Program-made: the position numbers and the translations under genes
Source of the DNA: Dehalococcoidia bacterium
GTDB lineage: Bacteria > Chloroflexota > Dehalococcoidia > Lucifugimonadales > UBA3495
Direction of reading: 5' to 3'
Assembly (NCBI GenBank): GCA_041485445.1
Contig: JBGPJN010000002.1
Location: forward strand, 1-47,030
Length of the DNA: 47,030 bases
The notes under the pieces: model-generated
What the model saw: the letters and a program-made list of their open reading frames with translations, nothing else
What the model was told of the DNA's origin: nothing
Database searches by the model: none
Part shown: positions 1 to 47,030 of the stretch, one piece after another
How the letters are laid out: each line of letters begins with the position of its first letter
Numbering within the stretch: position 1 is the first letter of the stretch

Positions 1-6
1 CTGCCG

Positions 7-167
7 CAGGGCCGTTTCATTTTCGCCGCAAGGGCCTTGCCCCCGCTGGTTGAGTAGGCCCGACCGCAGTCGGGACGTATCGAAACCCGTCTCCCTGTTG
101 GTCTCGAAACGTCCCGATTTTATCGGGACTACTCGACCAGCGAGTGGAGGAAAATGAAACGGCCCTG
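7..167. repeat. MITE-like palindromic element, copy A
   Basis: Perfect 18-nt terminal inverted repeats CAGGGCCGTTTCATTTTC (7-24) and GAAAATGAAACGGCCCTG (150-167). The interior is a chain of short hairpins (CCCGAC-CGCA-GTCGGG, GTCCCGAT-TTT-ATCGGGAC). The same termini recur at 12350, 32595 and 44392. Confidence 0.6.
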
Positions 168-254
168 GTAGCTGCCGGGCCGCGTTCCAGACCGTAGGAT
201 GGTTCGGCCGATGTAGGCGCAGATCGCAGATCAATGTGTCTGCCCAAAAGCGTT

Positions 255-292
255 CAACCCCCCTTTTGCAAAGGGGGGCAGGTGGGATTCAG
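255..292. repeat. C6/G6 palindrome unit (CCCCCC-TTTTGCAAA-GGGGGG)
   Basis: Perfect 6-bp C/G stem at 258-263 and 273-278. Related units occur at 35438-35483 and 41095-41142. Confidence 0.6.
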
Positions 293-296
293 GCCT

Positions 297-332
297 GCAA
301 AAGAGAGGCGTCCCGATACCATCGGGACGCCT
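297..332 (-). terminator. Intrinsic terminator of the binding-protein gene 357-2120
   Basis: On the minus strand a 12-bp stem AGGCGTCCCGAT-GGT-ATCGGGACGCCT is followed by CTCTTTTGC. It lies 25 nt after the TAG stop. Confidence 0.65.
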
Positions 333-356
333 GGTGACCGTGTGGGTGGGGGTATG

Positions 357-2120
357 CTACTTGAGCCAGTGGGCGGTGTTAATCTGAATGCGCCGCCCGC
401 CGGGCATGTCTATGTAGTCCAGGTCCTTGTTGACGCCCCACACTGACACGACGTCCATGAAGGGCAGGTGCAGCAGGTTCTTGGCGAATTCGTCGTAGGA
501 CAGGGTCATCAGGCGCTCCCGCTCCGCGCCGCTGGCGGACAGGGCCGCGTCCGTCATCTTCTGCCGCTCGGCGGTGCAGTTCTTGCCCCGGTTGCTGCCG
601 CAGCTGGCGTAAAAGCTGAGCTGGCGGCCGAAGTCGAACAACTCACCGCCGGGGGCGAACATCACCATGCCCGGCGATGCGTTGTTTGGTTCCGGCGCCT
701 TGGAGGTGGCGACGCTCTCAATGGTGCCGCCCTTGGCCAGGATCCGTCCCGGCCCGGTGAGGTGCTTGTTCTGCCAGATGGCGTCGTCCACCACGTTGAC
801 CTTCGCGTTGATCCCTGCTTCTTTCCAGTAGGTGGCCAGGGCCTCGCCCACCTCCACGTCCTTGGGATAGCGCCCCTGGCGGTTCCACACCTGAAACTGG
901 TGGCGGCTGTCCACCGAGCTGCCAGTGGCGGTGTAGCCGGATTCTTGGAGCAGCTGCTTGGCCTTGGCCACATCGTAGGTGTAGATGGGCTTGGTGTTGT
1001 TCTCGTTAATCCCCAGCACGCCGGGGCCGTTGGGGCCGCTGTGGCACTTGGACTGGGGCCCAAAGAGGGCCAGGGCGATGGCCGGGCAGTCAACGGCGTG
1101 GACCAGGGCCTGGCGCACCCGCAGGTCCTTCAGGAAGGGGTCCCAGATGTAGTCCGTGTTGAGAGTATAGGTCTCCCCGGTGGAGGCCCGCACCGTCTTG
1201 CCGTTGGCGCTCTTGTTGAGGCGGTCGGCGAAGGTGGTTGCGTCCAGGTTGAAGGCTATGTCCGCCTCGCCGGTCTCCACCATGGCCGACCGCACCAGCT
1301 CCTCGTTGCGCCAGACGTACTTGGCGGTCTTGATGGAGCCTTTCTGGGCGATGAACCGGCCCTTGGGCTCCACATAACCGGGGTACTGCTCGATGGTGTA
1401 GGACCCGCCCTTCTTCCACTCCTTGAACTGGTAGGGCCCCCAGCCGACGATGCGGCCTTCCCCGTTGCGCTGGGCTTCCGGTGTGTTCTGGTACCAGGCC
1501 GGGGCCTGGAAGGTGTGGTACGAAGCGTAGCGGAGCAGCACGGGACAGGATATCTTGTCGCACACCCAGGCCACGGTCAGGTCGTCAATGACCTCGCCGT
1601 GGGCGGTGTCCACGTTGGCGAAGGCCTGGGAGCCGTTCTTGACGTTGCCGTGGAAGTCGATGCTGAACTTGGCGGCGGCGGCGTTCCAGGGCTCGCCGTT
1701 GTGGAACTTGACCCCAGGGGTCAGCTTGAACACCCAGCGGTTGGGAGTCTCCATCTTGAAGCTCTCAAACCCGGCGGTGAGGGTGTCCTCAAAGTCCGGA
1801 CCCAGGAGCGCAGGTCCTGGCACCACGTTGAGGCCGATGTGGTAGGGGTACGCGGTGGTGGCCAGGAAGATGTCAGGGTTGGCCGGCTCCACGTTGATTA
1901 CCACGGTCACGTCGGAGCGCTTGGCCACCACCTGGGTGGGCCGGGCCGTGGGCAGCACCACCGGCGCCGGCGCGAACGCCGTGGTCGGGACAGGCGCCTT
2001 GGTGGGCGCCGGAGTGGCGGTGGCCGCCGCGCCGCAGGCAACTAACAGGACTGCGGCCAACGCTGTCAGGGCGGATGCCAATCGGGTAAACTTGTTGGGT
2101 CGCCTGGTCGGAAATGGCAT
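357..2120 (-). CDS. ABC transporter substrate-binding lipoprotein, family 5 (peptide/nickel, OppA/DppA-like)
   Basis: 587-aa ORF. The N-terminus has a signal peptide plus lipobox (LLVACGAAATATPAPT). Length and sequence are typical of SBP family 5. It is paralogous to 20649-22490 and 22928-24688. Confidence 0.88.
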   Translation of the reverse strand: MPFPTRRPNKFTRLASALTALAAVLLVACGAAATATPAPTKAPVPTTAFAPAPVVLPTARPTQVVAKRSDVTVVINVEPANPDIFLATTAYPYHIGLNVVPGPALLGPDFEDTLTAGFESFKMETPNRWVFKLTPGVKFHNGEPWNAAAAKFSIDFHGNVKNGSQAFANVDTAHGEVIDDLTVAWVCDKISCPVLLRYASYHTFQAPAWYQNTPEAQRNGEGRIVGWGPYQFKEWKKGGSYTIEQYPGYVEPKGRFIAQKGSIKTAKYVWRNEELVRSAMVETGEADIAFNLDATTFADRLNKSANGKTVRASTGETYTLNTDYIWDPFLKDLRVRQALVHAVDCPAIALALFGPQSKCHSGPNGPGVLGINENNTKPIYTYDVAKAKQLLQESGYTATGSSVDSRHQFQVWNRQGRYPKDVEVGEALATYWKEAGINAKVNVVDDAIWQNKHLTGPGRILAKGGTIESVATSKAPEPNNASPGMVMFAPGGELFDFGRQLSFYASCGSNRGKNCTAERQKMTDAALSASGAERERLMTLSYDEFAKNLLHLPFMDVVSVWGVNKDLDYIDMPGGRRIQINTAHWLK

Positions 2121-2292
2121 TACGGTCTCCTCAATACAAGAATACTGATGTCGCTTTCCGATAATGGACTATCAACAACCGTAACTAGATGGGGGAATCC
2201 AACCGAAGCCGTATAATATGCGCTGCAATATCGTCGTTACTCCCGCATGGGCGCGCCAGCGTAAGCAGATATATATACTATCGAGGGCTTCA

Positions 2293-3039
2293 ATGTCAAC
2301 CACCGGCAGCAACCCACCCAATCCCCTTCCTCTCTGGCCGGCAATTTCCCGCGCCAGGGTGGTGGATCTGAGCCAGCCGCTGCACCCCGGCATTCCCCGC
2401 TGGCCGGGGGACCCGCCCCCGGAGTTTGCTTCCGTGGCCAGCGTGCAGCGCGAGGGTTACTTCCTGCGCCGCTTCACCCTGGGAGAGCACAGCGGCACCC
2501 ACCTGAACGCTCCCAACAGCTTCCACCCCGGTGGCATGAGCGTTGACCTGTACCCCGCGGGCGCCCTGGTGGCGCCGGCGGTGGTCCTGGATGTGCGGGA
2601 GGCCGCCGCCGCCAACCCCGACTTCACCCTTGGCTCGGTCCAGGTGAGTGCGTGGGAGCGGCAGCACGGCGTGGTCCCCGCGGGCAGCCTGGTGCTGCTA
2701 TGCACCGGCTGGCCGGCAAAGTGGGCCCATCCGGACCGGTATCTGGGCCTGGATGCCCAGGGGACGCCCCATTTCCCCGGCTTCAGCCTGGCGGCGGCGC
2801 GGTTTCTGGTGGAGCAGCGGGGCGTGGCCGGCCTGGGCATCGACACCCACGGCGTGGATGGCGGGCAGAACACCGCCTTCACCATCAACCGGCTGGTGCT
2901 GGAGCAGCCCCGGCTGGTGCTGGAAAACCTCACCAACTTGGACCAGCTCCCGCCGGTGGGAGCGGTGCTGTTTGTCGGGCGGCTGACGCTGCAAGGGGGC
3001 AGCGGCTCCCCGGCCGCCGTGCTGGCGCTGGCGCCCTAA
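2293..3039 (+). CDS. Putative cyclase / kynurenine-formamidase-like hydrolase family protein
   Basis: The motif HSGTHLNAPNSFH resembles the cyclase-family HxGTHxDxPxH, and GIDTHGVDGG lies near the C-terminal part. Start chosen at ATG 2293, which has GAGGG 8 nt upstream. The track ORF starts at 2218. Confidence 0.75.
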   Translation: MSTTGSNPPNPLPLWPAISRARVVDLSQPLHPGIPRWPGDPPPEFASVASVQREGYFLRRFTLGEHSGTHLNAPNSFHPGGMSVDLYPAGALVAPAVVLDVREAAAANPDFTLGSVQVSAWERQHGVVPAGSLVLLCTGWPAKWAHPDRYLGLDAQGTPHFPGFSLAAARFLVEQRGVAGLGIDTHGVDGGQNTAFTINRLVLEQPRLVLENLTNLDQLPPVGAVLFVGRLTLQGGSGSPAAVLALAP

Positions 3040-3452
3040 CGGCCTCGGCTTGGCGCCCCCAGGCGGGCCACTCCGGCCTTGGCGCAGTCCTCGTCCTGCT
3101 GGCTGGTGCCGCCGCCCACGCCGCAGGCCCCTTCCACCAATCCGTTGCGGATGATGGGCACCGCGCCCTGGCCAAAGATCATGTGTCCGCCCTCCAGCTC
3201 CCGGATGCCCGCCGGCGTCGGCTGGGTAGCCCGCTCGGCCATCTCGCCACTGGCGCGGCCAAAGGCCGCGGAGGCCACCGCCTTGCCCTGGCAGCCGTAG
3301 GCGCTGGCCCAGATGGCCCCGTCCATGCGGTTCAGCGCCACCAGCCGGCTGCCGGCGTCGCACACCGCCACGCTAACCTTGATGTTCAGCTCCAGGGCTT
3401 TGGCGATGGCGCCATCTACAATCTGTTTGGCCTCGGCCAAGGTGAGGGACAT
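3036..3452 (-). CDS. GlcG/HbpS-like (DUF336) haem-binding family protein
   Basis: MSLTLAEAKQIVDGAIAKALELN...GGGTSQQDEDCAKAG is typical of the GlcG family. Start taken at ATG 3452. Its TAG stop overlaps the TAA stop of the convergent cyclase gene (CTAA at 3036-3039). Confidence 0.8.
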   Translation of the reverse strand: MSLTLAEAKQIVDGAIAKALELNIKVSVAVCDAGSRLVALNRMDGAIWASAYGCQGKAVASAAFGRASGEMAERATQPTPAGIRELEGGHMIFGQGAVPIIRNGLVEGACGVGGGTSQQDEDCAKAGVARLGAPSRGR

Positions 3453-3614
3453 GGCACACCTCCCCAGAAAAGCGTTTGAAGTGACAACCTTTGGTTCGGA
3501 AAGCATTCTAACGCCGCCGGATACAGTTTAGTAGATGGGCAGGCTGGATGTTATACTTATAACTATGAGTTCATTGAGACCGGGCGGCCGGCGGTCACCT
3601 GGGGAGACAGGGGC

Positions 3615-4451
3615 GTGCTGACCAAGCGCATAATCCCCTGCCTGGACGTGGACGCGGGCCGGGTGGTCAAGGGAACCAGCTTCGTCAATCTGCGGGATGC
3701 CGGCGACCCGGCGGAGCTGGCCGCCCGCTATGACCAGGAGGGCGGCGACGAGCTGGTGTTCCTGGACATCACCGCCAGCGCCCAGTCGCGGGACACCATG
3801 GTGGACGTGGTGCGGCGGGTGTCCGAGCAGGTGTTCATCCCTCTGACGGTGGGCGGCGGCATCCGCACGGTGGACGATGTGCGGCGCATGCTCCGCGCCG
3901 GGGCGGACAAGGTCTCAGTCAACACCGCCGCGGTCAGCCAGCCCGCCCTCCTCAGCGACGGCGCCGGCCAGTTCGGCAGCCAGTGCATGGTGCTGGCCAT
4001 CGACGCCCGCCGGGTGCTCCCCGGCATTCGAGTCGCCGCCGGTCCGCCCAAGGATTTGGCCCTGGGGGAAGGCTCCCGCTGGGAGGTCTGCACCCACGGC
4101 GGACGCACCCCCACCGGCCTGGATGCCGTGCAGTGGGCCATTCGCGGCGTGGCGCTGGGCGCCGGGGAGATCCTGCTGACCAGCATGGACGCCGACGGCC
4201 AGCTATCTGGCTACGACCTGGAGTTGACCCGGGCCATCTCCCAGGCGGTGCCCGTGCCGGTCATCGCCAGCGGCGGGGCGGGCACCCTGGAACACCTGTA
4301 CCAGGCTTTCACCCAGGGCCTGGCCGACGCCGTGCTGGCCGCCAGCATCTTCCACTTCGGGACCTACTCCATCGCCCAGGCCAAGGACTACCTGGGCCAG
4401 CGGGGCATCCCGGTTCGCCGGCAGCCCGCCGTAAGCCGGCTGGCGGGCTGA
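3615..4451 (+). CDS. hisF: Imidazole glycerol phosphate synthase, cyclase subunit
   Basis: [20 protein letters not shown]...[11 protein letters not shown]...VIASGGAG are canonical HisF motifs. GTG start with GGGGAG upstream. Confidence 0.95.
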
Positions 4452-4537
4452 GTCCGGAGCGTCTGTCACCCCATGTCCTGTCACAGGATACCAACAGTCT
4501 GAAGCCACGCCCCAACAGGAGACGCCGTTCCGGCCCC

Positions 4538-5278
4538 ATGAGTCCCATCACCACCATCATATTTGACATGTACGACACCCTGGCCCAGAACCACTCTCGG
4601 TTCTGGCTGGAGACGGTGGGCCGCGTCATCCGGGAGCAGGGTCTTAACGCCGCGCCCGAGCAACTGTGGCAGGAGTGGCGCAAGGTGGACGCCGTTTCAC
4701 GACGGCGACGGACCCAGCCCGGAGCGCCCTTCCGGAGCTACTTTGAGTCGTGGTGGGAGGCCTTCAGCGGCGCCTTTGCCGCCCTGGGTCTGGTGGGGGA
4801 CGCAGAGGCCGCCACCCGGCGCTCCTTCCAGGACATGGGCCGCCGCCCGGCTTACCCGGAAACCCTGGAAGCCTTGGGCCTGGTGCAGCGGCAGTGGCGC
4901 ACCGCCCTGCTCTCCAACGCCGACGATGACTACCTTCGGCCCAACCTGGCCCACCTAGGGCTGGAGTTCGGTCAAGTGTTGTCCTCCCAAGAGGCCCGCT
5001 GCTACAAGCCCCGGCCCGAGCTGTTCCAGGAGATGCTGCGGCGTCTGAAGGCGACGCCCCAGGAGTGTTGCTACGTGGGCGACCGCCAGTTGGAGGACGT
5101 GCAGGGGGCGCGAGGGGTGGGGATGCACACCGTCTGGATTAACCGCGCCGGCGCTGCGCCAGACCCCGGTCTGCCTGCGCCGGACGATACGATTCTCAGC
5201 TTGCTGGAGCTTCCCACCCTGGCAAGTCTAGGAGCGCCTAACATAATCAACTTTGACCGAGACCCACCCCCATCCTAA
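4538..5278 (+). CDS. HAD-superfamily hydrolase (haloacid-dehalogenase-like subfamily)
   Basis: Motif I is IIFDMYDTL (DxYxT type), followed by LLSNADDD, then YKPRPELF and YVGDRQLEDVQGA. The start is ATG 4538 inside the longer track ORF 3983-5278. Confidence 0.8.
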   Translation: MSPITTIIFDMYDTLAQNHSRFWLETVGRVIREQGLNAAPEQLWQEWRKVDAVSRRRRTQPGAPFRSYFESWWEAFSGAFAALGLVGDAEAATRRSFQDMGRRPAYPETLEALGLVQRQWRTALLSNADDDYLRPNLAHLGLEFGQVLSSQEARCYKPRPELFQEMLRRLKATPQECCYVGDRQLEDVQGARGVGMHTVWINRAGAAPDPGLPAPDDTILSLLELPTLASLGAPNIINFDRDPPPS

Positions 5279-5301
5279 CCTTCCCCCATCAAGGGGGAAG
5301 G
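5279..5301. repeat. Hairpin repeat CCTTCCCCC-ATCAA-GGGGGAAGG, followed by a GGATTAAGGTGGGGG unit
   Basis: 9-bp perfect stem starting directly after the HAD stop codon. The adjacent GGATTAAGG(Y)G(R)GGG motif recurs at about 27341. Confidence 0.5.
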
Positions 5302-5399
5302 AATGAGTCTCCTCCACCTCGATGGGGGAGGATTAAGGTGGGGGTGAAAAGCTCCACCTGCGCATTTTGTCAGGGATTCTGAGCCGTGAGTGAGGGGCC

Positions 5400-6038
5400 A
5401 TGACCGAGTTACGCCCTATGCCGGTGAAGCTGAACGACCAGGGCCTGCTGCCCGCCATTGCCCAGGACATCAACACCGGGCAGGTGCTGATGCTGGGGTA
5501 TGTCAACCCCGGGTCCCTGAAACGCACCCTGGAAGGGGGCCAGGTCTGGTTCTACAGCCGCAGCCGTGAGGACCTGTGGCACAAGGGTGAGATGTCGGGC
5601 CACTACCTCAATCTGAAAGAGGCCTGGCTGGACTGCGATGCCGACACGGTGCTGCTCCGGGTGCAGCCGGACGGCCCCACCTGCCACACCGGCGCGGTCT
5701 CCTGCTTCTTCAACCTGCTGGAGGGGGCGCCCGCCCAGTACGACACCGCCGATAACGGCGCACGCATCCTGGACGAGCTGTTCGCCCTGGTGAAGGACCG
5801 GCAGCAGGCCATGCCCCAGGGCAGCTACACCACCCGGCTGTTCGAGGAGGGCGTGGCCCGCATTGCCCAGAAGGTCATCGAAGAGGCCGGGGAGACCGCC
5901 ATCGCCGCGGTGCAAGGAGACCAGGAGGCGCTCCCCCAGGAGGTGGCGGACCTGCTCTACCACACCCTGGTGTTGTTGGCTGCCTCGGGAGTTGGGCCGG
6001 CGCAGGTGTGGGAAGTGTTGCGGCGGCGCAGGCACTAG
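5400..6038 (+). CDS. hisI: Bifunctional phosphoribosyl-AMP cyclohydrolase / phosphoribosyl-ATP pyrophosphatase
   Basis: The N-terminal half (LLPAIAQD...WFYSRSREDLWHKGEMSGH...DCDADTVLL...CHTG) is HisI. The C-terminal half (SYTTRLFEEG..KVIEEAGE..EVADLLYH) is HisE. Confidence 0.93.
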   Translation: MTELRPMPVKLNDQGLLPAIAQDINTGQVLMLGYVNPGSLKRTLEGGQVWFYSRSREDLWHKGEMSGHYLNLKEAWLDCDADTVLLRVQPDGPTCHTGAVSCFFNLLEGAPAQYDTADNGARILDELFALVKDRQQAMPQGSYTTRLFEEGVARIAQKVIEEAGETAIAAVQGDQEALPQEVADLLYHTLVLLAASGVGPAQVWEVLRRRRH

Positions 6039-6160
6039 GCCTGGCCCAATATCAGGGTGTTAACACCATCGGTTGACGGACTAAAGTATGGTACCCTCGC
6101 CGTCTTGGGTGTTGTGCGCCTGTCGTCAGGGTGATGCGCAAGCCAGGGGAGCGGTAACGG

Positions 6161-7693
6161 ATGTTCAGCCTGAACGCCACGGGGGCGGCCGATTTGATGC
6201 TGGCCTTTGGTTACGCCCTGGCCCTTTTTCTTTTCCTGCGAGCGGTGGGCAAGGGGCTGGCGGGCGGCCGGGCCGCCGGCGTGGTGGTGGTGCCGGTCCT
6301 GGCCGGCCTGGCGATTGTCTTGCTGCTCCTGGTGACCAACTGGCACGACTCCCTAAAGGTTTTCCGGCTCTCGGTGTTCGGGATGAAGCAACCCTTCTCC
6401 ACCGGAGCCGTTCTGGTGGCGGTGGTGGCCGCCGTGGCCGCCGGGGACCTGGCGTTGGGCCGGATCACGCCCCTGGTGCATGCGGTCATCGTATTTGTCA
6501 CACGCCAGAGGGCCGGGGGCGCGGCGCCCAGAGCCTGGACGGTGGACGTGGCGTTGGCCCTGACCCTCACCGTCGCCCTGAGCGCCACCGTCGTGTTGGC
6601 CGAGGTGATCCGCCCAAAGTCGGACCTGCAGGTCTCGGACCAAACTCCGGGCCTGCAATTCACCCTGGAGGCCAGCTACGCACTGCCGGGCCAGCCCCAG
6701 GGCATGGTCTTTCGGGGCGATACCGATGGTTACATGTCCATATTCCAGCAAGGCATCATGCGGTTTGTGCTTCCCTCCCAACCCGGAGAGCAGCTAACTC
6801 TGGAGTTGGCGGCCGGTGACATGTACGACCCGCGGGGCCTGGCGATTCTCAACAACACCCTGTTCATCGCGCATATGGAGCGGATTGTGGGTGTTAATGT
6901 AGAGGTTGACCCGGCAAGCCCCGAGTCAGCGTACCTGGTGCCGGCGTCTCCCAAGGGTGGCAGCATCATTGCCTTTGACATCCTTCCCGACGGCAGCCTG
7001 CACAACCGGCGGACAGTGGTGGCGGACCTGCCGGTGAACAGCTACTACCACGCCGTCCACTCCATTGCGGCGGGGCCCGACGGCAAGCTCTACATAGCGG
7101 TCGGCGGGGCTCTGTTCCCAAATAGCTACGCAGCCTATCCGCTTCTGGGCACCGTGGTGCGCTTCAACCCAGATGGCAGCGAGCTGGAAGTGTTTGCCCG
7201 GGGCATTCGAAACATCTACGACCTGGTCTTTGACGATAAAGGCCGGCTTTTTGGCGTGGATAACGACGGCTCCGGCGCCAGGGGCTACCGGAGGGAAGAG
7301 GTGCTGCTGATCCAGCAGGGGGACCATTTCGGCTACCCACAGGAAGGCACCTTTGACCTGCCCCACCGGTTGAGGAACGCGCCTCCCCTGTGGGTCCTGC
7401 CCGACGCCAACTCCGGCTCGGCCGGGCTGGAGATAGCGTCTAGAGTGGGGGTGGCCCCTGGCCTGTTTATTGGGGGACCTAAACTGATCTACCTGCCGAT
7501 GGCGGAGGACGAAAAAGGATTCTATGTCCATCCCTCCAGTAAAGCCCCATCGGTCCAGTTGGAGCCTGGTGACACGCTGCTGGACCGGCAGGGGTACTTT
7601 ACGGTGGTGCAGGCGGGTCCGGGCCACCGGCTTTACGCCGGAGTTTGGACGTTCAGCCGCACCAGCTACCTCTACCAGCTGAAGTTCCAGTAG
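6161..7693 (+). CDS. Membrane-anchored beta-propeller protein, PQQ-dependent sugar (sorbosone/glucose) dehydrogenase-like
   Basis: About 150 aa of hydrophobic helices, then RNIYDLVFDDKGRLFGVDNDGSG...QQGDHFGYPQ. This resembles the GSDH-family RN..G..FD..G.L...DNG...G.NYGWP pattern. Confidence 0.65.
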   Translation: MFSLNATGAADLMLAFGYALALFLFLRAVGKGLAGGRAAGVVVVPVLAGLAIVLLLLVTNWHDSLKVFRLSVFGMKQPFSTGAVLVAVVAAVAAGDLALGRITPLVHAVIVFVTRQRAGGAAPRAWTVDVALALTLTVALSATVVLAEVIRPKSDLQVSDQTPGLQFTLEASYALPGQPQGMVFRGDTDGYMSIFQQGIMRFVLPSQPGEQLTLELAAGDMYDPRGLAILNNTLFIAHMERIVGVNVEVDPASPESAYLVPASPKGGSIIAFDILPDGSLHNRRTVVADLPVNSYYHAVHSIAAGPDGKLYIAVGGALFPNSYAAYPLLGTVVRFNPDGSELEVFARGIRNIYDLVFDDKGRLFGVDNDGSGARGYRREEVLLIQQGDHFGYPQEGTFDLPHRLRNAPPLWVLPDANSGSAGLEIASRVGVAPGLFIGGPKLIYLPMAEDEKGFYVHPSSKAPSVQLEPGDTLLDRQGYFTVVQAGPGHRLYAGVWTFSRTSYLYQLKFQ

Positions 7694-7790
7694 CCACGGG
7701 CGCGGTGGCATGCCCTGCGGAGCTTGGCGCAAGCATCGACACTGGTTGGGGGGTTTTCGCCAACCACGGCCAGCGAACTGGCCAGGCCCC

Positions 7791-8480
7791 CTATACCTGG
7801 GCGGGCAGGCGGTCCCCGGACTGGTAGCTGGTCCACGTTCCGTCGCGGTACACCACCACCCGGCCCACGCCCACCACCCGCCAGCGGCCGGGGCGTCCCA
7901 GACAGCCGGTGCGGGCGTCAATACCCAGCACCGTCAGGCCGGCGGGCGACTGCAATTGGAGCTGCCGGGCGGTCTCCGCGGGGTCCTTGTCTTCGTGGTG
8001 GGGCAGCACCGCCAACCCGGGGACTATGCCCAGCCCCTTCACCCAGCCGCCTTGCTGGGGGCGGCGCATCTGTTCCCCCATGACCATGGCGCCGGCGCTG
8101 GAGCCGGCCAGCACTGTTCCGTTGTCCAATGCCTGCCGCAGCGCCTGGAGCAGCAGGGAGCCCTTTAGCGTCTCCAGCAGATAGTCGGGGCTGCCGCCGG
8201 CAAAGTAGATGACCCCGGCCCCAATCACCGTCTGGCACAACGCCGGGTCGTCCGCCTTGGCGCGGTCCAGCACCATTAGGGGGTTGGCGTCCCCCCCCAG
8301 GCTGTTGAAGTGGCGTACCCCATGCTCCGCAGAGTCAACCGGCGTGTACCAAGCAGCCGCCGTGGGGACCACCAGCACCCGGGCCGGGTTCTGGCCGCTG
8401 GCGCGCAGAATCTCCCGGTCCATCCCCTCGCACCCCACCCGAAACTCGTTGCCGCCCACCAGGGCGATGTCACCTGCCAT
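7791..8480 (-). CDS. Peptidase S51 / cyanophycinase-like (class I glutamine amidotransferase-like fold)
   Basis: VIYFAGGSPDYLLETL and LAGSSAGAMVMG (nucleophile elbow) are typical of the S51 family. Confidence 0.72.
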   Translation of the reverse strand: MAGDIALVGGNEFRVGCEGMDREILRASGQNPARVLVVPTAAAWYTPVDSAEHGVRHFNSLGGDANPLMVLDRAKADDPALCQTVIGAGVIYFAGGSPDYLLETLKGSLLLQALRQALDNGTVLAGSSAGAMVMGEQMRRPQQGGWVKGLGIVPGLAVLPHHEDKDPAETARQLQLQSPAGLTVLGIDARTGCLGRPGRWRVVGVGRVVVYRDGTWTSYQSGDRLPAQV

Positions 8481-8659
8481 TGAAGCACCTCACGGCCCAC
8501 GGGTACCGGTGTGGTAAGGCCCAGGTCATTCTAGCAGAACCCAGTGGCCTGGAAGCGTCCCCTGCCCGCGCATTGACCCGGCCCCAGGCCGGGGCTAGAA
8601 TGCTAGCATCTTCCCGAAGCCGCCGGCAACGGTTGGCGACGGAATTTCAAGGGGGCGCG

Positions 8660-9070
8660 ATGTTCACGTCGGTGCATCATGTACACTATGTGGTCCGCAA
8701 CCGGGACGCCATGGTGGCCTACATTGAGAAAAACTTTGGCCTCAAGCCCATCAACCAGGAGGTCCACCCCGGTCGTGGCAAGGATGCCATGTACAAGGTG
8801 GGCACCACCCTCATCGAGCTGACCGAGCCGCTGGACCCCAACTCGCCCATGGCCAAGCAGCTGGCCGCCAGCGGTCCGGGCGTGTGGCACGTGGCCTGGC
8901 GGGTGCCCAGCGTGCGCCAGGCGGCCAAGGAGTTGGCCGCCAAGGGCAACAAACTGCGGGGGGAGGGCGGACTGACCCAGAGCCCGCGGGGGTACACCAC
9001 GGTGAACATCGACCAGGCCAGCTCCCTGGGCGTCTGGTTCCAGTTGGCGCAGGGCGCCGCCAAGGAGTAA
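8660..9070 (+). CDS. VOC (glyoxalase/bleomycin-resistance/dioxygenase) family protein, methylmalonyl-CoA-epimerase-like
   Basis: MFTSVHHVHYVVRNRDAMVAYIEKNFG...GPGVWHVAWRV. Start at ATG 8660 inside track ORF 8480-9070. Confidence 0.78.
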   Translation: MFTSVHHVHYVVRNRDAMVAYIEKNFGLKPINQEVHPGRGKDAMYKVGTTLIELTEPLDPNSPMAKQLAASGPGVWHVAWRVPSVRQAAKELAAKGNKLRGEGGLTQSPRGYTTVNIDQASSLGVWFQLAQGAAKE

Positions 9071-9148
9071 GGGAAGGATGACCCTCGCCGCTGCCCGCGT
9101 CCCGCTCTGGCGGGGCGGCCAAGGGCAACATTGCCAAGGGCAACATTG

Positions 9149-10828
9149 ATGGAAACACTGTTGGTCCGAGACACCATCCTCCAGCTGGTGGCCCAGGCCG
9201 TGGCCCACGCCCAGCGGGAAGGGGAGTTGCAGCTCCAGACCACCCCGGAGATCGAGGTGGACCGCCCCGCCAAGGGGCAGCACGGCGATTTCGCCACCAA
9301 CCTGCCCCTGCGGCTGGCCCGGGCCACCCGTCTCAACCCACTGAAGCTGGCGGAGAAGCTGGCTAGCTACATGCCGGCCAACGACGCGGTGGCCCAGGTG
9401 GTGGCCGCGCCGCCGGGGTTCATCAACTTCTACCTGCGGGAGCGCTGGCTGCAGGAGCAGGTGGAGCTGGTCCGCCAGGCCGGGGCCCAGTACGGTCGCG
9501 TGGCCATGGGCCAGGGGCGGCCGGTGATGGTGGAGTTCGTCAGCGTTAACCCCACCGGCCCGGTGCACGTGGGCCACACCCGGGGCGCGGTGCTGGGCAG
9601 CACCCTGGCCAACGTCCTTGACGCGGCGGGGTATGCGGTCACCCGCGAGTACTACGTCAACGACGCCGGCAGCCAGATGGAGGCGTTCTACCGGTCGGTG
9701 CTGGCCCGCTACCAGCAGGCCCTGGGCGTGGCCGCGGAGCTGCCCCCCAACGGCTACGTGGGCCAGTACGTAACTGACCTGGCCCAGGATATCGTCCAGT
9801 CCCATGGCCGCCGGTTCCTGGACCTGGACCAAGCCACCGCCATCAAGGAGATCGGCGACCTGGGCCGGGAGAAGATGGTCGGCCTCATCCGGGAGGACCT
9901 GGCGTTCATCGGAGTCACCTTCGACAACTGGTTCAGCGAGCGGTCCCTGTACCAGAGCGGCGAGTACCAGCAGGCGCTGGACTTGCTCCGGAAGCAGGGC
10001 TACCTCTCGGAGCGGGAGAACGCCCTGTGGTTCAACTCCACCCTGCTGGGCGACGACAAGGACAACGTGGTGGTGCGCTCCACCGGCGAGCCCACCTACT
10101 TTGCCTCGGACATCGCCTACCACCACAACAAGTTCATCGGGCGGGGGTTCCACAAGGTCATCAACATCTGGGGCGCCGACCACCAGGGCCACGTGCCCCG
10201 CATGAAGGCGGCGGTGGCGGCCCTGGGGGCCAACCCCGACGACCTCACCATCCTCATCGCTCAGATGGTCACCCTCAAGCGGGGCAAGGAGGTGGTGCGG
10301 GCCTCCAAGCGCACCGGCGAGTTTGTGACCCTGCGGGAGCTGGCCCAGGAGGTGGGCGTGGACGCCTGCCGCTACTTCTTCCTGGCCCGCAGCCCCGACG
10401 CCCAGATGGAGTTCGACCTGGAGCTGGCCAAGAAAGAGTCGGCGGAGAACCCCGCCTACTACATTCAGTACGCCCACGCCCGCAACGCCGGCATCCTGAA
10501 CCTGGCCCGCACCCGGGAGATCGACTGGAGCCAGGGCGACGTGACCCTGCTCAACGACCCCAACGAGCTCAACCTCATTCGCACCATGTTGCGGCTGCCC
10601 GAGCTGGTGGGCCAGATGGCCCGGTCGCTGGAGCCTCACCACCTGCCCCACTACGCCATGGAGCTGGCCACTGCCTTCCACTGGTTTTACGAAAACTGCC
10701 GGGTCATCTCCGCCAACGCCGAGGACAACGACCTGACCCTGGCCAGGTTGAAGCTGGTGGAGTCGGCCCACATTGTCCTTGGGCGCACCCTGGCGCTCAT
10801 GGGAATGGCCGCCCCGGAGCGCATGTGA
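9149..10828 (+). CDS. argS: Arginine--tRNA ligase
   Basis: Class I HIGH motif region (NPTGPVHVGHTRGAVLG), then EYYVNDAGSQ, a C-terminal anticodon-binding DALR-type region, and the ending RM. ATG 9149 was chosen as start. Confidence 0.95.
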   Translation: METLLVRDTILQLVAQAVAHAQREGELQLQTTPEIEVDRPAKGQHGDFATNLPLRLARATRLNPLKLAEKLASYMPANDAVAQVVAAPPGFINFYLRERWLQEQVELVRQAGAQYGRVAMGQGRPVMVEFVSVNPTGPVHVGHTRGAVLGSTLANVLDAAGYAVTREYYVNDAGSQMEAFYRSVLARYQQALGVAAELPPNGYVGQYVTDLAQDIVQSHGRRFLDLDQATAIKEIGDLGREKMVGLIREDLAFIGVTFDNWFSERSLYQSGEYQQALDLLRKQGYLSERENALWFNSTLLGDDKDNVVVRSTGEPTYFASDIAYHHNKFIGRGFHKVINIWGADHQGHVPRMKAAVAALGANPDDLTILIAQMVTLKRGKEVVRASKRTGEFVTLRELAQEVGVDACRYFFLARSPDAQMEFDLELAKKESAENPAYYIQYAHARNAGILNLARTREIDWSQGDVTLLNDPNELNLIRTMLRLPELVGQMARSLEPHHLPHYAMELATAFHWFYENCRVISANAEDNDLTLARLKLVESAHIVLGRTLALMGMAAPERM

Positions 10829-10855
10829 ACCCCGGCGGTCCCCCCGCCTCCCTGC

Positions 10856-10886
10856 GTCGCCTGCTTTGTGCAGGCGACTTCTGTTT
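10856..10886 (+). terminator. Intrinsic terminator after argS
   Basis: GTCGCCTGC-TTTGT-GCAGGCGAC (9-bp stem) followed by TTCTGTTTA. Confidence 0.6.
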
Positions 10887-11006
10887 ATAGCCGCTTCCCG
10901 ATACCTCGCGCCGTGCAAGGTTTCACGGACTATAACCTGCACTTATAGCTGCCATAATGCTTTTTACGATAGACGTAACTGAATGGCTGATATAAGTAAA
11001 AAAGTA

Positions 11007-11035
11007 TTGATTGTGAAGCAAAATCAGACTACACT
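11007..11035 (+). promoter_or_regulatory. Sigma-70-type promoter candidate for the selenoprotein operon
   Basis: TTGATT-17 nt-TACACT in the only AT-rich stretch upstream of 11092. An AGGAGG ribosome-binding site lies at about 11078. Confidence 0.5.
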
Positions 11036-11091
11036 TTCTGTCGTAGGTCAAAGAGGCGACGGATAACGGCTTCGGTAAAGGAGGAACAGGC

Positions 11092-11868
11092 ATGGCTACC
11101 CAGGTCGCGCCAGACATTGAAGTTTTGCGGCGGGAGGTGCAGCACAAATACACCGAGGTGGCGACCAGGCCGGAGCAGACCTTCCACTTCCACCACGGCC
11201 GGCCCCTGGCCCAGCTCCTGGGCTATCCCATGAACATGGTTGACGCCATGCCGGCCCAAGCGGTGGAGTCCTTTGCCGGAGTGGGCAACCCCTGTGGCCT
11301 GGGGGACATGCGCCCTGGGGAGACGGTGCTGGACGTGGGATGCGGCGGCGGCTTCGACAGCGTCATCGCTGCCCAGGCGGTGGGGCCAACGGGCAAAGTC
11401 ATCGGGGTGGATATGACCCAGGCTATGCTGAAGAAGGCTCGAGCCACCGCTCGTCAGATGGCATTGAAGCAGGTGGAGTTCCGCCGTGGCTTCGCCGAGG
11501 AGTTGCCCATTCCCGACGCCTCGGTGGACGTGGTCATCTCCAACGGTGTGATTAACCTGTGCCCGGATAAGCACCGGGTCTTTGCCGAGGTCTTCAGGAC
11601 TCTCAAGCCCGGCGGCCGTCTCTATCTGGCGGACATTGTGTTGCATAAGGCGGTACCCGATGGCGCCAAGGCCAACGTAGACCTGTGGACTGCTTGAATC
11701 GGCGGCGCTCTCCTGGAGGGAGAGTACCTGGATGCCATCCAGCGGGCCGGGTTCGTGGATGTGGAGTTGGTATCCACCGCGGATGTTTTCGCTGGGTCCG
11801 GCGGGGAGGGCAACGCCCACGCTTTTGGAACGGTGGGGGCCAACATCAGGGCCCGCAAGCCAGCCTAG
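11092..11868 (+). CDS. ArsM-like SAM-dependent methyltransferase with in-frame UGA, predicted selenocysteine at codon 202
   Basis: GETVLDVGCGGGFD is the SAM motif and VVISNGVINL is the ArsM-type motif. The track ORF stops at TGA 11695-11697, but the frame stays open to TAG 11866-11868. The extension encodes IGGALLEGEYLDAIQRAGFVDVELV, which continues the ArsM fold. The TGA sits where ArsM has the conserved Cys of W.GC.AGAL. Confidence 0.75.
11708..11724 (+). promoter_or_regulatory. Candidate bacterial SECIS hairpin for the methyltransferase UGA
   Basis: CTCTCC-TGGAG-GGAGAG has a 6-bp stem and a G-rich apical loop. It starts 11 nt after the UGA. Confidence 0.45.
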
Positions 11869-11922
11869 GGACGGTGCTGGGAATCAAGGGACCAACCAAA
11901 TTTACTTCGTATGGAGAAACCA

Positions 11923-12285
11923 ATGGCGAGAATACTATACATAGGGACTCACGGGACCGATGATCCAACCAATGCCACATTCCCCTTTCTGATGGCCAAG
12001 GGTGCTATTGAGGGGGGGCACGAGACGGGCATCATTCTCCAAGGAGAAGCTGCGCCGTTAATCAAAGATACCATCGCCGCGCAGGTTCACGGGGTCGGCA
12101 TTCCGCCCCTGAAGGAGTTGATGGACTTCCTCGTTGCACGCAAAGTCCGGATTTCTGTTTGAGGACTCTGTGGCCGTGCCCGTGGGGTCACGGAAAAGGA
12201 CTTTGAAGGGAAGAACAGCGGCTTTGGCACCCCAGTCGATGCGGCGAAGGCGCACGCTGAATACGACCGGGTGGTGAGCTACTAG
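11923..12285 (+). CDS. DsrE/DsrF-like family protein with in-frame UGA, predicted selenocysteine in a UGLC (UxxC) motif
   Basis: MARILYIGTHGTDDP...GHETGIILQGEAAPL is DsrE-like. The track ORF ends at TGA 12160-12162, and the same frame continues for 40 codons (GLCGRARGVTEKDFEGK...DRVVSY) to TAG 12283-12285. GGAG lies 8 nt before ATG 11923. Confidence 0.7.
12174..12193 (+). promoter_or_regulatory. Candidate bacterial SECIS hairpin for the DsrE-like UGA
   Basis: CCGUG-CCC-GUG-GGG-U-CACGG forms 5+3 bp with a bulged U and a GU-containing apical loop. It starts 12 nt after the UGA. Confidence 0.45.
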
Positions 12286-12311
12286 CGCCCGCGCTCCGCA
12301 CGGAGACCGCC

Positions 12312-12339
12312 AAGGCCCTGCCAGTAATAGCGGGGCCTT
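12312..12339 (+). terminator. Possible terminator after the selenoprotein operon
   Basis: AAGGCCC-(14 nt)-GGGCCTT followed by TGAATT. The T-tract is weak. Confidence 0.3.
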
Positions 12340-12349
12340 TGAATTGCCC

Positions 12350-12473
12350 CAGGGTCGTTTCATTCTCCCCAAAGTAGGGCAGACACATGTGTCTGCCCTA
12401 CGGCTGGAGGAGCAGACCAGGGCGCACACGCAGGTGCGCCCCTATAGGCAGACCCAAGAATAAAACGACCCTG
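12350..12473. repeat. MITE-like palindromic element, copy B
   Basis: Termini are CAGGGTCGTTTCATTCTC and GAATAAAACGACCCTG. The interior hairpins GGGCAGACAC-ATGTGTCTGCCC and GGGCGCAC-ACGCAG-GTGCGCCC are nearly identical to copy D. Confidence 0.7.
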
Positions 12474-12493
12474 TTGAGTTGGCCAGCTTGCCC

Positions 12494-12522
12494 TTGAATC
12501 TCAGGCGTATCGGGCGTAAGAT
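12494..12522 (+). promoter_or_regulatory. Promoter candidate for the ABC exporter pair
   Basis: TTGAAT-17 nt-TAAGAT. This would give a very short leader before ATG 12539. Confidence 0.4.
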
Positions 12523-12538
12523 AGCCTTTAGTGCGTAA

Positions 12539-14317
12539 ATGAGCATCCTACTCCGAATCACCCGAATGACCTGGCGGTACCCCTTCCGCCTGTCCTTCGC
12601 CTACATAACCCTGGTGCTGTCCGTGGTGGCCACGCTGGCCATTCCCCGGGTGCTGGGCCGCGCGGTGGACGGCATCGTCGGCGGGGCGGACCGCGGGCAC
12701 CTGATGACGCTGGCCCTGCTGCTGTTGGGGATCAGCGTCCTGCGTGGTATCTTCGACTTCGGGCGCATCTACTTCGCCGATTCCACCTCCCACCGGGTTA
12801 CTTACGACTTGCGCAACCTCCTCTACGACAAGTGGCAGCACCTGAGCTTTGCCTACCACGACAAGGAGCACACCGGCGACCTGATGTCCCGCGCCACCGC
12901 GGACGTGGAGTCGGTGCGCCGCTTCATCAACCTGGGACTGCTGCGCTCGGTGCACATGACCCTGATGATGATCGTAATCTGCGTACTGATGCTGCGGGTG
13001 AACTGGCAGCTCGCCCTGCTGAGCCTGAGCTTTGCGCCCTTCATGATGGCCCGCTCCACCATGGTGGTGTACACCCTGCGCCGCTCCTGGGCCCGGGTCC
13101 AGCAGTTGACCGGTGAACTGGTCACCGCCCTGCAGGAGAACCTGTCGGGCATGGCCGTGGTCAAGGCCTTTGCCGCAGAAACCTTCGAAGAGAAGAAGTT
13201 CTCCGCCAAGACCCGGGACTTGGCCGACGCCAGCTTTCGCTCCGACCGCATCGAGGCCGGCAACAACGCCACCACCACCTTCTTCTTCACCCTGGCCACC
13301 GGGCTCATCATCTGGTATGGAGGGGCGCAGGTGGTCAAGGGCGACCTAACCCTGGGCCAGTTCACTCAGTTCATTTTCTGGATGAGCATGCTGAACCAGC
13401 CCATCCGCATGTCCGCCTGGATCATCAACACCTTCGCCCGGGCGGTGTCGGCGGGGGAACGGGTCTTTCAGGTGCTGGACGCCCGGTCGCCGGTGAGTGA
13501 GCGCACCGACGCCCGGGCCCTGGCGCGTCCCCGGGGCCAGGTGGATTTTGACCACGTGTCCTTCGGCTACGACGCCGTCTCTCCGGTGCTCAAGGACGTG
13601 GACATCCACGCCCGGCCGGGGCAGGTGACGGCCATCCTGGGGGCGCCGGGCAGCGGCAAGAGCACCATTGTCCATCTGCTGCCCCGCTTCTATGACCCCA
13701 CGGAGGGCGCCGTGCGCCTGGACGGCGCCGACATTCGGGAGTTCACCCTGGACTCCCTGCGCCGCCACGTGGGTATTGTGGCCCAGGACGTGTTCCTGTT
13801 CGCCGCTACTATCCGGGAGAACATCGCCTACGGGGTGGCCGACGCCACCGAGGAGGACGTGGTGCGGGCGGCCAAGACCGCCCAGCTTCACGACTTCATC
13901 ATGAGCCTGGATGATGGGTATGACACCTGGGTGGGCGAGCGCGGCGCCACCCTCTCGGGCGGCCAGCGCCAGCGCATGGCCATTGCCCGCACCATCCTGC
14001 TGGACCCCCCGGTGCTGATCCTGGACGACTCCACCTCCAGCGTGGACGTGGAGACGGAGCGCCAGATCCGGCAGGCCATGCGGCAGGTGGTGGCAGGGCG
14101 CACCACCTTTATCATCGCCCACCGGCTGAGCACCGTCCGCCACGCGGACCACATCCTGGTGATGCAGGACGGAGTTATCGCCGAGCAGGGCAGCCACGAG
14201 GAGCTTTACGCCCGCAGTGGCCTGTACCGCAACATCTACGAGTTGCAGCTCAAGCCGCAGGAGGAGATCCTGCTGGAGGCCGCCTCCCCCCTGAGCGCCG
14301 CCGGAGGGAACGCCTGA
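12539..14317 (+). CDS. ABC exporter, fused permease/ATPase subunit (MdlA/type-I exporter half-transporter)
   Basis: 6-TM domain followed by Walker A GAPGSGKST, signature LSGGQRQR and Walker B LILDDSTS. The stop overlaps the next start (TGATG). Confidence 0.9.
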   Translation: MSILLRITRMTWRYPFRLSFAYITLVLSVVATLAIPRVLGRAVDGIVGGADRGHLMTLALLLLGISVLRGIFDFGRIYFADSTSHRVTYDLRNLLYDKWQHLSFAYHDKEHTGDLMSRATADVESVRRFINLGLLRSVHMTLMMIVICVLMLRVNWQLALLSLSFAPFMMARSTMVVYTLRRSWARVQQLTGELVTALQENLSGMAVVKAFAAETFEEKKFSAKTRDLADASFRSDRIEAGNNATTTFFFTLATGLIIWYGGAQVVKGDLTLGQFTQFIFWMSMLNQPIRMSAWIINTFARAVSAGERVFQVLDARSPVSERTDARALARPRGQVDFDHVSFGYDAVSPVLKDVDIHARPGQVTAILGAPGSGKSTIVHLLPRFYDPTEGAVRLDGADIREFTLDSLRRHVGIVAQDVFLFAATIRENIAYGVADATEEDVVRAAKTAQLHDFIMSLDDGYDTWVGERGATLSGGQRQRMAIARTILLDPPVLILDDSTSSVDVETERQIRQAMRQVVAGRTTFIIAHRLSTVRHADHILVMQDGVIAEQGSHEELYARSGLYRNIYELQLKPQEEILLEAASPLSAAGGNA

Positions 14318-16281
14318 TGCAGATGCACGGCGGCGGCGGGGGCATGGGCTTCGGCATCAGCGGCTCCGCGGAGCGCACCGGCGGGGCGGGCTCGGCGGTC
14401 AAGGTTGCCGACGACGAGATCCTGGGCAAGGCCTACGACCATAGTGTCACCATGCGCCTGGCCCGGTACGTGTTGCCTTTCAAGAAGTGGGCGCTCATCA
14501 CCCTGGTGGCGGTGGTGCTGTACACCGGCGCCACGGTAACCTTCCCGCTGCTGGTCAAGTGGGCCATTGACTCCTACATCAAGCCCGGGGTGACCGCGGG
14601 CCAGGTCGCGGGCCTCCACAAGGTGGCGCTGATCTTCCTGGCGGTGGCCCTGGTCCACTACGGCTCCAACTTCGTGCAGGCGGCGTCCATCTCCAAGGTG
14701 GGCCAGGGTGTGCTCTACACCATGCGCACCCAGATGTTCAACCACCTGCAAACCCTCTCGCTGTCCTTCTTCCGGCGCACGGAGGTCGGCCGCATCATGT
14801 CCCGGATGCAGAACGACATCCTCCAGCTCCAGGAAACCTTCGAGATCATGGTGATGACCCTGGCCGACATCCTGAGCCTGGGGGGCATCGTCGTCATGAT
14901 GGTCATCCTGGACTGGAAGCTGGCGCTGATCACCTTCAGCGTCATCCCGGTGCTGTTCTTCCTCATGGCCTACTGGCAGCGGTTTGCCCGGCGCTCCTTC
15001 CTGCGCATCCGGCGGGCCATCGCCCTGGTCAACGGCGCACTGCAGGAGAACATCGCCGGCGTACGGGTGGTGCAGAGCCTGAACCGGCAGAAGCGCAACC
15101 TGGAGCAGTTTGACGCGTTGAACCGGGAGCACCGGGACGCCAACATTCACGCCACCCTCTTTGCCGGCGGGGTGCAGCCGCTGGTGGAGCTGCTTACGGG
15201 AACCTCCACCGCCCTGGTCATCGTCGTCGGCGGCTGGTGGGTGGTCAACGGGTCGTTGCAGGTGGGGGTGCTGGTGGCCTTCGTGCTGTTCATCCAGCGG
15301 TTCTTCGACCCCATCCGCAACCTGACCATGCAGTACACCCAGCTCCAGCGGTCCATGGCTTCCGGGGTACGCATCTTTGAGCTGCTGGACGTACAGCCCG
15401 AGGTGACGGACCAACCCGGCGCCCCGGCCATGCCGCCCGTTCAAGGCCACATCAAGTTTGAGGACGTGGACTTTGCCTACAAGCCGGGCGTGCCGGTGCT
15501 GCAGAATGTGAACATTGACGTGCGGCCGGGGGAGACGGTGGCCCTGGTGGGCCCCACTGGCGCGGGCAAGACCACCACCGTGGCGCTGGTTAGCCGCTTC
15601 TATGACGTGACCAGCGGCCGCATCACCATTGACGGCCATGACGTGCGCGACGTGACCCGAGCCTCCCTGGTGGGCCAGATGAGCATGGTGCTGCAGGAGC
15701 CGTTCCTGATCTCCGCCACGGTGAAGGAGAACATCCGCTACTCCCACACCGAGGCCACCGACGAGAAAGTGGTGGAGGCGGCCAAGGCGGTGGGGGCCCA
15801 CGACTTCATCATGCGCCTGGAGCAGGGCTACGACACCATGCTGCGGGAGCGGGGCAGCAACCTGAGCATCGGCCAGCGGCAGCTCATCAGCTTTGCCCGG
15901 GCCATCGTGGCCGACCCGCGCATCCTCATACTGGACGAGGCCACCGCCAACGTGGACACCTACACCGAGATGCTGATCCAGGAGGCCCTGAAGCGCATCC
16001 TGGTGGGACGCACCTCCCTGGTCATCGCCCACCGGCTGTCCACCATCCGCAACGCCGACCGCATCGTGGTGCTGGACCACGGGCGGGTGATTGAGCAGGG
16101 CAACCACTGGGAGCTGTTGCGCCTGGGCGGTCTCTACGCCCACCTCTACTCCATGAACTACGGCGACGAGGGCGTGGCGGCGGAGCTGTCCCGCAACGGG
16201 ACTGGCCCGGTGTCGCCGGAGATGTCCCGCAACGGCGGGAGCCCCGGCGCGGTGGCGCCCAGCCCGGCGGTGGGTGACTGA
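14317..16281 (+). CDS. ABC exporter, fused permease/ATPase subunit (MdlB-like partner)
   Basis: Walker A GPTGAGKTT, signature LSIGQRQL, Walker B LILDEATA. It has a Gly-rich N-terminus and an extra C-terminal tail. Confidence 0.9.
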   Translation: MQMHGGGGGMGFGISGSAERTGGAGSAVKVADDEILGKAYDHSVTMRLARYVLPFKKWALITLVAVVLYTGATVTFPLLVKWAIDSYIKPGVTAGQVAGLHKVALIFLAVALVHYGSNFVQAASISKVGQGVLYTMRTQMFNHLQTLSLSFFRRTEVGRIMSRMQNDILQLQETFEIMVMTLADILSLGGIVVMMVILDWKLALITFSVIPVLFFLMAYWQRFARRSFLRIRRAIALVNGALQENIAGVRVVQSLNRQKRNLEQFDALNREHRDANIHATLFAGGVQPLVELLTGTSTALVIVVGGWWVVNGSLQVGVLVAFVLFIQRFFDPIRNLTMQYTQLQRSMASGVRIFELLDVQPEVTDQPGAPAMPPVQGHIKFEDVDFAYKPGVPVLQNVNIDVRPGETVALVGPTGAGKTTTVALVSRFYDVTSGRITIDGHDVRDVTRASLVGQMSMVLQEPFLISATVKENIRYSHTEATDEKVVEAAKAVGAHDFIMRLEQGYDTMLRERGSNLSIGQRQLISFARAIVADPRILILDEATANVDTYTEMLIQEALKRILVGRTSLVIAHRLSTIRNADRIVVLDHGRVIEQGNHWELLRLGGLYAHLYSMNYGDEGVAAELSRNGTGPVSPEMSRNGGSPGAVAPSPAVGD

Positions 16282-16332
16282 AGCATATCCTGAGAAGCAG
16301 TCTCAGAACTTGGTAAGATCATCGGCCACAAT

Positions 16333-16361
16333 GTAGGGGCGGGTTTTAAACCCGCCCCTAC
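16333..16361. terminator. Palindrome between convergent genes (candidate bidirectional terminator)
   Basis: GTAGGGGCGGGTTT-T-AAACCCGCCCCTAC has 14-nt perfect arms. It lies between the stops at 16281 (+) and 16392 (-). Confidence 0.5.
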
Positions 16362-16391
16362 ACGTTGCCCCAAATCCGGCCCGCCACCCCC

Positions 16392-17378
16392 TCAGTACAG
16401 GTGGCAGGACACCTCGTGGTCCGGCTTCAACTCCTTCAGCATCGGCAGCTCCTGGGAGCAGCGGTCCATCACGAAGGGGCAGCGCGGGTGGAAGGCGCAC
16501 CCGGAGGGCGGGTTCAAGGGCGAGGGGATCTCGCCGCTCAGCACAATGTCCTCTCGCTGGATGTCCGGGTGGCTGGGCAGCGCCGCGGAGATGAGGGCCT
16601 TGGTGTAGGGGTGCATGGGGTTGTTGAACAGCTCCCGGGTGGGCGCCTGCTCCACAATCTTCCCCAGGTACATCACCCCCACGTTGTGGCTCATGTACCG
16701 CACCGTCGCCAGGTTGTGGGCGATGAGCAGGTAGGCCACGCCGTAGCGCTCCTGCAGATCGCGCAGCAGGTTCATGATCTGGGCGCGGATGGACACGTCC
16801 AGGGCCGACACCGGCTCGTCCAGGACGATGAGCTTGGGTTGCAGCGACAGCGCCCGGGCGATGGCGATGCGCTGGCGCTGCCCGCCGCTGAATTCATGGG
16901 GGTAGTAGTCCCCCTGGAAGCTGTGCAGGCCCACCTCCTCCAGCAGGGACTCCAGCTTCTCCTTGGCCTCCCCCTTGTCCAGCTTCTGGTTGGTCAGCAG
17001 CGGCTCCAGGATGATGGACCCCACCCGCATGCGGGGGTTCAGGGAGCTCCAGGGGTCCTGGAACACCGCCTGGACCGAGGCCCGGTACTCCCGGTACTCC
17101 TCCGAGCGAAACCCCGCCAGGTCTTTCCCCTGGAACTTGATAATACCGGAAGTGGGCTTCTCCACCTGCAGTATCATCTTGGCGGTGGTGGTCTTGCCGC
17201 ACCCCGATTCTCCCACCAGGCTGTACGTCTCACCCTGCTTGATCTTGAAGGAGATACCGTCCACCGCCTTGACGTGGCCGATGGTCTTCCGCATCACCAC
17301 CCCCCGGGAGACCGGGAAGTACTTCTGACACTTTTCCACCGAGATGACCGCCTCGGTGGCTGCTCCATTCTGACTCAT
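16392..17378 (-). CDS. Peptide ABC transporter ATP-binding protein (OppF/DppF-type)
   Basis: Walker A GESGCGKTT, signature FSGGQRQR, and a C-terminal oligopeptide-type extension (HPYT..L). ATG 17378 overlaps the upstream stop (ATGA). Confidence 0.9.
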   Translation of the reverse strand: MSQNGAATEAVISVEKCQKYFPVSRGVVMRKTIGHVKAVDGISFKIKQGETYSLVGESGCGKTTTAKMILQVEKPTSGIIKFQGKDLAGFRSEEYREYRASVQAVFQDPWSSLNPRMRVGSIILEPLLTNQKLDKGEAKEKLESLLEEVGLHSFQGDYYPHEFSGGQRQRIAIARALSLQPKLIVLDEPVSALDVSIRAQIMNLLRDLQERYGVAYLLIAHNLATVRYMSHNVGVMYLGKIVEQAPTRELFNNPMHPYTKALISAALPSHPDIQREDIVLSGEIPSPLNPPSGCAFHPRCPFVMDRCSQELPMLKELKPDHEVSCHLY

Positions 17379-18346
17379 ACCAACTTCCAGCAGTGGGCAT
17401 AGTGGCCTTCGCCCACCGTCACCGGCGTAGGATACTCGTGCAGGCACCGTTCAAAGGCATAGGGGCATCGCGGGGCGAAGGGGCAGCCCGGGGGCAGCTT
17501 GTCCAGGGCGGGAGGCTGTCCTTCAATGGCGTACAGCTTGTCCACCTCTTCGTCCACGTTGGGCACCGAGCGCATCAGCGCTTCCGTGTAGGGGTGGGAT
17601 GGCTTGTTAAACAGGTCCCGCACCGGCGCCAGCTCCACCATCTTCCCCGCATACATCACCGCCACCCGGTCGCACATCTTGGCCACAATGCCAAAGTCGT
17701 GGGTGATGAAGATGATGGACAGCCCGGTTTCCTTCTGAATCTCCTTGAGTAGCATCAGGTACTGATATTGGATGGTAGCGTCCAAAGAGGTGGTGGCCTC
17801 GTCGGCGATGAGCACTTTGGGGGATCCCGCCATGGCAATGGCCCCCACCACCCGCTGCCGCATGCCGCCGCTCATCTGGTGGGGATAGTTGCCCATGCGG
17901 TTTTCGGGTGAAGCGATCTTCACCTTGGACAGCAGCTCCACCGCCCGCTCCTTCAGTCCGCGGCCGAGCCCTTCGTCCCGCATCCGCAGGGTTTCAATGA
18001 GCTGGTTGCCCACGGTATACACGGGGTTAAGGGATGTCATGGGGTCCTGCAAGATCATGCAGATCTTGCGTCCCCGGATATGCTGCATCTCATTAGCGGA
18101 CTTTTGCAGCAGGTCCTCCCCCTCCAGCAGCACCTTGCCACCTACCGTTTTCCCCGCGGGCTTGGGCACCAGCCCCATGATGGACAGGGCGGTCATGCTC
18201 TTGCCGCTGCCCGACTCCCCCACTATACCCAGCGTTTCCCCGGGCAGCAGGGAAAAGCTCACCCCGTCCACCGCCTTCACCACGCCGGTGCGGGTGAAGA
18301 AATAGGTCCTCAGGTCCTGAACTTCCAGAACCGGCGCTTGGGCCAA
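17375..18346 (-). CDS. Peptide ABC transporter ATP-binding protein (OppD/DppD-type)
   Basis: Walker [10 protein letters not shown], signature [15 protein letters not shown]. Confidence 0.9.
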
Positions 18347-18369
18347 AGTATCTCCCTCCTATACGCCGG

Positions 18370-19293
18370 CTAGGCTCGCCGAAGCTTGGGGTCCATAGTG
18401 TCGCGCATCCAGTCGCCGAAGAAGTTGAACGCCAGCACCACGATGGTGATGGACAAACCGGGCAGCAGGGACAACCACCACACGTCGACGATGACGGTGC
18501 GTCCCTCGGCCACCATAATGCCCCAGGCCGGTTCACCGGGGGGCAGCCCCAGCCCCAGGAAGCTCAGGGAGGCCTCCAGCAGGATCACCTGGCCGATCTG
18601 CAGGCTGGTGATGACCAACAGGGTGTTGACGATGTTGGGGAAGATGTGCCGGGCCATGATCATGAAGGGGGATACCCCGGCGATCTTGGCCTGGGTGATG
18701 AAGTCCAACTCCTTGATGCTGAGCACGTCGCCCCGGATCATGCGGGCGAACCGAGCCCAGACGGTGAGCAACACCGCCAGCACGATGTTCTGTATGCCAG
18801 CTCCCAAGAGCACCACGATGATCATGGCCACCAGGATCGTGGGAAATCCCAGCGCGGCGTCGGCGATGCGCATAATCAGCGCATCAACCCACCCGCCGCG
18901 GTACCCGGCCATCAGGCCTAGCGCGGTGCCTGCCACCATGCCGGTGCCCAGCGCCACCAGGCTGATGAACACGCTGGTGCGGGCCCCGTAAATCAGGCGG
19001 CTCAGCATGTCGCGGCCCATGACGTCGGTGCCCAGGGGATGGTTCCAGCTCCAGTTGGCGTCTTCCCCGCCCCAAAATGCGCTGATAATCGCCGGCGACA
19101 TGCGTGATTCCAGCATGTTGATCTCCACCGGATCGTGGGGCGCCAACACGTTGGCAAAGGCGGCGCAGGTAACCAGTACCGACACAATGGAGATAGATAC
19201 CCAAGGCAGCTTTAGCCTGCGGCTTCGGCTCCTCAGTTGCCTGAGCCATCCAGCCCTTGAAGCGGTAGTTGCGACGCTGGTTACGGTAGCCAT
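18370..19293 (-). CDS. Peptide ABC transporter permease (OppC/DppC-type)
   Basis: BPD_transp_1-type permease with multiple TM segments. The EAA-like region contains AKIAGVSPFMIMARHIFPN. Confidence 0.9.
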   Translation of the reverse strand: MATVTSVATTASRAGWLRQLRSRSRRLKLPWVSISIVSVLVTCAAFANVLAPHDPVEINMLESRMSPAIISAFWGGEDANWSWNHPLGTDVMGRDMLSRLIYGARTSVFISLVALGTGMVAGTALGLMAGYRGGWVDALIMRIADAALGFPTILVAMIIVVLLGAGIQNIVLAVLLTVWARFARMIRGDVLSIKELDFITQAKIAGVSPFMIMARHIFPNIVNTLLVITSLQIGQVILLEASLSFLGLGLPPGEPAWGIMVAEGRTVIVDVWWLSLLPGLSITIVVLAFNFFGDWMRDTMDPKLRRA

Positions 19294-19314
19294 AGCATCC
19301 TCCGCGCTGAGTAT

Positions 19315-20238
19315 TTAATCGTATCTGATTCTGGGGTTAACATAAGCGTACAGGATGTCCACCACCAGGGCGGAGACAATGTAGAAGAGCCCGGCCGCCA
19401 GCACGGTGGCCTGCACTATGGGGAAATCCCGGGTCTGAATCCCCTGGAGCATGAGGCGCCCGATGCCGGGCCAGGCAAACACCACCTCCACCGCCACCGA
19501 GCCGTTGAGCAACCCGGCCAGGGTCAATCCCGAGAAGGTCAGCAGGGGGATGATGGCGTTCTTGAGGGCGTGCTTGAAGATGACCAGCCGCTCCGCCAGC
19601 CCCTTGACCCGGGCGAACTTGACGTACTCGCTGTCCAGCACTTCCAGCATGCTGGAGCGGCCCAGGCGCACCATGCCGGCCATGGCGGCCCAGCCCAGCA
19701 CGAAGGAGGGCAGCACAAAGTGGTCCAAGCCCCCGCGGCCGAAGGTAGGCAGCCAGCCCAGGATCGCCCCGAAAAGCAGGATTAGCATGATGGCGATCCA
19801 AAAACTGGGGCTGGCGATGCCCAGTACCGCAAAAAACTTGGCGAAGAGGTCAATGGGCGTGTCGCGTTTCACCGCGGAGAGGATGCCCAGGGGGATTCCC
19901 ACCACTAGGGCTATGGTGAAGGCCGCGGAGGCTAGCTGCAAGGTGGCGGGGAACCGCTCCAGCAGAACTTCCCGGGCCGAGCGGCCCAGGATGTGGGACT
20001 TGCCAAAGTCGGCCCGCAGCACGTCGCCCATGAAGGAGATGTATTGAATGTGCAGGGGGCGGTCCAGCCCCAGGTTCTTCTTGAGCTGCTCGTACTCGGT
20101 ACGGCCAGCCTCGGACCCCAGGAGGTACTGGGCCGGGTCCCCAGTGAGGTGTACGCTGAGAAAGATGGCCAGGCTCAGGATCCACAGGGTGAACAACGCC
20201 TGAAACACGCGAAACAAGATGTATCGCTGCATATCCAC
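19315..20238 (-). CDS. Peptide ABC transporter permease (OppB/DppB-type)
   Basis: Typical N-terminus MQRYILFRVFQALFTLW and the EYVKFARVKGL motif. Confidence 0.9.
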   Translation of the reverse strand: MDMQRYILFRVFQALFTLWILSLAIFLSVHLTGDPAQYLLGSEAGRTEYEQLKKNLGLDRPLHIQYISFMGDVLRADFGKSHILGRSAREVLLERFPATLQLASAAFTIALVVGIPLGILSAVKRDTPIDLFAKFFAVLGIASPSFWIAIMLILLFGAILGWLPTFGRGGLDHFVLPSFVLGWAAMAGMVRLGRSSMLEVLDSEYVKFARVKGLAERLVIFKHALKNAIIPLLTFSGLTLAGLLNGSVAVEVVFAWPGIGRLMLQGIQTRDFPIVQATVLAAGLFYIVSALVVDILYAYVNPRIRYD

Positions 20239-20553
20239 CTCATGTGCCGACTGTGCTGGGCCGCTACCCCGACCCTGCTCTCATGGGCAGGGTACCTCTC
20301 GTGGCCGCCGAAACCAACCTGTGGAAACCAATCCCCAAGCGCCGGGACAACTGCGTCCGGCCAGCTACCCATTTTGGTGACGCCGTCACCAAGGGAACGT
20401 CCCTCAGCAGGCGCCTGGATACTAAAAGCGAAGCCACGTCATGCGCCCATCTCTTAGTCAAAAGAGCGCGCTTGCGTGGCCGCCGTTCTGACTCACCGTG
20501 CTATCCGGAACTGGTTAGCACACCTAAGTCAAGTACATCACCGAAGTTAATTG

Positions 20554-20582
20554 ATAGTATCATCTGAGGTCAAACGTGTCAA
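20554..20582 (-). promoter_or_regulatory. Internal promoter candidate for the permease/ATPase genes
   Basis: The minus strand reads TTGACA-17 nt-TACTAT. This implies a leader of about 310 nt before ATG 20238. Confidence 0.45.
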
Positions 20583-20593
20583 TCTGGGGGGGA

Positions 20594-20641
20594 AGTTCCG
20601 GCGCAGGCGTGGGCAATCAGCTGGGCGCCTGCGCCGGAATT
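20594..20641 (-). other. Strong intercistronic hairpin after the binding-protein gene
   Basis: TTCCGGCGCAGGCG (20596-20609) pairs perfectly with CGCCTGCGCCGGAA (20626-20639) around a 16-nt loop. It lies 8 nt after the stop at 20649 and has no U-tract. Confidence 0.6.
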
Positions 20642-20648
20642 CGTCGCG

Positions 20649-22490
20649 CTACTTCAAAACCATGCCGTGAATGTTAGAAGGGAAGAAGGCCAGCGGGTAG
20701 GGTTGCCACTGGACCACCCGCGGGCCCACGGCCCAGGGGATGTTCATGTAGCCGATGCCCAGCTCGTAGGACTCGTCCCTCCCCCGCTTGGCCAGGATGT
20801 TATTCTGCCTCTGCCGCTCCACCGGTTCCACCACGCCCAGGGCCAGACCGGTCAGGTCGAACAGGTCCGGGGTCTGGTGCAGCCGGGCCCCGTGGGTGGG
20901 GCTGCCGTAGGAAGAGAGCCACACGGCCGTCTTGTCCTGGCCGGCCTCATTGTCCCGCCACAGTACCTGGCCGTGGAGGGCGTCGGTCAGGGTGTCCCGC
21001 TTCAGGGCGGCCTCGTCGCCCACCTTCACCTCCACGTCCAGCCCTAGCTCCTTGCGCCAGAAGTCGGCGGCCAGCTGGGCCGACTCAGGTAGGAAGGGCA
21101 TGGCCGTGGAGACCCAGGTGTTGACCACCAGCTTGCCGAAGCCCTGGCCGTTGGGGTAGCCGGCCTGGGCCAGGAGCTGCTTGGCCTTGGCCACGTCCTG
21201 GGGCCAAACGTCCAGGTCCTTGCTGTAGCCGATGGTGCTGGGTGTGACGTGGGCCCAGCCCTTGGTCTGGAACACCTCCGGGCCGCCAAACAGCTTGTCC
21301 CGGATGATGTTCTTGTCTATGGCGTAGTCCAGGGCCTGGCGCACTTCCTTCTTGTAGCAGGGGTTCGCGGGCTTATAGCAGCCCAGCAGCATCACCCGCA
21401 CGTACAGCCCTTCCGGGCCGAAGACCAGGCGACCGTTGCCCGCTTCCACCTGTTTCTTGGTGGCGAGGCTGGCGGGGGCGATGTCGGCCTCGCCGGCGCG
21501 AATGGCGGCCACGCGGGTGGCCTCCTCCGGCACCAGGCGCAGCTCCAGGTTCTTGAACTTGGGCCGGCGGTCCTCCGGCAAGCCGTTCTTGGTCTGGTAG
21601 TAGTAGTCCTCAAACCGCTCGAAGGCCATCACCTCGGCGGGAACGTGCCGCGTCATGGCGAAGGGGCCGGAGCTGATGGGCTTCTTGTCGTAGGCCTCTT
21701 CCTGGGCGGTATCGTGGACCTTGGGCCGCTTGGGGTTGATGCCGTACCAGTTGCCCGCCGCTTCCGACACGTAGGCCCCGGCGAACCCGGCGTTGGCCTG
21801 GGTGAAGTTCATGCTGACCTGATTGGGTTGGGGCAGGGTGACGCTGCCCACGGTCCTGGCCAGGGCCTGGGCGCTGCTCTGGGTAGCCCGCTCCACCGCG
21901 GAGCCCGACTCGTCCTTGCCCCAGTAATGCATGAAGGTCCACCAAACGTCCTGAGCGGTGATGTTGCTGCCATCGTGGAACTTGCCGCCCTCCCGGATGG
22001 TGAAGAGCCAGGTCTTGCCGTCGGGGGAAACCTCCCATTTGGAGGCGATGCCGGGGATCAGCTCGGTCTTCTCGTTGGTGGCAACGAGGTATCCCTGGAG
22101 AAACCGGGCGAAGTTGTTGCCGCCGCCCACGGCGAAGTTGTAGGTGAACCGCTCGTTGCCCCAGCCGGCAATCATGAAGACCAGCTTGCCGGAGCTTATC
22201 GTCCCGGGGGCGGGGGCCGTGGTGGGCTTGGGCATGGCGGTGGGCGTGGCGGCGCCGGCCGCGGGCGCTGCGGTGGCGGTGGCCGCCGCGGGCGTGCCGG
22301 CGCCACGGGTTGGGGCTGGGGCTGCCGCCGTGGGGCCGGCGGTGGGAGCGGGCGTGGCGGTGGCGGCGGCGCCGCAAGCCACTGCCAGCAGCATCACCAG
22401 GGCCGCCGCTAGGCCGACCATGCCCAGCAAGCCGGTGGAAGTCCGTTGGACCCGCGGGTCAGGCCGCCGTCCCTCTGGCGGAGTTCCCAT
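20649..22490 (-). CDS. ABC transporter substrate-binding lipoprotein, family 5 (peptide/nickel)
   Basis: Start ATG 22490 is preceded by AGGAGGA. Signal and lipobox are LLAVACGAAATATPAPT. It is highly similar to the adjacent paralogue, for example ASLATKKQVEAGNGRL and FERFEDYYYQ.KNGLPEDRR. Confidence 0.88.
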   Translation of the reverse strand: MGTPPEGRRPDPRVQRTSTGLLGMVGLAAALVMLLAVACGAAATATPAPTAGPTAAAPAPTRGAGTPAAATATAAPAAGAATPTAMPKPTTAPAPGTISSGKLVFMIAGWGNERFTYNFAVGGGNNFARFLQGYLVATNEKTELIPGIASKWEVSPDGKTWLFTIREGGKFHDGSNITAQDVWWTFMHYWGKDESGSAVERATQSSAQALARTVGSVTLPQPNQVSMNFTQANAGFAGAYVSEAAGNWYGINPKRPKVHDTAQEEAYDKKPISSGPFAMTRHVPAEVMAFERFEDYYYQTKNGLPEDRRPKFKNLELRLVPEEATRVAAIRAGEADIAPASLATKKQVEAGNGRLVFGPEGLYVRVMLLGCYKPANPCYKKEVRQALDYAIDKNIIRDKLFGGPEVFQTKGWAHVTPSTIGYSKDLDVWPQDVAKAKQLLAQAGYPNGQGFGKLVVNTWVSTAMPFLPESAQLAADFWRKELGLDVEVKVGDEAALKRDTLTDALHGQVLWRDNEAGQDKTAVWLSSYGSPTHGARLHQTPDLFDLTGLALGVVEPVERQRQNNILAKRGRDESYELGIGYMNIPWAVGPRVVQWQPYPLAFFPSNIHGMVLK

Positions 22491-22620
22491 GTCATCCTCC
22501 TGCTGCGCCGCCCCGTGAACGCAAGAAACCGCTACATGGTTAGGCTGAATGTCACGAATACTTACCATCGTATTGCGGTTTACCTCAAGCTGTGTCGGGT
22601 AGCGCCATAAACTGTGCAGG

Positions 22621-22649
22621 ATGGTAACAAGAGAGGTGGGCATTGTCAA
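22621..22649 (-). promoter_or_regulatory. Promoter candidate for binding-protein gene 20649-22490
   Basis: The minus strand reads TTGACA-17 nt-TACCAT. Confidence 0.45.
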
Positions 22650-22836
22650 CGGAAGCGTATCGGCAATGAACTGGAGTCGTAGTGACGGATTGCGGACTTG
22701 GGTTATACCAGAACGTGGCGGGCCAGCGGTGGCGCAGACTGGGGGAAGCGAGAACAGACGTGGCCGTCCTGCGCCGGACCTGGGACAACCCGACGAGTGG
22801 CCCGAAGGGAAGGCCCCAGGCGGGCTAGGAGTGGCC

Positions 22837-22867
22837 AAAAAAGGGGGGAGCCGCGTTGGGCTCCCCC
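22837..22867 (-). terminator. Intrinsic terminator of binding-protein gene 22928-24688
   Basis: The minus strand reads GGGGGAGCC-CAACGC-GGCTCCCCC followed by CTTTTTTGG. A second 11-bp hairpin lies at 22887-22912. Confidence 0.7.
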
Positions 22868-22927
22868 AGTGGGTTTCCGTTGGACTGGCCCCCACGGCAC
22901 GCCGTGGGGGCCTTGCCGGAGCAGAGG

Positions 22928-24688
22928 CTACTTCAAGGTGATGGTGTGCAGCCCGGAGGGATAGAACGAGAAGGTGAAGGGCTGCCAGGCGGTGACCCGG
23001 GGGCCAACGCCCCAGGGGATGTTCACGTACCCGATGCCCAGCTCGTAGGATTCGTCCCGCAACCGCTTGTAAGTGGCGTTGAGGGCCGCGCCGCGCAGGG
23101 CCGGGTCGGTGACCGCCAGGGTCTTGGTAACCTCATCGAACAGCGTTTGGTCGTGGTGCTGGCGGTCGCCCTGGGTGGGCGTGCCGTAACCGGACCGCAT
23201 GATGCTGGCGCCGTCCATCCGCGCTTCGTTGTCCCGCACGGTAATCTGGCCGTTGAGCTCGCCGTTGCGCCGGGCCGCATTCAGGGAGGCCTCTTCGCCG
23301 ACCTTGACCTCCACGTCCAGCCCCAGCTCCCGCCGCCAGGTGTCGGCCATGAGGGTGGCGGCCTCGGGCATGAAGGGCAGGGACGCCGAGACCCAGGTGT
23401 TGACGATCAGCTTGCCAAAGCCCTGGCCGTTGGGGTAGCCCGCCTCGGTCATGAGCTGCTTGGCCCTGGCCACGTCCTGGGGCCAGGAGTCCAGGTCCGG
23501 GCTGTAGCCCAAGGCGCCGGGAGTCACGAACTCCCACCCCTTGGTGGAGAACACCTCGGGCCCGCCGTACAGGTTGTCCCGGATGACGTTCTTGTTCAGG
23601 GCCAGGTCCAGGGCCTGGCGTACCTTTTTGTCCTTGCAGGGGTACTTGGTGTAGTTGGCTTCCCAGCAGCCGCTGAGGACGACGCGCATATACACGCCTT
23701 CCGGGCCGAAGATCAGGCGGCCGTTGCCGGCCTCCACCTGCTTCTTGGTGGCCAGGCTGGCGGGGACAATGTCGGCGTCGCCGGCCCGCAGGGCGGACAC
23801 CCGGGTGGACTCCTCCGGCACCAGCCGCAGGTCCAAGAACTTGAACTTGGTCCGGCGGTCTTCCGGCAGGCCGTTCTTGGGCTGATAGTAGAAATCCTCG
23901 AACCGCTCGAAGGACATAACCTCAGCCTGGGTGTGCTTGATCAGCTTGAAAGGGCCCGCGCCGATGGGGTTGCGCTCGTAGGCAGCCACTTCGGCATCGT
24001 CGTTCATGTTGGCCCGCTTGGGCAGGATCATGCCGATCCAGTTGGGGCCGGCCTCAGCCAGCAGACCGGACGGGACGCCGGAGTCCACGTTCTTGGTGGT
24101 CATGCTGACCTGGTTGGGACCGGTCTGCTCGATCTTCTCCGCGTTGCGGGCGGCGGCCTGGCCGGTGGTGCCCTTGTTGTAAGCCAGACTATCCGGGCTC
24201 CATTCGTGGTTCATGGTCCAGGCGATGTCCGCGGCGGTGAGGGGCGAGCCGTCGTGGAACTTGACGCCGTCGCGGACGGTGATGGTCCAGGTCTTGCCGT
24301 CGGCGGAGACCTTCCAGTCGGAGGCGATGCCCGGGGTCATGCTGCCGTTGGGGTTAGCGGCGATGGGGAACCCGTGGATGAGACGGGCGTACTGGTTGCT
24401 GGTGCCGGTGCCGGCATAGACGTAGTCAAACCGCTCGGCGCCCCAGTTGCCGATCATCATGGTGAGCTTGGCGGGACTGACTGTCGTGGAAACTGGGCCG
24501 GCGGTGGGCTTGGGCATGGCCGTGGGTGTGCCGGCGCCAGCCGTGGGCGCCGCTGCAGTGGGGTTGGTTGTCGGAGCGGGCGTTGCGGTGGCGGCGGCGC
24601 CGCAGGCCAGCGCCAATAGCGATACCGACGCCACCCCTAGGCAGAGACCGTAGTGGACCAGTGACCGTGATCGGGACAATGAGCGCAT
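22928..24688 (-). CDS. ABC transporter substrate-binding lipoprotein, family 5 (peptide/nickel)
   Basis: Start ATG 24688 is preceded by GGGAGGA. Lipobox is LLALACGAAATATPAPT. It is a tandem paralogue of 20649-22490. Confidence 0.88.
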   Translation of the reverse strand: MRSLSRSRSLVHYGLCLGVASVSLLALACGAAATATPAPTTNPTAAAPTAGAGTPTAMPKPTAGPVSTTVSPAKLTMMIGNWGAERFDYVYAGTGTSNQYARLIHGFPIAANPNGSMTPGIASDWKVSADGKTWTITVRDGVKFHDGSPLTAADIAWTMNHEWSPDSLAYNKGTTGQAAARNAEKIEQTGPNQVSMTTKNVDSGVPSGLLAEAGPNWIGMILPKRANMNDDAEVAAYERNPIGAGPFKLIKHTQAEVMSFERFEDFYYQPKNGLPEDRRTKFKFLDLRLVPEESTRVSALRAGDADIVPASLATKKQVEAGNGRLIFGPEGVYMRVVLSGCWEANYTKYPCKDKKVRQALDLALNKNVIRDNLYGGPEVFSTKGWEFVTPGALGYSPDLDSWPQDVARAKQLMTEAGYPNGQGFGKLIVNTWVSASLPFMPEAATLMADTWRRELGLDVEVKVGEEASLNAARRNGELNGQITVRDNEARMDGASIMRSGYGTPTQGDRQHHDQTLFDEVTKTLAVTDPALRGAALNATYKRLRDESYELGIGYVNIPWGVGPRVTAWQPFTFSFYPSGLHTITLK

Positions 24689-24793
24689 AATCCTCCCTGG
24701 TGCATTGGGCTTGACCGGTTGTCGTCGCCCGACGGCTGAAGAGACACAAAATGGCCCCACGGCGCCTCGAAATACGTCGCGGGCAGGCTTGCC

Positions 24794-24822
24794 AGGTTAA
24801 CAGGTCGCCTTGGCCCTGTCAA
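24794..24822 (-). promoter_or_regulatory. Promoter candidate for binding-protein gene 22928-24688
   Basis: The minus strand reads TTGACA-17 nt-TAACCT. Confidence 0.45.
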
Positions 24823-25021
24823 TAAGCGTGGCGGTCCCGAATCGGTGGGTTTGGGTGTGAAAAGGCATCGCTGGAATCGGGACATGGCCGGCGCGCCGGC
24901 GGCAGGGGCCGGGGTAGTGGTCCGGTTAGGCCCGCGTCATTGCTATGAAAATAGCATCGTCATGCTGCTTCAAGGGTGACTTTATCTTAATCCCTCACGT
25001 GGCCTTCTCAAGGCCATCCCC

Positions 25022-25118
25022 GATTCCGGCGCAAAGCCTGCCCCGGCGAAAGCCGTGGGCCGGAATCCAACAGTGCTATCCAACCACGGCTGCGTGTGGA
25101 CACCGGCCTTCGCCGGTG
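25022..25118. repeat. REP-like CCGGC/GCCGG palindromic units
   Basis: GATTCCGGC (25022-25030) pairs with GCCGGAATC (25059-25067). A second unit is CACCGGC-CTTC-GCCGGTG at 25101-25118. Confidence 0.55.
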
Positions 25119-25235
25119 TGATGGATAGATTCTCCGTTCCCTAGCAACAACGAACTGAACCACTGCCGGGGCCGGCGGTTGCTGGAATTAAGCTACCGCG
25201 TTGGATAGAATGGTAGCTGGGATATTCGCGCGCGG

Positions 25236-26285
25236 TTGGCACGGAGGCCGGAGTTGGCCCGACACCAGGTGTTTGTGACTCGGCAGATCTTTCGTGAGGC
25301 CCTGGACATGATCTCCAGGGAGGCGGAGTTGGAGGTGTGGCCGGATGACTACCCGCCAACCCCTGAGCAGCTTCACCATAAGCTCGCCGGCGTGGACGCG
25401 GTGCTGACCACCGTCATGGACCGGATGGACCGGGCGGCCATGGAGGCGGCCCCACGGCTCAAGGTCATCAGCCAGTTGGCGGTGGGGCTGGACAACGTGG
25501 ATGTGGCGGAGGCCACTCGGCGCGGCATCCTGGTGGGGCACACTCCCGGCGTACTGGCCAGGGCCACTGCGGACCTCACCTTTGCGTTGCTGCTGTCGGC
25601 GGCCCGCCGGGTGAGCGAGGGCGATCGCTGGGTGCGGCAGGGCCAGTGGCAATTGGCGTTCCATCCCATGCGCTGGTTGGGAATGGATATCCACGGCGCC
25701 ACCCTGGGCATCGTGGGCCTGGGCCAGATCGGCCTGGAGGTGGCCAAGCGGGCGCGCGGGTTCGACATGACCCTGATTTATCACTCCCGCTCCCGCAATC
25801 CCCAGGTGGAGAACCAGTACGGTATCAAGTATGCGGAGCTGCCGGCCCTGCTGGCCGCCGCCGACTTCGTGACTCTCCACGTGCCCCTGACGCCGCAGAC
25901 CCGCCACTACATCGGCCAGAAGGAGCTGCGGATGATGAAGCCCACCGCCATTCTCATCAACGTGGCGCGGGGCGCGGTGGTGGACTCCAAGGCCTTGTAC
26001 GTTGCCCTGAAGGAGGGCTGGATTCGCGGCGCGGCGCTGGACGTGACCGATCCCGAGCCCATCCCCGCCGATGACCCGTTGCTGACGCTGGAGAATCTGT
26101 TGGTCACGCCCCACGTAGGCAGCGCCACGGTGGCGGCCCGGCGGGCCATGTGTCTGCTGGCCGCGCGCAACCTGGTGGCCGGGCTGAAGGGGCAGCGGCT
26201 GGAGAGTTGCGCCAACCCGGAGTTATACCAGGCTAAAGGATCCCAGCCGGGCGCCAGTGCGGGCGGCCAGCCGGCTCCCGAGTAA
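25236..26285 (+). CDS. D-isomer-specific 2-hydroxyacid dehydrogenase (glyoxylate/hydroxypyruvate reductase-like)
   Basis: NAD-binding GIVGLGQIGLEVAKRA, then LINVARGAVVD and PHVGSAT. The start is uncertain: TTG 25236 from the track, or TTG 25254 giving MARHQVFVTR. Confidence 0.85.
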   Translation: MARRPELARHQVFVTRQIFREALDMISREAELEVWPDDYPPTPEQLHHKLAGVDAVLTTVMDRMDRAAMEAAPRLKVISQLAVGLDNVDVAEATRRGILVGHTPGVLARATADLTFALLLSAARRVSEGDRWVRQGQWQLAFHPMRWLGMDIHGATLGIVGLGQIGLEVAKRARGFDMTLIYHSRSRNPQVENQYGIKYAELPALLAAADFVTLHVPLTPQTRHYIGQKELRMMKPTAILINVARGAVVDSKALYVALKEGWIRGAALDVTDPEPIPADDPLLTLENLLVTPHVGSATVAARRAMCLLAARNLVAGLKGQRLESCANPELYQAKGSQPGASAGGQPAPE

Positions 26286-26377
26286 ACGGCGCCGCGCCCT
26301 GGGTCAACCCGGAAACGCCGTAGACATGAATCATCCCGGAGTTTGGTATCCAGGAACGCGCTTGGGGCAACTTCGTC

Positions 26378-26466
26378 GTTCCGGCGGAGGCCGGAACCCA
26401 GAGTGACAGTTCTCCATCCATCTTCCGTCTCCAGGCGAAATGGTTGGATTCCGGCTTTCGCCGGAA
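26378..26466. repeat. REP-like CCGGC-tetraloop-GCCGG units
   Basis: GTTCCGGC-GGAG-GCCGGAAC at 26378-26397 and TTCCGGC-TTTC-GCCGGAA at 26449-26466. The latter, with flanks TGGATTCCGGC...CTTTCGCCGG, is an inverted copy of the 25022-25067 unit. Confidence 0.55.
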
Positions 26467-26607
26467 AGACGAGAGGTATGCCGCCGCGATTTGTGCTAGG
26501 GCGTACGGCGTTTCCTCTCTGGCGGCGCCCATTTGCCCTTCCCACTTTCTGCCCGAAAAATCCGGGACGACTCATGTCTGCACCTTGCCGCAGGCTGGCC
26601 CACAGGT

Positions 26608-27060
26608 TTACTCTCTGTGGTGCCGGCTCCGCTCATACCGGCCGAGGAACTCCTCCACGGGCGTGCCGGCAATCGCCCGGCCGATGGCCTCCAGGGGCAG
26701 GTCATCCAGCTTCTTGAACCGCACGCAGGACTTGCCCATGTTCGGCTTCTTCCCGGCTTTGGCAAACTCGGTCTGCAGCCATTCCACCGCTGTCTTGTCC
26801 TGGTACACCGCGGTCAGGTGCAGGGAGCAGTAGTTCTTCTGGGACGCCAGGGCGGCGTACGCCAGCGGCTGCTTATTGTAGGTCTTGGGGTACCGCTCCA
26901 GGGGCGCCTCGTAGCAGAGCCCGCCCCACCGCATGGTCTCCACGTAGCCTGGGGGCAGGTTGGCCAGGACGAGTTGGCGCACGGCGGCAATCAGGCGCCG
27001 GCGTTCTTCGGACAGTGCTTCCAGGTATGCCTCGGGCGTGGCCGCGGCGTTCTTGACCAC
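26608..27060 (-). CDS. DUF1801 (YdhG-like) domain protein
   Basis: PEAYLEALSEERRRLIAAVRQLV...KSCVRFKKLDDLPLEAIGRAI fits the DUF1801 pattern. The start is uncertain and GTG 27060 is proposed. The longer track ORF runs into the tRNA gene. Confidence 0.65.
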   Translation of the reverse strand: MVKNAAATPEAYLEALSEERRRLIAAVRQLVLANLPPGYVETMRWGGLCYEAPLERYPKTYNKQPLAYAALASQKNYCSLHLTAVYQDKTAVEWLQTEFAKAGKKPNMGKSCVRFKKLDDLPLEAIGRAIAGTPVEEFLGRYERSRHHRE

Positions 27061-27112
27061 GGGTGCTGTTTCTCCGCGAAGAGGCAGGGTGGTGGTGGGA
27101 ACCGTTTCTGGC

Positions 27113-27204
27113 TGGCGGAGAGGGCGGGATTCGAACCCGCGAGAGACTTGTGAGCCCCTACACGATTTCCAGTCGTGCCCGTTCGACCACTCCGGCACCT
27201 CTCC
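27113..27204 (-). tRNA. tRNA-Ser (anticodon GGA), CCA encoded
   Basis: The minus strand reads GGAGAGG-TG-CCGGAGTGGTCGAACGGG-CACGA-CTGGAAA-TCGTG-long variable arm-GCGGG-TTCGAAT-CCCGC-CCTCTCC-G-CCA. This gives a 7-bp acceptor stem, a canonical T arm and a class II variable arm. Confidence 0.9.
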
Positions 27205-27280
27205 AGCAAAGCGGGGCGCGTGAACCAGCGGCTATTATAGTCAGGCGTCACTTCCCCTGTCCATGCTGCCCATCGCCGGT

Positions 27281-27470
27281 CGGGCCTTTTCATTCTCCCC
27301 GAATGCAGGGGCAGCACAATCTCCTCTTCCCTTGTGAGAGAGGATTAAGGCGAGGGGTATCGCCCTGACCCCAGCCCTCTCCCAGAGGGAGAGGGGGCGG
27401 TGGCGAGAGTTCCCCATTCGCCCTCAGGGAGAAGGGGCCAGGGGGATGAGGGCTATTTTGTTAGAAATGA
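27281..27470. repeat. Degenerate composite repeat region
   Basis: It begins with GGGCCTTTTCATTCTCCCC, which resembles the left terminus of the MITE-like family. It contains CCCTCTCCC-AGAG-GGAGAGGG and GAGAGGATTAAGGCGAGGGG units. No clear right terminus is visible. Confidence 0.4.
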
Positions 27471-27482
27471 CATCTGTCAGAA

Positions 27483-28748
27483 CTAGCCTGACGGTCTCTC
27501 CGCCTCCACCGTGTCCAGGAACTCCTGGTAGCTGCCGAACCCGGCCACCAGGTGCAGAAACTCCGCCACCGACGCGCTGTCCCGCCGCAACTCTTGAAGC
27601 TGCTGGCCGATGGGGCTGACCGACCCGCCGCTGGTGGCGTAGGAGCCGTGGAAGGCGAAGTAGGCCTGGTTGAGCTTGCGGATGTAGTAGCCTTCTGCGG
27701 CCAGCAACCGGCGCCGCTGCTCCATGTAGGCCTCGGCCTCGTCGATCTTGCCCTGGGCCAGCAGATCCTCCGTCCGCAGGCGCGTCTCCCGCATGGCGGC
27801 GTTGAAGTCAAAGCCCGCCGCATTCTCCTTTGGCACAGGAGGGTTGGCGGGAGCTTCCGGGCGGTCCACTACCTCCCCGGTAAGCGCGGTGAAGGCCCGG
27901 TCGCCGATCTCCTCACCCACCAGCGTGGCCACCGTTTCGTTGATGGTGGTCAGCTCGGGCGTGCGGTCAAAGCCCTGTCCCAGCGGGTGGAAGAACAGCC
28001 ACTGGTGGACCCACTCGTGGGCCACCGTGACCATGCCGTAGTGCAGCCCGTAGATATCTGCCACCACGCTGGGGTAGGAGGCCACGCCCCCAGTGCCTTC
28101 CACAATGGCCGACAGGCCGCGGTCCTCCAGTACCCCCGCCTCCACCAGCTCCTTGGCGCGGTCGTCCAGGTCCGGCTCCAGGAGCACTGCCCACTCCCGC
28201 TGGATGCGGTCCCGGGGGGACGCCACCAGAATGCCCGGCGAGCTGGAGAGCACCGCATCCACCGGCGGCAGCACTACCCCGGCCCGCCAGTCCAGGCCCG
28301 CTTGAGCCAGGGCGTCGCTGATGGCCCCCTCGATGGTCTCCTCCACCAGGGGCCGCAGCCGCACCCGCCGCCGGCGGATTTCGGCCAGCTCCTGCAGGGC
28401 TTGGCGGACCTGCTCCCCGCTCAGCGCGTCCGGCGGGTCGCTGGGAGGGCCTTGGCCCTGCAGGGACCGTTCCACCTCACCGGCGCGCCGGGCCAGGGAG
28501 AAGTACTCCTGCGCCCAGGCCTCCCTATCCTGATGTGAAGGGGCGGGATAGAGCCTCAGCCACCGGCCAACGGCGTGGTCCACCTGGTGGAACCACTTCT
28601 CCGGCAGGTGCTCCAGCTCCCAGGTCAGCAGGCTGTACAGGTGGGGCGCCAGGAGCAGGTCCAGGTTGGTCGGCCGGTAGCCCCCGCCGGAGGCTACCAG
28701 AAGCCAGGCCAGAAACACCCCCAAAATACCGCGGCGGAGCCAGCGCAT
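27483..28748 (-). CDS. Membrane-anchored hypothetical protein with HExxH (gluzincin-like) motif
   Basis: N-terminal anchor GILGVFLAWLLVA. VTVAHEWVHQW is followed about 25 aa later by INETVATLVGEE. I do not recognise a confident family match. Confidence 0.55.
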   Translation of the reverse strand: MRWLRRGILGVFLAWLLVASGGGYRPTNLDLLLAPHLYSLLTWELEHLPEKWFHQVDHAVGRWLRLYPAPSHQDREAWAQEYFSLARRAGEVERSLQGQGPPSDPPDALSGEQVRQALQELAEIRRRRVRLRPLVEETIEGAISDALAQAGLDWRAGVVLPPVDAVLSSSPGILVASPRDRIQREWAVLLEPDLDDRAKELVEAGVLEDRGLSAIVEGTGGVASYPSVVADIYGLHYGMVTVAHEWVHQWLFFHPLGQGFDRTPELTTINETVATLVGEEIGDRAFTALTGEVVDRPEAPANPPVPKENAAGFDFNAAMRETRLRTEDLLAQGKIDEAEAYMEQRRRLLAAEGYYIRKLNQAYFAFHGSYATSGGSVSPIGQQLQELRRDSASVAEFLHLVAGFGSYQEFLDTVEAERPSG

Positions 28749-28789
28749 GCTCTAACTATAATACGTCCGCGGGCCCGCCGGCGCGCCCC

Positions 28790-29749
28790 TCACCGCAAGG
28801 TTGGGGGCAGGGCCAGGCGACGGAGCCAGGCGCTGAGCAGGTCCACGCCGGTGACCAGGATCATGTACCAGAGCAGCAGCAGGGCCACGTCGGTGTAGTG
28901 GAAGTAGCTCAGGCTCAGGCGGAACTCCCGTCCCATGCCCCCGGCGGCCACAAAGCCCACCACCACCGTGGTGCGGATCACCACCTCCCACCGATACAGC
29001 AGGTAGGTGAGAAAGTGGGGCAGGGCCTGGGGCAGGATGCCGTACAGCAGCATCTGGGTGTTGCTGGCCCCGGCGCCCCGCAGGGCGCGGGACGGCGCGG
29101 GGTCCAGGTTCTCCACCACCTCCGCCGACAGCTTGCCCACAATGCCGAAGTTGTGCAGGGCCAGGGCCGCCGCGCCGGGCAGCACCCCCGGCGCCAGGAA
29201 GAACACGATGATCATGGCCCAGACCAGCTCGGGCACGGCCCGGGTCAGGTTATAGACCAGGCGGATGAGGTGGTGGAGCACGCGCCAGGGCCGGGACGAC
29301 GCGCCGCCCAGGCCGCCGTGGCTCACGTTGCGGGCCGCCGGCAGGAAGGTCAGCAGCACCCCAATGCCCGCCAGCCCAATGGCCAGCACGCTCATGGCCA
29401 GGGTCTGGTAGGCCAGCTTGCCGGTCTCCAGCCACCGGTCCCACTGGGTGAAGGCCGGGGGACTGGTTGCGCCCAGTCCAAGGAGCTGGCTTCCCAGGCG
29501 CCCGGCCCCCTGCCAGGTATGCGCGGCCAGCAGGTTGGGGAAGTCCCGGTCCTCGCCGAAGGCCAGGTAGGCCCAGGAGGCCGCCGCCAGGGCCAGCAGC
29601 CCCAGCAAAGAGAGCCTGGTGACGCCCACGGAGGAGAGGCGGCCGTAGATCCCGCCCCGATAGGGGCCGAGAAGGGGAGGGCGCCGGGGCCATCGGCCTC
29701 GCCCTGGTCCAGCCACCGCGGGCGGAGGGGATTCTCCCCGCGCCTCCAT
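28790..29749 (-). CDS. phnE: Phosphonate ABC transporter permease
   Basis: PhnE-type motifs ALRGAGASNTQMLLYGILPQALP and YRWEVVIRTTVVVGFVAAGG. ATG 29749 shares one base with the upstream stop (TGATG). Confidence 0.85.
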   Translation of the reverse strand: MEARGESPPPAVAGPGRGRWPRRPPLLGPYRGGIYGRLSSVGVTRLSLLGLLALAAASWAYLAFGEDRDFPNLLAAHTWQGAGRLGSQLLGLGATSPPAFTQWDRWLETGKLAYQTLAMSVLAIGLAGIGVLLTFLPAARNVSHGGLGGASSRPWRVLHHLIRLVYNLTRAVPELVWAMIIVFFLAPGVLPGAAALALHNFGIVGKLSAEVVENLDPAPSRALRGAGASNTQMLLYGILPQALPHFLTYLLYRWEVVIRTTVVVGFVAAGGMGREFRLSLSYFHYTDVALLLLWYMILVTGVDLLSAWLRRLALPPTLR

Positions 29750-30459
29750 CAGGACGCCAGCTTCCGGCGCACCAGGGAGCTCCACTGGTCCACCAGCACC
29801 ACCAGCGCCAGCATGAACAGCAGTAGCGTCCACACCTGGCGAAACAGCAGGTCCTGCAGGGACAGCTGGATCTGGTACCCCAGGCCCTGAATCCCCACGA
29901 AGCTCATGATGGCCGCCGACCGGATGGCGCATTCAAAGCGATAAAAAGTGTAGCCCACCATGTCTGGCAGGGCCAGGGGAAGGCGCCCGTAGAGCAACTG
30001 CCGCACCGGGGACGCCCCGGCGGTGCGCAGCGCCCGCAGCGGCTCGGCGGGCACGTCGTGGAGCAGCTCGGAGTAGATGCGGCCCAGGATGCCCCCGTAG
30101 GGGATGCCCAGGGCCAGCACCGCCGCCAGGGGCGAGAGGCCAAAGGCCGCCACGAAGAGCACCGCCCACACCAGCTCGTGAATGGCCCGCAGCCCGCCCA
30201 GGGAGAACCGGGACGCCAGCGCCACCGGCCACCGCAGGCGCGGCGTGGCGATCACCGTGCCCGAGGCCAGAATGCCCAGGGGCACGCCAATTAGCACGGC
30301 CACAGTCATGCCCGCCACGGCGTAGGCCAGGGTTGGCCAGGTGGCGGCCAGGCTCACGGCCAGAAACTCGGCGGACAGGTCCGGCGGGAAGAGGGCCAGG
30401 AGGAAGCGCCAGGCGGCCGCGCCACCGCCGCCATGTACCAGGGAGCCGCCCCAGTCCAC
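29749..30459 (-). CDS. phnE: Phosphonate ABC transporter permease
   Basis: ALRTAGASPVRQLLYGRLPLALP and YRFECAIRSAAIMSFVG. The track start GTG 30459 may be too short. The frame is open upstream and encodes a further hydrophobic segment (GLLTLLLAGAFLWSL), so the true start is unresolved. Confidence 0.8.
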   Translation of the reverse strand: MDWGGSLVHGGGGAAAWRFLLALFPPDLSAEFLAVSLAATWPTLAYAVAGMTVAVLIGVPLGILASGTVIATPRLRWPVALASRFSLGGLRAIHELVWAVLFVAAFGLSPLAAVLALGIPYGGILGRIYSELLHDVPAEPLRALRTAGASPVRQLLYGRLPLALPDMVGYTFYRFECAIRSAAIMSFVGIQGLGYQIQLSLQDLLFRQVWTLLLFMLALVVLVDQWSSLVRRKLAS

Positions 30460-30535
30460 GCTGGTCAGGCTCCAGAGGAAGGCCCCCGCCAGGAGCAGGG
30501 TGAGCAGGCCGCGGCTATCCGAGAGTTTCAGCGCC

Positions 30536-31348
30536 TCACTCCTTCCGGTTGGGGCCAGGGAGAGGGCGGCGGCGGTCCAGGTCGTAAAGACGGTCCAGCA
30601 CCGCCTCGGTCAGCTCGGCGGCGGGCAGATCGAACTGCATCTGGCCGTGGCGCAGCCCGATGACCCGGGTGCAGTACTTCCTGATGAGGTAGGGCGAGTG
30701 CAGGCTGGCGATGAGGGTCTTTCCGGAGCCTTCCACCAGGCCCGCCAGCAGCCGCATCATCTCCTCCGCCAGGGCGGGGTCCAGGGAGGACACCGGCTCG
30801 TCGGCCAGGATGATGCGCGGCGACTGCACCATGAGCCGGGCGATGGCCACCCGCTGCTGCTCGCCCCCGGAGAGGCGGGAGGTGCGCTGGTTTATCTTGT
30901 CGGCCATGCCCAACCGGGCCAGGGCCTCCTCCGCCAAGTGGCGCTCCCGGGGCCAGATGAGGGATAGGATCGAAGCCCCCAGGCTCCACTGGCCCAGCCG
31001 TCCGGCCAGCACGTTGTGCAGCACCGGCAGGGAGGCGACCAGGTCGTACTGCTGGTGCACCATCCCCACCAGCCGGGCCAGCTCCCGGCCGGGCCGCAGC
31101 TCCGCCAGGTCCCGCCCCTCGATGAGCAACTTGCCGGCGTCGGGTTGCAGCAGGCCCGCCAGCAGGTGCAGCAAGGTGGTCTTGCCGCTGCCGCTGGGCC
31201 CGGCCAGGGCCAACCGCTCCCCAGGGCGCACGCTGAAGCTCAGCGACGCCAGCGCCTGCACTCCCGGGTAGCCCTTGGCCACGTCCTTGACCGCCACGTG
31301 GGTGGCGGCGGGCGCAGTGACCACTGACCTGTGAGCGGAAACAGCCAT
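30536..31348 (-). CDS. phnC: Phosphonate ABC transporter ATP-binding protein
   Basis: Walker A GPSGSGKTT, signature LSGGEQQRVAIAR, Walker B ILADEPVSSLD. Confidence 0.9.
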   Translation of the reverse strand: MAVSAHRSVVTAPAATHVAVKDVAKGYPGVQALASLSFSVRPGERLALAGPSGSGKTTLLHLLAGLLQPDAGKLLIEGRDLAELRPGRELARLVGMVHQQYDLVASLPVLHNVLAGRLGQWSLGASILSLIWPRERHLAEEALARLGMADKINQRTSRLSGGEQQRVAIARLMVQSPRIILADEPVSSLDPALAEEMMRLLAGLVEGSGKTLIASLHSPYLIRKYCTRVIGLRHGQMQFDLPAAELTEAVLDRLYDLDRRRPLPGPNRKE

Positions 31349-31354
31349 CTACCG

Positions 31355-32290
31355 CTACTTGATGATGCCCAGGGTGCGGGCGATCTGCTCAATGGGCGCG
31401 TAGTTGGTGTTGCTGGTCTCGATGAACCGCTGGGTGGCGAACAGTTCCAGAATCTCCTTGTTCTCCTGCATGTTCAGCTTCAGCAGCGCCTGCTTGGCCT
31501 TGTTGGTGAAGCCGGCGCCGTAGGTCTGGTCCAGGTCGGCTCGGGCCGTCCAGTGGTAGTCCACGTACTCGGGTGTGGTGTAGAACTCCCGGACCTTGGC
31601 CGGGTCAATCTTGCCCTCCTTGACCGCCTTCAGCCACACGTCCTCGTTCAGCGCCCCCACGTCAAAGGAGCCGCTCTGCACCAGCTGCCAGGTCAGGTCG
31701 TGGGAGCCGGAGAAGTTGGGCACCGTCTTGAAGGCCGTGGCGGGGTCTATGCCGGCCTGGACCAGGAAGTAACGGGGCATCAGGTGGCCCGAGGTGGAGC
31801 TCTCGCTGCCGAAGGTGATGGTCAGGGTCTTGGCCTGGGCCTTCAGGTCGTCCAGAGAGTTGACCGGAAGCGAGCTGCGCACGATGAACCTGGAGTGGAA
31901 CTTGGCGTCGTTCTCCCGCTGGGCGATGGCCTGGGCGCCGGGGTTCTGCAGCCGGGCCTGGACTCCGGTAAGTCCGCCGAAGAAGGCCAGTTGGATGCTT
32001 CCTTGAGTGAAGGCAGTGACCACCGCAGCGTAGTCCACCACAGGGACATACTCCACCCGAACACCCAGCTCTTTGGACATATAGGCGGCAAAGCTGTCGT
32101 AGCGGCGGGCCAGGGTGGCCGCGTTCTGGTCGGGGATGCCGCCGATCTTGAGCACCGGCGGCACTGGGGTTGGTGCCGGTGCGGCGGGGTTGGAGCCGGC
32201 GGAGGGCCCGCAGGCCACCATGCCTGCCGCCAAAATCAACACCGGGAATACCGCCAGGAAAAACCTGCTTACACTAAACCCGCGAACCAT
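31355..32290 (-). CDS. phnD: Phosphonate/phosphite ABC transporter substrate-binding protein
   Basis: Lipoprotein-like signal (LILAAGMVACG) and the PhnD-family region LKIGGIPDQNA...YVPVVDYAAVVTAF..G.IQLAFFGG. Confidence 0.87.
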   Translation of the reverse strand: MVRGFSVSRFFLAVFPVLILAAGMVACGPSAGSNPAAPAPTPVPPVLKIGGIPDQNAATLARRYDSFAAYMSKELGVRVEYVPVVDYAAVVTAFTQGSIQLAFFGGLTGVQARLQNPGAQAIAQRENDAKFHSRFIVRSSLPVNSLDDLKAQAKTLTITFGSESSTSGHLMPRYFLVQAGIDPATAFKTVPNFSGSHDLTWQLVQSGSFDVGALNEDVWLKAVKEGKIDPAKVREFYTTPEYVDYHWTARADLDQTYGAGFTNKAKQALLKLNMQENKEILELFATQRFIETSNTNYAPIEQIARTLGIIK

Positions 32291-32544
32291 TCAGAACCCC
32301 TCCTGCGAAACACATTGTCTGGGCCGGCCCAAAGGGGAATGCAGACAATCAGATGCGGCAGTCCAGCAGCATGCCTGAGGGCCAGAACGCAGGAGGACCA
32401 GGGGTGGCAAAGGGTCAGGGAGCTAAGGGGTAACGCCGCCGTGGGACCGCCAGCCTGTCCAGGCCCCGCAGGCGGGACCTCAAGTGAAGCCGGCGGCCAG
32501 CCGCCGGGGACGGCGCAAAGTCACGGCATGTGGCATATTCACGC

Positions 32545-32573
32545 AGTTTAATAACAGGTATATAGTTTGTCAA
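32545..32573 (-). promoter_or_regulatory. Promoter candidate for phnDCEE
   Basis: The minus strand reads TTGACA-17 nt-TAAACT. This implies a leader of about 250 nt. Confidence 0.45.
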
Positions 32574-32594
32574 CATGCACGCTTGTGGTGGTTC

Positions 32595-32727
32595 CAGGGC
32601 TGCTTCATTTTCCACGAGGGTAGGGGCAGACCTATGGAGCCTGCCCTTCGGCCGAAGGGTCCGGCCAGGTCGCATCCCGACACAGTCGGGACGCCCCTAC
32701 GGGCAGGCCGAGAATGAAACAACCCTG
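32595..32727. repeat. MITE-like palindromic element, copy C
   Basis: Termini are CAGGGCTGCTTCATTTTC and GAGAATGAAACAACCCTG. The interior carries GGGGCAGACC, CCCGAC-ACA-GTCGGG and CCCCTACGGGCAGGCC modules shared with copies A, B and D. Confidence 0.7.
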
Positions 32728-32824
32728 TGGTAGTTCCACGGCTATTCGATTATCCGGCTGACGTTGGTCGAGCAGGCGTCCCGACACGGTCTGGACGCCG
32801 TATCCAGACCGCGCCCGTGTCTCC

Positions 32825-35251
32825 TCACTGCCGGTCCTTGGGCGAAGCCGCCGCCACCGATGCCGCGACGCGGACCGCATCGAACAGCGCCCCTTCACTG
32901 AGCTTGCCAGCCTCAACCCCGGGACCTGACAGCCATCCGAAGGCGGTATCGGCAATCTGTTCGCCCAGCTTCCGGTACGCCTCGAACTGGGCTTCGTCGA
33001 AAAACTGGTCCATGGTGAGGTGATTGGGAAAGGCAGGCTCCCGACGGTGGTAGGCTTCCAGGTCCGGCGCGGTGTCTTTGGCGGTGAGCACCGCCTTGAT
33101 GTAAACCAGGACGCCGCACAGGCCCTCCTTCGCCATCGTACCGCCGGCAGCTTTGGCCGCTGGGTATTGGATCTTGCCTGCCACAAAGCCGGAAGCTGGA
33201 CGGGTCTCCCCTTCACCGGCCAGCAGCGGCGTCAGATCAATCTGGATATCCACACCAAAGTCAACCCGCACCAGGTGGCATACCTCGCCCAGTGTGCTGA
33301 ACTGGGGGTCTTGGCCGGCAGGCTCGCCGGAGCCGTCCACCGCAATGATATACCGGCAGCCCCGCCGGACCAGCTCATAAATCCCCAGGGTTTCGAAGTG
33401 CCCCCCGTCGCTCAGGTAGATAAAGGGGTCCTGGGGCCGGGCCACGGCGAACAGCTCCCGCAGGTAGTAGAGCCAGAGGGCGTACCGGTCCGGCGCCATC
33501 CGGCGGCGCAGACTCCGCGACGCCGGTTCGTAGAGCCGCGGATTGGGGAACCATTGACCCAACCGGACATTGAGCAGGGTCAAGAGGATGGACGTGGATG
33601 GGTTGGTGTAGGAGCCCATGTTGGGGCTGACCGCCGCCCCGGAGATGGACATGGCGGCGCCCAGGGTCAGCCAGGGATACGCCTCGGTCCGCACAAAGCC
33701 GGTGTCCACAGAGCCGGAGTACAGACAGGACAGACCGAAGGAGGCCGCCTTGCGCTGCAGACCGCGGCCCTGGACGGCGCCGTCGTCGCTGCTGCCCATC
33801 ATGTTGAGACAGGTGGTGACGATATGGTAGGGCCCAACGGGAGTCCGGTCCTGGGCGGGAAGGCTCTCCGAGGCGTCGAACCTCCTGGCCATCTCCCCCA
33901 GTCTCCGCCGCAGCCGCCGCATCCCCGGCAGCCTGGCGCCGGCGCCGCGGGGGGTGTCCGCCTGCAGGCGCGCCAGCGGGAAGTCGGCCCCGGCGCCCAG
34001 GTCCGCGTTGGCGCCGGGCGTCCGCATAATGTAAGCCTGGCCCAGGCGGTGCCGGTAGATGGAGTGCAGCGACACCCAGTTCATCAACCGCACCATTGAC
34101 TGGGACGACCTATGCGCCTCGGCCAAGACGACCGCCACGCCAGCCAGCGCCAGCAGCGCCAGCACGATGGACGTATCCCGGGGGCTGAGGTAGTCCAGCC
34201 CGACAAAACCCAGGGCGATGCCGGCGCCCAGGACCAAGTAGCCACCCACCTTGAAAGGGACCTGGAGGGCCCGGTCCACCCAGCGGACCCTGGCCGAAGC
34301 CCCGCTGCGCCCGCGCTCCACCTCCCCCAGGCTGGTGAATGCCCAGCGGGACAAGGCCAACACCCCGGCTAGTCCACCGCCAAAGCCCATGGCCAGGGAC
34401 TGGAAGGCCAGGTGGGACAGGTACACCGCCGACACAAATCCAGCCCACAGGGCACCCACTGCCACGCCGCCAATGAGCCACGACTGCGCGGTGTGGACCC
34501 AGCCGGACGAATGGGTGGAACGCCAGAAAACCACCAACACCACGGAGATCAACAGCGCCGACCCGGCGAGCCCGGCCGCCGGCCACACCACCCAGGGCGT
34601 GGTTAAAGGATGCGCCCGGTTCCAGACCTCGCCCGGAATGAGGGTCAGGGCCACCAGCACCAGGACGAAGGGCATTGTTACCAGGGCCAGATTTATGACC
34701 ATCCGGACCGCCACGTCCAGCACCGTCTGCCAGGTGAGGGGATCGAGGGGCCCGAACCGCGGCGCTAGGTAGTTGCTGTGCCGCCGTAGGTGCCGCACCG
34801 GGCGCGGCTCCGGCCAGCGGCTGCCCAAGAGGAACCCGTCCTTGGACAGAGGGTGCGGCGCCGTGCTGCCGGCGGGGTCGGTCCGGAGCCCCGCGGGGGA
34901 CCGGTGATGCAGCAAGGAGCTGATGGCCGAGCCAAGGTAGCCGCCCCCAGATACGGTGGAGAGATAGTCCACTCGCTCCAGCACGCCGTGCTTGGCCAGG
35001 GATTGGCAGACCCCCAGGGAGAGAGTCGCCGAGCGGATGCCCCCGCCGGAGAGCGCCAGCCCCACGAATTCGTTGGCGGGGTCCGGCCACTGGGGATTCT
35101 TGATGGGATGGCCGTCCCCGGCCGCCTGATCACGCCACTTGGGAGTGCGGGCTACCCACTGCTTGATCTCCTGCCGGAACACCTCGTGGAACTGGTCTCC
35201 ACTGATGTAGGTGCCAGGGCTGCCCGAGCCGGAGGTCGGGACTGAATTCAT
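32825..35251 (-). CDS. Patatin-like phospholipase with an internal polytopic membrane insertion
   Basis: Oxyanion block LSGGGIRS, nucleophile block STVSGGGYLG, then about 6 hydrophobic helices (roughly aa 180-400), then SGAAVSP and the catalytic Asp block YLSDGGHFETLG. AGGAGG lies 9 nt before the ATG. Confidence 0.8.
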   Translation of the reverse strand: MNSVPTSGSGSPGTYISGDQFHEVFRQEIKQWVARTPKWRDQAAGDGHPIKNPQWPDPANEFVGLALSGGGIRSATLSLGVCQSLAKHGVLERVDYLSTVSGGGYLGSAISSLLHHRSPAGLRTDPAGSTAPHPLSKDGFLLGSRWPEPRPVRHLRRHSNYLAPRFGPLDPLTWQTVLDVAVRMVINLALVTMPFVLVLVALTLIPGEVWNRAHPLTTPWVVWPAAGLAGSALLISVVLVVFWRSTHSSGWVHTAQSWLIGGVAVGALWAGFVSAVYLSHLAFQSLAMGFGGGLAGVLALSRWAFTSLGEVERGRSGASARVRWVDRALQVPFKVGGYLVLGAGIALGFVGLDYLSPRDTSIVLALLALAGVAVVLAEAHRSSQSMVRLMNWVSLHSIYRHRLGQAYIMRTPGANADLGAGADFPLARLQADTPRGAGARLPGMRRLRRRLGEMARRFDASESLPAQDRTPVGPYHIVTTCLNMMGSSDDGAVQGRGLQRKAASFGLSCLYSGSVDTGFVRTEAYPWLTLGAAMSISGAAVSPNMGSYTNPSTSILLTLLNVRLGQWFPNPRLYEPASRSLRRRMAPDRYALWLYYLRELFAVARPQDPFIYLSDGGHFETLGIYELVRRGCRYIIAVDGSGEPAGQDPQFSTLGEVCHLVRVDFGVDIQIDLTPLLAGEGETRPASGFVAGKIQYPAAKAAGGTMAKEGLCGVLVYIKAVLTAKDTAPDLEAYHRREPAFPNHLTMDQFFDEAQFEAYRKLGEQIADTAFGWLSGPGVEAGKLSEGALFDAVRVAASVAAASPKDRQ

Positions 35252-35437
35252 ACAAGCGGCCTCCTGCCGGCCAATCAGGGCGCCCTGGAACGTCTGACCA
35301 GATTAGTGCCCTCGGCTCCACGGCGCTATAGAACTGGGGTCACGGTGGGTCTCCCCGTGGCGGCCCCCGCCGCGGGGGCGGGACATCGCGATGTGGAACA
35401 TATAGACCCTTGCATAATATCTTGAACCGTGGCGGAC

Positions 35438-35483
35438 GAAATCCCCCCAACCCCCCTTTGCGAAAGGGGGGCAAGGGTGGAGG
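35438..35483. repeat. C6/G6 nested palindrome unit
   Basis: GAAATCCCCCC-AA-CCCCCC-TTTGCGAAA-GGGGGG-CAAGGGTGGAGG, with a perfect inner stem at 35451-35471. Confidence 0.6.
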
Positions 35484-35543
35484 CCCGCCGCAAGCCCCTT
35501 CCAACCGGATTAGCTACTTATACCAGAGTCGTTAGCAGGCGGG

Positions 35544-36194
35544 TCAGGCCACCGGGCTGGGGCGGGACTGACCGGCCCGGCGCCACAGGGCGCATCCCAG
35601 CCAGACCAGCCCGGACCCAAACACCACTGCGCCGATCACCCGGACCACCCACGGCACTGGGCCCACGGGGTGCACCGGCACACTGAACAGCACGATGCCG
35701 GCCATCAACAGCGCCAGTCCCCAGCGGGGCAGGGCGCCGGCCCGCAGCGCCATCGCGCCGAAGAGCAGGTAGCCCAACACCATGAAGATGTAGGGGGCCA
35801 TGGTGACCCCGGAGGTGAGAGGGTGGTTGAACATGGGCCCCCCAGGCTCCACAAAGCTGGGGTCGTGCCCAGCGATGACCGGCCAGATGTAGGCGGTGAT
35901 CAATCCGGTGCCCACGAACATGGCCGTGCCGATGAAGGCCAGCACGAAGCCCGTCAGTCCCAGCCAGCCCGTGGCTTCACGCTGGGAGGAGTACAGGCCC
36001 CCCAAGCCCAGCAGAGTGAATAGCGCACCCAGGAAGTGGAAGCTGTGGGCGGCCACCCACACCGGCCTCACGGCCACCGGGCCTTCCAGCTGGTCAAAGG
36101 GGTGCAGCAGCATGAAGATGGCGAAAAATACGCCCCCCAGCGCCAGGGCCACGCCGCTCCACCGGACTACGGTGGTCTGCGAAACACTCTTCAA
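35544..36194 (-). CDS. Hypothetical integral membrane protein (about 6 TM)
   Basis: 216-aa hydrophobic ORF with a TTG start and GGAGG 8 nt upstream. It lies 19 nt after the dioxygenase stop. No family recognised. Confidence 0.55.
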   Translation of the reverse strand: MKSVSQTTVVRWSGVALALGGVFFAIFMLLHPFDQLEGPVAVRPVWVAAHSFHFLGALFTLLGLGGLYSSQREATGWLGLTGFVLAFIGTAMFVGTGLITAYIWPVIAGHDPSFVEPGGPMFNHPLTSGVTMAPYIFMVLGYLLFGAMALRAGALPRWGLALLMAGIVLFSVPVHPVGPVPWVVRVIGAVVFGSGLVWLGCALWRRAGQSRPSPVA

Positions 36195-36213
36195 CGTGAT
36201 GGCCTCCCGCGCC

Positions 36214-38019
36214 TCAACGCGCCTTCCGCGGCCATGGCGCGAAGGCGTTGTTAACCTGCCCCAGGAAGGGCGCCAGGCTGGGGTAGTGCCGCAGCAGGAC
36301 GGTGGACATGGTGTTGTTGTCGATCCAGTCCATGCCCAGCTTGGTGTACACCGCCGGTGTGTAGTCGGTGGTGAAGAACCGGTCGCTCTTCAGCCGCCGG
36401 GATGCCATCAGCACGAAGATGCGGAAGGCGGTGTCGCTGAACCCAAACCCCCGGGGCGTGGGCTCGGCATACATGCCCACCATGGTGTCCACCCGGTCCA
36501 CGTCGTTGTCGTAGACCTCCCGCAGTTCCTCCGCCCAAACGCGGTTCTTGGTCAGCTGCTCAAAGCTCTTGACCCGCGGCTTGTGCAGGAGCTGCCGGAA
36601 CTGGTTGTAGCGGGGCACCCCGCGCTCCCGGTCCCGCAACACGTCCACCGCGGCCAGGTCCACCAGGGCGCCGGTGGGCTGCTTCAGCTGCCGCAGGAAG
36701 CGGGGGAAGTTGTGCAGGGTGACCGCGCCCGGATTGGAACTGCCCAGGGAGTAGAATAGGTCCGGCATGGCGATCTGGGACTGCAACTTCCGGACGTTCC
36801 TCCCCTCCACATCTGGAAAGGTCTGGTCCAGGAGGGAACGGTCCCCATCCAGTGAGCGGAAATTGAAATCGTCCGGGATCAGGGGGTGCAGCCGGTAGAC
36901 TGCAGTGAACTCCTCGGTCATGGCGTAGGGCGCCCCGTGGTGCGCAGTGAGCGAGCCGGGAATGCCGCCGAGGAAATCGCTGCGGCCCAGCCGGCCAAAG
37001 CCCCGGTGGAACCGTTCCCCCATCAAGCCCCACCAGTTGCCCCGCATGGCGAAGCGCAGGGTGGGTTGGGCGAGAATGCCGGGGGTCCACTCCACCGTGT
37101 GGATCTTGGCCATCAACGCCCCGTTGATGAGCCGGGCGCGGTCAAACACCTGGTCGTCGGACCAGTCGGGGTACTCGGCGGCCAGGCGGTCGCAGATGGC
37201 GTTATGCTCCTTGGTGAACAGGGTGTGCAGCAGGCTCAGGCCCACCCACCAGTTGTCGTTGATGCCGGTGCGGTCGGTGCCGGTCTTGGGGTCCAGCGGC
37301 AGCAGCCCGTCGGCGCCCACGATGAGCTTGCCCTTGTCCCCCGACCGCAGGCTGGCCTGGGCCTCCGCGGTGTTGCCGTAGATCTGGGACGCGTCCCACC
37401 AGTGCACCGAGGTGTTGATGGAAGTGGGAGGAAGGCCCCGGTCCTTCCCCTCCGGCGCGTAGGTTGGGTCCCGCCGGGTGCGTCCGATGCGCATGGGGCG
37501 TTCCGGCCACGGGTCGGCCTGGTCCAGGGGCAGCTCCCAGGGGTTCTCCGGCTCCGGCATGCCGTGATTGAACCAGTCGTGGACCTGGAACTGGATCCAG
37601 GCCGCGGCCAGCACGTTCAGGGAGGTGGCGGGGATAAAGGTGTCCCGGGCCAGCAATCGGGCGCTGACGGTGCGGGGATTGGGCGTAAGGAGGGCGGCGG
37701 GCGCGTCCGGGAATCCGAACTTCAGCGGAACGTTGCGGGCGAACCTCGTCCCAACGCTGCCCATCGTGGGGTACTTCAGGTCGTTTAGGGTTCCGTCCAC
37801 GGTGCGGGCGGTGCGATATCGCTGCTGCTCGGCGGTAAGCTCCGGACCGGGGGTGGACATCGTACCGGTGGTGTCGTGGAGGTTCCGCTGCCGCAGGGTG
37901 TCGCGGATGGCCACCAGGTTCAGCACCGCCAAGGGCTTGGGCAGTCGGTACCACGGCACCACCCGGTTGATGCCGCTGAAGGTCTTGATGAGCAGCCAGG
38001 ATAAGGGCGATCCAGCCAT
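36214..38019 (-). CDS. Haem peroxidase-cyclooxygenase superfamily protein, alpha-dioxygenase/fatty-acid dioxygenase-like
   Basis: Distal-His region AAAWIQFQVHDWFNHG, proximal-His region AKIHTVEWTPGIL, and the Tyr motif EEFTAVYRLHPLIPD, which matches the YR.H/YHWH catalytic-Tyr context of alpha-DOX and COX. Confidence 0.83.
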   Translation of the reverse strand: MAGSPLSWLLIKTFSGINRVVPWYRLPKPLAVLNLVAIRDTLRQRNLHDTTGTMSTPGPELTAEQQRYRTARTVDGTLNDLKYPTMGSVGTRFARNVPLKFGFPDAPAALLTPNPRTVSARLLARDTFIPATSLNVLAAAWIQFQVHDWFNHGMPEPENPWELPLDQADPWPERPMRIGRTRRDPTYAPEGKDRGLPPTSINTSVHWWDASQIYGNTAEAQASLRSGDKGKLIVGADGLLPLDPKTGTDRTGINDNWWVGLSLLHTLFTKEHNAICDRLAAEYPDWSDDQVFDRARLINGALMAKIHTVEWTPGILAQPTLRFAMRGNWWGLMGERFHRGFGRLGRSDFLGGIPGSLTAHHGAPYAMTEEFTAVYRLHPLIPDDFNFRSLDGDRSLLDQTFPDVEGRNVRKLQSQIAMPDLFYSLGSSNPGAVTLHNFPRFLRQLKQPTGALVDLAAVDVLRDRERGVPRYNQFRQLLHKPRVKSFEQLTKNRVWAEELREVYDNDVDRVDTMVGMYAEPTPRGFGFSDTAFRIFVLMASRRLKSDRFFTTDYTPAVYTKLGMDWIDNNTMSTVLLRHYPSLAPFLGQVNNAFAPWPRKAR

Positions 38020-38035
38020 GCCAGAATCTCCTTCC

Positions 38036-39493
38036 CTACTGGGTCTTCAAATACTCCAAGATGGCTTCCTTCTCCTCGGTAGCCAGGTTGGTGCCATAGG
38101 TGTGGCCGCCGTTGCTGTTGCCCCTGGCGGTGGTGTCGTACCGCCAGCCCAGGCGCTCGGCTTCCGCGCCGGCGGACTGGAAGCCCACGTCGGCGAAGTT
38201 ATAGACCGGGTAGCCCCGATAGAAAGCCTTCGGGCGCTCTTCCGGGGGCTTGAGCAGGTCCCGCAGGGTGGGCACGGAGCCGTTGTGCAGGTAGGGCGCC
38301 CGCAGCCAGATGCCGTCCAGGGGCATGTTGGCGTAGCCGCCGGTGGTGCGGAAGTGGGAGAACTTCCATGGATAGCCGGTGCCCAGGGTGTTCATGCGCT
38401 GGGCCAGCTCCGGGCTGAAGGACCTCAGCCGCTCAGGGTCTGTGCCCACGGCGCTGAGGGGGGTGACCTGCCCCACGTCCCGCCCGTCCAGGGCATGGCA
38501 CTGGGCACAGTTGGTCTGGAACAGCCTCTCCCCGGCTTGGGCGCGGCCCTGGTCGATCCGCGCCGCCGGGAACCGGGGCGGCGGCAGGTCCAGGATCCAG
38601 TCCTCGATCCGCTTCATGCCTGCCAGGTCCAGGGATGCGGGCGACGCTCCGGCGCCAATGGCCGCGCTTTTGTTCCGCTCCTCCACTGAGTTGTTGTTGC
38701 CGTCCCAGTGCAGCCACATGTTGGCCCGCGCCCGCTGGTTCCACAGGGAGGGCAGGTCGGCGGTGCCCACCGTGTCGTCGCCCGCCAGGTCCATGCCCAG
38801 CAGCCGCTTGTAGGGGTTGAAGGTGTCCACGCGACCCGGTCCCAGGGGCGGGCGCGCCTCCATCCAAGAAAAATTGGCGGCCTCCTGGAGCAGGGCGTCT
38901 TTGGTGCGGGGAATGATTAGATAACGGTAGATCAGGCCGTCCAGCCAGGAGAAATCCGGGTTGGCCGCCCGGATGGCGGGCAGGAGGGTGCCGGCGGTGA
39001 AGCGCGGGTCCCGGGCGCTGGCAAAGAGGAACCCCAGGTAGCCCGCCAGGTTGAACTGGCCGGCCGGCATGCCCAGGACCAACTGGGCGGGCGCCCCGGG
39101 CGACTCCTGCACCAGGCTGCTGTGGCATAGGGAGCAGTTGAGCCCCACCATGGGGAACGGCTTCTCCCGGTAGCTGGTGCCGATGGGGCGCTGGTGGGCG
39201 GGGGACTCGTAGATGAAGCCCAGGCGGGCGTAGCCCTCCCCCGGCCCCGGGGGCAGGCGCTCCGGGAAGACGGTGGGCAGGACCCGCCAGATCCAGTAGG
39301 GGATGCCCGACCGGCCTTCCGCACCGATGGAGCCGTACTTGAAGTGGTCCTCGATGCTGGCGTGCAGCTCGGGCACGTTCCGCTGAAACCAGACCAGGGC
39401 GTAGATGCCGGCCACCACCGCCACCGCCAGCAGCCCGGCGAGGGCCGCCAGGGAGATTCTCCAGCCACGGGACAGCCTGCTCAGCTTCTTCAT
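38036..39493 (-). CDS. Membrane-anchored dihaem c-type cytochrome, cytochrome-c-peroxidase/MauG-like
   Basis: Two CxxCH motifs (NCSLCHS and NCAQCHA). The N-terminal anchor is ISLAALAGLLAVAVVAGIYAL. APYLHNGSVPTLRDLL and the C-terminal GHTYG...EKEAILEYLK are typical of the CCP/MauG family. Confidence 0.72.
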   Translation of the reverse strand: MKKLSRLSRGWRISLAALAGLLAVAVVAGIYALVWFQRNVPELHASIEDHFKYGSIGAEGRSGIPYWIWRVLPTVFPERLPPGPGEGYARLGFIYESPAHQRPIGTSYREKPFPMVGLNCSLCHSSLVQESPGAPAQLVLGMPAGQFNLAGYLGFLFASARDPRFTAGTLLPAIRAANPDFSWLDGLIYRYLIIPRTKDALLQEAANFSWMEARPPLGPGRVDTFNPYKRLLGMDLAGDDTVGTADLPSLWNQRARANMWLHWDGNNNSVEERNKSAAIGAGASPASLDLAGMKRIEDWILDLPPPRFPAARIDQGRAQAGERLFQTNCAQCHALDGRDVGQVTPLSAVGTDPERLRSFSPELAQRMNTLGTGYPWKFSHFRTTGGYANMPLDGIWLRAPYLHNGSVPTLRDLLKPPEERPKAFYRGYPVYNFADVGFQSAGAEAERLGWRYDTTARGNSNGGHTYGTNLATEEKEAILEYLKTQ

Positions 39494-39499
39494 AGGCTG

Positions 39500-40819
39500 C
39501 TACTTGGCCGGGAAGGGGGGCGGCTCAAACACCGACATGATCTCCCGCAGCATGGCTTCCCGAGACTCAAACCTGGACTCTTCGTAGCAGCCCATGGGGT
39601 TCTTCAAGGCGTTCACCGCGCACTTGTTGCAGTAGGTGCATGGCTTGGGCGCGCGGTTTTGCCCCTGGGCGAACAACTGCACCAGGTTGTTGTTGGCCAC
39701 CAGGGGGCGGGCGATGGACACCGCGTCGCAGTCGCCGGCGCCGATGGCCTGGCGGATCACCGACGCGGTCTGGAACCCGCCGGTGCACAGCACCGGTATC
39801 TTCACCGACTGCTTGATGACGCGGGCGTCCGCCAGGTTGATCCCCTCAATCTGCTTGCCCCGGTTGTGTACCCACCACCAGTGGAACAAGCTCCGGAAGG
39901 GCCACCGGCGGAACATGAAGTAGTTCCGAACTCCGTGGCTTCCGCTGGAGATCATGATGTCGTAGGTCTGGGCTACCTCCTTCATGGGCAGGTCGCCCGC
40001 GGGGTTGCGGGGGTGGGGGAACATGCTGCCGCCGGAGACGTGGATAGCGTCCACCCCGGCCTGCTCCAGCCACTGGCACACCTGCACCGACTCCTTCAGG
40101 ATGTTGCCCTTGCCCTCCCAGGGGATCACGGCGTTGTTGTAATCGGTGCCGTTGATCTTCATCTGCAGGTGGAACTCCCGGCCCACCTTGGCCCGGATGG
40201 CCTGCACCACCTCAAGAACAAAGCGGGCGCGGTTTTCCAGCGAGCCCCCGTACTGGTCCCGGCGGTCGTTGATGCCGGAGCTGAGGAACTGGGTGATTAG
40301 GTAGCCGTTGGCCCCGTGCAGCTCCACCCCGTCCAGGCCCGCCTGCTGGGCCCGCCGCGCCCCCTCAGCAAAGGCGTTGACGGTCTCCCCTATCTCCTGC
40401 ACGGTCATGGCCTGGCACGGGAACCCGTGCAGCGGCTCCTTCTTGCTGGTGCTGCTCAGCGCCGTGGCGAACTCCACGCCGCGGACGTCGCGCTGCCGTC
40501 CGGAGTGACTGAGCTGCAGGATGTACCGGCAGTCGTGCTGGTGGACCCGCTCTCCCAGGGCGCGCCAGAACGGGATGTACTCATCCCGGTGGATGGTGGC
40601 GTAGTTGGGCATAATGCGGCCCCGGATGGTCACCGGCACGAAGGACGAGATGATGGCGCCCACGCCGCCCTGGGCGAACTTGGCTTCCCAGTTGATGCGC
40701 GCCTGGTTGCCCGAGCCGTCGTAGTTGTCGAAGCGGCCCGAGATGTTGGACCGGAACACCCGGTTCTTGACGGTGAGGTTCCGGAACTTCAGCGGCTCAA
40801 AAATGACGTCGGTAGACAC
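39500..40819 (-). CDS. NADH:flavin oxidoreductase, Old Yellow Enzyme / 2,4-dienoyl-CoA-reductase N-terminal-domain-like
   Basis: FEPLKFRNLTVKNRVFRSN...ILQLSHSGRQ...GLDGVELHGANGYLITQFLS, plus a C-terminal Cys cluster CTYCNKC...C resembling the FadH Fe-S motif. GTG start. Confidence 0.87.
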   Translation of the reverse strand: MSTDVIFEPLKFRNLTVKNRVFRSNISGRFDNYDGSGNQARINWEAKFAQGGVGAIISSFVPVTIRGRIMPNYATIHRDEYIPFWRALGERVHQHDCRYILQLSHSGRQRDVRGVEFATALSSTSKKEPLHGFPCQAMTVQEIGETVNAFAEGARRAQQAGLDGVELHGANGYLITQFLSSGINDRRDQYGGSLENRARFVLEVVQAIRAKVGREFHLQMKINGTDYNNAVIPWEGKGNILKESVQVCQWLEQAGVDAIHVSGGSMFPHPRNPAGDLPMKEVAQTYDIMISSGSHGVRNYFMFRRWPFRSLFHWWWVHNRGKQIEGINLADARVIKQSVKIPVLCTGGFQTASVIRQAIGAGDCDAVSIARPLVANNNLVQLFAQGQNRAPKPCTYCNKCAVNALKNPMGCYEESRFESREAMLREIMSVFEPPPFPAK

Positions 40820-40896
40820 GGCGATATCACCCTTGGCCCGTGAGAGTCACGCCAGTTCACCCCAATTTCCCTGGGATGTCACCCGAAGCGGGCCAC

Positions 40897-40926
40897 AGTC
40901 TAGCACCGGCGTCAAACCAGCGTCAA
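40897..40926 (-). promoter_or_regulatory. Promoter candidate for the OYE-cytochrome-dioxygenase operon
   Basis: The minus strand reads TTGACG-18 nt-TAGACT, about 75 nt upstream of the GTG start. Confidence 0.35.
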
Positions 40927-41094
40927 CTAACCGCTGTCATGTTGGCGATCCCGCAGGCGGCCGGTCCGGCGAGGGTTACCCGGTGGGGGGCAGCCTGAGG
41001 GGATGGAGCGGGACCGCGCCGAGGCGGCGGAGTTTCTGAACACGATGACTCTGGAAGGCAATTATCTCAATCGGTTGGAAGGTATTTCCGGCGC

Positions 41095-41142
41095 AAATCC
41101 CCCCAACCCCCCCTTTTTAAAAGGGGGGCGAAGGGGGGATTT
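41095..41142. repeat. C6/G6 nested palindrome unit (most complete copy)
   Basis: AAATCCCCCC-AA-CCCCCCC-TTTTTAAAA-GGGGGG-CGAA-GGGGGGATTT. The outer 10-bp and inner 6-bp stems are both perfect. Confidence 0.6.
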
Positions 41143-41204
41143 CGTCAGCCTCAGTTAAGAGATTTATGCAAGGCTCGGTAAGCAGCGGCGCGCCTGAGCA
41201 CTTT

Positions 41205-42410
41205 TCACACCCACGGGGTGCGCTTGGACCGCTCCTTCTCCGAGGTGTAGGTGGGCTGCCCCTGGCGCTCCAGGGCCTGGGACAACATCTCCTTGAACAG
41301 CCGGCGCTCCGGACCCCGGATCACCGCCTGCTCGTGGGACTCGGAGATGGCCACCGGGTAGCCCTGCCCCCGGCGGCACTGGTCCAGTATCAGGCTGTGC
41401 CCCAGGGCCAGCAACGCCTCGTCCTGGGCCACCCACTGGGGCACCTCCACCCGGCCCAGCTCTTCCCCGGTGTTCAGGTAGTAGAAGTACACCTGGTGCT
41501 CCCCATAGTGCTCCCGGGGCACGGAGGACGTGGTGCGGTAGATGGGAGACCGCCAGCCGGGGGGCAGCACCTCCTGGAACAGCTCCCGGTCCAGGATGCC
41601 GGTGGCGGCGCTGCAGGGCGCCAGGGCGGAGCGCCGGTTGCCGCAGGACTCCCGGCAGCGGCCCAGGTCGTGGGGGCAGAGGCAGCAGCGGACGGCGTTG
41701 ACCACCTCGGCGCTGCGGGGCAGGGAGACGTAGGCGGCCACCGTCACGGCGCGGGTGGCGGACAGCTCCCGCAGCTGTTCCAGGGAGGACAGCAGCTCCC
41801 CGATGATGGCGTCGCGCACAAAGGGCCGGTAGCCCTGCCCCGACAGCCCCCACAGCACCAGGGAGCCGTCCACCAGGGCCAGGGTGGGCAACCCGGCGGG
41901 CGCTTCCCGCACCACCTGCACCAGCCGAGCCAACTCCCGCACCGTGCGCACCAGCCCCAGCAGGGCGCCGGTGACGGTCTCTTCGTGGGCGGAGTTGGCC
42001 GGGTCGGTGAGGTAAAGGTCCGAGTCTGAGGACGCCAGTTGCGGCTGACTGAAGAGCTGGGCCGCGGGCCGCGCGCCGTAGGTCAGCACGCAGCCGCCCA
42101 GGTTCAGGAGGTAACAACTTATGGGCAGGTGGCGGTCCACGTCGATATGGGAGCCGTCCACCGCGGCCACGCACCAGTCGGCCGGCGTTGCCGAGGGCGC
42201 ATAGGCGCCCAGGAGGGTGTCCACCACCTGGGCCGCCAGGAAGGGACGGTCCGCCGCGTACCGGGTCTGCTCCACGGCGGTGCTGGCGCTGACCCGTCCG
42301 GCAGCCTCCACCAGGGCGGCCAGCCTGGCCCGGCGGTCCTCCCGGCGGTCACCCGCCTGCCGGGCCGCTTGGTCCAGCTGGAGCAGCGTTTCGCCCAGGT
42401 CAAGGGACAC
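41205..42410 (-). CDS. NurA-domain nuclease-like protein
   Basis: VAAVDGSHIDVD, TLALVDGSLVLWG and GQGYPVAISESHEQAVI match the NurA acidic and GYP motifs as I recall them. GTG start lies 6 nt after the selB stop. Confidence 0.65.
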   Translation of the reverse strand: MSLDLGETLLQLDQAARQAGDRREDRRARLAALVEAAGRVSASTAVEQTRYAADRPFLAAQVVDTLLGAYAPSATPADWCVAAVDGSHIDVDRHLPISCYLLNLGGCVLTYGARPAAQLFSQPQLASSDSDLYLTDPANSAHEETVTGALLGLVRTVRELARLVQVVREAPAGLPTLALVDGSLVLWGLSGQGYRPFVRDAIIGELLSSLEQLRELSATRAVTVAAYVSLPRSAEVVNAVRCCLCPHDLGRCRESCGNRRSALAPCSAATGILDRELFQEVLPPGWRSPIYRTTSSVPREHYGEHQVYFYYLNTGEELGRVEVPQWVAQDEALLALGHSLILDQCRRGQGYPVAISESHEQAVIRGPERRLFKEMLSQALERQGQPTYTSEKERSKRTPWV

Positions 42411-42416
42411 GGTGCG

Positions 42417-44282
42417 CTACCTCAGCACCCGTTCGTCGCCCATGCGACGGGTGACGCGCTGCTGGTCCAGGTGCTCCAGCAGGGGCAGGATGTACTTGCG
42501 GCTGGTGTTCAGCATGGTGCGGGCCTCCGCCACGGTGATGCGCCCGTTGGCCTTCAGGTGGGCCACGATCTTGTCCGAAATCTCCTGGTAAGCGCCGGCG
42601 GTGAACACCACCGACTCGTTGACCTTCACCACCTTGCCCTGGTCCACCAGGACGCCCAACAGCTCGGCGTCCAAGGGCAGGTCGGTGGGTGGCGAGTAGG
42701 GGTCCTGGGCCAGGGCGCTCAGGTAGGTGGCGGCCTGGCGCTCCAGGGCTGGGGTCAGGGCCACCTGATGGCTGGGCAGGCGCAGGTGCTGGCCTTCCTC
42801 CATCACCAATCCCTCCTGGGCGGCGCGGGCCAGCACCCGCAGGTACACCGGCTGGGCCAGGCCCAGGCGGCTGCGCAGCTCCTGGGAGGGCATGCCGCCC
42901 CGCAGCGGGTGCTGCCGGTGGTAGGCGGTCAGGTCGGTGAGGGTCTGGTCCCTGAGCCGGTTCCAACCCGCGCGGGAGTAGACCACGGCATCGGCCTCCG
43001 ACGCCAGGTCGCCCAGAGCCACCATGTCTCCGGCAGTGGCAAGCTGGGCGGCGCGCTGCCGCACCTCGGCCAAGGGCAGGTTGGCCCGCCGGGAGAGGGC
43101 CCCCAGGTCGCAAGGACCCCACTGGTCGGCCAGGCTGATGAGCACGTCCTCGCCGGTGCCCTGGTCCAGGGTCGTCAGCTGCGCTACCACGTCGGCCTGG
43201 TAGCGACGGTGTCGCCTCCGGGGATTGGGGTCCACCACCTGGCCGCCCCCCAGGGTGTCCTCGGCGGAGCGGAGGATGAAAAAGTCGCCCTTCACCACGG
43301 GCACCGGGTTCTCCAGCAGCAATTGCACCCACCCTTGGGCGCCCGCGGCCAGCTGGTCCACCTCCAGCAGCCGCACCCGCGCCGGGGTTTCGCTGGAGAA
43401 CAGGTGAAAGGTCACCCCCTCGTTGTGGCGCAGGGCATGGGGCGCGCTGCGCACCATGCGCAGCCGGGCGTCCACCCGCTGGGTGGCGCGCAGCCAGCCT
43501 GGGGTCGTCAGAATCTCGCCGCGCTGGATATCGGTGCGGGCCGCCCCGGACAGGTTCACCGCCAGGCGCACACCCGGCCCCGTGCGGTCAATCTTGCTCT
43601 GGTGGCTCTGCAGGCCGCGGACCCGGCAGGTCAGGCCCGAGGGCACCAGCTCCACCTCCTGGCCCACCTCCAGGCTGCCGTCAATCAGGGTGCCGGTGAC
43701 CACCGTGCCGAAGCCGGAGACGGAGAAGCAGCGGTCCACCGGCAGGCGGGGCCGGCCCAGGTCCCGGCGGGCGGTGGTCTGGTCCAGGATGCCGTCAATG
43801 GCCGCCTTCAGCTCCTCGATGCCGGCGCCGGTGTAAGACGACACCGCCAGCATGGGGCAGCCCTGAAAGGCGGTGCCGGCCAGGGTGTCTTCCACTTCGG
43901 CCTTCACCAGCTCCACCAGCTCGGCGTCCACCAGGTCGGCCTTGGTGATGACCACCAGGCAGCGGCCGATCTGGAGCAGGTCCAGAATGGCCAAATGCTC
44001 CCGGGTCTGGGGCATGACGCTCTCGTCCGCCGCCACGATGAGCAAGGCCAGGTCAATGGCCCCCACCCCGGCCAGCATGTTCTTGATGAACCGTTCGTGG
44101 CCGGGCACGTCAACGATGCTCACCTCCCGGCCGCTGGGCAGGGTCATCCAGGCAAAGCCCAGGTCAATGGTCATCTCCCGCTCCTTCTCCTCGGGGAGAC
44201 GGTCCGGGTCGATGTTGGTCAGGGCTTTGACCAGGGTGGACTTTCCGTGGTCCACGTGGCCGGAGGTTCCGATGACGTACAT
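42417..44282 (-). CDS. selB: Selenocysteine-specific translation elongation factor
   Basis: [47 protein letters not shown] and ITKADL form an EF-Tu-like GTPase. A C-terminal extension of about 270 aa with winged-helix-like repeats follows, which is typical of bacterial SelB. Total length 621 aa. Confidence 0.92.
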
Positions 44283-44391
44283 GGCGGGTGCCTTCGTTGG
44301 TTCGAATCGGGTTCAAGCACAAACGGGAACTGGCGACCGCTCCAGCATAGCACCCAGGGCGAGGGATGGGTAGGGCGAGGTGGGGGGAGGG

Positions 44392-44516
44392 CAGGGCTGT
44401 TTCATTTTCCCCAAAGGTAGGGGCAGACCTTTGTGTCTGCCCTACGGCTGAAGGGGCAGACCAGGGCGCACACGCAGGTGCGCCCCTACGGGCAGGCCGA
44501 AAATGAATCGGCCCTG
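44392..44516. repeat. MITE-like palindromic element, copy D
   Basis: Termini are CAGGGCTGTTTCATTTTC and GAAAATGAATCGGCCCTG. It shares an identical interior block of more than 30 nt with copy B (GCAGACCAGGGCGCACACGCAGGTGCGCCCCTA). Confidence 0.7.
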
Positions 44517-44609
44517 GGGGGAGGAGGGACGGGCCTTTGCTTTGTCGGCGTGCTCCGGCCTTCGGGGAGGGAGCAAGGGCCCTGAGTTGGGAGGTGCTGG
44601 GACAATCCC

Positions 44610-44652
44610 AAAAGAAACGGCCGCCCTTGCAGGAAGCACCGCAAGGACGGCC
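44610..44652 (-). terminator. Intrinsic terminator of the J-like gene
   Basis: The minus strand reads GGCCGTCCTTGC-(10 nt)-GCAAGGGCGGCC, a 12-bp stem with one G-U pair, followed by GTTTCTTTTGGG. Confidence 0.65.
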
Positions 44653-44689
44653 GGCCAGGGGAGGACAAGCCCGGAGGGCTACCGGAGGA

Positions 44690-45766
44690 TTAGTTGAACT
44701 GGATTTTGTCCACCCAGATGCCGTCCGCCGGGGTGGCCCCCGCCGGGTCGTTCCAGAACTGCCACTGGAAGGATAAGGGCCGTATATCCGGCACCGCCAC
44801 CTCAACGTGCGTCCAGGACCCGTCGCCCGCCAGGTCCACACTGACCTGCCTGGGGGCGCCGACCACCCGGAAGGAGGCGCAGCAGCCGGCGCCGGTGGTC
44901 CGGACATCGAAGGAGATGGTCCGCACCGAGGCGGGGAGCTCGTCCCTGTAGCCCAGCGACAAGGTGGAGTACCCGGCCCCTGTCAGCGCGGCCGATCTCA
45001 GGCACGGCGCCTCCTTGCATTCGCTGGTGAAGTGCACCATCCACGGACTGCCGACGACCTGGAATCCCCGGAACCCCAGGGCCTCAGCTTCCGGCGACGT
45101 AACTGGGATTTGTTCCAGAGGAAACAGAAAGGAGGTGGGCGCCGGTGCCGGTGTGAACTGGACACTCCCCGTGGCCGGCTCAGAAGTTGGGGGCAGGGAG
45201 GCGGTATGAGTCAGGTTGGGGGTCAGCACCAGCGTGGGTACGGGCGTAGGGTTGCTGGTGTGGAAGGAGATGGGCTGGGGCGCTTTGGGCCCGCGGCCAC
45301 CGGGCAGCAGTCCCGGCAGGACGCCAACACCGAAGAGAACCGCCATGCCGATGGCGCCCGCGACAGCTATCAGTTTGGCCCGGCGCTCCAGACTGCGGCG
45401 GGGCTCCACCCTTGGAGGCGCCGAGTGCTCGGATGGTGGCTGTGAAGCGGTGGGAGGTTGGGCCCGCGGCGGCGGACTTGCCTGGTGGCTAGCCGTCACG
45501 CCGCTGGGTGTGGAGCCTTGCGCAGTGCGGGACTGGCACGCTTGGTCGTACTTGACCCGCCGCGGCGAGTCGGACAAAACCTCGTAGGCCTCGTGCAACT
45601 CCTGCATCCGGGCCGAGTTCAGCTCGGTGTCGCCAGACCCATCCGGACGGTAGATCTGCGACAACTGCTGCCAGACGCGGCGAATGGTCCCAATGCTGGC
45701 GTTGGACTTGACGCCCAGCACATGGTAGTAGTCCTTCCATGGGCTTTCGTACTGCTCTCGAGGCAT
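44690..45766 (-). CDS. Membrane-anchored J-like domain protein with a Cys-containing C-terminal domain
   Basis: The N-terminal DnaJ-type domain is KDYYHVLGVKSNAS...EAYEVLSD..RRVKYD, but it has RPD in place of HPD. A Pro-rich linker and one TM segment (LIAVAGAIGMAVLFGVGVL) follow. The C-terminal domain of about 170 aa is shared with 46112-47030. Confidence 0.78.
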   Translation of the reverse strand: MPREQYESPWKDYYHVLGVKSNASIGTIRRVWQQLSQIYRPDGSGDTELNSARMQELHEAYEVLSDSPRRVKYDQACQSRTAQGSTPSGVTASHQASPPPRAQPPTASQPPSEHSAPPRVEPRRSLERRAKLIAVAGAIGMAVLFGVGVLPGLLPGGRGPKAPQPISFHTSNPTPVPTLVLTPNLTHTASLPPTSEPATGSVQFTPAPAPTSFLFPLEQIPVTSPEAEALGFRGFQVVGSPWMVHFTSECKEAPCLRSAALTGAGYSTLSLGYRDELPASVRTISFDVRTTGAGCCASFRVVGAPRQVSVDLAGDGSWTHVEVAVPDIRPLSFQWQFWNDPAGATPADGIWVDKIQFN

Positions 45767-46111
45767 CTGTATTTCACCCCATCGTCCGTTGCACTGGAAT
45801 TGTTGCCGGAACTGTCGCTGCCAGTTTGGGCGCCGTGCGCAGACTTACCACTCCATGTTAGGCGCGGTAAGGAGCAACATGAACCGTTCCTACCAAAGGC
45901 ACAACAATGTCGGACGGTGTCCACCACCCCTTTGGAGTGAGGGCTGCGGGAGCCGGGTTGACAGGCTGGGTTGATGGGCAGTCCCCCTTGGGGATAGTCC
46001 AGTCACCGGGTCCCAGCGGCGTAAGATTCGATGCGTAGGGTTTGATGATTGCGCAAGGCCCGGTCCGCCCAGGGGTCAGGGCGGCCGGGCCTGCAATGGT
46101 GCTAAATTGGG

Positions 46112-47030
46112 CTACTTGAACTGGATGTTGTCGATCCAGATGCCGTCGCCCGGTGCAACTCCTTCGGGGCCGCGATAGAACTGCCACTCAAAGACCACCG
46201 GGAGATAGCCAGGCAACGCAGTCTCAAAGTGGGTCCAGGAGGTGCTGTTGGGCAGGACCATGGCTGCTCCCGCAATAGGTCCGGCGATCATCTTAAAAGA
46301 GGCACAGCACGCTGGGCTGGCCGCCTTGATGTCGAAGGAGATGGTTTTAACTGTGGTGGTAAGGTCCCGAGGCTTCCACCAGACGCTGGAAACGCTGTTT
46401 ACATCGAGGTACCCCGAGTGCAAGCAGGGCGCTTCCTGGCACTGGCTGGAGAAGTCCACCAGCCAGGCGCTGCCGGAAGCCTGGAAGTCCCGGAATCCCA
46501 GGGCCTCGGCGTCCGCCGACATAACCGGTATCGGGTCTCTGAGTATCGGCGCCGGCGTGACCGATGGCTCGGTCGGCAGCGTCACCGTGGAAGTAGGAGA
46601 AGATCCAGGCTGGGTAAAGGGTGCTGCAGGGTCAGGCGTCAGGGCGGGCACTGTAGCTGGCAGCGGCGTGGGAGTAGCCGGGCTGAAGTTGGCGGGGACT
46701 GGTCCGGCGGGCTCATTTTCCCGCATCAACGCCGGCCCCACTCCGATTGCTATCAGCACTGCAATGCCGATTGCCCCGGCGGCGGCGAGCAGCCCAGTAC
46801 GCCGCTTTGGGCCGGGAGCCGGCGCTGAGGTTACCGGCGGCTCGTCCTTGTGCGGGGGCTGCGGGGGCTGGCCTCCAGACGGCGGCACGGCCCTGGGTGC
46901 GGGAGCACCCGCACCAGCGGCGGCCTTAGGCGGTGGTGCAGCGGCAGCGGCGTACCAAGGCGCGGAGGCAGCGGCAGCGGCGGCCTGAGGCGGGGGTGCA
47001 GCGGCAGCGGCGGCCTGAGGCGGGGGTGCA
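46112..47030 (-). CDS. Paralogous membrane-anchored protein, 5' end outside the window
   Basis: The same TM plus C-terminal domain as the neighbour (EALGFR.FQ..GS.W.V.F.S.C.EAPCL, CCASF, F.WQF...P.G..P.DGIW.D.IQF). The frame remains open upstream of the GTG at 46888 through APPPQAAAAA repeats to the window edge. Confidence 0.65.
   Translation of the reverse strand, partial: APPPQAAAAAAPPPQAAAAAASAPWYAAAAAPPPKAAAGAGAPAPRAVPPSGGQPPQPPHKDEPPVTSAPAPGPKRRTGLLAAAGAIGIAVLIAIGVGPALMRENEPAGPVPANFSPATPTPLPATVPALTPDPAAPFTQPGSSPTSTVTLPTEPSVTPAPILRDPIPVMSADAEALGFRDFQASGSAWLVDFSSQCQEAPCLHSGYLDVNSVSSVWWKPRDLTTTVKTISFDIKAASPACCASFKMIAGPIAGAAMVLPNSTSWTHFETALPGYLPVVFEWQFYRGPEGVAPGDGIWIDNIQFK
46911..47030. repeat. 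30-bp tandem repeat (4 units, last two identical) inside the coding sequence
   Basis: The unit is GCGGCAGCGGCGGCCTGAGGCGGGGGTGCA, identical at 46971-47000 and 47001-47030, with diverged units at 46911 and 46941. It encodes APPPQAAAAA decapeptides on the minus strand. Confidence 0.75.

Follow-up and report, generated by a model that had tools for sequence, protein, structure and literature searches.

Selenoproteins related to both products of the locus described here have been recognized before. Arsenite methyltransferases of the ArsM type are recognized by at least three of four conserved cysteines (positions 44, 72, 174, and 224 in CmArsM; PMC5552862), and a selenoprotein family with a UxxG motif is already entered under the name "arsenite methyltransferase," both in a later source (PMC13188914, citing Fomenko et al. 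2007) and in the GOS survey (PMC2398784). NCBIfam also holds fused double and triple selenoproteins in which a methyltransferase of this kind is joined to a second domain that itself bears selenocysteine (Sec), with a CxxU motif in the case of the AhpD fusion. A "DsrE-like" selenoprotein family with a UxxC motif is known from the Sargasso Sea and GOS surveys (PMC1088965, PMC2398784), neither of which mentions a link to a methyltransferase. SaoD, whose DsrE fold carries an invariant CxxC motif, is encoded within the multi-selenoprotein operon of the Sec-assisted organometallic (SAO) system, which is thought to have a role with soft metal species, and is itself never a selenoprotein (Haft, bioRxiv 10.1101/2022.07.06.499078). 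Both families are therefore already known as selenoproteins, and it is their pairing alone that is new. A literature search for the pairing returned general selenoproteome reviews and no paper describing it, in agreement with the preliminary description of this DNA, which knew of no characterization of it.

Here, the two families are encoded side by side in a 47,030-nucleotide stretch of DNA from a Dehalococcoidia bacterium, the whole of which was analyzed and is referred to as the window. The features of the locus, and the one distant gene on which its decoding depends, are as follows.

10856..10878, + strand: terminator-like hairpin with a T-run 3' of argS, found by terminator scan (9-bp stem, 7 GC pairs, tail TTCTGTTTAT)
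10962..11006, + strand: AT-rich block 5' of the promoter-like element (TTTTACGATAGACGTAAC...GATATAAGTAAA)
11007..11035, + strand: promoter-like TTGATT-17 nt-TACACT, 8 of 12 consensus positions
11078..11084, + strand: Shine-Dalgarno sequence AAGGAGG, 7 nt ahead of the methyltransferase start codon
11092..11868, + strand: ArsM-derived SAM methyltransferase selenoprotein (MT), 258 residues, Sec202
11695..11697, + strand: UGA for Sec202 of MT, equivalent to CmArsM Cys224, motif U-I-G-G
11707..11725, + strand: SECIS-like hairpin of MT, 8 bp, beginning 12 nt past the U of the UGA
11913-11917, + strand: ribosome-binding site GGAGA of the DsrE-like gene
11924..12285, + strand: DsrE-fold selenoprotein, 120 residues, Sec80-x-x-Cys83
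12160..12162, + strand: UGA for Sec80 of the DsrE-like protein (RISV-U-GLCGR), motif U80-G-L-C83
12174..12193, + strand: SECIS-like hairpin of the DsrE-like gene, CCGUGCCC-GUG-GGG(U)CACGG
12312..12339, + strand: GC-rich hairpin 3' of the DsrE-like stop, without a clear T-run
about 12350..12473, strand not given: dispersed intergenic repeat element, highly structured (z = -6.65)
42417..44312, - strand: selB, selenocysteine-specific elongation factor (GTP_EFTU, Beta-barrel_SelB, SelB-wing_2, SelB-wing_3)

Both in-frame UGA codons encode selenocysteine; they are neither stops nor chance occurrences. The MT reading frame runs from an ATG at 11092 to a TAG at 11866-11868, with its TGA in the context LWTA-U-IGGAL, and the DsrE-like frame runs from an ATG at 11924, placed by the N-termini of homologues (MA[KR]ILYIGTHG), to a TAG at 12283-12285. 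Gene callers cut MT short at 201 residues, and all of its best 120 database homologues end at or near the UGA. Translated matches to other loci, 50-92% identical, continue past the apparent stop as far as the genuine C-terminus. In both genes the UGA is aligned to Cys and conservation is kept beyond it: the MT column is Cys in one homologue (L013, LWAA-C-IGGAA) and in CmArsM, and the DsrE-like column is Cys in homologues of the CEPSG and CGFCG forms. Both genes also carry a stem-loop shortly 3' of the UGA that is constrained at the RNA level. The hairpin in MT has an apical GGA (or UGGAG) loop and is paired at 97.7% over 16 sequences, compared to 48-62% in slid controls; in 6 of the 16, a compensatory change has turned a C-G pair of the stem into G-C. 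In the DsrE-like hairpin the upper stem (GCCC/GGGU) is almost invariant and the lower stem is conserved in part only; third-position entropy at codons 86-89 drops to 0.18-0.36 bit against a background of ~1.5 bit, a dip confined to Sec forms. An Rfam scan of the whole window at gathering thresholds returned a single tRNA and no SECIS family. Since selB is encoded within the window, the organism is able to decode both UGAs; selA, selD, and tRNA-Sec (the last by ARAGORN) are absent from the window. An alternative genetic code in which UGA specifies an ordinary amino acid is ruled out because TGA terminates many ordinary high-GC3 genes in the window, so the code is standard.

The two genes were originally described as forming one compact unit on the same strand, and the selenocysteine evidence together with the elements on either side bears this out. 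Upstream lies argS (9131-10828, identified via synteny with loci L100, L102, and L112, which have ArgS Pfam domains), and the terminator-like hairpin behind it delimits the unit on the upstream side. GC content is 45.5% in 10890-11091, compared to 66.1% across the window. The AT-rich block here can be aligned across orthologous loci (MAFFT, positions -130 to +3 of the window, L019, L021, L121, and L099) and is a putative UP element or operator. The single promoter proposed for both genes stands in part: TTGATT-17-TACACT scores below the threshold of the promoter scan, which found no sigma-70 site at that threshold, but TTGnnn and -10-like hexamers (TACAAT, CATAAT) occupy the equivalent position in the aligned orthologous upstream regions. 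The spacer between MT and the DsrE-like gene measures 55 nt rather than 54, and this short distance and the shared strand suggest that the two are co-transcribed. Downstream, a hairpin followed by a repeat had been reported and both are present. The repeat is real, with three more copies in the window (~27280, 32595, and 44392-44501), and lies outside the function of the operon; the hairpin is possibly a terminator, but it lacks a clear T-run and was not reported by the terminator scan.

The pairing of MT with the DsrE-like gene recurs in many uncultured bacteria, a positive answer to the survey of co-occurrence in other genomes that had been suggested as a check. Sec-type DsrE-like loci with both flanks available, drawn from the best 80 of 262 metagenome matches, numbered 23, and 7 of these have a same-strand Sec-MT next to the DsrE-like gene; none of 24 Cys-type loci does (Fisher p = 0.004). 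All these loci are from metagenomes or related MAGs, and the counts are therefore not phylogenetically independent. Approached from the other gene, the 10 distinct contexts of the closest MT orthologues include 5 with a DsrE-like gene directly downstream (L099, L100, L121, L122-124, and L125-127). The association is facultative: ~70% of Sec-type DsrE-like loci and roughly half of the closest MT orthologues have no such partner. Where the partner would lie, syntenic relatives carry instead a Prx-like W-U-P-F-C protein with DsbD_N, a small C-P-A-U protein, or nothing. The words "self-contained" and "dedicated" in the preliminary description were thus too strong for a pairing found at roughly 30-50% of loci, with other redox proteins in the partner's place.

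This variability raises the alternative hypothesis that the locus is a selenoprotein island without direct coupling, in which genes of unrelated roles are clustered because they respond jointly to selenium supply or are transferred together. Extra Sec-MT paralogues clustered at a single locus (L100, L102, L008, L110, and L122) fit such an island as well. It is nevertheless an improbable explanation, for the same two families come together in both gene orders (MT first, or reversed in L028 and L031) and in two MT clades of ~55% mutual identity with differing flanks. Moreover, Sec-MT is the only family that ORF clustering picked out beside more than five Sec-type DsrE-like loci, and fusions of the MT family with redox selenoprotein domains are known from NCBIfam. 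A Sec-MT also stands beside a CxxC-type DsrE in L115, and a divergent Cys-MT beside a Cys-DsrE in L013; the linkage is therefore more than shared use of selenocysteine. (A further candidate for a conserved neighbor, "cluster 3," is actually the DsrE-like gene itself read in another frame.)

Genes encountered repeatedly near related loci encode OsmC, a rhodanese, an SQR/FCSD-like flavoprotein, MFS transporters, and LysR regulators. In the window itself the pair is flanked by argS and ABC exporters, with no MFS transporter or LysR regulator beside it. Judged by translation, the conserved neighbors of the Cys-type (CEPSG) forms of the DsrE-like gene are apparently an ECF sigma factor, an AhpD-like CxxC protein, a Tn3-type transposase, and an integrase; their conservation reflects mobile contexts that are closely related.

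The DsrE-like protein scores 42.2 bits against PF02635 (DsrE; gathering cut-off, 22.7). In its Pfam match, UxxC motif, Cys homologues, and SECIS it is indistinguishable from the known DsrE-like selenoprotein family, of which it is a fresh member. The DsrE-type fold attributed to it earlier is upheld by a proxy, the AF2 model of a CxxC homologue (P0048; 66% identity, pLDDT 91.1), whose Foldseek matches (1jx7, 3mc3, 2hy5_A, and 2d1p_A) reach TM scores of 0.76-0.81 and include YchN, DsrE, and TusD. In this model the motif lies at the junction of strand 76-80 and helix 81-86, and in DsrEFH/TusBCD (2hy5, 2d1p) and YchN (1jx7) the reactive residue is likewise placed where the central strand ends and a helix begins. 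We tentatively take Sec80 to stand at the position of the active cysteine of DsrE/TusD (Cys78), and the x7-RG spacing presumably recalls the TusD motif. Sequence searches of the PDB gave insignificant matches only (CGLCG motifs in VWF and mucins; YchN at E = 0.9), and an NCBIfam search matched no families. A UxxU variant in L100 and L125-127 marks the second residue of the motif as probably reactive too. Unlike DsrEFH/TusBCD, the motif is a two-residue UxxC rather than a lone Cys. Membership of such a complex was rejected: DsrF/DsrH (TusC/TusB), TusA, and DsrC are absent nearby, the window holds a single DsrE-family gene, and related loci yielded no second DsrE match. Membership of the SAO system was rejected as well. 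The protein resembles SaoD in its DsrE fold, two-residue motif, and selenoprotein operon setting, but it carries Sec and matches no NCBIfam model of SAO, and other SAO components are absent.

A second alternative is that the DsrE-like protein acts as a sulfur or selenium relay of the DsrE type, feeding biosynthetic methylthiolation or chalcogen assimilation rather than detoxification or efflux. The DsrE/TusD fold, the rhodanese adjoining the gene in L003, and the SQR/FCSD-like flavoprotein adjoining it in L115 would all suit such a role. We give it little weight, however, since DsrF/H, TusB/C, TusA, and DsrC partners are missing nearby, UxxC, UxxU, and CxxC are motifs of the redox type, the single-Cys CEPSG forms that do resemble a carrier never pair with MT, and what recurs nearby are MFS exporters together with regulators of the LysR or MerR type.

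MT has a class I SAM-binding domain, as seen from its Pfam matches (Methyltransf_31, 6.5e-34; also Methyltransf_25 and Methyltransf_11) and from its alignment with residues 63-254 of CmArsM. Its Rossmann core and C-terminal domain align with CmArsM/AS3MT (PDB 4fs8, 4kw7, and 5evj) over residues 55-232 at E ~1e-29, and Sec202 falls on the As(III) ligand Cys224, in line with the earlier placement of Sec at the reactive position. This is the only one of the four ArsM cysteine positions to be retained. The equivalent of Cys72 is Val in MT and Val or Thr among the family members examined, and that of Cys174 is Gly (SNGV), the residue shared by all 27 relatives compared. No counterpart of Cys44 was seen, the first 67 residues of MT being free of Cys and its alignment to CmArsM beginning at residue 55. 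Unlike in CmArsM, a tri-thiolate As(III) site and an internal disulfide pair of the ArsM type cannot form in MT. The best NCBIfam matches, at 234-250 bits, are ArsM_AhpD_UU (NF041537), MTase_UXPK_star (NF047649), and ArsM_DUF2284_UU (NF041536). Lacking the second domain, MT stays far under the full-length cut-offs of the fusions (460-575); its partner is encoded separately and has another fold, DsrE. With the Sec "arsenite methyltransferase" family (NF008823/PRK11873-like) MT shares the fold, the position of Sec in U-I-G-G, and the SECIS hairpin directly 3', but its orthogroup is without the other ArsM cysteines and falls below the PRK11873 cut-off. For this subgroup, the homology label is a weak indication of arsenite activity.

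Although ArsM and AS3MT are the best NCBIfam and PDB relatives of MT and the literature name of the family points the same way (PMC13188914, PMC2398784), canonical arsenic detoxification by an ArsM with Sec as one As(III) ligand and a DsrE-like accessory is an unlikely explanation, given the cysteine losses in every member examined, a PRK11873 score of 241.4 bits against the required 263, and the absence of arsR, arsC, acr3, and arsB from the window and from the annotated neighbors of the related loci checked. These same observations tell against the preliminary assignment of MT as an ArsM-type enzyme acting on As(III) via Cys ligands.

On balance, we lean toward the two genes forming a bicistronic Sec operon in which MT and the DsrE-like protein work together, and the pair is best read as a methyltransferase with a single selenol, served by a dedicated UxxC protein as its relay or redox partner. 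MT, from the ArsM lineage, would keep one reactive residue in its pocket, the Sec at the Cys224 position, beside the methyl group of SAM. The DsrE-like protein would offer a small DsrE fold with U-x-x-C at a strand-to-helix junction, and two modes of action, either or both of which might operate, can be envisaged. In the first, it would pass a soft substrate (sulfane sulfur, selenium, tellurium, or a metalloid) to the selenol of MT. In the second, it would resolve the Se-X or Se-S adduct remaining once the methyl group has been transferred, so that the redox cysteines found in cis in canonical ArsM would be supplied in trans. In other lineages, the methylated product might then be exported by an MFS transporter encoded nearby, with LysR or MerR regulators in control. 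As to whether the substrate is arsenic, selenium, tellurium, or sulfane sulfur, we can only infer candidates from this context.

More tentatively, and as a possibility we would not yet favor, we speculate that the "arsenite methyltransferases" of this clade are not arsenic enzymes at all but single-selenol methyltransferases whose substrate is held through one Se-X bond, is delivered or resolved by a dedicated DsrE-fold UxxC/UxxU selenoprotein, and is exported by a linked MFS pump. Sulfane sulfur, selenide, telluride, and soft metals are all candidates for this substrate, and the pair may represent a Sec-dependent pathway of chalcogen or metalloid methylation that is widespread in soil and ocean Chloroflexota, including Dehalococcoidia.

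The MT family is abundant and is labeled "arsenite methyltransferase" in databases and reviews on homology alone. Three results make that annotation testable: the loss of three of the four catalytic cysteines, the pairing with a UxxC/UxxU DsrE protein, and the recurrence of MFS transporters and of LysR regulators. Together they raise the question of which substrate is methylated by a methyltransferase with one selenol. Should it prove to be sulfur, selenium, or tellurium, such genes would call for caution before being scored as arsM in environmental surveys of arsenic cycling, and Chloroflexota would have a further, Sec-dependent means of producing volatile or methylated chalcogens.

The gene pair lies between argS and an ABC exporter gene pair, the identity of which was taken from syntenic counterparts in three related loci (L100, L102, and L111) and not from a direct scan.

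Features of the gene pair locus and of the selB region
ends 10828, + strand: argS, upstream neighbor of the pair
10856-10878, + strand: good intrinsic terminator after argS
11092-11868, + strand: gene 1 (methyltransferase), 258 residues, AAGGAGG in front, single internal TGA at 11695-11697
11924-12285, + strand: gene 2 (DsrE-like), 120 residues, GGAGA in front, single internal TGA at 12160-12162
12312-12339: GC-rich hairpin downstream of gene 2
about 12350-12473: very stable structured element downstream of gene 2 (z = -6.65)
from 12539: downstream ABC exporter gene pair (ABC_membrane and ABC_tran domains in the syntenic counterparts)
41205-42416: NurA, directly downstream of selB
42417-44312, - strand: selB, Sec-specific elongation factor with both winged-helix domains, about 30 kb from the gene pair

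A 55-nt spacer separates the genes, and a 210-nt AT-rich stretch (45.5% GC, compared to 66.1% for the window) precedes gene 1. The promoter proposed in the preliminary description, TTGATT-17-TACACT, is located at 11007-11035 as claimed, but it matches 8 of 12 consensus positions and falls under the scanner threshold. Orthologous upstream regions are alignable and carry, spaced as in the window, TTGnnn and a -10-like hexamer (TACAAT, CATAAT). Promoter activity and cotranscription of the two genes are both plausible. An AT-rich block (10962-11006; TACGATAnACGTA...GATATAAGTAAA), conserved 5' of the methyltransferase -35 element in L019, L021, L121, and L099, may be an operator or UP element. The hairpin and subsequent repeat element described 3' of the pair are both present, the latter as one of four dispersed intergenic copies of a structured repeat (12350-12473, about 27280-27321, about 32595-32636, and 44392-44501). 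The repeat is REP- or MITE-like (CAGGGyyGyTTCATTyTCCCC...GGGCAGAC...GTCTGCCC...), has a copy just upstream of selB, and matched no Rfam family.

Elsewhere in the window, a cluster at 36214-40846 (- strand) encodes an animal-type heme peroxidase (610 residues, An_peroxidase 8e-111), a RoxA-like diheme cytochrome c, and an Old-Yellow-Enzyme-type flavin oxidoreductase. Two tandem copies of a gene for a family-5 solute-binding protein (20649-24796, - strand), 70 to 80% identical at the DNA level across about 2.2 kb, lie upstream of an Opp/Dpp-type ABC transporter (16392-20280), and a 30-nt tandem repeat (CAGCGGCGGCCTGAGGCGGGGGTGCAGCGG...) at 46915-47030 continues past the window end.

Five lines of evidence agree that both internal UGAs are selenocysteine codons, confirming that the locus carries two selenoprotein genes. 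First, the DsrE-like homologues in the databases are of two kinds, Cys forms with the full length of 120 residues and numerous 79-residue proteins ending exactly at the UGA; nearly all of the best 120 methyltransferase matches are 199- to 201-residue proteins cut at the same UGA point. Second, in translated searches of 127 loci, matches crossed the stop codon up to the true C terminus at 50 to 92% identity, and Cys occupies the Sec column in the CEPSG and CGFCG DsrE-like forms, in the methyltransferase of an actinobacterium (L013), and in CmArsM (Cys224). Third, a hairpin follows each UGA. In gene 1 it is an 8-bp stem beginning 12 nt beyond the UGA; pairing reaches 97.7% over 16 distinct sequences, compared to 48 to 62% when the partner strand is slid, and a C-G to G-C swap in 6 of the 16 combines a synonymous Leu change with a paired Gly-to-Ala change. 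In gene 2, the upper stem (GCCC-GUG-GGGU) hardly varies and the lower stem is conserved only in part; third-position entropy at codons 86 to 89 is 0.18 to 0.36 bit in Sec forms, compared to about 1.5 bit for four-fold sites elsewhere, whereas the same codons are not frozen in Cys forms (0.55 to 1.21 bit against a background of 0.82). Fourth, the window encodes SelB; selA, selD, and tRNA-Sec were not found within it. Fifth, TGA ends many ordinary genes in the window, and the genetic code is therefore standard.

Co-occurrence of the two families was surveyed from both sides. Seeding with the DsrE-like gene gave 18 loci from species-representative genomes plus the best 80 of 262 metagenome matches (45 Sec-type and 53 Cys-type). 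Among surveyed loci flanked on either side by 850 nt or more, a same-strand Sec-methyltransferase lay no more than 300 nt away in 7/23 Sec-type but 0/24 Cys-type loci (Fisher p = 0.004), and in ORF clustering the methyltransferase was the only family recovered beside more than five Sec-type DsrE-like loci. Seeding with the closest methyltransferase orthologues (72 to 84% identity) placed a DsrE-like gene immediately downstream in 5 of 10 distinct contexts (L099, L100, L121, L122-124, and L125-127). The predicted co-occurrence is thus borne out, although the pairing is facultative. It is unlikely that the locus is a selenoprotein island without coupling: shared selenium use could bring such genes together, but the pair also occurs with either gene first, in two methyltransferase clades, within unrelated flanks, and as mixed or Cys forms (Sec-methyltransferase with CxxC DsrE in L115; a divergent Cys/Cys pair in actinobacterium L013), so that the linkage exceeds shared selenium use.

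Among relatives that have the argS...ABC-ABC backbone in common with the window, what follows the methyltransferase differs: a UxxU DsrE-like gene (L100, L125), a DsbD_N protein (L102), a Prx-like candidate selenoprotein (W-U-P-F-C; L103, 5084-5518) followed by a DsbD_N protein, or nothing recognizable (L111). In L099, which lacks the backbone, a small C-P-A-U candidate selenoprotein (4923-5150 region, called as a 75-residue fragment) sits between the two genes. More distant Sec-methyltransferase paralogues (motifs SWFA-U-IAGAK and DWFR-U-IGGAL), with their own, differently placed SECIS-like hairpins, occur at the same loci (L100:3144-3788, L102:3190-3873, L122:3436-3891, L008:8536-9180, and L028:519-1148).

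Gene 2 is a DsrE-family protein (PF02635; 42.2 bits, cut-off 22.7). The confident model predicted for a CxxC homologue with 66% identity (pLDDT 91) resembles YchN, a Sulfolobus DsrE/F-like protein, DsrE, and TusD (TM 0.76 to 0.81), with the U/C-x-x-C motif where strand 76-80 ends and helix 81-86 makes its first turn. This site may be the one at which DsrE and TusD bear their persulfide Cys, and its geometry is presumably also that typical of redox CxxC motifs. Methyltransferase-paired forms have only two-residue motifs (UxxC, UxxU, CxxC); single-Cys CEPSG forms are unpaired, save the L013 pair with its 523-nt gap. The UxxU variant (V-U-R-A-U-A; L100:4826-5185, L125:4845-5180, also L126 and L127), with UGA at both motif positions, lies directly downstream of a Sec-methyltransferase, within the argS...ABC synteny that the window also shows, and, judging from its codons, would be a double selenoprotein. 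Another homologue (P0041; L118-L120) has Arg at the Sec position (V-R-G-L-C) and lies directly 3' of a nickel superoxide dismutase gene (Sod_Ni) on three contigs.

Recurring around the pair or Sec-type DsrE-like genes are MFS transporters, a divergent LysR regulator, OsmC, further methyltransferases, and also rhodanese and an SQR/FCSD-like flavoprotein. The L115 string (2480-5652) of OsmC, Sec-methyltransferase, CxxC DsrE-like gene, and SQR/FCSD-like flavoprotein (385 residues) putatively ties the pair to the chemistry of sulfide or persulfide; in L001, too, OsmC comes before the pair. A biosynthetic sulfur or selenium relay, for which rhodanese and the flavoprotein might speak, appears improbable beside the transporters and regulator.

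Gene 1 is a class I SAM methyltransferase (Methyltransf_31, 6.5e-34) whose best PDB matches are CmArsM and AS3MT (E about 1e-29); in the alignment, Sec202 falls at the position of the CmArsM As(III) ligand Cys224. By sequence, its descent from the ArsM lineage is apparent. In contrast to CmArsM, Cys72 is replaced by Val and Cys174 by Gly, in all 27 aligned relatives; there is no Cys before residue 68, Cys68 is peculiar to the window protein, and Cys157 is variable within the family. ArsM is operationally defined by at least three of four conserved cysteines (PMC5552862). Gene 1 keeps one of these four positions, scores 241 against an NCBIfam ArsM cut-off of 263, and no ars genes were seen among annotated neighbors in the window and related loci; it therefore falls outside ArsM proper. 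The proposal of an ArsM-type enzyme acting on As(III) through Cys ligands thus holds for descent and for Sec at Cys224 but not for the other ligands, and genuine arsenic methylation is improbable. An ArsM-like mode of action, in which a soft nucleophile bound beside the SAM methyl group is methylated, is possible. Overall, the preliminary description was right in its observation and partly supported in its interpretation.

Each gene belongs to a known selenoprotein family: prokaryotic catalogues hold an "arsenite methyltransferase, NF008823, UxxG" and a "DsrE-like protein, PF02635, UxxC" (PMC13188914; PMC1088965; PMC2398784). The best NCBIfam matches of gene 1 are models of this methyltransferase fused to AhpD, DUF2284, or a "UXPK-star" tail. 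The pair is absent from the selenoprotein-operon section of a 2026 review, and full-text searches found no paper describing it, in line with the preliminary description, which knew of no characterization. The novelty of the unit lies in its conserved pairing and in the disappearance of the ArsM cysteines from this clade.

Most likely, the lone methyltransferase selenol would hold a soft substrate beside SAM, and the DsrE-fold protein would deliver that substrate or afterwards resolve an Se-X or Se-S adduct, substituting in trans for the two redox cysteines that ArsM carries in cis. The variety of alternative partners (Prx-like, CPAU protein, OsmC) and the AhpD fusions speak for a partner in redox or relay chemistry rather than for a fixed structural subunit. 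The MFS, LysR, and MerR gene context in other lineages suggests that the pair may serve an inducible methylate-and-export function.

Follow-up and report, generated by a model that had tools for sequence, protein, structure and literature searches.

Does the TGA at 11695-11697 end a methyltransferase gene, or does it encode a selenocysteine (Sec) within a longer one? The question arises in the window, by which we mean the whole stretch of 47,030 nucleotides analysed here. A mechanical list of open reading frames closes the gene at 11697 and gives it 201 amino acids. Translation from the ATG start codon at 11092 reaches the peptide ANVDLWTA immediately 5' of the TGA, after which 56 sense codons (IGGALLEGEYLDAIQRAGFVDVELVSTADVF...ARKPA) follow in the same frame, up to a TAG at 11866-11868. 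The original prediction had these coordinates and this translation exactly, and had foreseen that a naive gene caller would report the 201-residue fragment, as the list does; database homologues are likewise short. When UGA is translated as Sec, the peptide across residue 202 reads ANVDLWTA-U-IGGALLEGEYLDAIQR, and the protein, which contains a single Sec, ends in RARKPA. Residues 202-205, U-I-G-G, fit the motif UxxG.

The reading of 11092-11868 as a selenoprotein is well supported. As judged from related sequences and from the features given below, this interval is very probably one gene for a 258-residue class-I SAM methyltransferase with the ArsM/AS3MT fold, its TGA decoded as Sec202 by means of SelB and a hairpin.

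11078..11084, forward strand: Shine-Dalgarno sequence AAGGAGG, 7 nt 5' of the start codon, read directly from the sequence.
11092..11868, forward strand: predicted full coding sequence of an ArsM-like SAM-dependent methyltransferase selenoprotein (258 aa, Sec as residue 202), from translation, Pfam, NCBIfam, CmArsM 4FR0 and an N-terminus kept in relatives.
11695..11697, forward strand: predicted Sec-encoding UGA (residue 202), in the CmArsM Cys224 and UxxG column, from TGA in related stretches and Cys in homologues.
11698..11865, forward strand: C-terminal extension of 56 codons missed by gene callers, predicted to form a helix and the final two beta-strands of the methyltransferase fold, from purifying selection, the CmArsM alignment and an AF2 model.
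11707..11725, forward strand: candidate bacterial SECIS hairpin with a 7-bp stem (11707-11713 with 11719-11725) and apical loop UGGAG (11714-11718), from an RNAalifold consensus, compensatory changes and bSECIS criteria.
42417..44282, reverse strand: selB, predicted selenocysteine-specific elongation factor, from TIGR00475 (340 bits, cut-off 242) and Pfam SelB-wing_2, SelB-wing_3 and Beta-barrel_SelB.

Searched against methyltransferase profiles, as the original prediction had proposed, the full translation matched Pfam Methyltransf_31 (E=6.5e-34), with Methyltransf_25 and Methyltransf_11 also matched, and its best NCBIfam matches were ArsM and ArsM-selenoprotein models. The match to PRK11873 had E=1.2e-71, at a score for NF008823 (PRK11873) of 241.4 bits, below the curated cut-off of 263. 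The sequence of CmArsM 4FR0 was matched at E=1e-29, and a Foldseek search with the model of a Cys-form relative returned ArsM and AS3MT at the top (E=9e-20, TM 0.66).

We take the conserved cysteines of ArsM to be those at CmArsM positions 44, 72, 174 and 224, positions confirmed on the 4FR0 sequence, and Cys224 to correspond to Cys206 of human AS3MT, a metalloid-binding cysteine beside the SAM methyl group. Of these columns, the window protein keeps only 224, as Sec. Val64 stands at column 72 and Gly152 at column 174; residues 1-67 contain no Cys, and the N-terminal Cys pair is absent. Across the subfamily, Val or Thr stands in place of Cys72 and Gly in place of Cys174, and the loss of the other ArsM cysteines is common to all 41 representatives truncated at the Sec column. 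Two further cysteines were considered and rejected as family features: Cys157 (INLCPDK), a possible displaced equivalent of Cys174, lies in a column where representatives have C, T, S, V, M or A, and Cys68 is Phe in L008 and L019. By its alignment columns this is a distinct subfamily, in which the Sec or Cys at the residue 202 column is predicted to be the sole thiol or selenol that is conserved. The ArsM label of the original prediction thus holds for the fold and for the U/Cys224 column but not for the other conserved cysteines.

It is possible, though we think it somewhat unlikely, that the protein is a true ArsM orthologue, an arsenite methyltransferase that detoxifies As(III) and in which Sec merely replaces Cys224. 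ArsM and AS3MT are its best matches in sequence and structure, JGI labels the Cys-form relatives "arsenite methyltransferase", and reviews give that name to the selenoprotein family (PMC9312934, PMC13188914). Against orthology stand the shortfall to the NF008823 cut-off, the NCBI name of the Cys forms, which is only "methyltransferase domain-containing protein", the altered cysteine columns of every Sec-truncated representative, and the gene surroundings. Around the window gene, and next to its counterpart in 15 related loci, the genes that were examined include no arsR, arsC, acr3 or other arsenic-resistance family; the neighbours are DsrE-like, DsbD_N, AhpC, ABC or MFS exporters, MerR and TetR. 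For distant loci, neighbours were identified by tblastn and a targeted Pfam scan, a TGA-tolerant open reading frame scan being too noisy in GC-rich DNA. Because the other ArsM cysteines are missing and no ars genes lie nearby, arsenite is a doubtful substrate for this methyltransferase, possible but unsupported.

The identity of residue 202 is addressed by comparison across relatives. A scan of a genome collection gave 6 loci, all of at most 62% identity; close relatives came from a metagenome scan and from encoding contigs. The Sec column is TGA in each of the 27 related stretches, which span at least two phyla (Chloroflexota and Actinomycetota), and TAA or TAG in none. A search of representatives at 50% identity was queried with the exact 201-residue open reading frame. 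Of 150 family representatives, 59 have Cys in the Sec column, as do alignment A2 and CmArsM (Cys224), and 41 terminate there. A few database representatives show W, G or another residue, probably because an alternative code table was used to translate them. The TGA therefore falls on a conserved Cys column, as had been predicted, and in alignment with Cys homologues U takes the Cys position and the last 56 residues align.

The original prediction had also pointed to a 6-bp hairpin at 11708-11724 with the geometry of a bacterial SECIS element. We find this core (11708-11713 paired with 11719-11724) extended to 7 bp by a closing G-U pair, 11707/11725; an alternative form has 8 bp and the loop GGA. 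The hairpin energy is -10.5 kcal/mol, and the spacing from UGA to loop is 16 nt. Published bSECIS rules call for a stem of 4-16 bp, an apical loop of 3-9 nt whose first two positions include a G, a distance of 16-37 nt between UGA and loop, and a minimum free energy of -7.5 kcal/mol or lower (PMC13188914); hairpin 11707-11725 lies within these limits of geometry and energy. In the alignment of relatives, 97% of hairpin cells are paired, against 38-52% when the hairpin is slid along the alignment. Compensatory changes, CG<->GC and UA<->CG, occur at 3 of the pairs, even where the encoded peptide differs (LLEGE, LLEAE or LPCAG); the sequences being related, this covariation may amount to two or three independent events. 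Conservation of the hairpin was thus borne out, with compensation, but 11690-11760, folded as a single sequence, is no more stable than shuffled sequences (z = -0.35), so that the case for a SECIS element rests on covariation. Rfam reported no SECIS family and no tRNA-Sec, either in a gathering search of the whole window or in a permissive search of 11000-12700. To our knowledge, no general family for SECIS elements of bacteria exists in Rfam; since these elements are poorly covered, this negative result is little informative.

SelB is encoded in the window, as the original prediction had stated, with its winged-helix domains matched as well as TIGR00475. No tRNA-Sec was found within the window, and no SelA or SelD family match among the window open reading frames scanned against Pfam. 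TGA serves as the ordinary stop for 12 of the 30 window genes identified with confidence, and the genome is therefore not recoded. These observations bear on whether the UGA is read through without Sec, be it by recoding to Trp, Gly or Cys (in the whole genome or locally) or by near-cognate suppression. The W, G and other residues seen at the column in a few representatives would fit such read-through. The 12 genes ended by TGA argue against it, as do the SelB gene, a conserved SECIS-type hairpin at the canonical distance and the Cys of homologues at this column, a classic Sec/Cys pairing, and we consider it very improbable.

The tail beyond the TGA evolves, by its codon differences, as coding sequence under purifying selection. 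Compared with L019, differences at the three codon positions number 6, 5 and 30, with 28 synonymous and 7 non-synonymous codon changes; against the closer relatives in general (L007, L009, L019 and L025-L029), differences lie mainly at third positions, and synonymous changes are more numerous than non-synonymous ones. The tail aligns to CmArsM 225-254, and Cys homologues have this tail as well and share its ARKP end, which agrees with the proposal that these codons continue an ArsM-type methyltransferase. In an AF2 model of Cys homologue P0129 (alignment of 73 sequences, pLDDT 95.5), strands at 234-238 and 260-267 follow the Cys, and on this model the tail is needed to complete the methyltransferase fold, as carrier of its last two core beta-strands. 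A single-sequence AlphaFold model of P0144 had a pLDDT of 31, too low for use. The open frame beyond the TGA was rejected as evidence by itself: at 66% GC, the window contains 138 long open frames interrupted by a TGA, with 60 or more codons ahead of it and 24 or more behind it. As neither the open frame nor the single-sequence fold goes beyond chance alone, the significance of the region rests on comparison with related sequences. A genuine stop, with a 201-residue protein and a downstream frame that is chance or the decaying remnant of a truncated gene or pseudogene, would suit those 138 frames, the unremarkable fold energy and the roughly 201 residues called by every annotation pipeline, but it is very improbable, given a tail conserved across phyla with mostly synonymous changes among closer relatives, a column that is never TAA or TAG, Cys homologues that continue to the ARKP end, and two core strands in the tail.

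Selenoproteins of ArsM type (PRK11873/NF008823, UxxG) were reported in 2007-2008 (Fomenko et al. 2007 Science 315:387; Zhang & Gladyshev 2008, PMC2398784), and the family is listed with the motif UxxG in current catalogues and reviews (PMC9312934, PMC13188914). The window gene adds a member to a catalogued family and is not a first discovery. It resembles the catalogued proteins in fold family, in Sec at the Cys224 column, in UxxG, in a SECIS element just downstream, and in having Cys homologues that outnumber the Sec forms. It differs in belonging to a single-domain Chloroflexota/Actinomycetota subfamily without the Cys72 and Cys174 columns, scoring below the NCBIfam ArsM cut-off, in a comparison that left out the reference WP_011987699.1. 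With canonical ArsM and AS3MT (CmArsM 4FR0/4FS8/6CX6; human AS3MT 8XT7) it shares the class-I SAM core and substrate-domain topology, with Sec in the Cys224 column, but it lacks Cys44, Cys72 (Val), Cys174 (Gly) and an ars operon context, and at about 258 residues it also lacks the large C-terminal domain of CmArsM.

Three multidomain models, NF041537 (ArsM/AhpD), NF041536 (ArsM/DUF2284) and NF047649 (methyltransferase/UXPK-star), are attributed to Haft & Tolstoy 2025 (table, PMC13188914). All carry U in UxxG, and their methyltransferase domain is matched by the window protein at 250, 234 and 238 bits, respectively. These scores miss the cut-offs of 510, 575 and 460, with the profile matched only up to about position 231-249, and the window protein has no AhpD, no DUF2284 and no C-terminal U-x-P-K tail. 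Membership of the UXPK-star family, suggested by the ARKP end, was rejected on that score of 238 against 460 and on the lack of a second TGA.

Downstream of the methyltransferase lies a gene that the list of open reading frames also cuts short, followed by transporter genes:

11923..12285, forward strand: predicted DsrE-like selenoprotein gene, 120 aa, motif V-U-G-L-C, with a full Pfam DsrE match only on read-through; the open reading frame list gives an 83-aa fragment.
12160..12162, forward strand: in-frame TGA of the DsrE-like gene (predicted Sec), codon checked, with TGA in the same column in 5 relatives.
12539..16281, forward strand: two ABC exporter genes, each with ABC_membrane and ABC_tran by Pfam, given as context only.

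The read-through product of the DsrE-like gene scores 42.2 bits against PF02635 (threshold 22.7) over profile positions 2-114 of 116, while the truncated open reading frame has no Pfam match. DsrE-like selenoproteins (PF02635, UxxC) are tabulated in two reviews (PMC9312934, PMC13188914) and in the GOS table of PMC2398784; the U-G-L-C of the window gene fits UxxC, and its DsrE domain exceeds the Pfam threshold. The SECIS candidate of this gene is weak. From its sequence, 11923-12285 is a second mis-called gene, for a DsrE-like protein with a predicted Sec. A DsrE-like gene adjoins the methyltransferase in L030, L019, L029, L025 and L007, and in Cys form in L003; the pairing occurs in six relatives, among them a genome of the Actinomycetota whose DsrE is of Cys type. 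In L025 and L007, a second TGA follows three codons on (UxxU). Our literature search found no mention of a DsrE-like selenoprotein directly 3' of a Sec-methyltransferase, nor of UxxU variants. The window has the gene order argS, methyltransferase, ABC, ABC in common with L025, L027 and L033, and L028 has methyltransferase, ABC, ABC. Some relatives have two Sec-methyltransferases in tandem.

In the mechanism we propose, SelB (42417-44282) would bind hairpin 11707-11725, the loop of which begins 16 nt past the UGA, and would bring Sec-tRNA(Sec) to the UGA at 11695-97, making residue 202 selenocysteine; translation would then run on to the TAG at 11866. The place of Sec202 in the CmArsM Cys224 column suggests a substrate-binding or catalytic residue. 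Since Sec or Cys is the sole conserved thiol or selenol, a substrate would need one Se ligand together with thiols from outside, and a soft metalloid or chalcogen might be held in this way. The outside thiols could come from the adjacent DsrE-like U-x-x-C selenoprotein. A more specific conjecture, quite unlikely to be right as a whole, is that the methyltransferase and the DsrE-like protein form an undescribed two-selenoprotein module. Sec would be the sole conserved nucleophile, and a dedicated UxxC/UxxU (or CxxC) partner would deliver or reductively release the substrate. That substrate would be a chalcogen (persulfide/perselenide, selenide, tellurite) or another soft metalloid, not arsenite, and the product may exit through the adjacent ABC exporters.

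Among the 120 closest database homologues, 115 are fragments of 199 or 201 residues, a GenBank Dehalococcoidia entry among them, and about a quarter of the family representatives at 50% identity stop at the Sec column. Judging from these sequences, mis-annotation of the Sec-methyltransferase clade is pervasive in public databases, and re-calling is due, of the methyltransferase to a 258-residue selenoprotein and of its neighbour to one of 120 residues. Because fragments are called across the clade, estimates of "arsM" abundance and surveys of selenoproteomes are distorted in Chloroflexota-rich environments; and because only one of the four ArsM cysteines is kept, as Sec, the use of these genes as markers of arsenic methylation may be wrong. 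The recurrent DsrE-like selenoprotein partner provides a testable lead toward the real substrate of the methyltransferase.

The region 11092-11868 is one 258-codon gene, and very probably a genuine selenoprotein gene. Its start, its TGA, its 56-codon extension and its TAG are all exactly as first predicted, in sequence and in translation, and a mechanical ORF list does what had been expected of a naive caller, ending the methyltransferase at 11697 for a product of 201 aa. Features of the gene and of its predicted decoding are listed here.

Features of the methyltransferase gene, its predicted decoding and its downstream neighbour
11078-11084, plus strand: AAGGAGG in Shine-Dalgarno position, read from the sequence ahead of ATG 11092
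11695-11697, plus strand: in-frame TGA, after ...ANVDLWTA
Read-through extension, plus strand: 56 sense codons, IGGALLEGEYLDAIQRAGFVDVELVSTADVF...RARKPA, ending at TAG 11866-11868
11708-11713 with 11719-11724, plus strand: 6-bp core of the candidate SECIS hairpin, with G-U closing pair 11707/11725
11923-12285, plus strand: small DsrE-like gene with in-frame TGA 12160-12162 within V-U-G-L-C
42417-44282, minus strand: SelB (TIGR00475, 340 bits, cut-off 242; SelB winged-helix domains)

The window, at 66% GC, contains 138 TGA-interrupted long open frames, and fold energy local to the hairpin, compared with shuffles, gives z = -0.35. Open frame and hairpin are each insignificant alone, so the case must rest on comparison with relatives. 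On that footing the selenoprotein reading of the original prediction holds, through a conserved UGA, Cys homologues, a conserved hairpin and the presence of SelB. Recoding of TGA throughout the genome is set aside, since TGA serves as the normal stop in 12 of 30 confidently identified window genes.

DNA of relatives came from look-ups of encoding contigs and from two collections, one of genomes and one of metagenomes. Every one of the 27 stretches with the family motif has TGA as the codon at the Sec column, and none has TAA or TAG; each has 55-74 open codons after the TGA, mostly ending at a conserved ...ARKP. Among them are a Chloroflexia chromosome, an Ilumatobacter MAG and two copies in one Actinomycetota MAG. 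Compared with the related stretch L019, the tail differs at 6/5/30 sites by codon position (28 synonymous and 7 non-synonymous changes), and compared with L026 at 6/8/34 (27 and 10), figures that match those for the 50 codons ahead of the TGA. For the most distant relatives, divergence is too great for a count of codon changes, but their tails can still be aligned as protein. The tail thus evolves as coding sequence. Of the 120 homologues closest to the read-through protein, 115 have called lengths of 199 or 201 aa, the same truncation; one of these, from a GenBank Dehalococcoidia MAG, is named only "methyltransferase domain-containing protein".

The TGA was predicted to fall on a conserved Cys column, and three comparisons place it there. 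A phmmer search of PDB sequences finds the arsenite methyltransferase CmArsM (4FR0, 4FS8, 6CX6; E=1e-29), with residue 202 opposite Cys224 and the first 30 residues of the extension opposite CmArsM 225-254. With the 201-aa ORF as query, an exhaustive HMMER search across 1.84 billion cluster representatives returned 1170 proteins at E<=1e-30, and the residue at the Sec column was parsed for the best 150. Cys occupies it in 59, while 41 end there and are presumed to be Sec forms; 39 are partial sequences, and 11 have a gap or another residue, the few W or G among them probably reflecting alternative-code translation. When the window protein was aligned by MAFFT with four Cys forms from its own subfamily and two canonical ArsMs, all six had Cys at this column. 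The representatives P0121, P0127, P0128, P0137, P0139 and P0145 are 400-608 aa long, with a C-terminal methyltransferase domain ending exactly at the Sec column, so Sec forms would exist in N-terminally fused architectures too.

The Cys homologue P0129 (49% identical, ending in ARKP) was modelled confidently by AlphaFold2 on a 73-sequence alignment, with pLDDT 95.5 and pTM 0.91. Past Cys 214, the equivalent of window residue 202, the model has a helix and then strands 234-238 and 260-267; a 201-aa product would therefore be without the last two strands of the sheet, and the tail is needed for the fold. Foldseek with this model places CmArsM, CrArsM and human AS3MT at the top (E about 1e-19, TM 0.6-0.66).

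The hairpin of 6 bp with a G-rich loop (11708-11724) is present as described. With pair 11707/11725 added it has 7 bp and loop UGGAG, or 8 bp and loop GGA, at -10.5 kcal/mol. RNAalifold on 19 distinct sequences, ungapped from the TGA, recovers it at columns 13-20 with 24-31. In the 7-pair helix (11707-11713 with 11719-11725) 97% of cells are paired; sliding the 3' arm by 1-3 columns lowers this to 38-52%, and 500 shuffles yielded no pairing or covariation score as high as those observed. Two-sided changes occur at three pairs, C-G to G-C twice and U-A to C-G; the sequences are related, and the covariation probably goes back to only two or three independent events. The helix is retained while the encoded peptide passes from LLEGE to LLEAE to LPCAG; once, a silent CTC-to-CTG change at Leu offsets a Gly-to-Ala change on the opposite arm. 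The 7-bp stem, the 5-nt loop UGGAG with G second, the energy and the 16 nt from UGA to loop agree with the bacterial SECIS model as quoted in PMC13188914. The proposed SECIS geometry is thus upheld, and the alignment shows a conserved candidate SECIS at the canonical distance.

SelB, also noted at first, would on this hairpin bring Sec-tRNA(Sec) to UGA 11695-97. Its gene is flanked by a NurA-domain gene (41205-42410, minus strand) and, beyond a 0.4-kb gap, a DnaJ-domain gene (44690-45766, minus strand); selA and selD are not adjacent to it, and no tRNA-Sec was found within the whole window.

ArsM-type selenoproteins are already known as a family, and the window gene is not a discovery in that respect. 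The GOS selenoproteome of 2008 listed them under PRK11873, with 8 Sec and 245 Cys sequences (PMC2398784). Two reviews, of 2022 and 2026 (PMC9312934, PMC13188914), citing Fomenko et al. 2007, give the motif UxxG, which the window protein's U-I-G-G fits; in their tables the family is placed over the predicted ones and so, as we read them, among those characterised by experiment. The label "ArsM-like" stands for the fold and the Cys224 column. It does not extend to the remaining cysteines: at the Cys72 column CmArsM has Cys (GCGNP) whereas the window protein has Val (FAGVGNP), at the Cys174 column Cys (SNCVINL) is replaced by Gly (SNGVINL), and the Cys-rich N-terminal insert is absent. Pfam matches are to Methyltransf_31/25/11. 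The best NCBIfam matches are ArsM models, every one under its curated cut-off: NF041537 ArsM/AhpD selenoprotein (250 bits, cut-off 510), NF008823 ArsM (241, 263), NF047649 methyltransferase/UXPK-star (238, 460) and NF041536 ArsM/DUF2284 (234, 575).

Among the best 150 representatives, V/T plus G at the Cys72 and Cys174 columns occurs in all 41 Sec-truncated and about half of the Cys proteins, and canonical C/C/C ArsMs are Cys forms without exception. Neither Cys157 (INLCPDK) nor Cys68 of the window protein is conserved across the sub-class, which leaves Sec or Cys at column 202 as its sole conserved thiol or selenol. By these alignments the protein belongs to a distinct sub-class within the broad ArsM-type selenoprotein family, and we file it as a member in that broad sense, not as a proven arsenite methyltransferase. 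In NCBI, cultured Cys forms such as those in Halomonas bear the plain name "methyltransferase domain-containing protein", and JGI gives some the label "arsenite methyltransferase". On one metagenome contig (L011:673-1485), a hybrid-looking protein of about 270 aa, lacking the TGA, closely resembles the window family over its first ~110 residues (FAGVGNPC) and is canonical ArsM in its C-terminal half (SNCVINL, GCVGGA); either recombination or a chimeric assembly could account for it.

The DsrE-like gene appears to be a second, mis-called selenoprotein. Pfam DsrE is matched in full (42 bits, profile 2-114 of 116) by the read-through product only; the 83-aa ORF with the TGA unread has no Pfam match. 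Catalogues already list DsrE-like UxxC proteins as a predicted selenoprotein family (PMC9312934, PMC13188914, PMC2398784). For the window's DsrE-like gene the SECIS candidate is weak: a hairpin of 4 bp (loop GUG) that forms part of a longer stem. A UxxC DsrE-like gene directly follows the methyltransferase in related loci L030, L019 and L029; at L025:4826-5188 and L007:872-1234 the neighbour has two TGAs three codons apart (V-U-R-A-U-A), which would be a UxxU double-Sec variant. In an Actinomycetota MAG a Cys-type DsrE-domain protein (L003:3874-4242, plus strand; CPVC, Pfam 36 bits) lies about 100 nt past a Sec-methyltransferase, so the pairing crosses phyla.

Surrounding features
8603-10942, minus strand: 779-aa ORF, the longest in the stretch, no Pfam match
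9131-10828, plus strand: argS, full domain matches
10856-10878, plus strand: terminator-like hairpin after argS, 9 bp, T-rich tail
12539-16281, plus strand: two ABC exporter genes (Pfam), after the DsrE-like gene
36214-38019, minus strand: animal-haem-peroxidase family protein (E=8e-111)
38036-39493, minus strand: RoxA-like di-haem cytochrome c, adjoining the peroxidase gene

The plus-strand order is argS, hairpin, methyltransferase, DsrE-like, ABC, ABC. The hairpin after argS suggests that the methyltransferase and DsrE-like genes open a new transcription unit; between the two there is no terminator-like site. L025, L027 and L033 (a GenBank Dehalococcoidia MAG) also have argS, methyltransferase, ABC, ABC in this order, and L028 retains methyltransferase, ABC, ABC. 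Downstream genes in other relatives encode DsbD_N alone, AhpC/TSA with DsbD_N, MFS exporters, or MerR and TetR regulators. Immediately upstream of the orthologue, L025:3087-3848 and L027:3193-3933 encode a second ArsM-like paralogue; it too has its TGA in this column (SSWFA-U-IAGA), followed by a conserved tail of 47 codons, and the two genes are apparently tandem Sec-methyltransferases. The 779-aa ORF overlapping argS, which a naive caller might favour, is rejected as spurious GC-rich antisense. The peroxidase and RoxA-like pair is uncommon in bacteria.

By analogy with ArsM, Sec202 would sit where the metalloid is held next to SAM, as a catalytic or substrate-holding residue, and its low pKa and soft-ligand character may offset the loss of the other cysteines. 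Arsenite as substrate is a doubtful assignment; the genes examined around the methyltransferase, in the window and in related loci, included no ars genes. Given a single selenol and neighbours of redox and sulfur-carrier type, a chalcogen or other soft metalloid handled with the DsrE-like partner is a live alternative, though the full reading of the two genes as a module is unlikely. The value of the finding lies partly in a pervasive annotation error that can be corrected, partly in the adjacent second predicted selenoprotein, and it carries a warning that there is an "arsM-like" clade without the arsenic-binding cysteine set.

Follow-up and report, generated by a model that had tools for sequence, protein, structure and literature searches.

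The window analyzed here, a stretch of 47,030 nucleotides from a Dehalococcoidia bacterium (contig JBGPJN010000002.1), carries on its minus strand a run of five genes for an OYE-type flavin reductase, a diheme cytochrome c, a heme dioxygenase, a membrane protein and a patatin-like lipase, which raises the question whether these proteins share a pathway and, if so, what kind of lipid chemistry they perform. The first-pass annotation read them as a bacterial counterpart of the plant sequence of lipase, fatty-acid dioxygenase and OPR-type reductase. The analysis described below suggests, at about even chances, that the whole set is a conserved module for the oxidation and trimming of membrane lipids.

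All five open reading frames occur exactly at the coordinates first noted, and the strand, the spacers and the promoter-like site are likewise as that annotation gave them. In the direction of transcription, the OYE gene (39500-40819, minus strand; 439 aa, GTG start) is followed on the same strand by the genes for the diheme cytochrome (38036-39493; 485 aa), the dioxygenase (36214-38019; 601 aa, the third of the four genes of the operon), the membrane protein (35544-36194; 216 aa, TTG start) and the patatin (32825-35251; 808 aa). The spacers, obtained from the coordinates and by direct reading, are 6, 16, 19 and 292 nt, respectively; the first junction reads TAG cagcct ATG and the second TAG ggaaggagattctggc ATG, with GGAAGGAG as the Shine-Dalgarno sequence, and GGGAGG precedes the TTG start of the membrane protein gene. 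Each of the five has many homologues, so all can be considered real genes rather than chance reading frames, and the first four form an operon-like, tightly packed unit. A sigma-70-like promoter candidate (40897-40926, read from 40926 to 40897 on the minus strand; TTGACG-18-TAGACT, TG-extended, a 9/12 match to the consensus only) precedes the OYE start by ~75 nt and is weak evidence because the 8.9 kb region contains three such sites against 0.9 expected. About 45 nt 3' of the membrane protein gene stop, a G+C-rich nested hairpin (35425-35500, minus strand; RNA fold -43.9 kcal/mol, z -2.3) forms a terminator-like end of the four-gene unit; the consensus terminator scan makes no call at this position because the U-run is short. 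The 21-mer core of this hairpin is found just twice in the window, and the second copy of the element (41080-41150, minus strand; -41.7 kcal/mol, z -4.1), which follows the NurA-domain gene on the upstream side at ~55 nt from its stop, delimits the gene block there. Given the strong hairpin (-44 kcal/mol) that separates it from the fourth gene, the patatin gene is probably transcribed separately.

The four family assignments made at first hold in the Pfam check, with refinements. The heme dioxygenase, initially placed with cyclooxygenases and alpha-dioxygenases alike, matches An_peroxidase (8e-111) and, over its full length, the rice and Arabidopsis alpha-dioxygenase (aDOX) structures (E 1e-117 to 1e-118); the E-value of 1e-13 for COX rules out the COX-like half of the label. 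Residues H147, H307, T312, F371, Y375, H378, F535 and R542 correspond to H157, H311, T316, F375, Y379, H382, F552 and R559 of the rice enzyme, so that none of the named residues for catalysis or carboxylate binding is changed, and the protein is accordingly predicted from its sequence to be a true fatty-acid alpha-dioxygenase. It contains no export signal. Published aDOXs work without a redox partner, none being needed in vitro, an observation that counts against a multienzyme module.

The reductase (Oxidored_FMN, 9e-63) is indeed an OYE, structurally closest to OYEs of the YqjM type and to the FadH N-terminal domain; the reductase domain implied by a FadH-like label is absent, as the protein contains neither an NAD(P)H/FAD domain nor an export signal. 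Two motifs, HGANGY (168-173) and PCTYCNKC...C (394-414), are invariant or nearly so in 13 of 13 cluster-associated homologues, which also share a family-specific insert of about 55 residues (~270-325). We predict that this protein is an Fe-S-type ene-reductase with a C-terminal four-cysteine, [4Fe-4S]-type motif. In NCBIfam, BaiCD, the mycofactocin OYE and bilirubin reductase are the best partial matches, and none comes near its cut-off.

For the diheme protein, the predicted membrane anchor, an apparently uncleaved N-terminal hydrophobic helix, and the two heme motifs (CSLCH124 and CAQCH333) stand as originally described, whereas the classical CCP/MauG identity does not: there is no match to the CCP_MauG Pfam model, and the structural match to MauG in Foldseek is marginal only. 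The protein matches RoxA-like_Cyt-c (1e-17) and Cytochrom_C and contains the MauG motif PYLH403NGSVP and the C-terminal His ligand motif NGGH464; RoxA (4b2n) is the only significant sequence relative in the PDB and also the best Foldseek match of the AF2 model (pLDDT 78; E 6e-8, probability 1.0, TMq 0.53). Thus, it is a compact, membrane-anchored c-type cytochrome similar to RoxA and RoxB, a dioxygenase lineage, and hydroperoxide reductase is just one option for its activity. The family (NCBIfam NF040606, 181.8 bits against a cut-off of 150) includes more than 7000 members, among them MAGs labelled Chloroflexota and Actinomycetota, and its NCBIfam subfamily is named 'di-heme cytochrome c peroxidase'. 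Being a c-type cytochrome, the protein must sit outside the cytoplasmic membrane; its position there, with aDOX and OYE devoid of export signals, is a further point against a shared module.

Membrane association, predicted or known from the family, extends to every protein of the cluster except OYE. The fourth gene encodes an integral membrane protein with six helices, the family of which is unannotated: it has no match in Pfam, NCBIfam or PADLOC, and its 170 homologues are all labelled 'hypothetical'. Its AF2 model is confident (pLDDT 92) and matches no PDB fold. Its homologues adjoin An_peroxidase genes in L004, L169 and L170; it is missing from most loci that combine OYE, the diheme protein and aDOX, which also weighs against the module. 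The patatin is split, as first proposed: Pfam Patatin covers only the 48 N-terminal residues 65-112 (9e-7; 29.7 bits against a cut-off of 27.7), and the motifs GGGIR69 and TVS101GG are followed by five TM-like helices (184-379) and then by D615GG, so the catalytic halves are genuinely separated by a five-helix membrane insert. Homologues with this architecture are located near aDOX in L014, L024, L037, L043, L075, L091 and L146.

Conservation of the neighborhood, on which the first-pass annotation had staked its proposal, is borne out by two surveys. Among the 80 most similar aDOX loci, at the species level and with crude ORF calling, the trio of OYE, diheme protein and aDOX is present in 10, from six phyla, in varying order and orientation: SAR202 (L004), Nostoc (L009), Coleofasciculus (L010), Verrucomicrobiae (L012), Dehalococcoidia (L014), Acaryochloris marina (L027), Sorangium (L052), Xenococcaceae (L063) and Vicinamibacterales (L080 and L082); it is seen again in metagenome loci. 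The association is limited to one aDOX clade, suggestive of specialized coupling, and 67 of the 80 loci encode neither OYE nor the diheme protein. In the survey centered on the diheme gene (some of the metagenome contigs are possibly redundant), 20 long loci extend for 4 kb or more on either side of it, and of these OYE is present in all 20 and aDOX in seven; OYE lies directly upstream of the diheme gene in 26 of the 47 loci with enough upstream sequence, and such synteny is found also in L084 and L086, in the latter with a 4-nt gene overlap that, together with the 6 to 19 nt spacers in the window, indicates co-expression. Two of four individually sampled diheme genes stand alone, another count against the module. 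OYE and the diheme protein are therefore a near-constant core and aDOX a frequent accessory; because most aDOX loci lack the pair and about two thirds of the pair loci lack aDOX, the substrate of the pair need not be the aDOX product.

Patatin genes, of two different architectures, occur within 10 kb of aDOX in 14 of the 80 loci, five or six of these with the split architecture of the window. They are present in 13 of 66 long aDOX loci and in none of the 20 long diheme loci without aDOX (Fisher p=0.033), that is, patatin tracks aDOX rather than the OYE-diheme pair. The accessory genes of other loci (P450, SDR and a molybdenum-cofactor aldehyde oxidoreductase, the last encoded next to the cluster in seven metagenome loci as well as in L004 and L080) fit lipid or aldehyde chemistry.

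In the proposed module, the membrane-embedded patatin lipase, as its recurrent co-localization suggests, would free fatty acids from membrane lipids; aDOX would add O2 at C2, yielding a 2-hydroperoxy acid and then a one-carbon-shorter aldehyde and CO2, a step strongly favored by the fully conserved residues and the characterized cyanobacterial and plant relatives. At the outer face of the cytoplasmic membrane, the diheme enzyme would use O2 or peroxide to oxidize unsaturated lipid chains to alpha,beta-unsaturated carbonyls, the C=C bond of which the Fe-S OYE would then reduce; this is suggested by the hallmarks of RoxA in the diheme protein, by an OYE whose catalytic motif is intact and by the fact that the two genes almost always occur together. 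The extracytoplasmic location of one heme enzyme could be reconciled with its cytoplasmic partners since lipophilic intermediates can cross the bilayer. OYE and the diheme protein would be the core couple, with aDOX, patatin, P450, molybdenum aldehyde oxidoreductase and small membrane proteins as interchangeable accessories. Like the first-pass annotation, which knew of no such bacterial operon, we found no description of a cluster of OYE, diheme protein and aDOX in the open literature that could be searched; the module appears to be previously undescribed and, being recurrent, may give bacterial aDOXs their first physiological context.

The plant-style oxylipin pathway initially proposed, in which patatin releases fatty acids, aDOX forms 2-hydroperoxides, a CCP-type diheme protein reduces these to 2-hydroxy acids and OYE acts like OPR, with signaling or defense products, seems unlikely. 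Family chemistry, the NCBIfam subfamily name and the peroxide-using heme partners at other aDOX loci (DyP-like cl4 in nine loci, and P450s) are in its favor, and its lipase-to-dioxygenase leg agrees with the patatin-aDOX association. The core pair, near-constant and mostly found without aDOX, is not explained by this logic; moreover, the products of aDOX have no C2-C3 double bond for OYE to reduce, and the diheme protein has the hallmarks of RoxA/RoxB rather than of CCP/MauG and, unlike aDOX, is extracytoplasmic.

Those RoxA/RoxB hallmarks bring up catabolism of isoprenoid or methyl-branched lipids such as phytol, polyprenols or carotenoid fragments, a doubtful alternative. The RoxA-like enzyme would cleave or oxidize C=C bonds outside the cell, as RoxA and RoxB cleave polyisoprene to keto-aldehydes; OYE would saturate the resulting 3-methyl-2-enal, as in conversion of citral to citronellal; and aDOX would remove one carbon, bypassing the beta-methyl block to beta-oxidation. 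Alpha-oxidation serves the passage of 3-methyl branches, one cyanobacterial aDOX takes methyl-branched acids, and both the neighboring molybdenum aldehyde oxidoreductases and the distribution among chlorophyll-containing cyanobacteria and soil and aquatic degraders fit. Nevertheless, neither the window nor the loci show an isoprenoid-specific gene (e.g. prenyl-CoA carboxylase, atu/liu), the Rox enzymes are longer than the diheme protein by ~200 residues and are secreted, whereas it is membrane-anchored, and the association with patatin suggests acyl lipids.

It is similarly doubtful that two independent functions share the operon, with OYE and the diheme protein as a self-contained stress module detoxifying reactive electrophiles and peroxides that arise in lipid peroxidation, its link to aDOX and patatin being one of common regulation only, with no shared intermediates. 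OYEs are commonly stress-induced electrophile reductases, the pair occurs without aDOX in 13 of the 20 long loci, most aDOX genes lack the pair, and aDOX is self-sufficient in vitro. Against this reading stand the independent recurrence of the association in six phyla, where the gene order is rearranged, the indications of co-expression and the restriction to a single aDOX clade. That unrelated genes are adjacent by chance or that ORFs were mis-called, a reading with nothing in its favor beyond the weak promoter call, is most improbable, with hundreds to thousands of homologues for every ORF, and is effectively refuted by the conservation of the neighborhood across phyla in both surveys.

The membrane-lipid module can be compared with several known systems. 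The OYE shares the FMN TIM barrel followed by CxxCxxC...C with the Fe-S OYE-superfamily flavoproteins FadH (2,4-dienoyl-CoA reductase), trimethylamine dehydrogenase, BaiCD and bilirubin reductase but, unlike these, is devoid of the C-terminal FAD/NAD(P)H (or ADP) domain, retains the classical OYE1-type H-x-x-N-x-Y motif and contains the additional conserved insert. With RoxA and RoxB, diheme c-type dioxygenases, the window protein shares the two CxxCH motifs, the NGGH ligand motif, the only significant fold match and, with RoxB, an identical PYLHNGSVP; however, it has 485 aa compared to ~650-680, and the sequence similarity is mostly limited to the C-terminal 100 residues. Reports of Rox enzymes are confined to Gram-negative rubber degraders, whereas the present family is far wider and near-constantly paired with OYE, a pairing not reported for Rox enzymes.

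There is a precedent, the Pseudomonas aeruginosa oleate diol synthase (a diheme CCP-family 10S-dioxygenase/7,10-diol synthase, the system treated in PMC5155153), for periplasmic diheme proteins resembling cytochrome c peroxidase that act as fatty-acid dioxygenases or as hydroperoxide isomerases. As far as is known, such enzymes are of the classical CCP type, in contrast to the window protein without a CCP_MauG match. Nostoc punctiforme, according to PMC13049297 (citing Brash et al. 2014), employs a linoleate 10S-dioxygenase and a catalase-related hydroperoxide lyase, an earlier bacterial example of a fatty-acid dioxygenase from the COX superfamily acting in tandem with a neighboring heme enzyme. 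As described there, this dioxygenase belongs to another branch of the superfamily, with the central motif IMxxYIxxITP where the window aDOX has AKIHTVEWTP, and its partner is a catalase-related protein rather than a diheme cytochrome c and OYE. The closest relatives of the window enzyme are the plant and cyanobacterial aDOXs (rice and Arabidopsis, PDB 4kvj/4hhr; CsDOX, CalDOX and LepDOX), with which it shares full-length homology (E about 1e-118), the catalytic Tyr, both heme His, the carboxylate-binding His and Arg, the positioning Thr, both stacking Phe and a His-to-His spacing of 231 (230/232 in CalDOX and LepDOX); the papers on these enzymes mention no operon, gene cluster, genomic partner or bacterial physiological role, whereas the window gene sits in an operon.

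The five genes for which the first-pass annotation had proposed an oxylipin or lipid-peroxide pathway all lie on the minus strand, and re-reading of the open reading frames placed them exactly where they had been reported: an Old Yellow Enzyme (OYE) homologue (39500-40819), a dihaem cytochrome c (38036-39493), a haem dioxygenase (36214-38019), a membrane protein (35544-36194) and a patatin (32825-35251). The spacing had also been read correctly, with junctions of 6, 16 and 19 nt within the first four genes and a gap, earlier put at about 290 nt, of 292 nt in front of the patatin gene. The first junction reads TAG cagcct ATG; these six nucleotides leave no space for a separate ribosome-binding site, so translational coupling of the OYE and dihaem genes is plausible. 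The dioxygenase ATG is preceded by a GGAAGGAG Shine-Dalgarno sequence and the TTG start of the membrane protein gene by GGGAGG. The promoter suggested for the block, a TG-extended TTGACG-18-TAGACT matching 9 of 12 consensus positions, is present at 40926>40897 on the minus strand, but it is weak evidence, being one of 3 such sites in 8.9 kb against 0.9 expected. The GC content is uniform, about 0.65-0.70, over the block and its flanks.

The four-gene block is bracketed by a G-rich nested palindrome (core AAAGGGGGGTTGGGGGGATTT) that occurs in exactly 2 copies in 47 kb, compared to 0.01 expected. The hairpins, which were spotted by eye and by RNA folding, are both on the minus strand: copy 1 (41080-41150; -41.7 kcal/mol, z -4.1) starts about 55 nt past the stop of the NurA gene, and copy 2 (35425-35500; -43.9 kcal/mol, z -2.3) about 45 nt past the stop of the membrane protein gene. 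A consensus scan found no canonical intrinsic terminator with a U-run between the membrane protein and patatin genes; the palindrome copies look like terminators with short U-tracts that such a scan overlooks. On that reading, we infer a transcription unit of four genes, with the patatin gene probably started separately. Besides a terminator, the element may represent a REP-like repeat or a scar left by a mobile cassette. Both flanks consist of unrelated housekeeping genes: a NurA-domain gene and selB lie upstream, and a phosphonate-type ABC transporter lies downstream. There are no further lipid genes elsewhere in the window, which contains mostly ABC-transporter genes, together with selB, the NurA-domain gene, dnaJ and a few unrelated enzymes. 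The gene for the selenocysteine elongation factor SelB (42417-44282, minus strand) is overlain by a plus-strand ORF of 793 codons (42039-44420) that has no family match and is probably a shadow ORF; a 779-aa ORF at 8603-10942 (minus strand) is without a Pfam match. Searches with Rfam and ARAGORN yielded no known RNA elements in the intergenic regions, the sole match in the window being a tRNA-Ser (GGA) at 27113-27204 on the minus strand.

The haem dioxygenase had been assigned to the cyclooxygenase/alpha-dioxygenase type, and the second half of this assignment is the one that holds. The An_peroxidase family call is borne out (Pfam, 8e-111), and in a PDB sequence search residues 20-596 align end to end with the rice and Arabidopsis fatty-acid alpha-dioxygenases (aDOX; E 1e-117 to 1e-118); the next matches are lactoperoxidase (3e-25) and COX-1 (2e-13), the latter over 47 residues alone. 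The catalytic Tyr and proximal His (FTAVY375RLH378) and the distal His (WIQFQVH147DW) are invariant in a 12-sequence alignment. Each of the residues listed as defining the aDOX mechanism (PMC8720084) has a counterpart in the window protein: rice Y379, H382, H157, H311, R559, T316, F375 and F552 correspond to Y375, H378, H147, H307, R542, T312, F371 and F535, respectively, with the carboxylate-binding H307/R542, the positioning T312 and the stacking F371/F535 in the motifs AKIHTVEWT and FRIFVLMASRR. The His-to-His spacing of 231 residues compares with 230 in CalDOX and 232 in LepDOX, the characterised cyanobacterial enzymes. Identity as a Nostoc-type 10S-DOX or COX was rejected, given the aDOX motifs and an E-value gap of 100 orders of magnitude: where the Nostoc linoleate 10S-DOX has its central motif IMxxY305IxxITP (PMC13049297), the window enzyme has LMAKIHTVEWTPGIL. 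By lineage, therefore, the protein appears to be a bona fide fatty-acid alpha-dioxygenase, nearer to aDOX than to the other peroxidase-cyclooxygenase branches. Some close homologues (P0003, P0005) carry an N-terminal YtxH domain (PF12732).

The second gene had been described as a membrane-anchored dihaem cytochrome c of the CCP/MauG type. Two haem c sites (CSLCH124 and CAQCH333) and an apparent membrane anchor are indeed present, and the protein matches NCBIfam NF040606 'di-heme-cytochrome C peroxidase' (181.8 bits, E 3e-53, cut-off 150), but the Pfam CCP_MauG model gave no match at E<=0.01 and the MauG fold is not recovered. The Pfam family that matches is RoxA-like_Cyt-c. RoxA (4b2n) is the sole significant sequence relative in the PDB (4e-13, chiefly over the C-terminal 100 residues) and the only significant Foldseek match of the AF2 model (pLDDT 78; E 6e-8, probability 1.0, TMq 0.53, rmsd 8.8 A), followed by weaker matches to the hydrazine synthase gamma subunit (8e-3) and MauG (E 0.3-0.7, TM about 0.17). 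The tabulated hallmarks of rubber oxygenases are two CxxCH motifs, PY[FLM]HN[GS]SVP and the second His ligand of the C-terminal haem (Table 1 of PMC6311187); the MauG motif of the window protein, PYLH403NGSVP, is identical to the RoxB version, NGGH464 corresponds to the second His ligand of RoxA, and both, like the haem c sites, are invariant in an 18-sequence alignment. The rubber oxygenases are secreted proteins of about 70 kDa, with F317 and W302 (RoxA numbering) at the active haem; RoxA has an oxy-ferrous state and could not itself be produced in E. coli. At 485 aa, the window protein is about 200 residues shorter than the Rox enzymes, and the long hydrophobic helix at its N terminus (9-36) resembles a signal anchor more than a signal peptide that is cleaved off. 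Cytochrome c maturation places c-type haem domains outside the cytoplasmic membrane, so the globular part of this cytochrome must be located there. In two of the relatives' loci that combine OYE, dihaem and aDOX genes, those of a Dehalococcoidia MAG (L014, 12941-18291) and Acaryochloris marina (L027, 14237-17743), there are two paralogous RoxA-like genes, reminiscent of the RoxA/RoxB pairs of rubber degraders.

These comparisons bear on two alternative schemes. The plant-style oxylipin pathway of the first-pass annotation, with the dihaem protein as a peroxidase, agrees with the name of NF040606; that name, however, is an annotation rather than a demonstrated activity, and we consider the scheme unlikely. 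The second alternative is catabolism of isoprenoid or methyl-branched lipids, in which alpha-oxidation would bypass beta-methyl groups and the Rox-like enzyme would cleave C=C bonds. We consider this scheme unlikely as well. According to a review, homologues of RoxA have been reported in Gram-negative rubber degraders only (PMC6311187), whereas the RoxA-like dihaem family comprises >7000 proteins at E<=1e-5; its wide distribution beyond the known rubber degraders speaks against rubber, poly(cis-1,4-isoprene), as substrate.

OYE ene-reductases are recognised by an FMN TIM barrel, a His/Asn(His) pair for binding of the activating carbonyl and a Tyr that donates the proton (H-x-x-N/H-x-Y). The window protein belongs to this family as originally called (Oxidored_FMN, 9e-63, 213 bits); the classical H-x-x-N-x-Y motif is HGANGY168-173, maintained as H[GS]xxGY in 13/13 cluster homologues. 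The barrel is followed by PC394TYC397NKC400...C411Y, with all four Cys invariant in the same 13 proteins, a motif, here known from sequence, of the type that binds [4Fe-4S] in the FadH/TMADH class. Members of that class continue into a C-terminal FAD/NAD(P)H- or ADP-binding domain and reach about 640-730 aa, whereas the window protein ends at 439; the NCBIfam models for BaiCD, mycofactocin OYE and long bilirubin reductase match only over their first ~250 positions, far below the cut-offs. All 13 homologues also keep an insert of about 55 residues (around 270-325) that is specific to the family; its interpretation as an amphipathic membrane helix was discarded, the segment not being among those with the top hydrophobic moments. 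In the closest relative (SAR202, L001-L004), the OYE is split into two overlapping ORFs of 219 and 226 aa (6991-8303) in all assemblies returned, which is a frameshift, a pseudogene or a shared assembly error.

Lack of conservation of the neighbourhood in relatives had been named beforehand as an observation that would count against a functional link; the genomic context analysis revealed the opposite. We surveyed the 80 most similar aDOX loci on one-genome-per-species contigs, placing homologues of the window proteins by tblastn, and 80 metagenome loci whose dihaem protein is 49-62% identical to that of the window; both surveys, as sets of best-matching loci, are biased towards relatives of the window protein. 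OYE, dihaem and aDOX genes occur together in 10 of the 80 aDOX loci, from SAR202, Dehalococcoidia, Nostoc, Coleofasciculus, Acaryochloris marina MBIC11017, Xenococcaceae, a Verrucomicrobiae MAG, Sorangium and two Vicinamibacterales, and 3 more contain OYE and aDOX only. The partners belong to a specific subfamily, with 48-77% identity to the window proteins for OYE and 44-72% for the dihaem protein, and the best matches of four window proteins are from SAR202/Chloroflexota (62-77% identity). In a rough NJ tree, the association falls within one major aDOX clade (13 of ~36 members), which spans Chloroflexota, Cyanobacteria, Acidobacteriota, Verrucomicrobiota and Myxococcota, and is absent from a mostly actinobacterial clade. 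Gene order and orientation vary between phyla, a hallmark of selection for linkage rather than of shared ancestry of the block. Around the dihaem gene, OYE is found in all of 20 loci that extend 4 kb or more in each direction, and aDOX in 7/20; among loci with at least 1.6 kb upstream, OYE is present in 37/47 and lies directly upstream, on the same strand and within 250 nt, in 26/47. Four singly sampled dihaem genes comprised one OYE-dihaem-P450-An_peroxidase cluster, one OYE-dihaem pair with a 4-nt overlap and two solitary genes. The OYE-dihaem pair thus is a near-constant core, and aDOX a frequent but not obligatory accessory. We regard two independent stress functions that are only co-regulated as unlikely, and chance as hardly credible. 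Redundancy among the metagenome contigs is possible, for L151 and L153 resemble each other; locus ORFs were called naively, and high-GC shadow ORFs occur; the long ORF in L080 that suggested an OYE-aDOX fusion was dismissed as a frame artefact of this kind.

The recurrent accessories are a 4-TM protein of ~140 aa (cl19), P450s, an SDR and molybdenum aldehyde-oxidoreductase-like genes. The last of these are located ~1.1-1.4 kb downstream of the dihaem gene in L094, L096, L102, L105, L112, L114 and L122, and are also found in L004 (4096-6423) and L080 (13271-15895), the latter with an additional [2Fe-2S] small subunit; these hydroxylases are a plausible sink for the putative aldehyde products. 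P450 genes adjoin OYE-dihaem and An_peroxidase genes in L084 (8498-12228), L091, L012 (11867-13240) and L156, an adjacency that recalls the fungal DOX-CYP fusion enzymes; the L084 An_peroxidase carries N-terminal TPR repeats. A protein of ~310 aa (cl10), with no Pfam or PDB relative, is encoded directly downstream of aDOX in all five cyanobacterial loci (L009 3812-4741, L010 4839-5774, L027 11706-12668, L036, L063 5111-6031), in 3 of these (L009, L027, L063) between aDOX and OYE. The idea that cl10 and another aDOX neighbour, cl2, are hydroperoxide lyases related to mini-catalases was unsupported (no PDB match and E 0.28, respectively).

The patatin had been described as split, and so it is: the oxyanion motif GGGIR69 (GGGxR/K) and TVS101GG are separated from D615GG, which agrees with the catalytic Asp motif DG[GA], by five TM-like helices (184-379). 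The Pfam Patatin model, at 29.7 bits against a cut-off of 27.7, supports the family for the N-terminal part only, and TVS101GG has Thr in place of the first Gly of the nucleophile motif G-x-S-x-G. In 14/80 aDOX loci, a patatin-like gene is located no more than 10 kb from aDOX; five or six of the 14 are of the split type (L014, L024, L037, L043, L075, perhaps L028), and eight are classical proteins of ~330 aa, 3 of them encoded immediately downstream of aDOX. In an internal control, a patatin is present in 13/66 long aDOX-centred loci compared to 0/20 long dihaem loci without aDOX (Fisher p=0.033), and in 2/18 dihaem loci with aDOX. The patatin thus tracks aDOX rather than the OYE-dihaem pair, which supports a lipase-to-dioxygenase substrate relationship. 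A defence reading of the patatin and the cluster was rejected, as none of the five proteins matched a PADLOC model of known anti-phage systems, whether patatin- or TIR-containing.

The fourth gene encodes a membrane protein of 216 aa with six helices, whose small family (170 homologues) is unannotated. It has no match in Pfam, NCBIfam or PADLOC, and its model, although confident (pLDDT 92), has no structural relative among PDB entries. A role as haem b electron conduit between OYE and the dihaem protein is unsupported, with one near-invariant His (H31) and no fold match, and relationship to cl19, which occurs in other loci that combine OYE, dihaem and aDOX genes, was rejected for lack of BLAST similarity. 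Elsewhere, the family is found beside An_peroxidase genes (adjacent in L169, at 4.5 kb in L170). In L168 (9001-14235) and L169 (5210-12340), it occurs with cl2 (~400 aa), DyP-like cl4 (~490 aa) and cl9 (~424 aa), which are other recurrent aDOX neighbours. These associations define a second, uncharacterised gene network around An_peroxidase/aDOX genes; aDOX thus behaves as a hub with alternative partner sets, elements of two of which the window operon joins. In L170 (1021-17182), a 1008-aa An_peroxidase is surrounded by genes for TIR_2, CHASE2-TIR, Trypsin_2 and TPR-S, which resembles the setting of a conflict or defence island rather than one of lipid metabolism.

Altogether, the genes encode a complete aDOX catalytic apparatus, an OYE with ene-reductase and Cys4 motifs, a cytochrome with RoxA/RoxB hallmarks and a patatin catalytic dyad; the operon is tightly packed, and the linkage extends across phyla. 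We propose, at about even odds, a composite route of lipid oxidation. The patatin would release fatty acids from membrane lipids, and aDOX would convert these (Cn), with O2, to 2-hydroperoxides and on to Cn-1 aldehydes; on the outer face, the dihaem protein would produce an alpha,beta-unsaturated carbonyl from unsaturated lipid and O2 or peroxide, and the Fe-S OYE would saturate its C=C bond. The separate compartments of the enzymes are not prohibitive, since bilayers are readily crossed by free fatty acids, aldehydes and hydroperoxides. That the genes form a functionally linked module of lipid oxidation is better founded than the particular roles given to OYE and the dihaem protein.

A broader and more tentative possibility is that the [4Fe-4S]-OYE and the RoxA-like dihaem protein form a widespread two-compartment couple, with thousands of members in many phyla, for a type of bacterial lipid chemistry so far undescribed. 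On the outer face, lipids of the membrane or the environment would be oxidised by the haem enzyme at C=C or allylic positions, depending on O2 or peroxide; the enal or enone so formed would then be reduced inside by the Fe-S flavoprotein. If so, the recruitment of aDOX and a membrane-embedded patatin would represent the first physiological alpha-oxidation/oxylipin pathway in bacteria. SAR202-type organisms have been implicated in the turnover of recalcitrant organic matter, and from the chemistry of the pair a new route could emerge by which soil, freshwater and marine bacteria, these organisms included, oxidise lipids or isoprenoids. Potential biocatalysts could combine cofactor-independent C=C cleavage, ene-reduction and one-carbon shortening. 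Cultured carriers include Acaryochloris marina MBIC11017 (NC_009925.1, about 2.591-2.613 Mb), Nostoc sp. FACHB-152 and Sorangium sp. So ce1000.

To our knowledge, bacterial alpha-dioxygenases are known only as isolated biocatalysts. Neither the source of the residue list above (PMC8720084) nor a review (PMC9305512) speaks of an operon, of neighbouring genes or of a physiological role of aDOX in bacteria, and full-text searches of the open-access and bioRxiv literature brought up neither the aDOX-OYE-dihaem cluster nor the OYE-dihaem pair, although absence there is not proof. The cluster described here offers bacterial aDOX testable partners and a lipase as the source of substrate. Judging from the sequences and their contexts, a RoxA-like family of more than 7000 members seems almost always to be paired with an Fe-S OYE that has no reductase domain. 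The cluster joins enzyme families that are each known in a conserved combination, so far undescribed, around an uncharacterised core pair.
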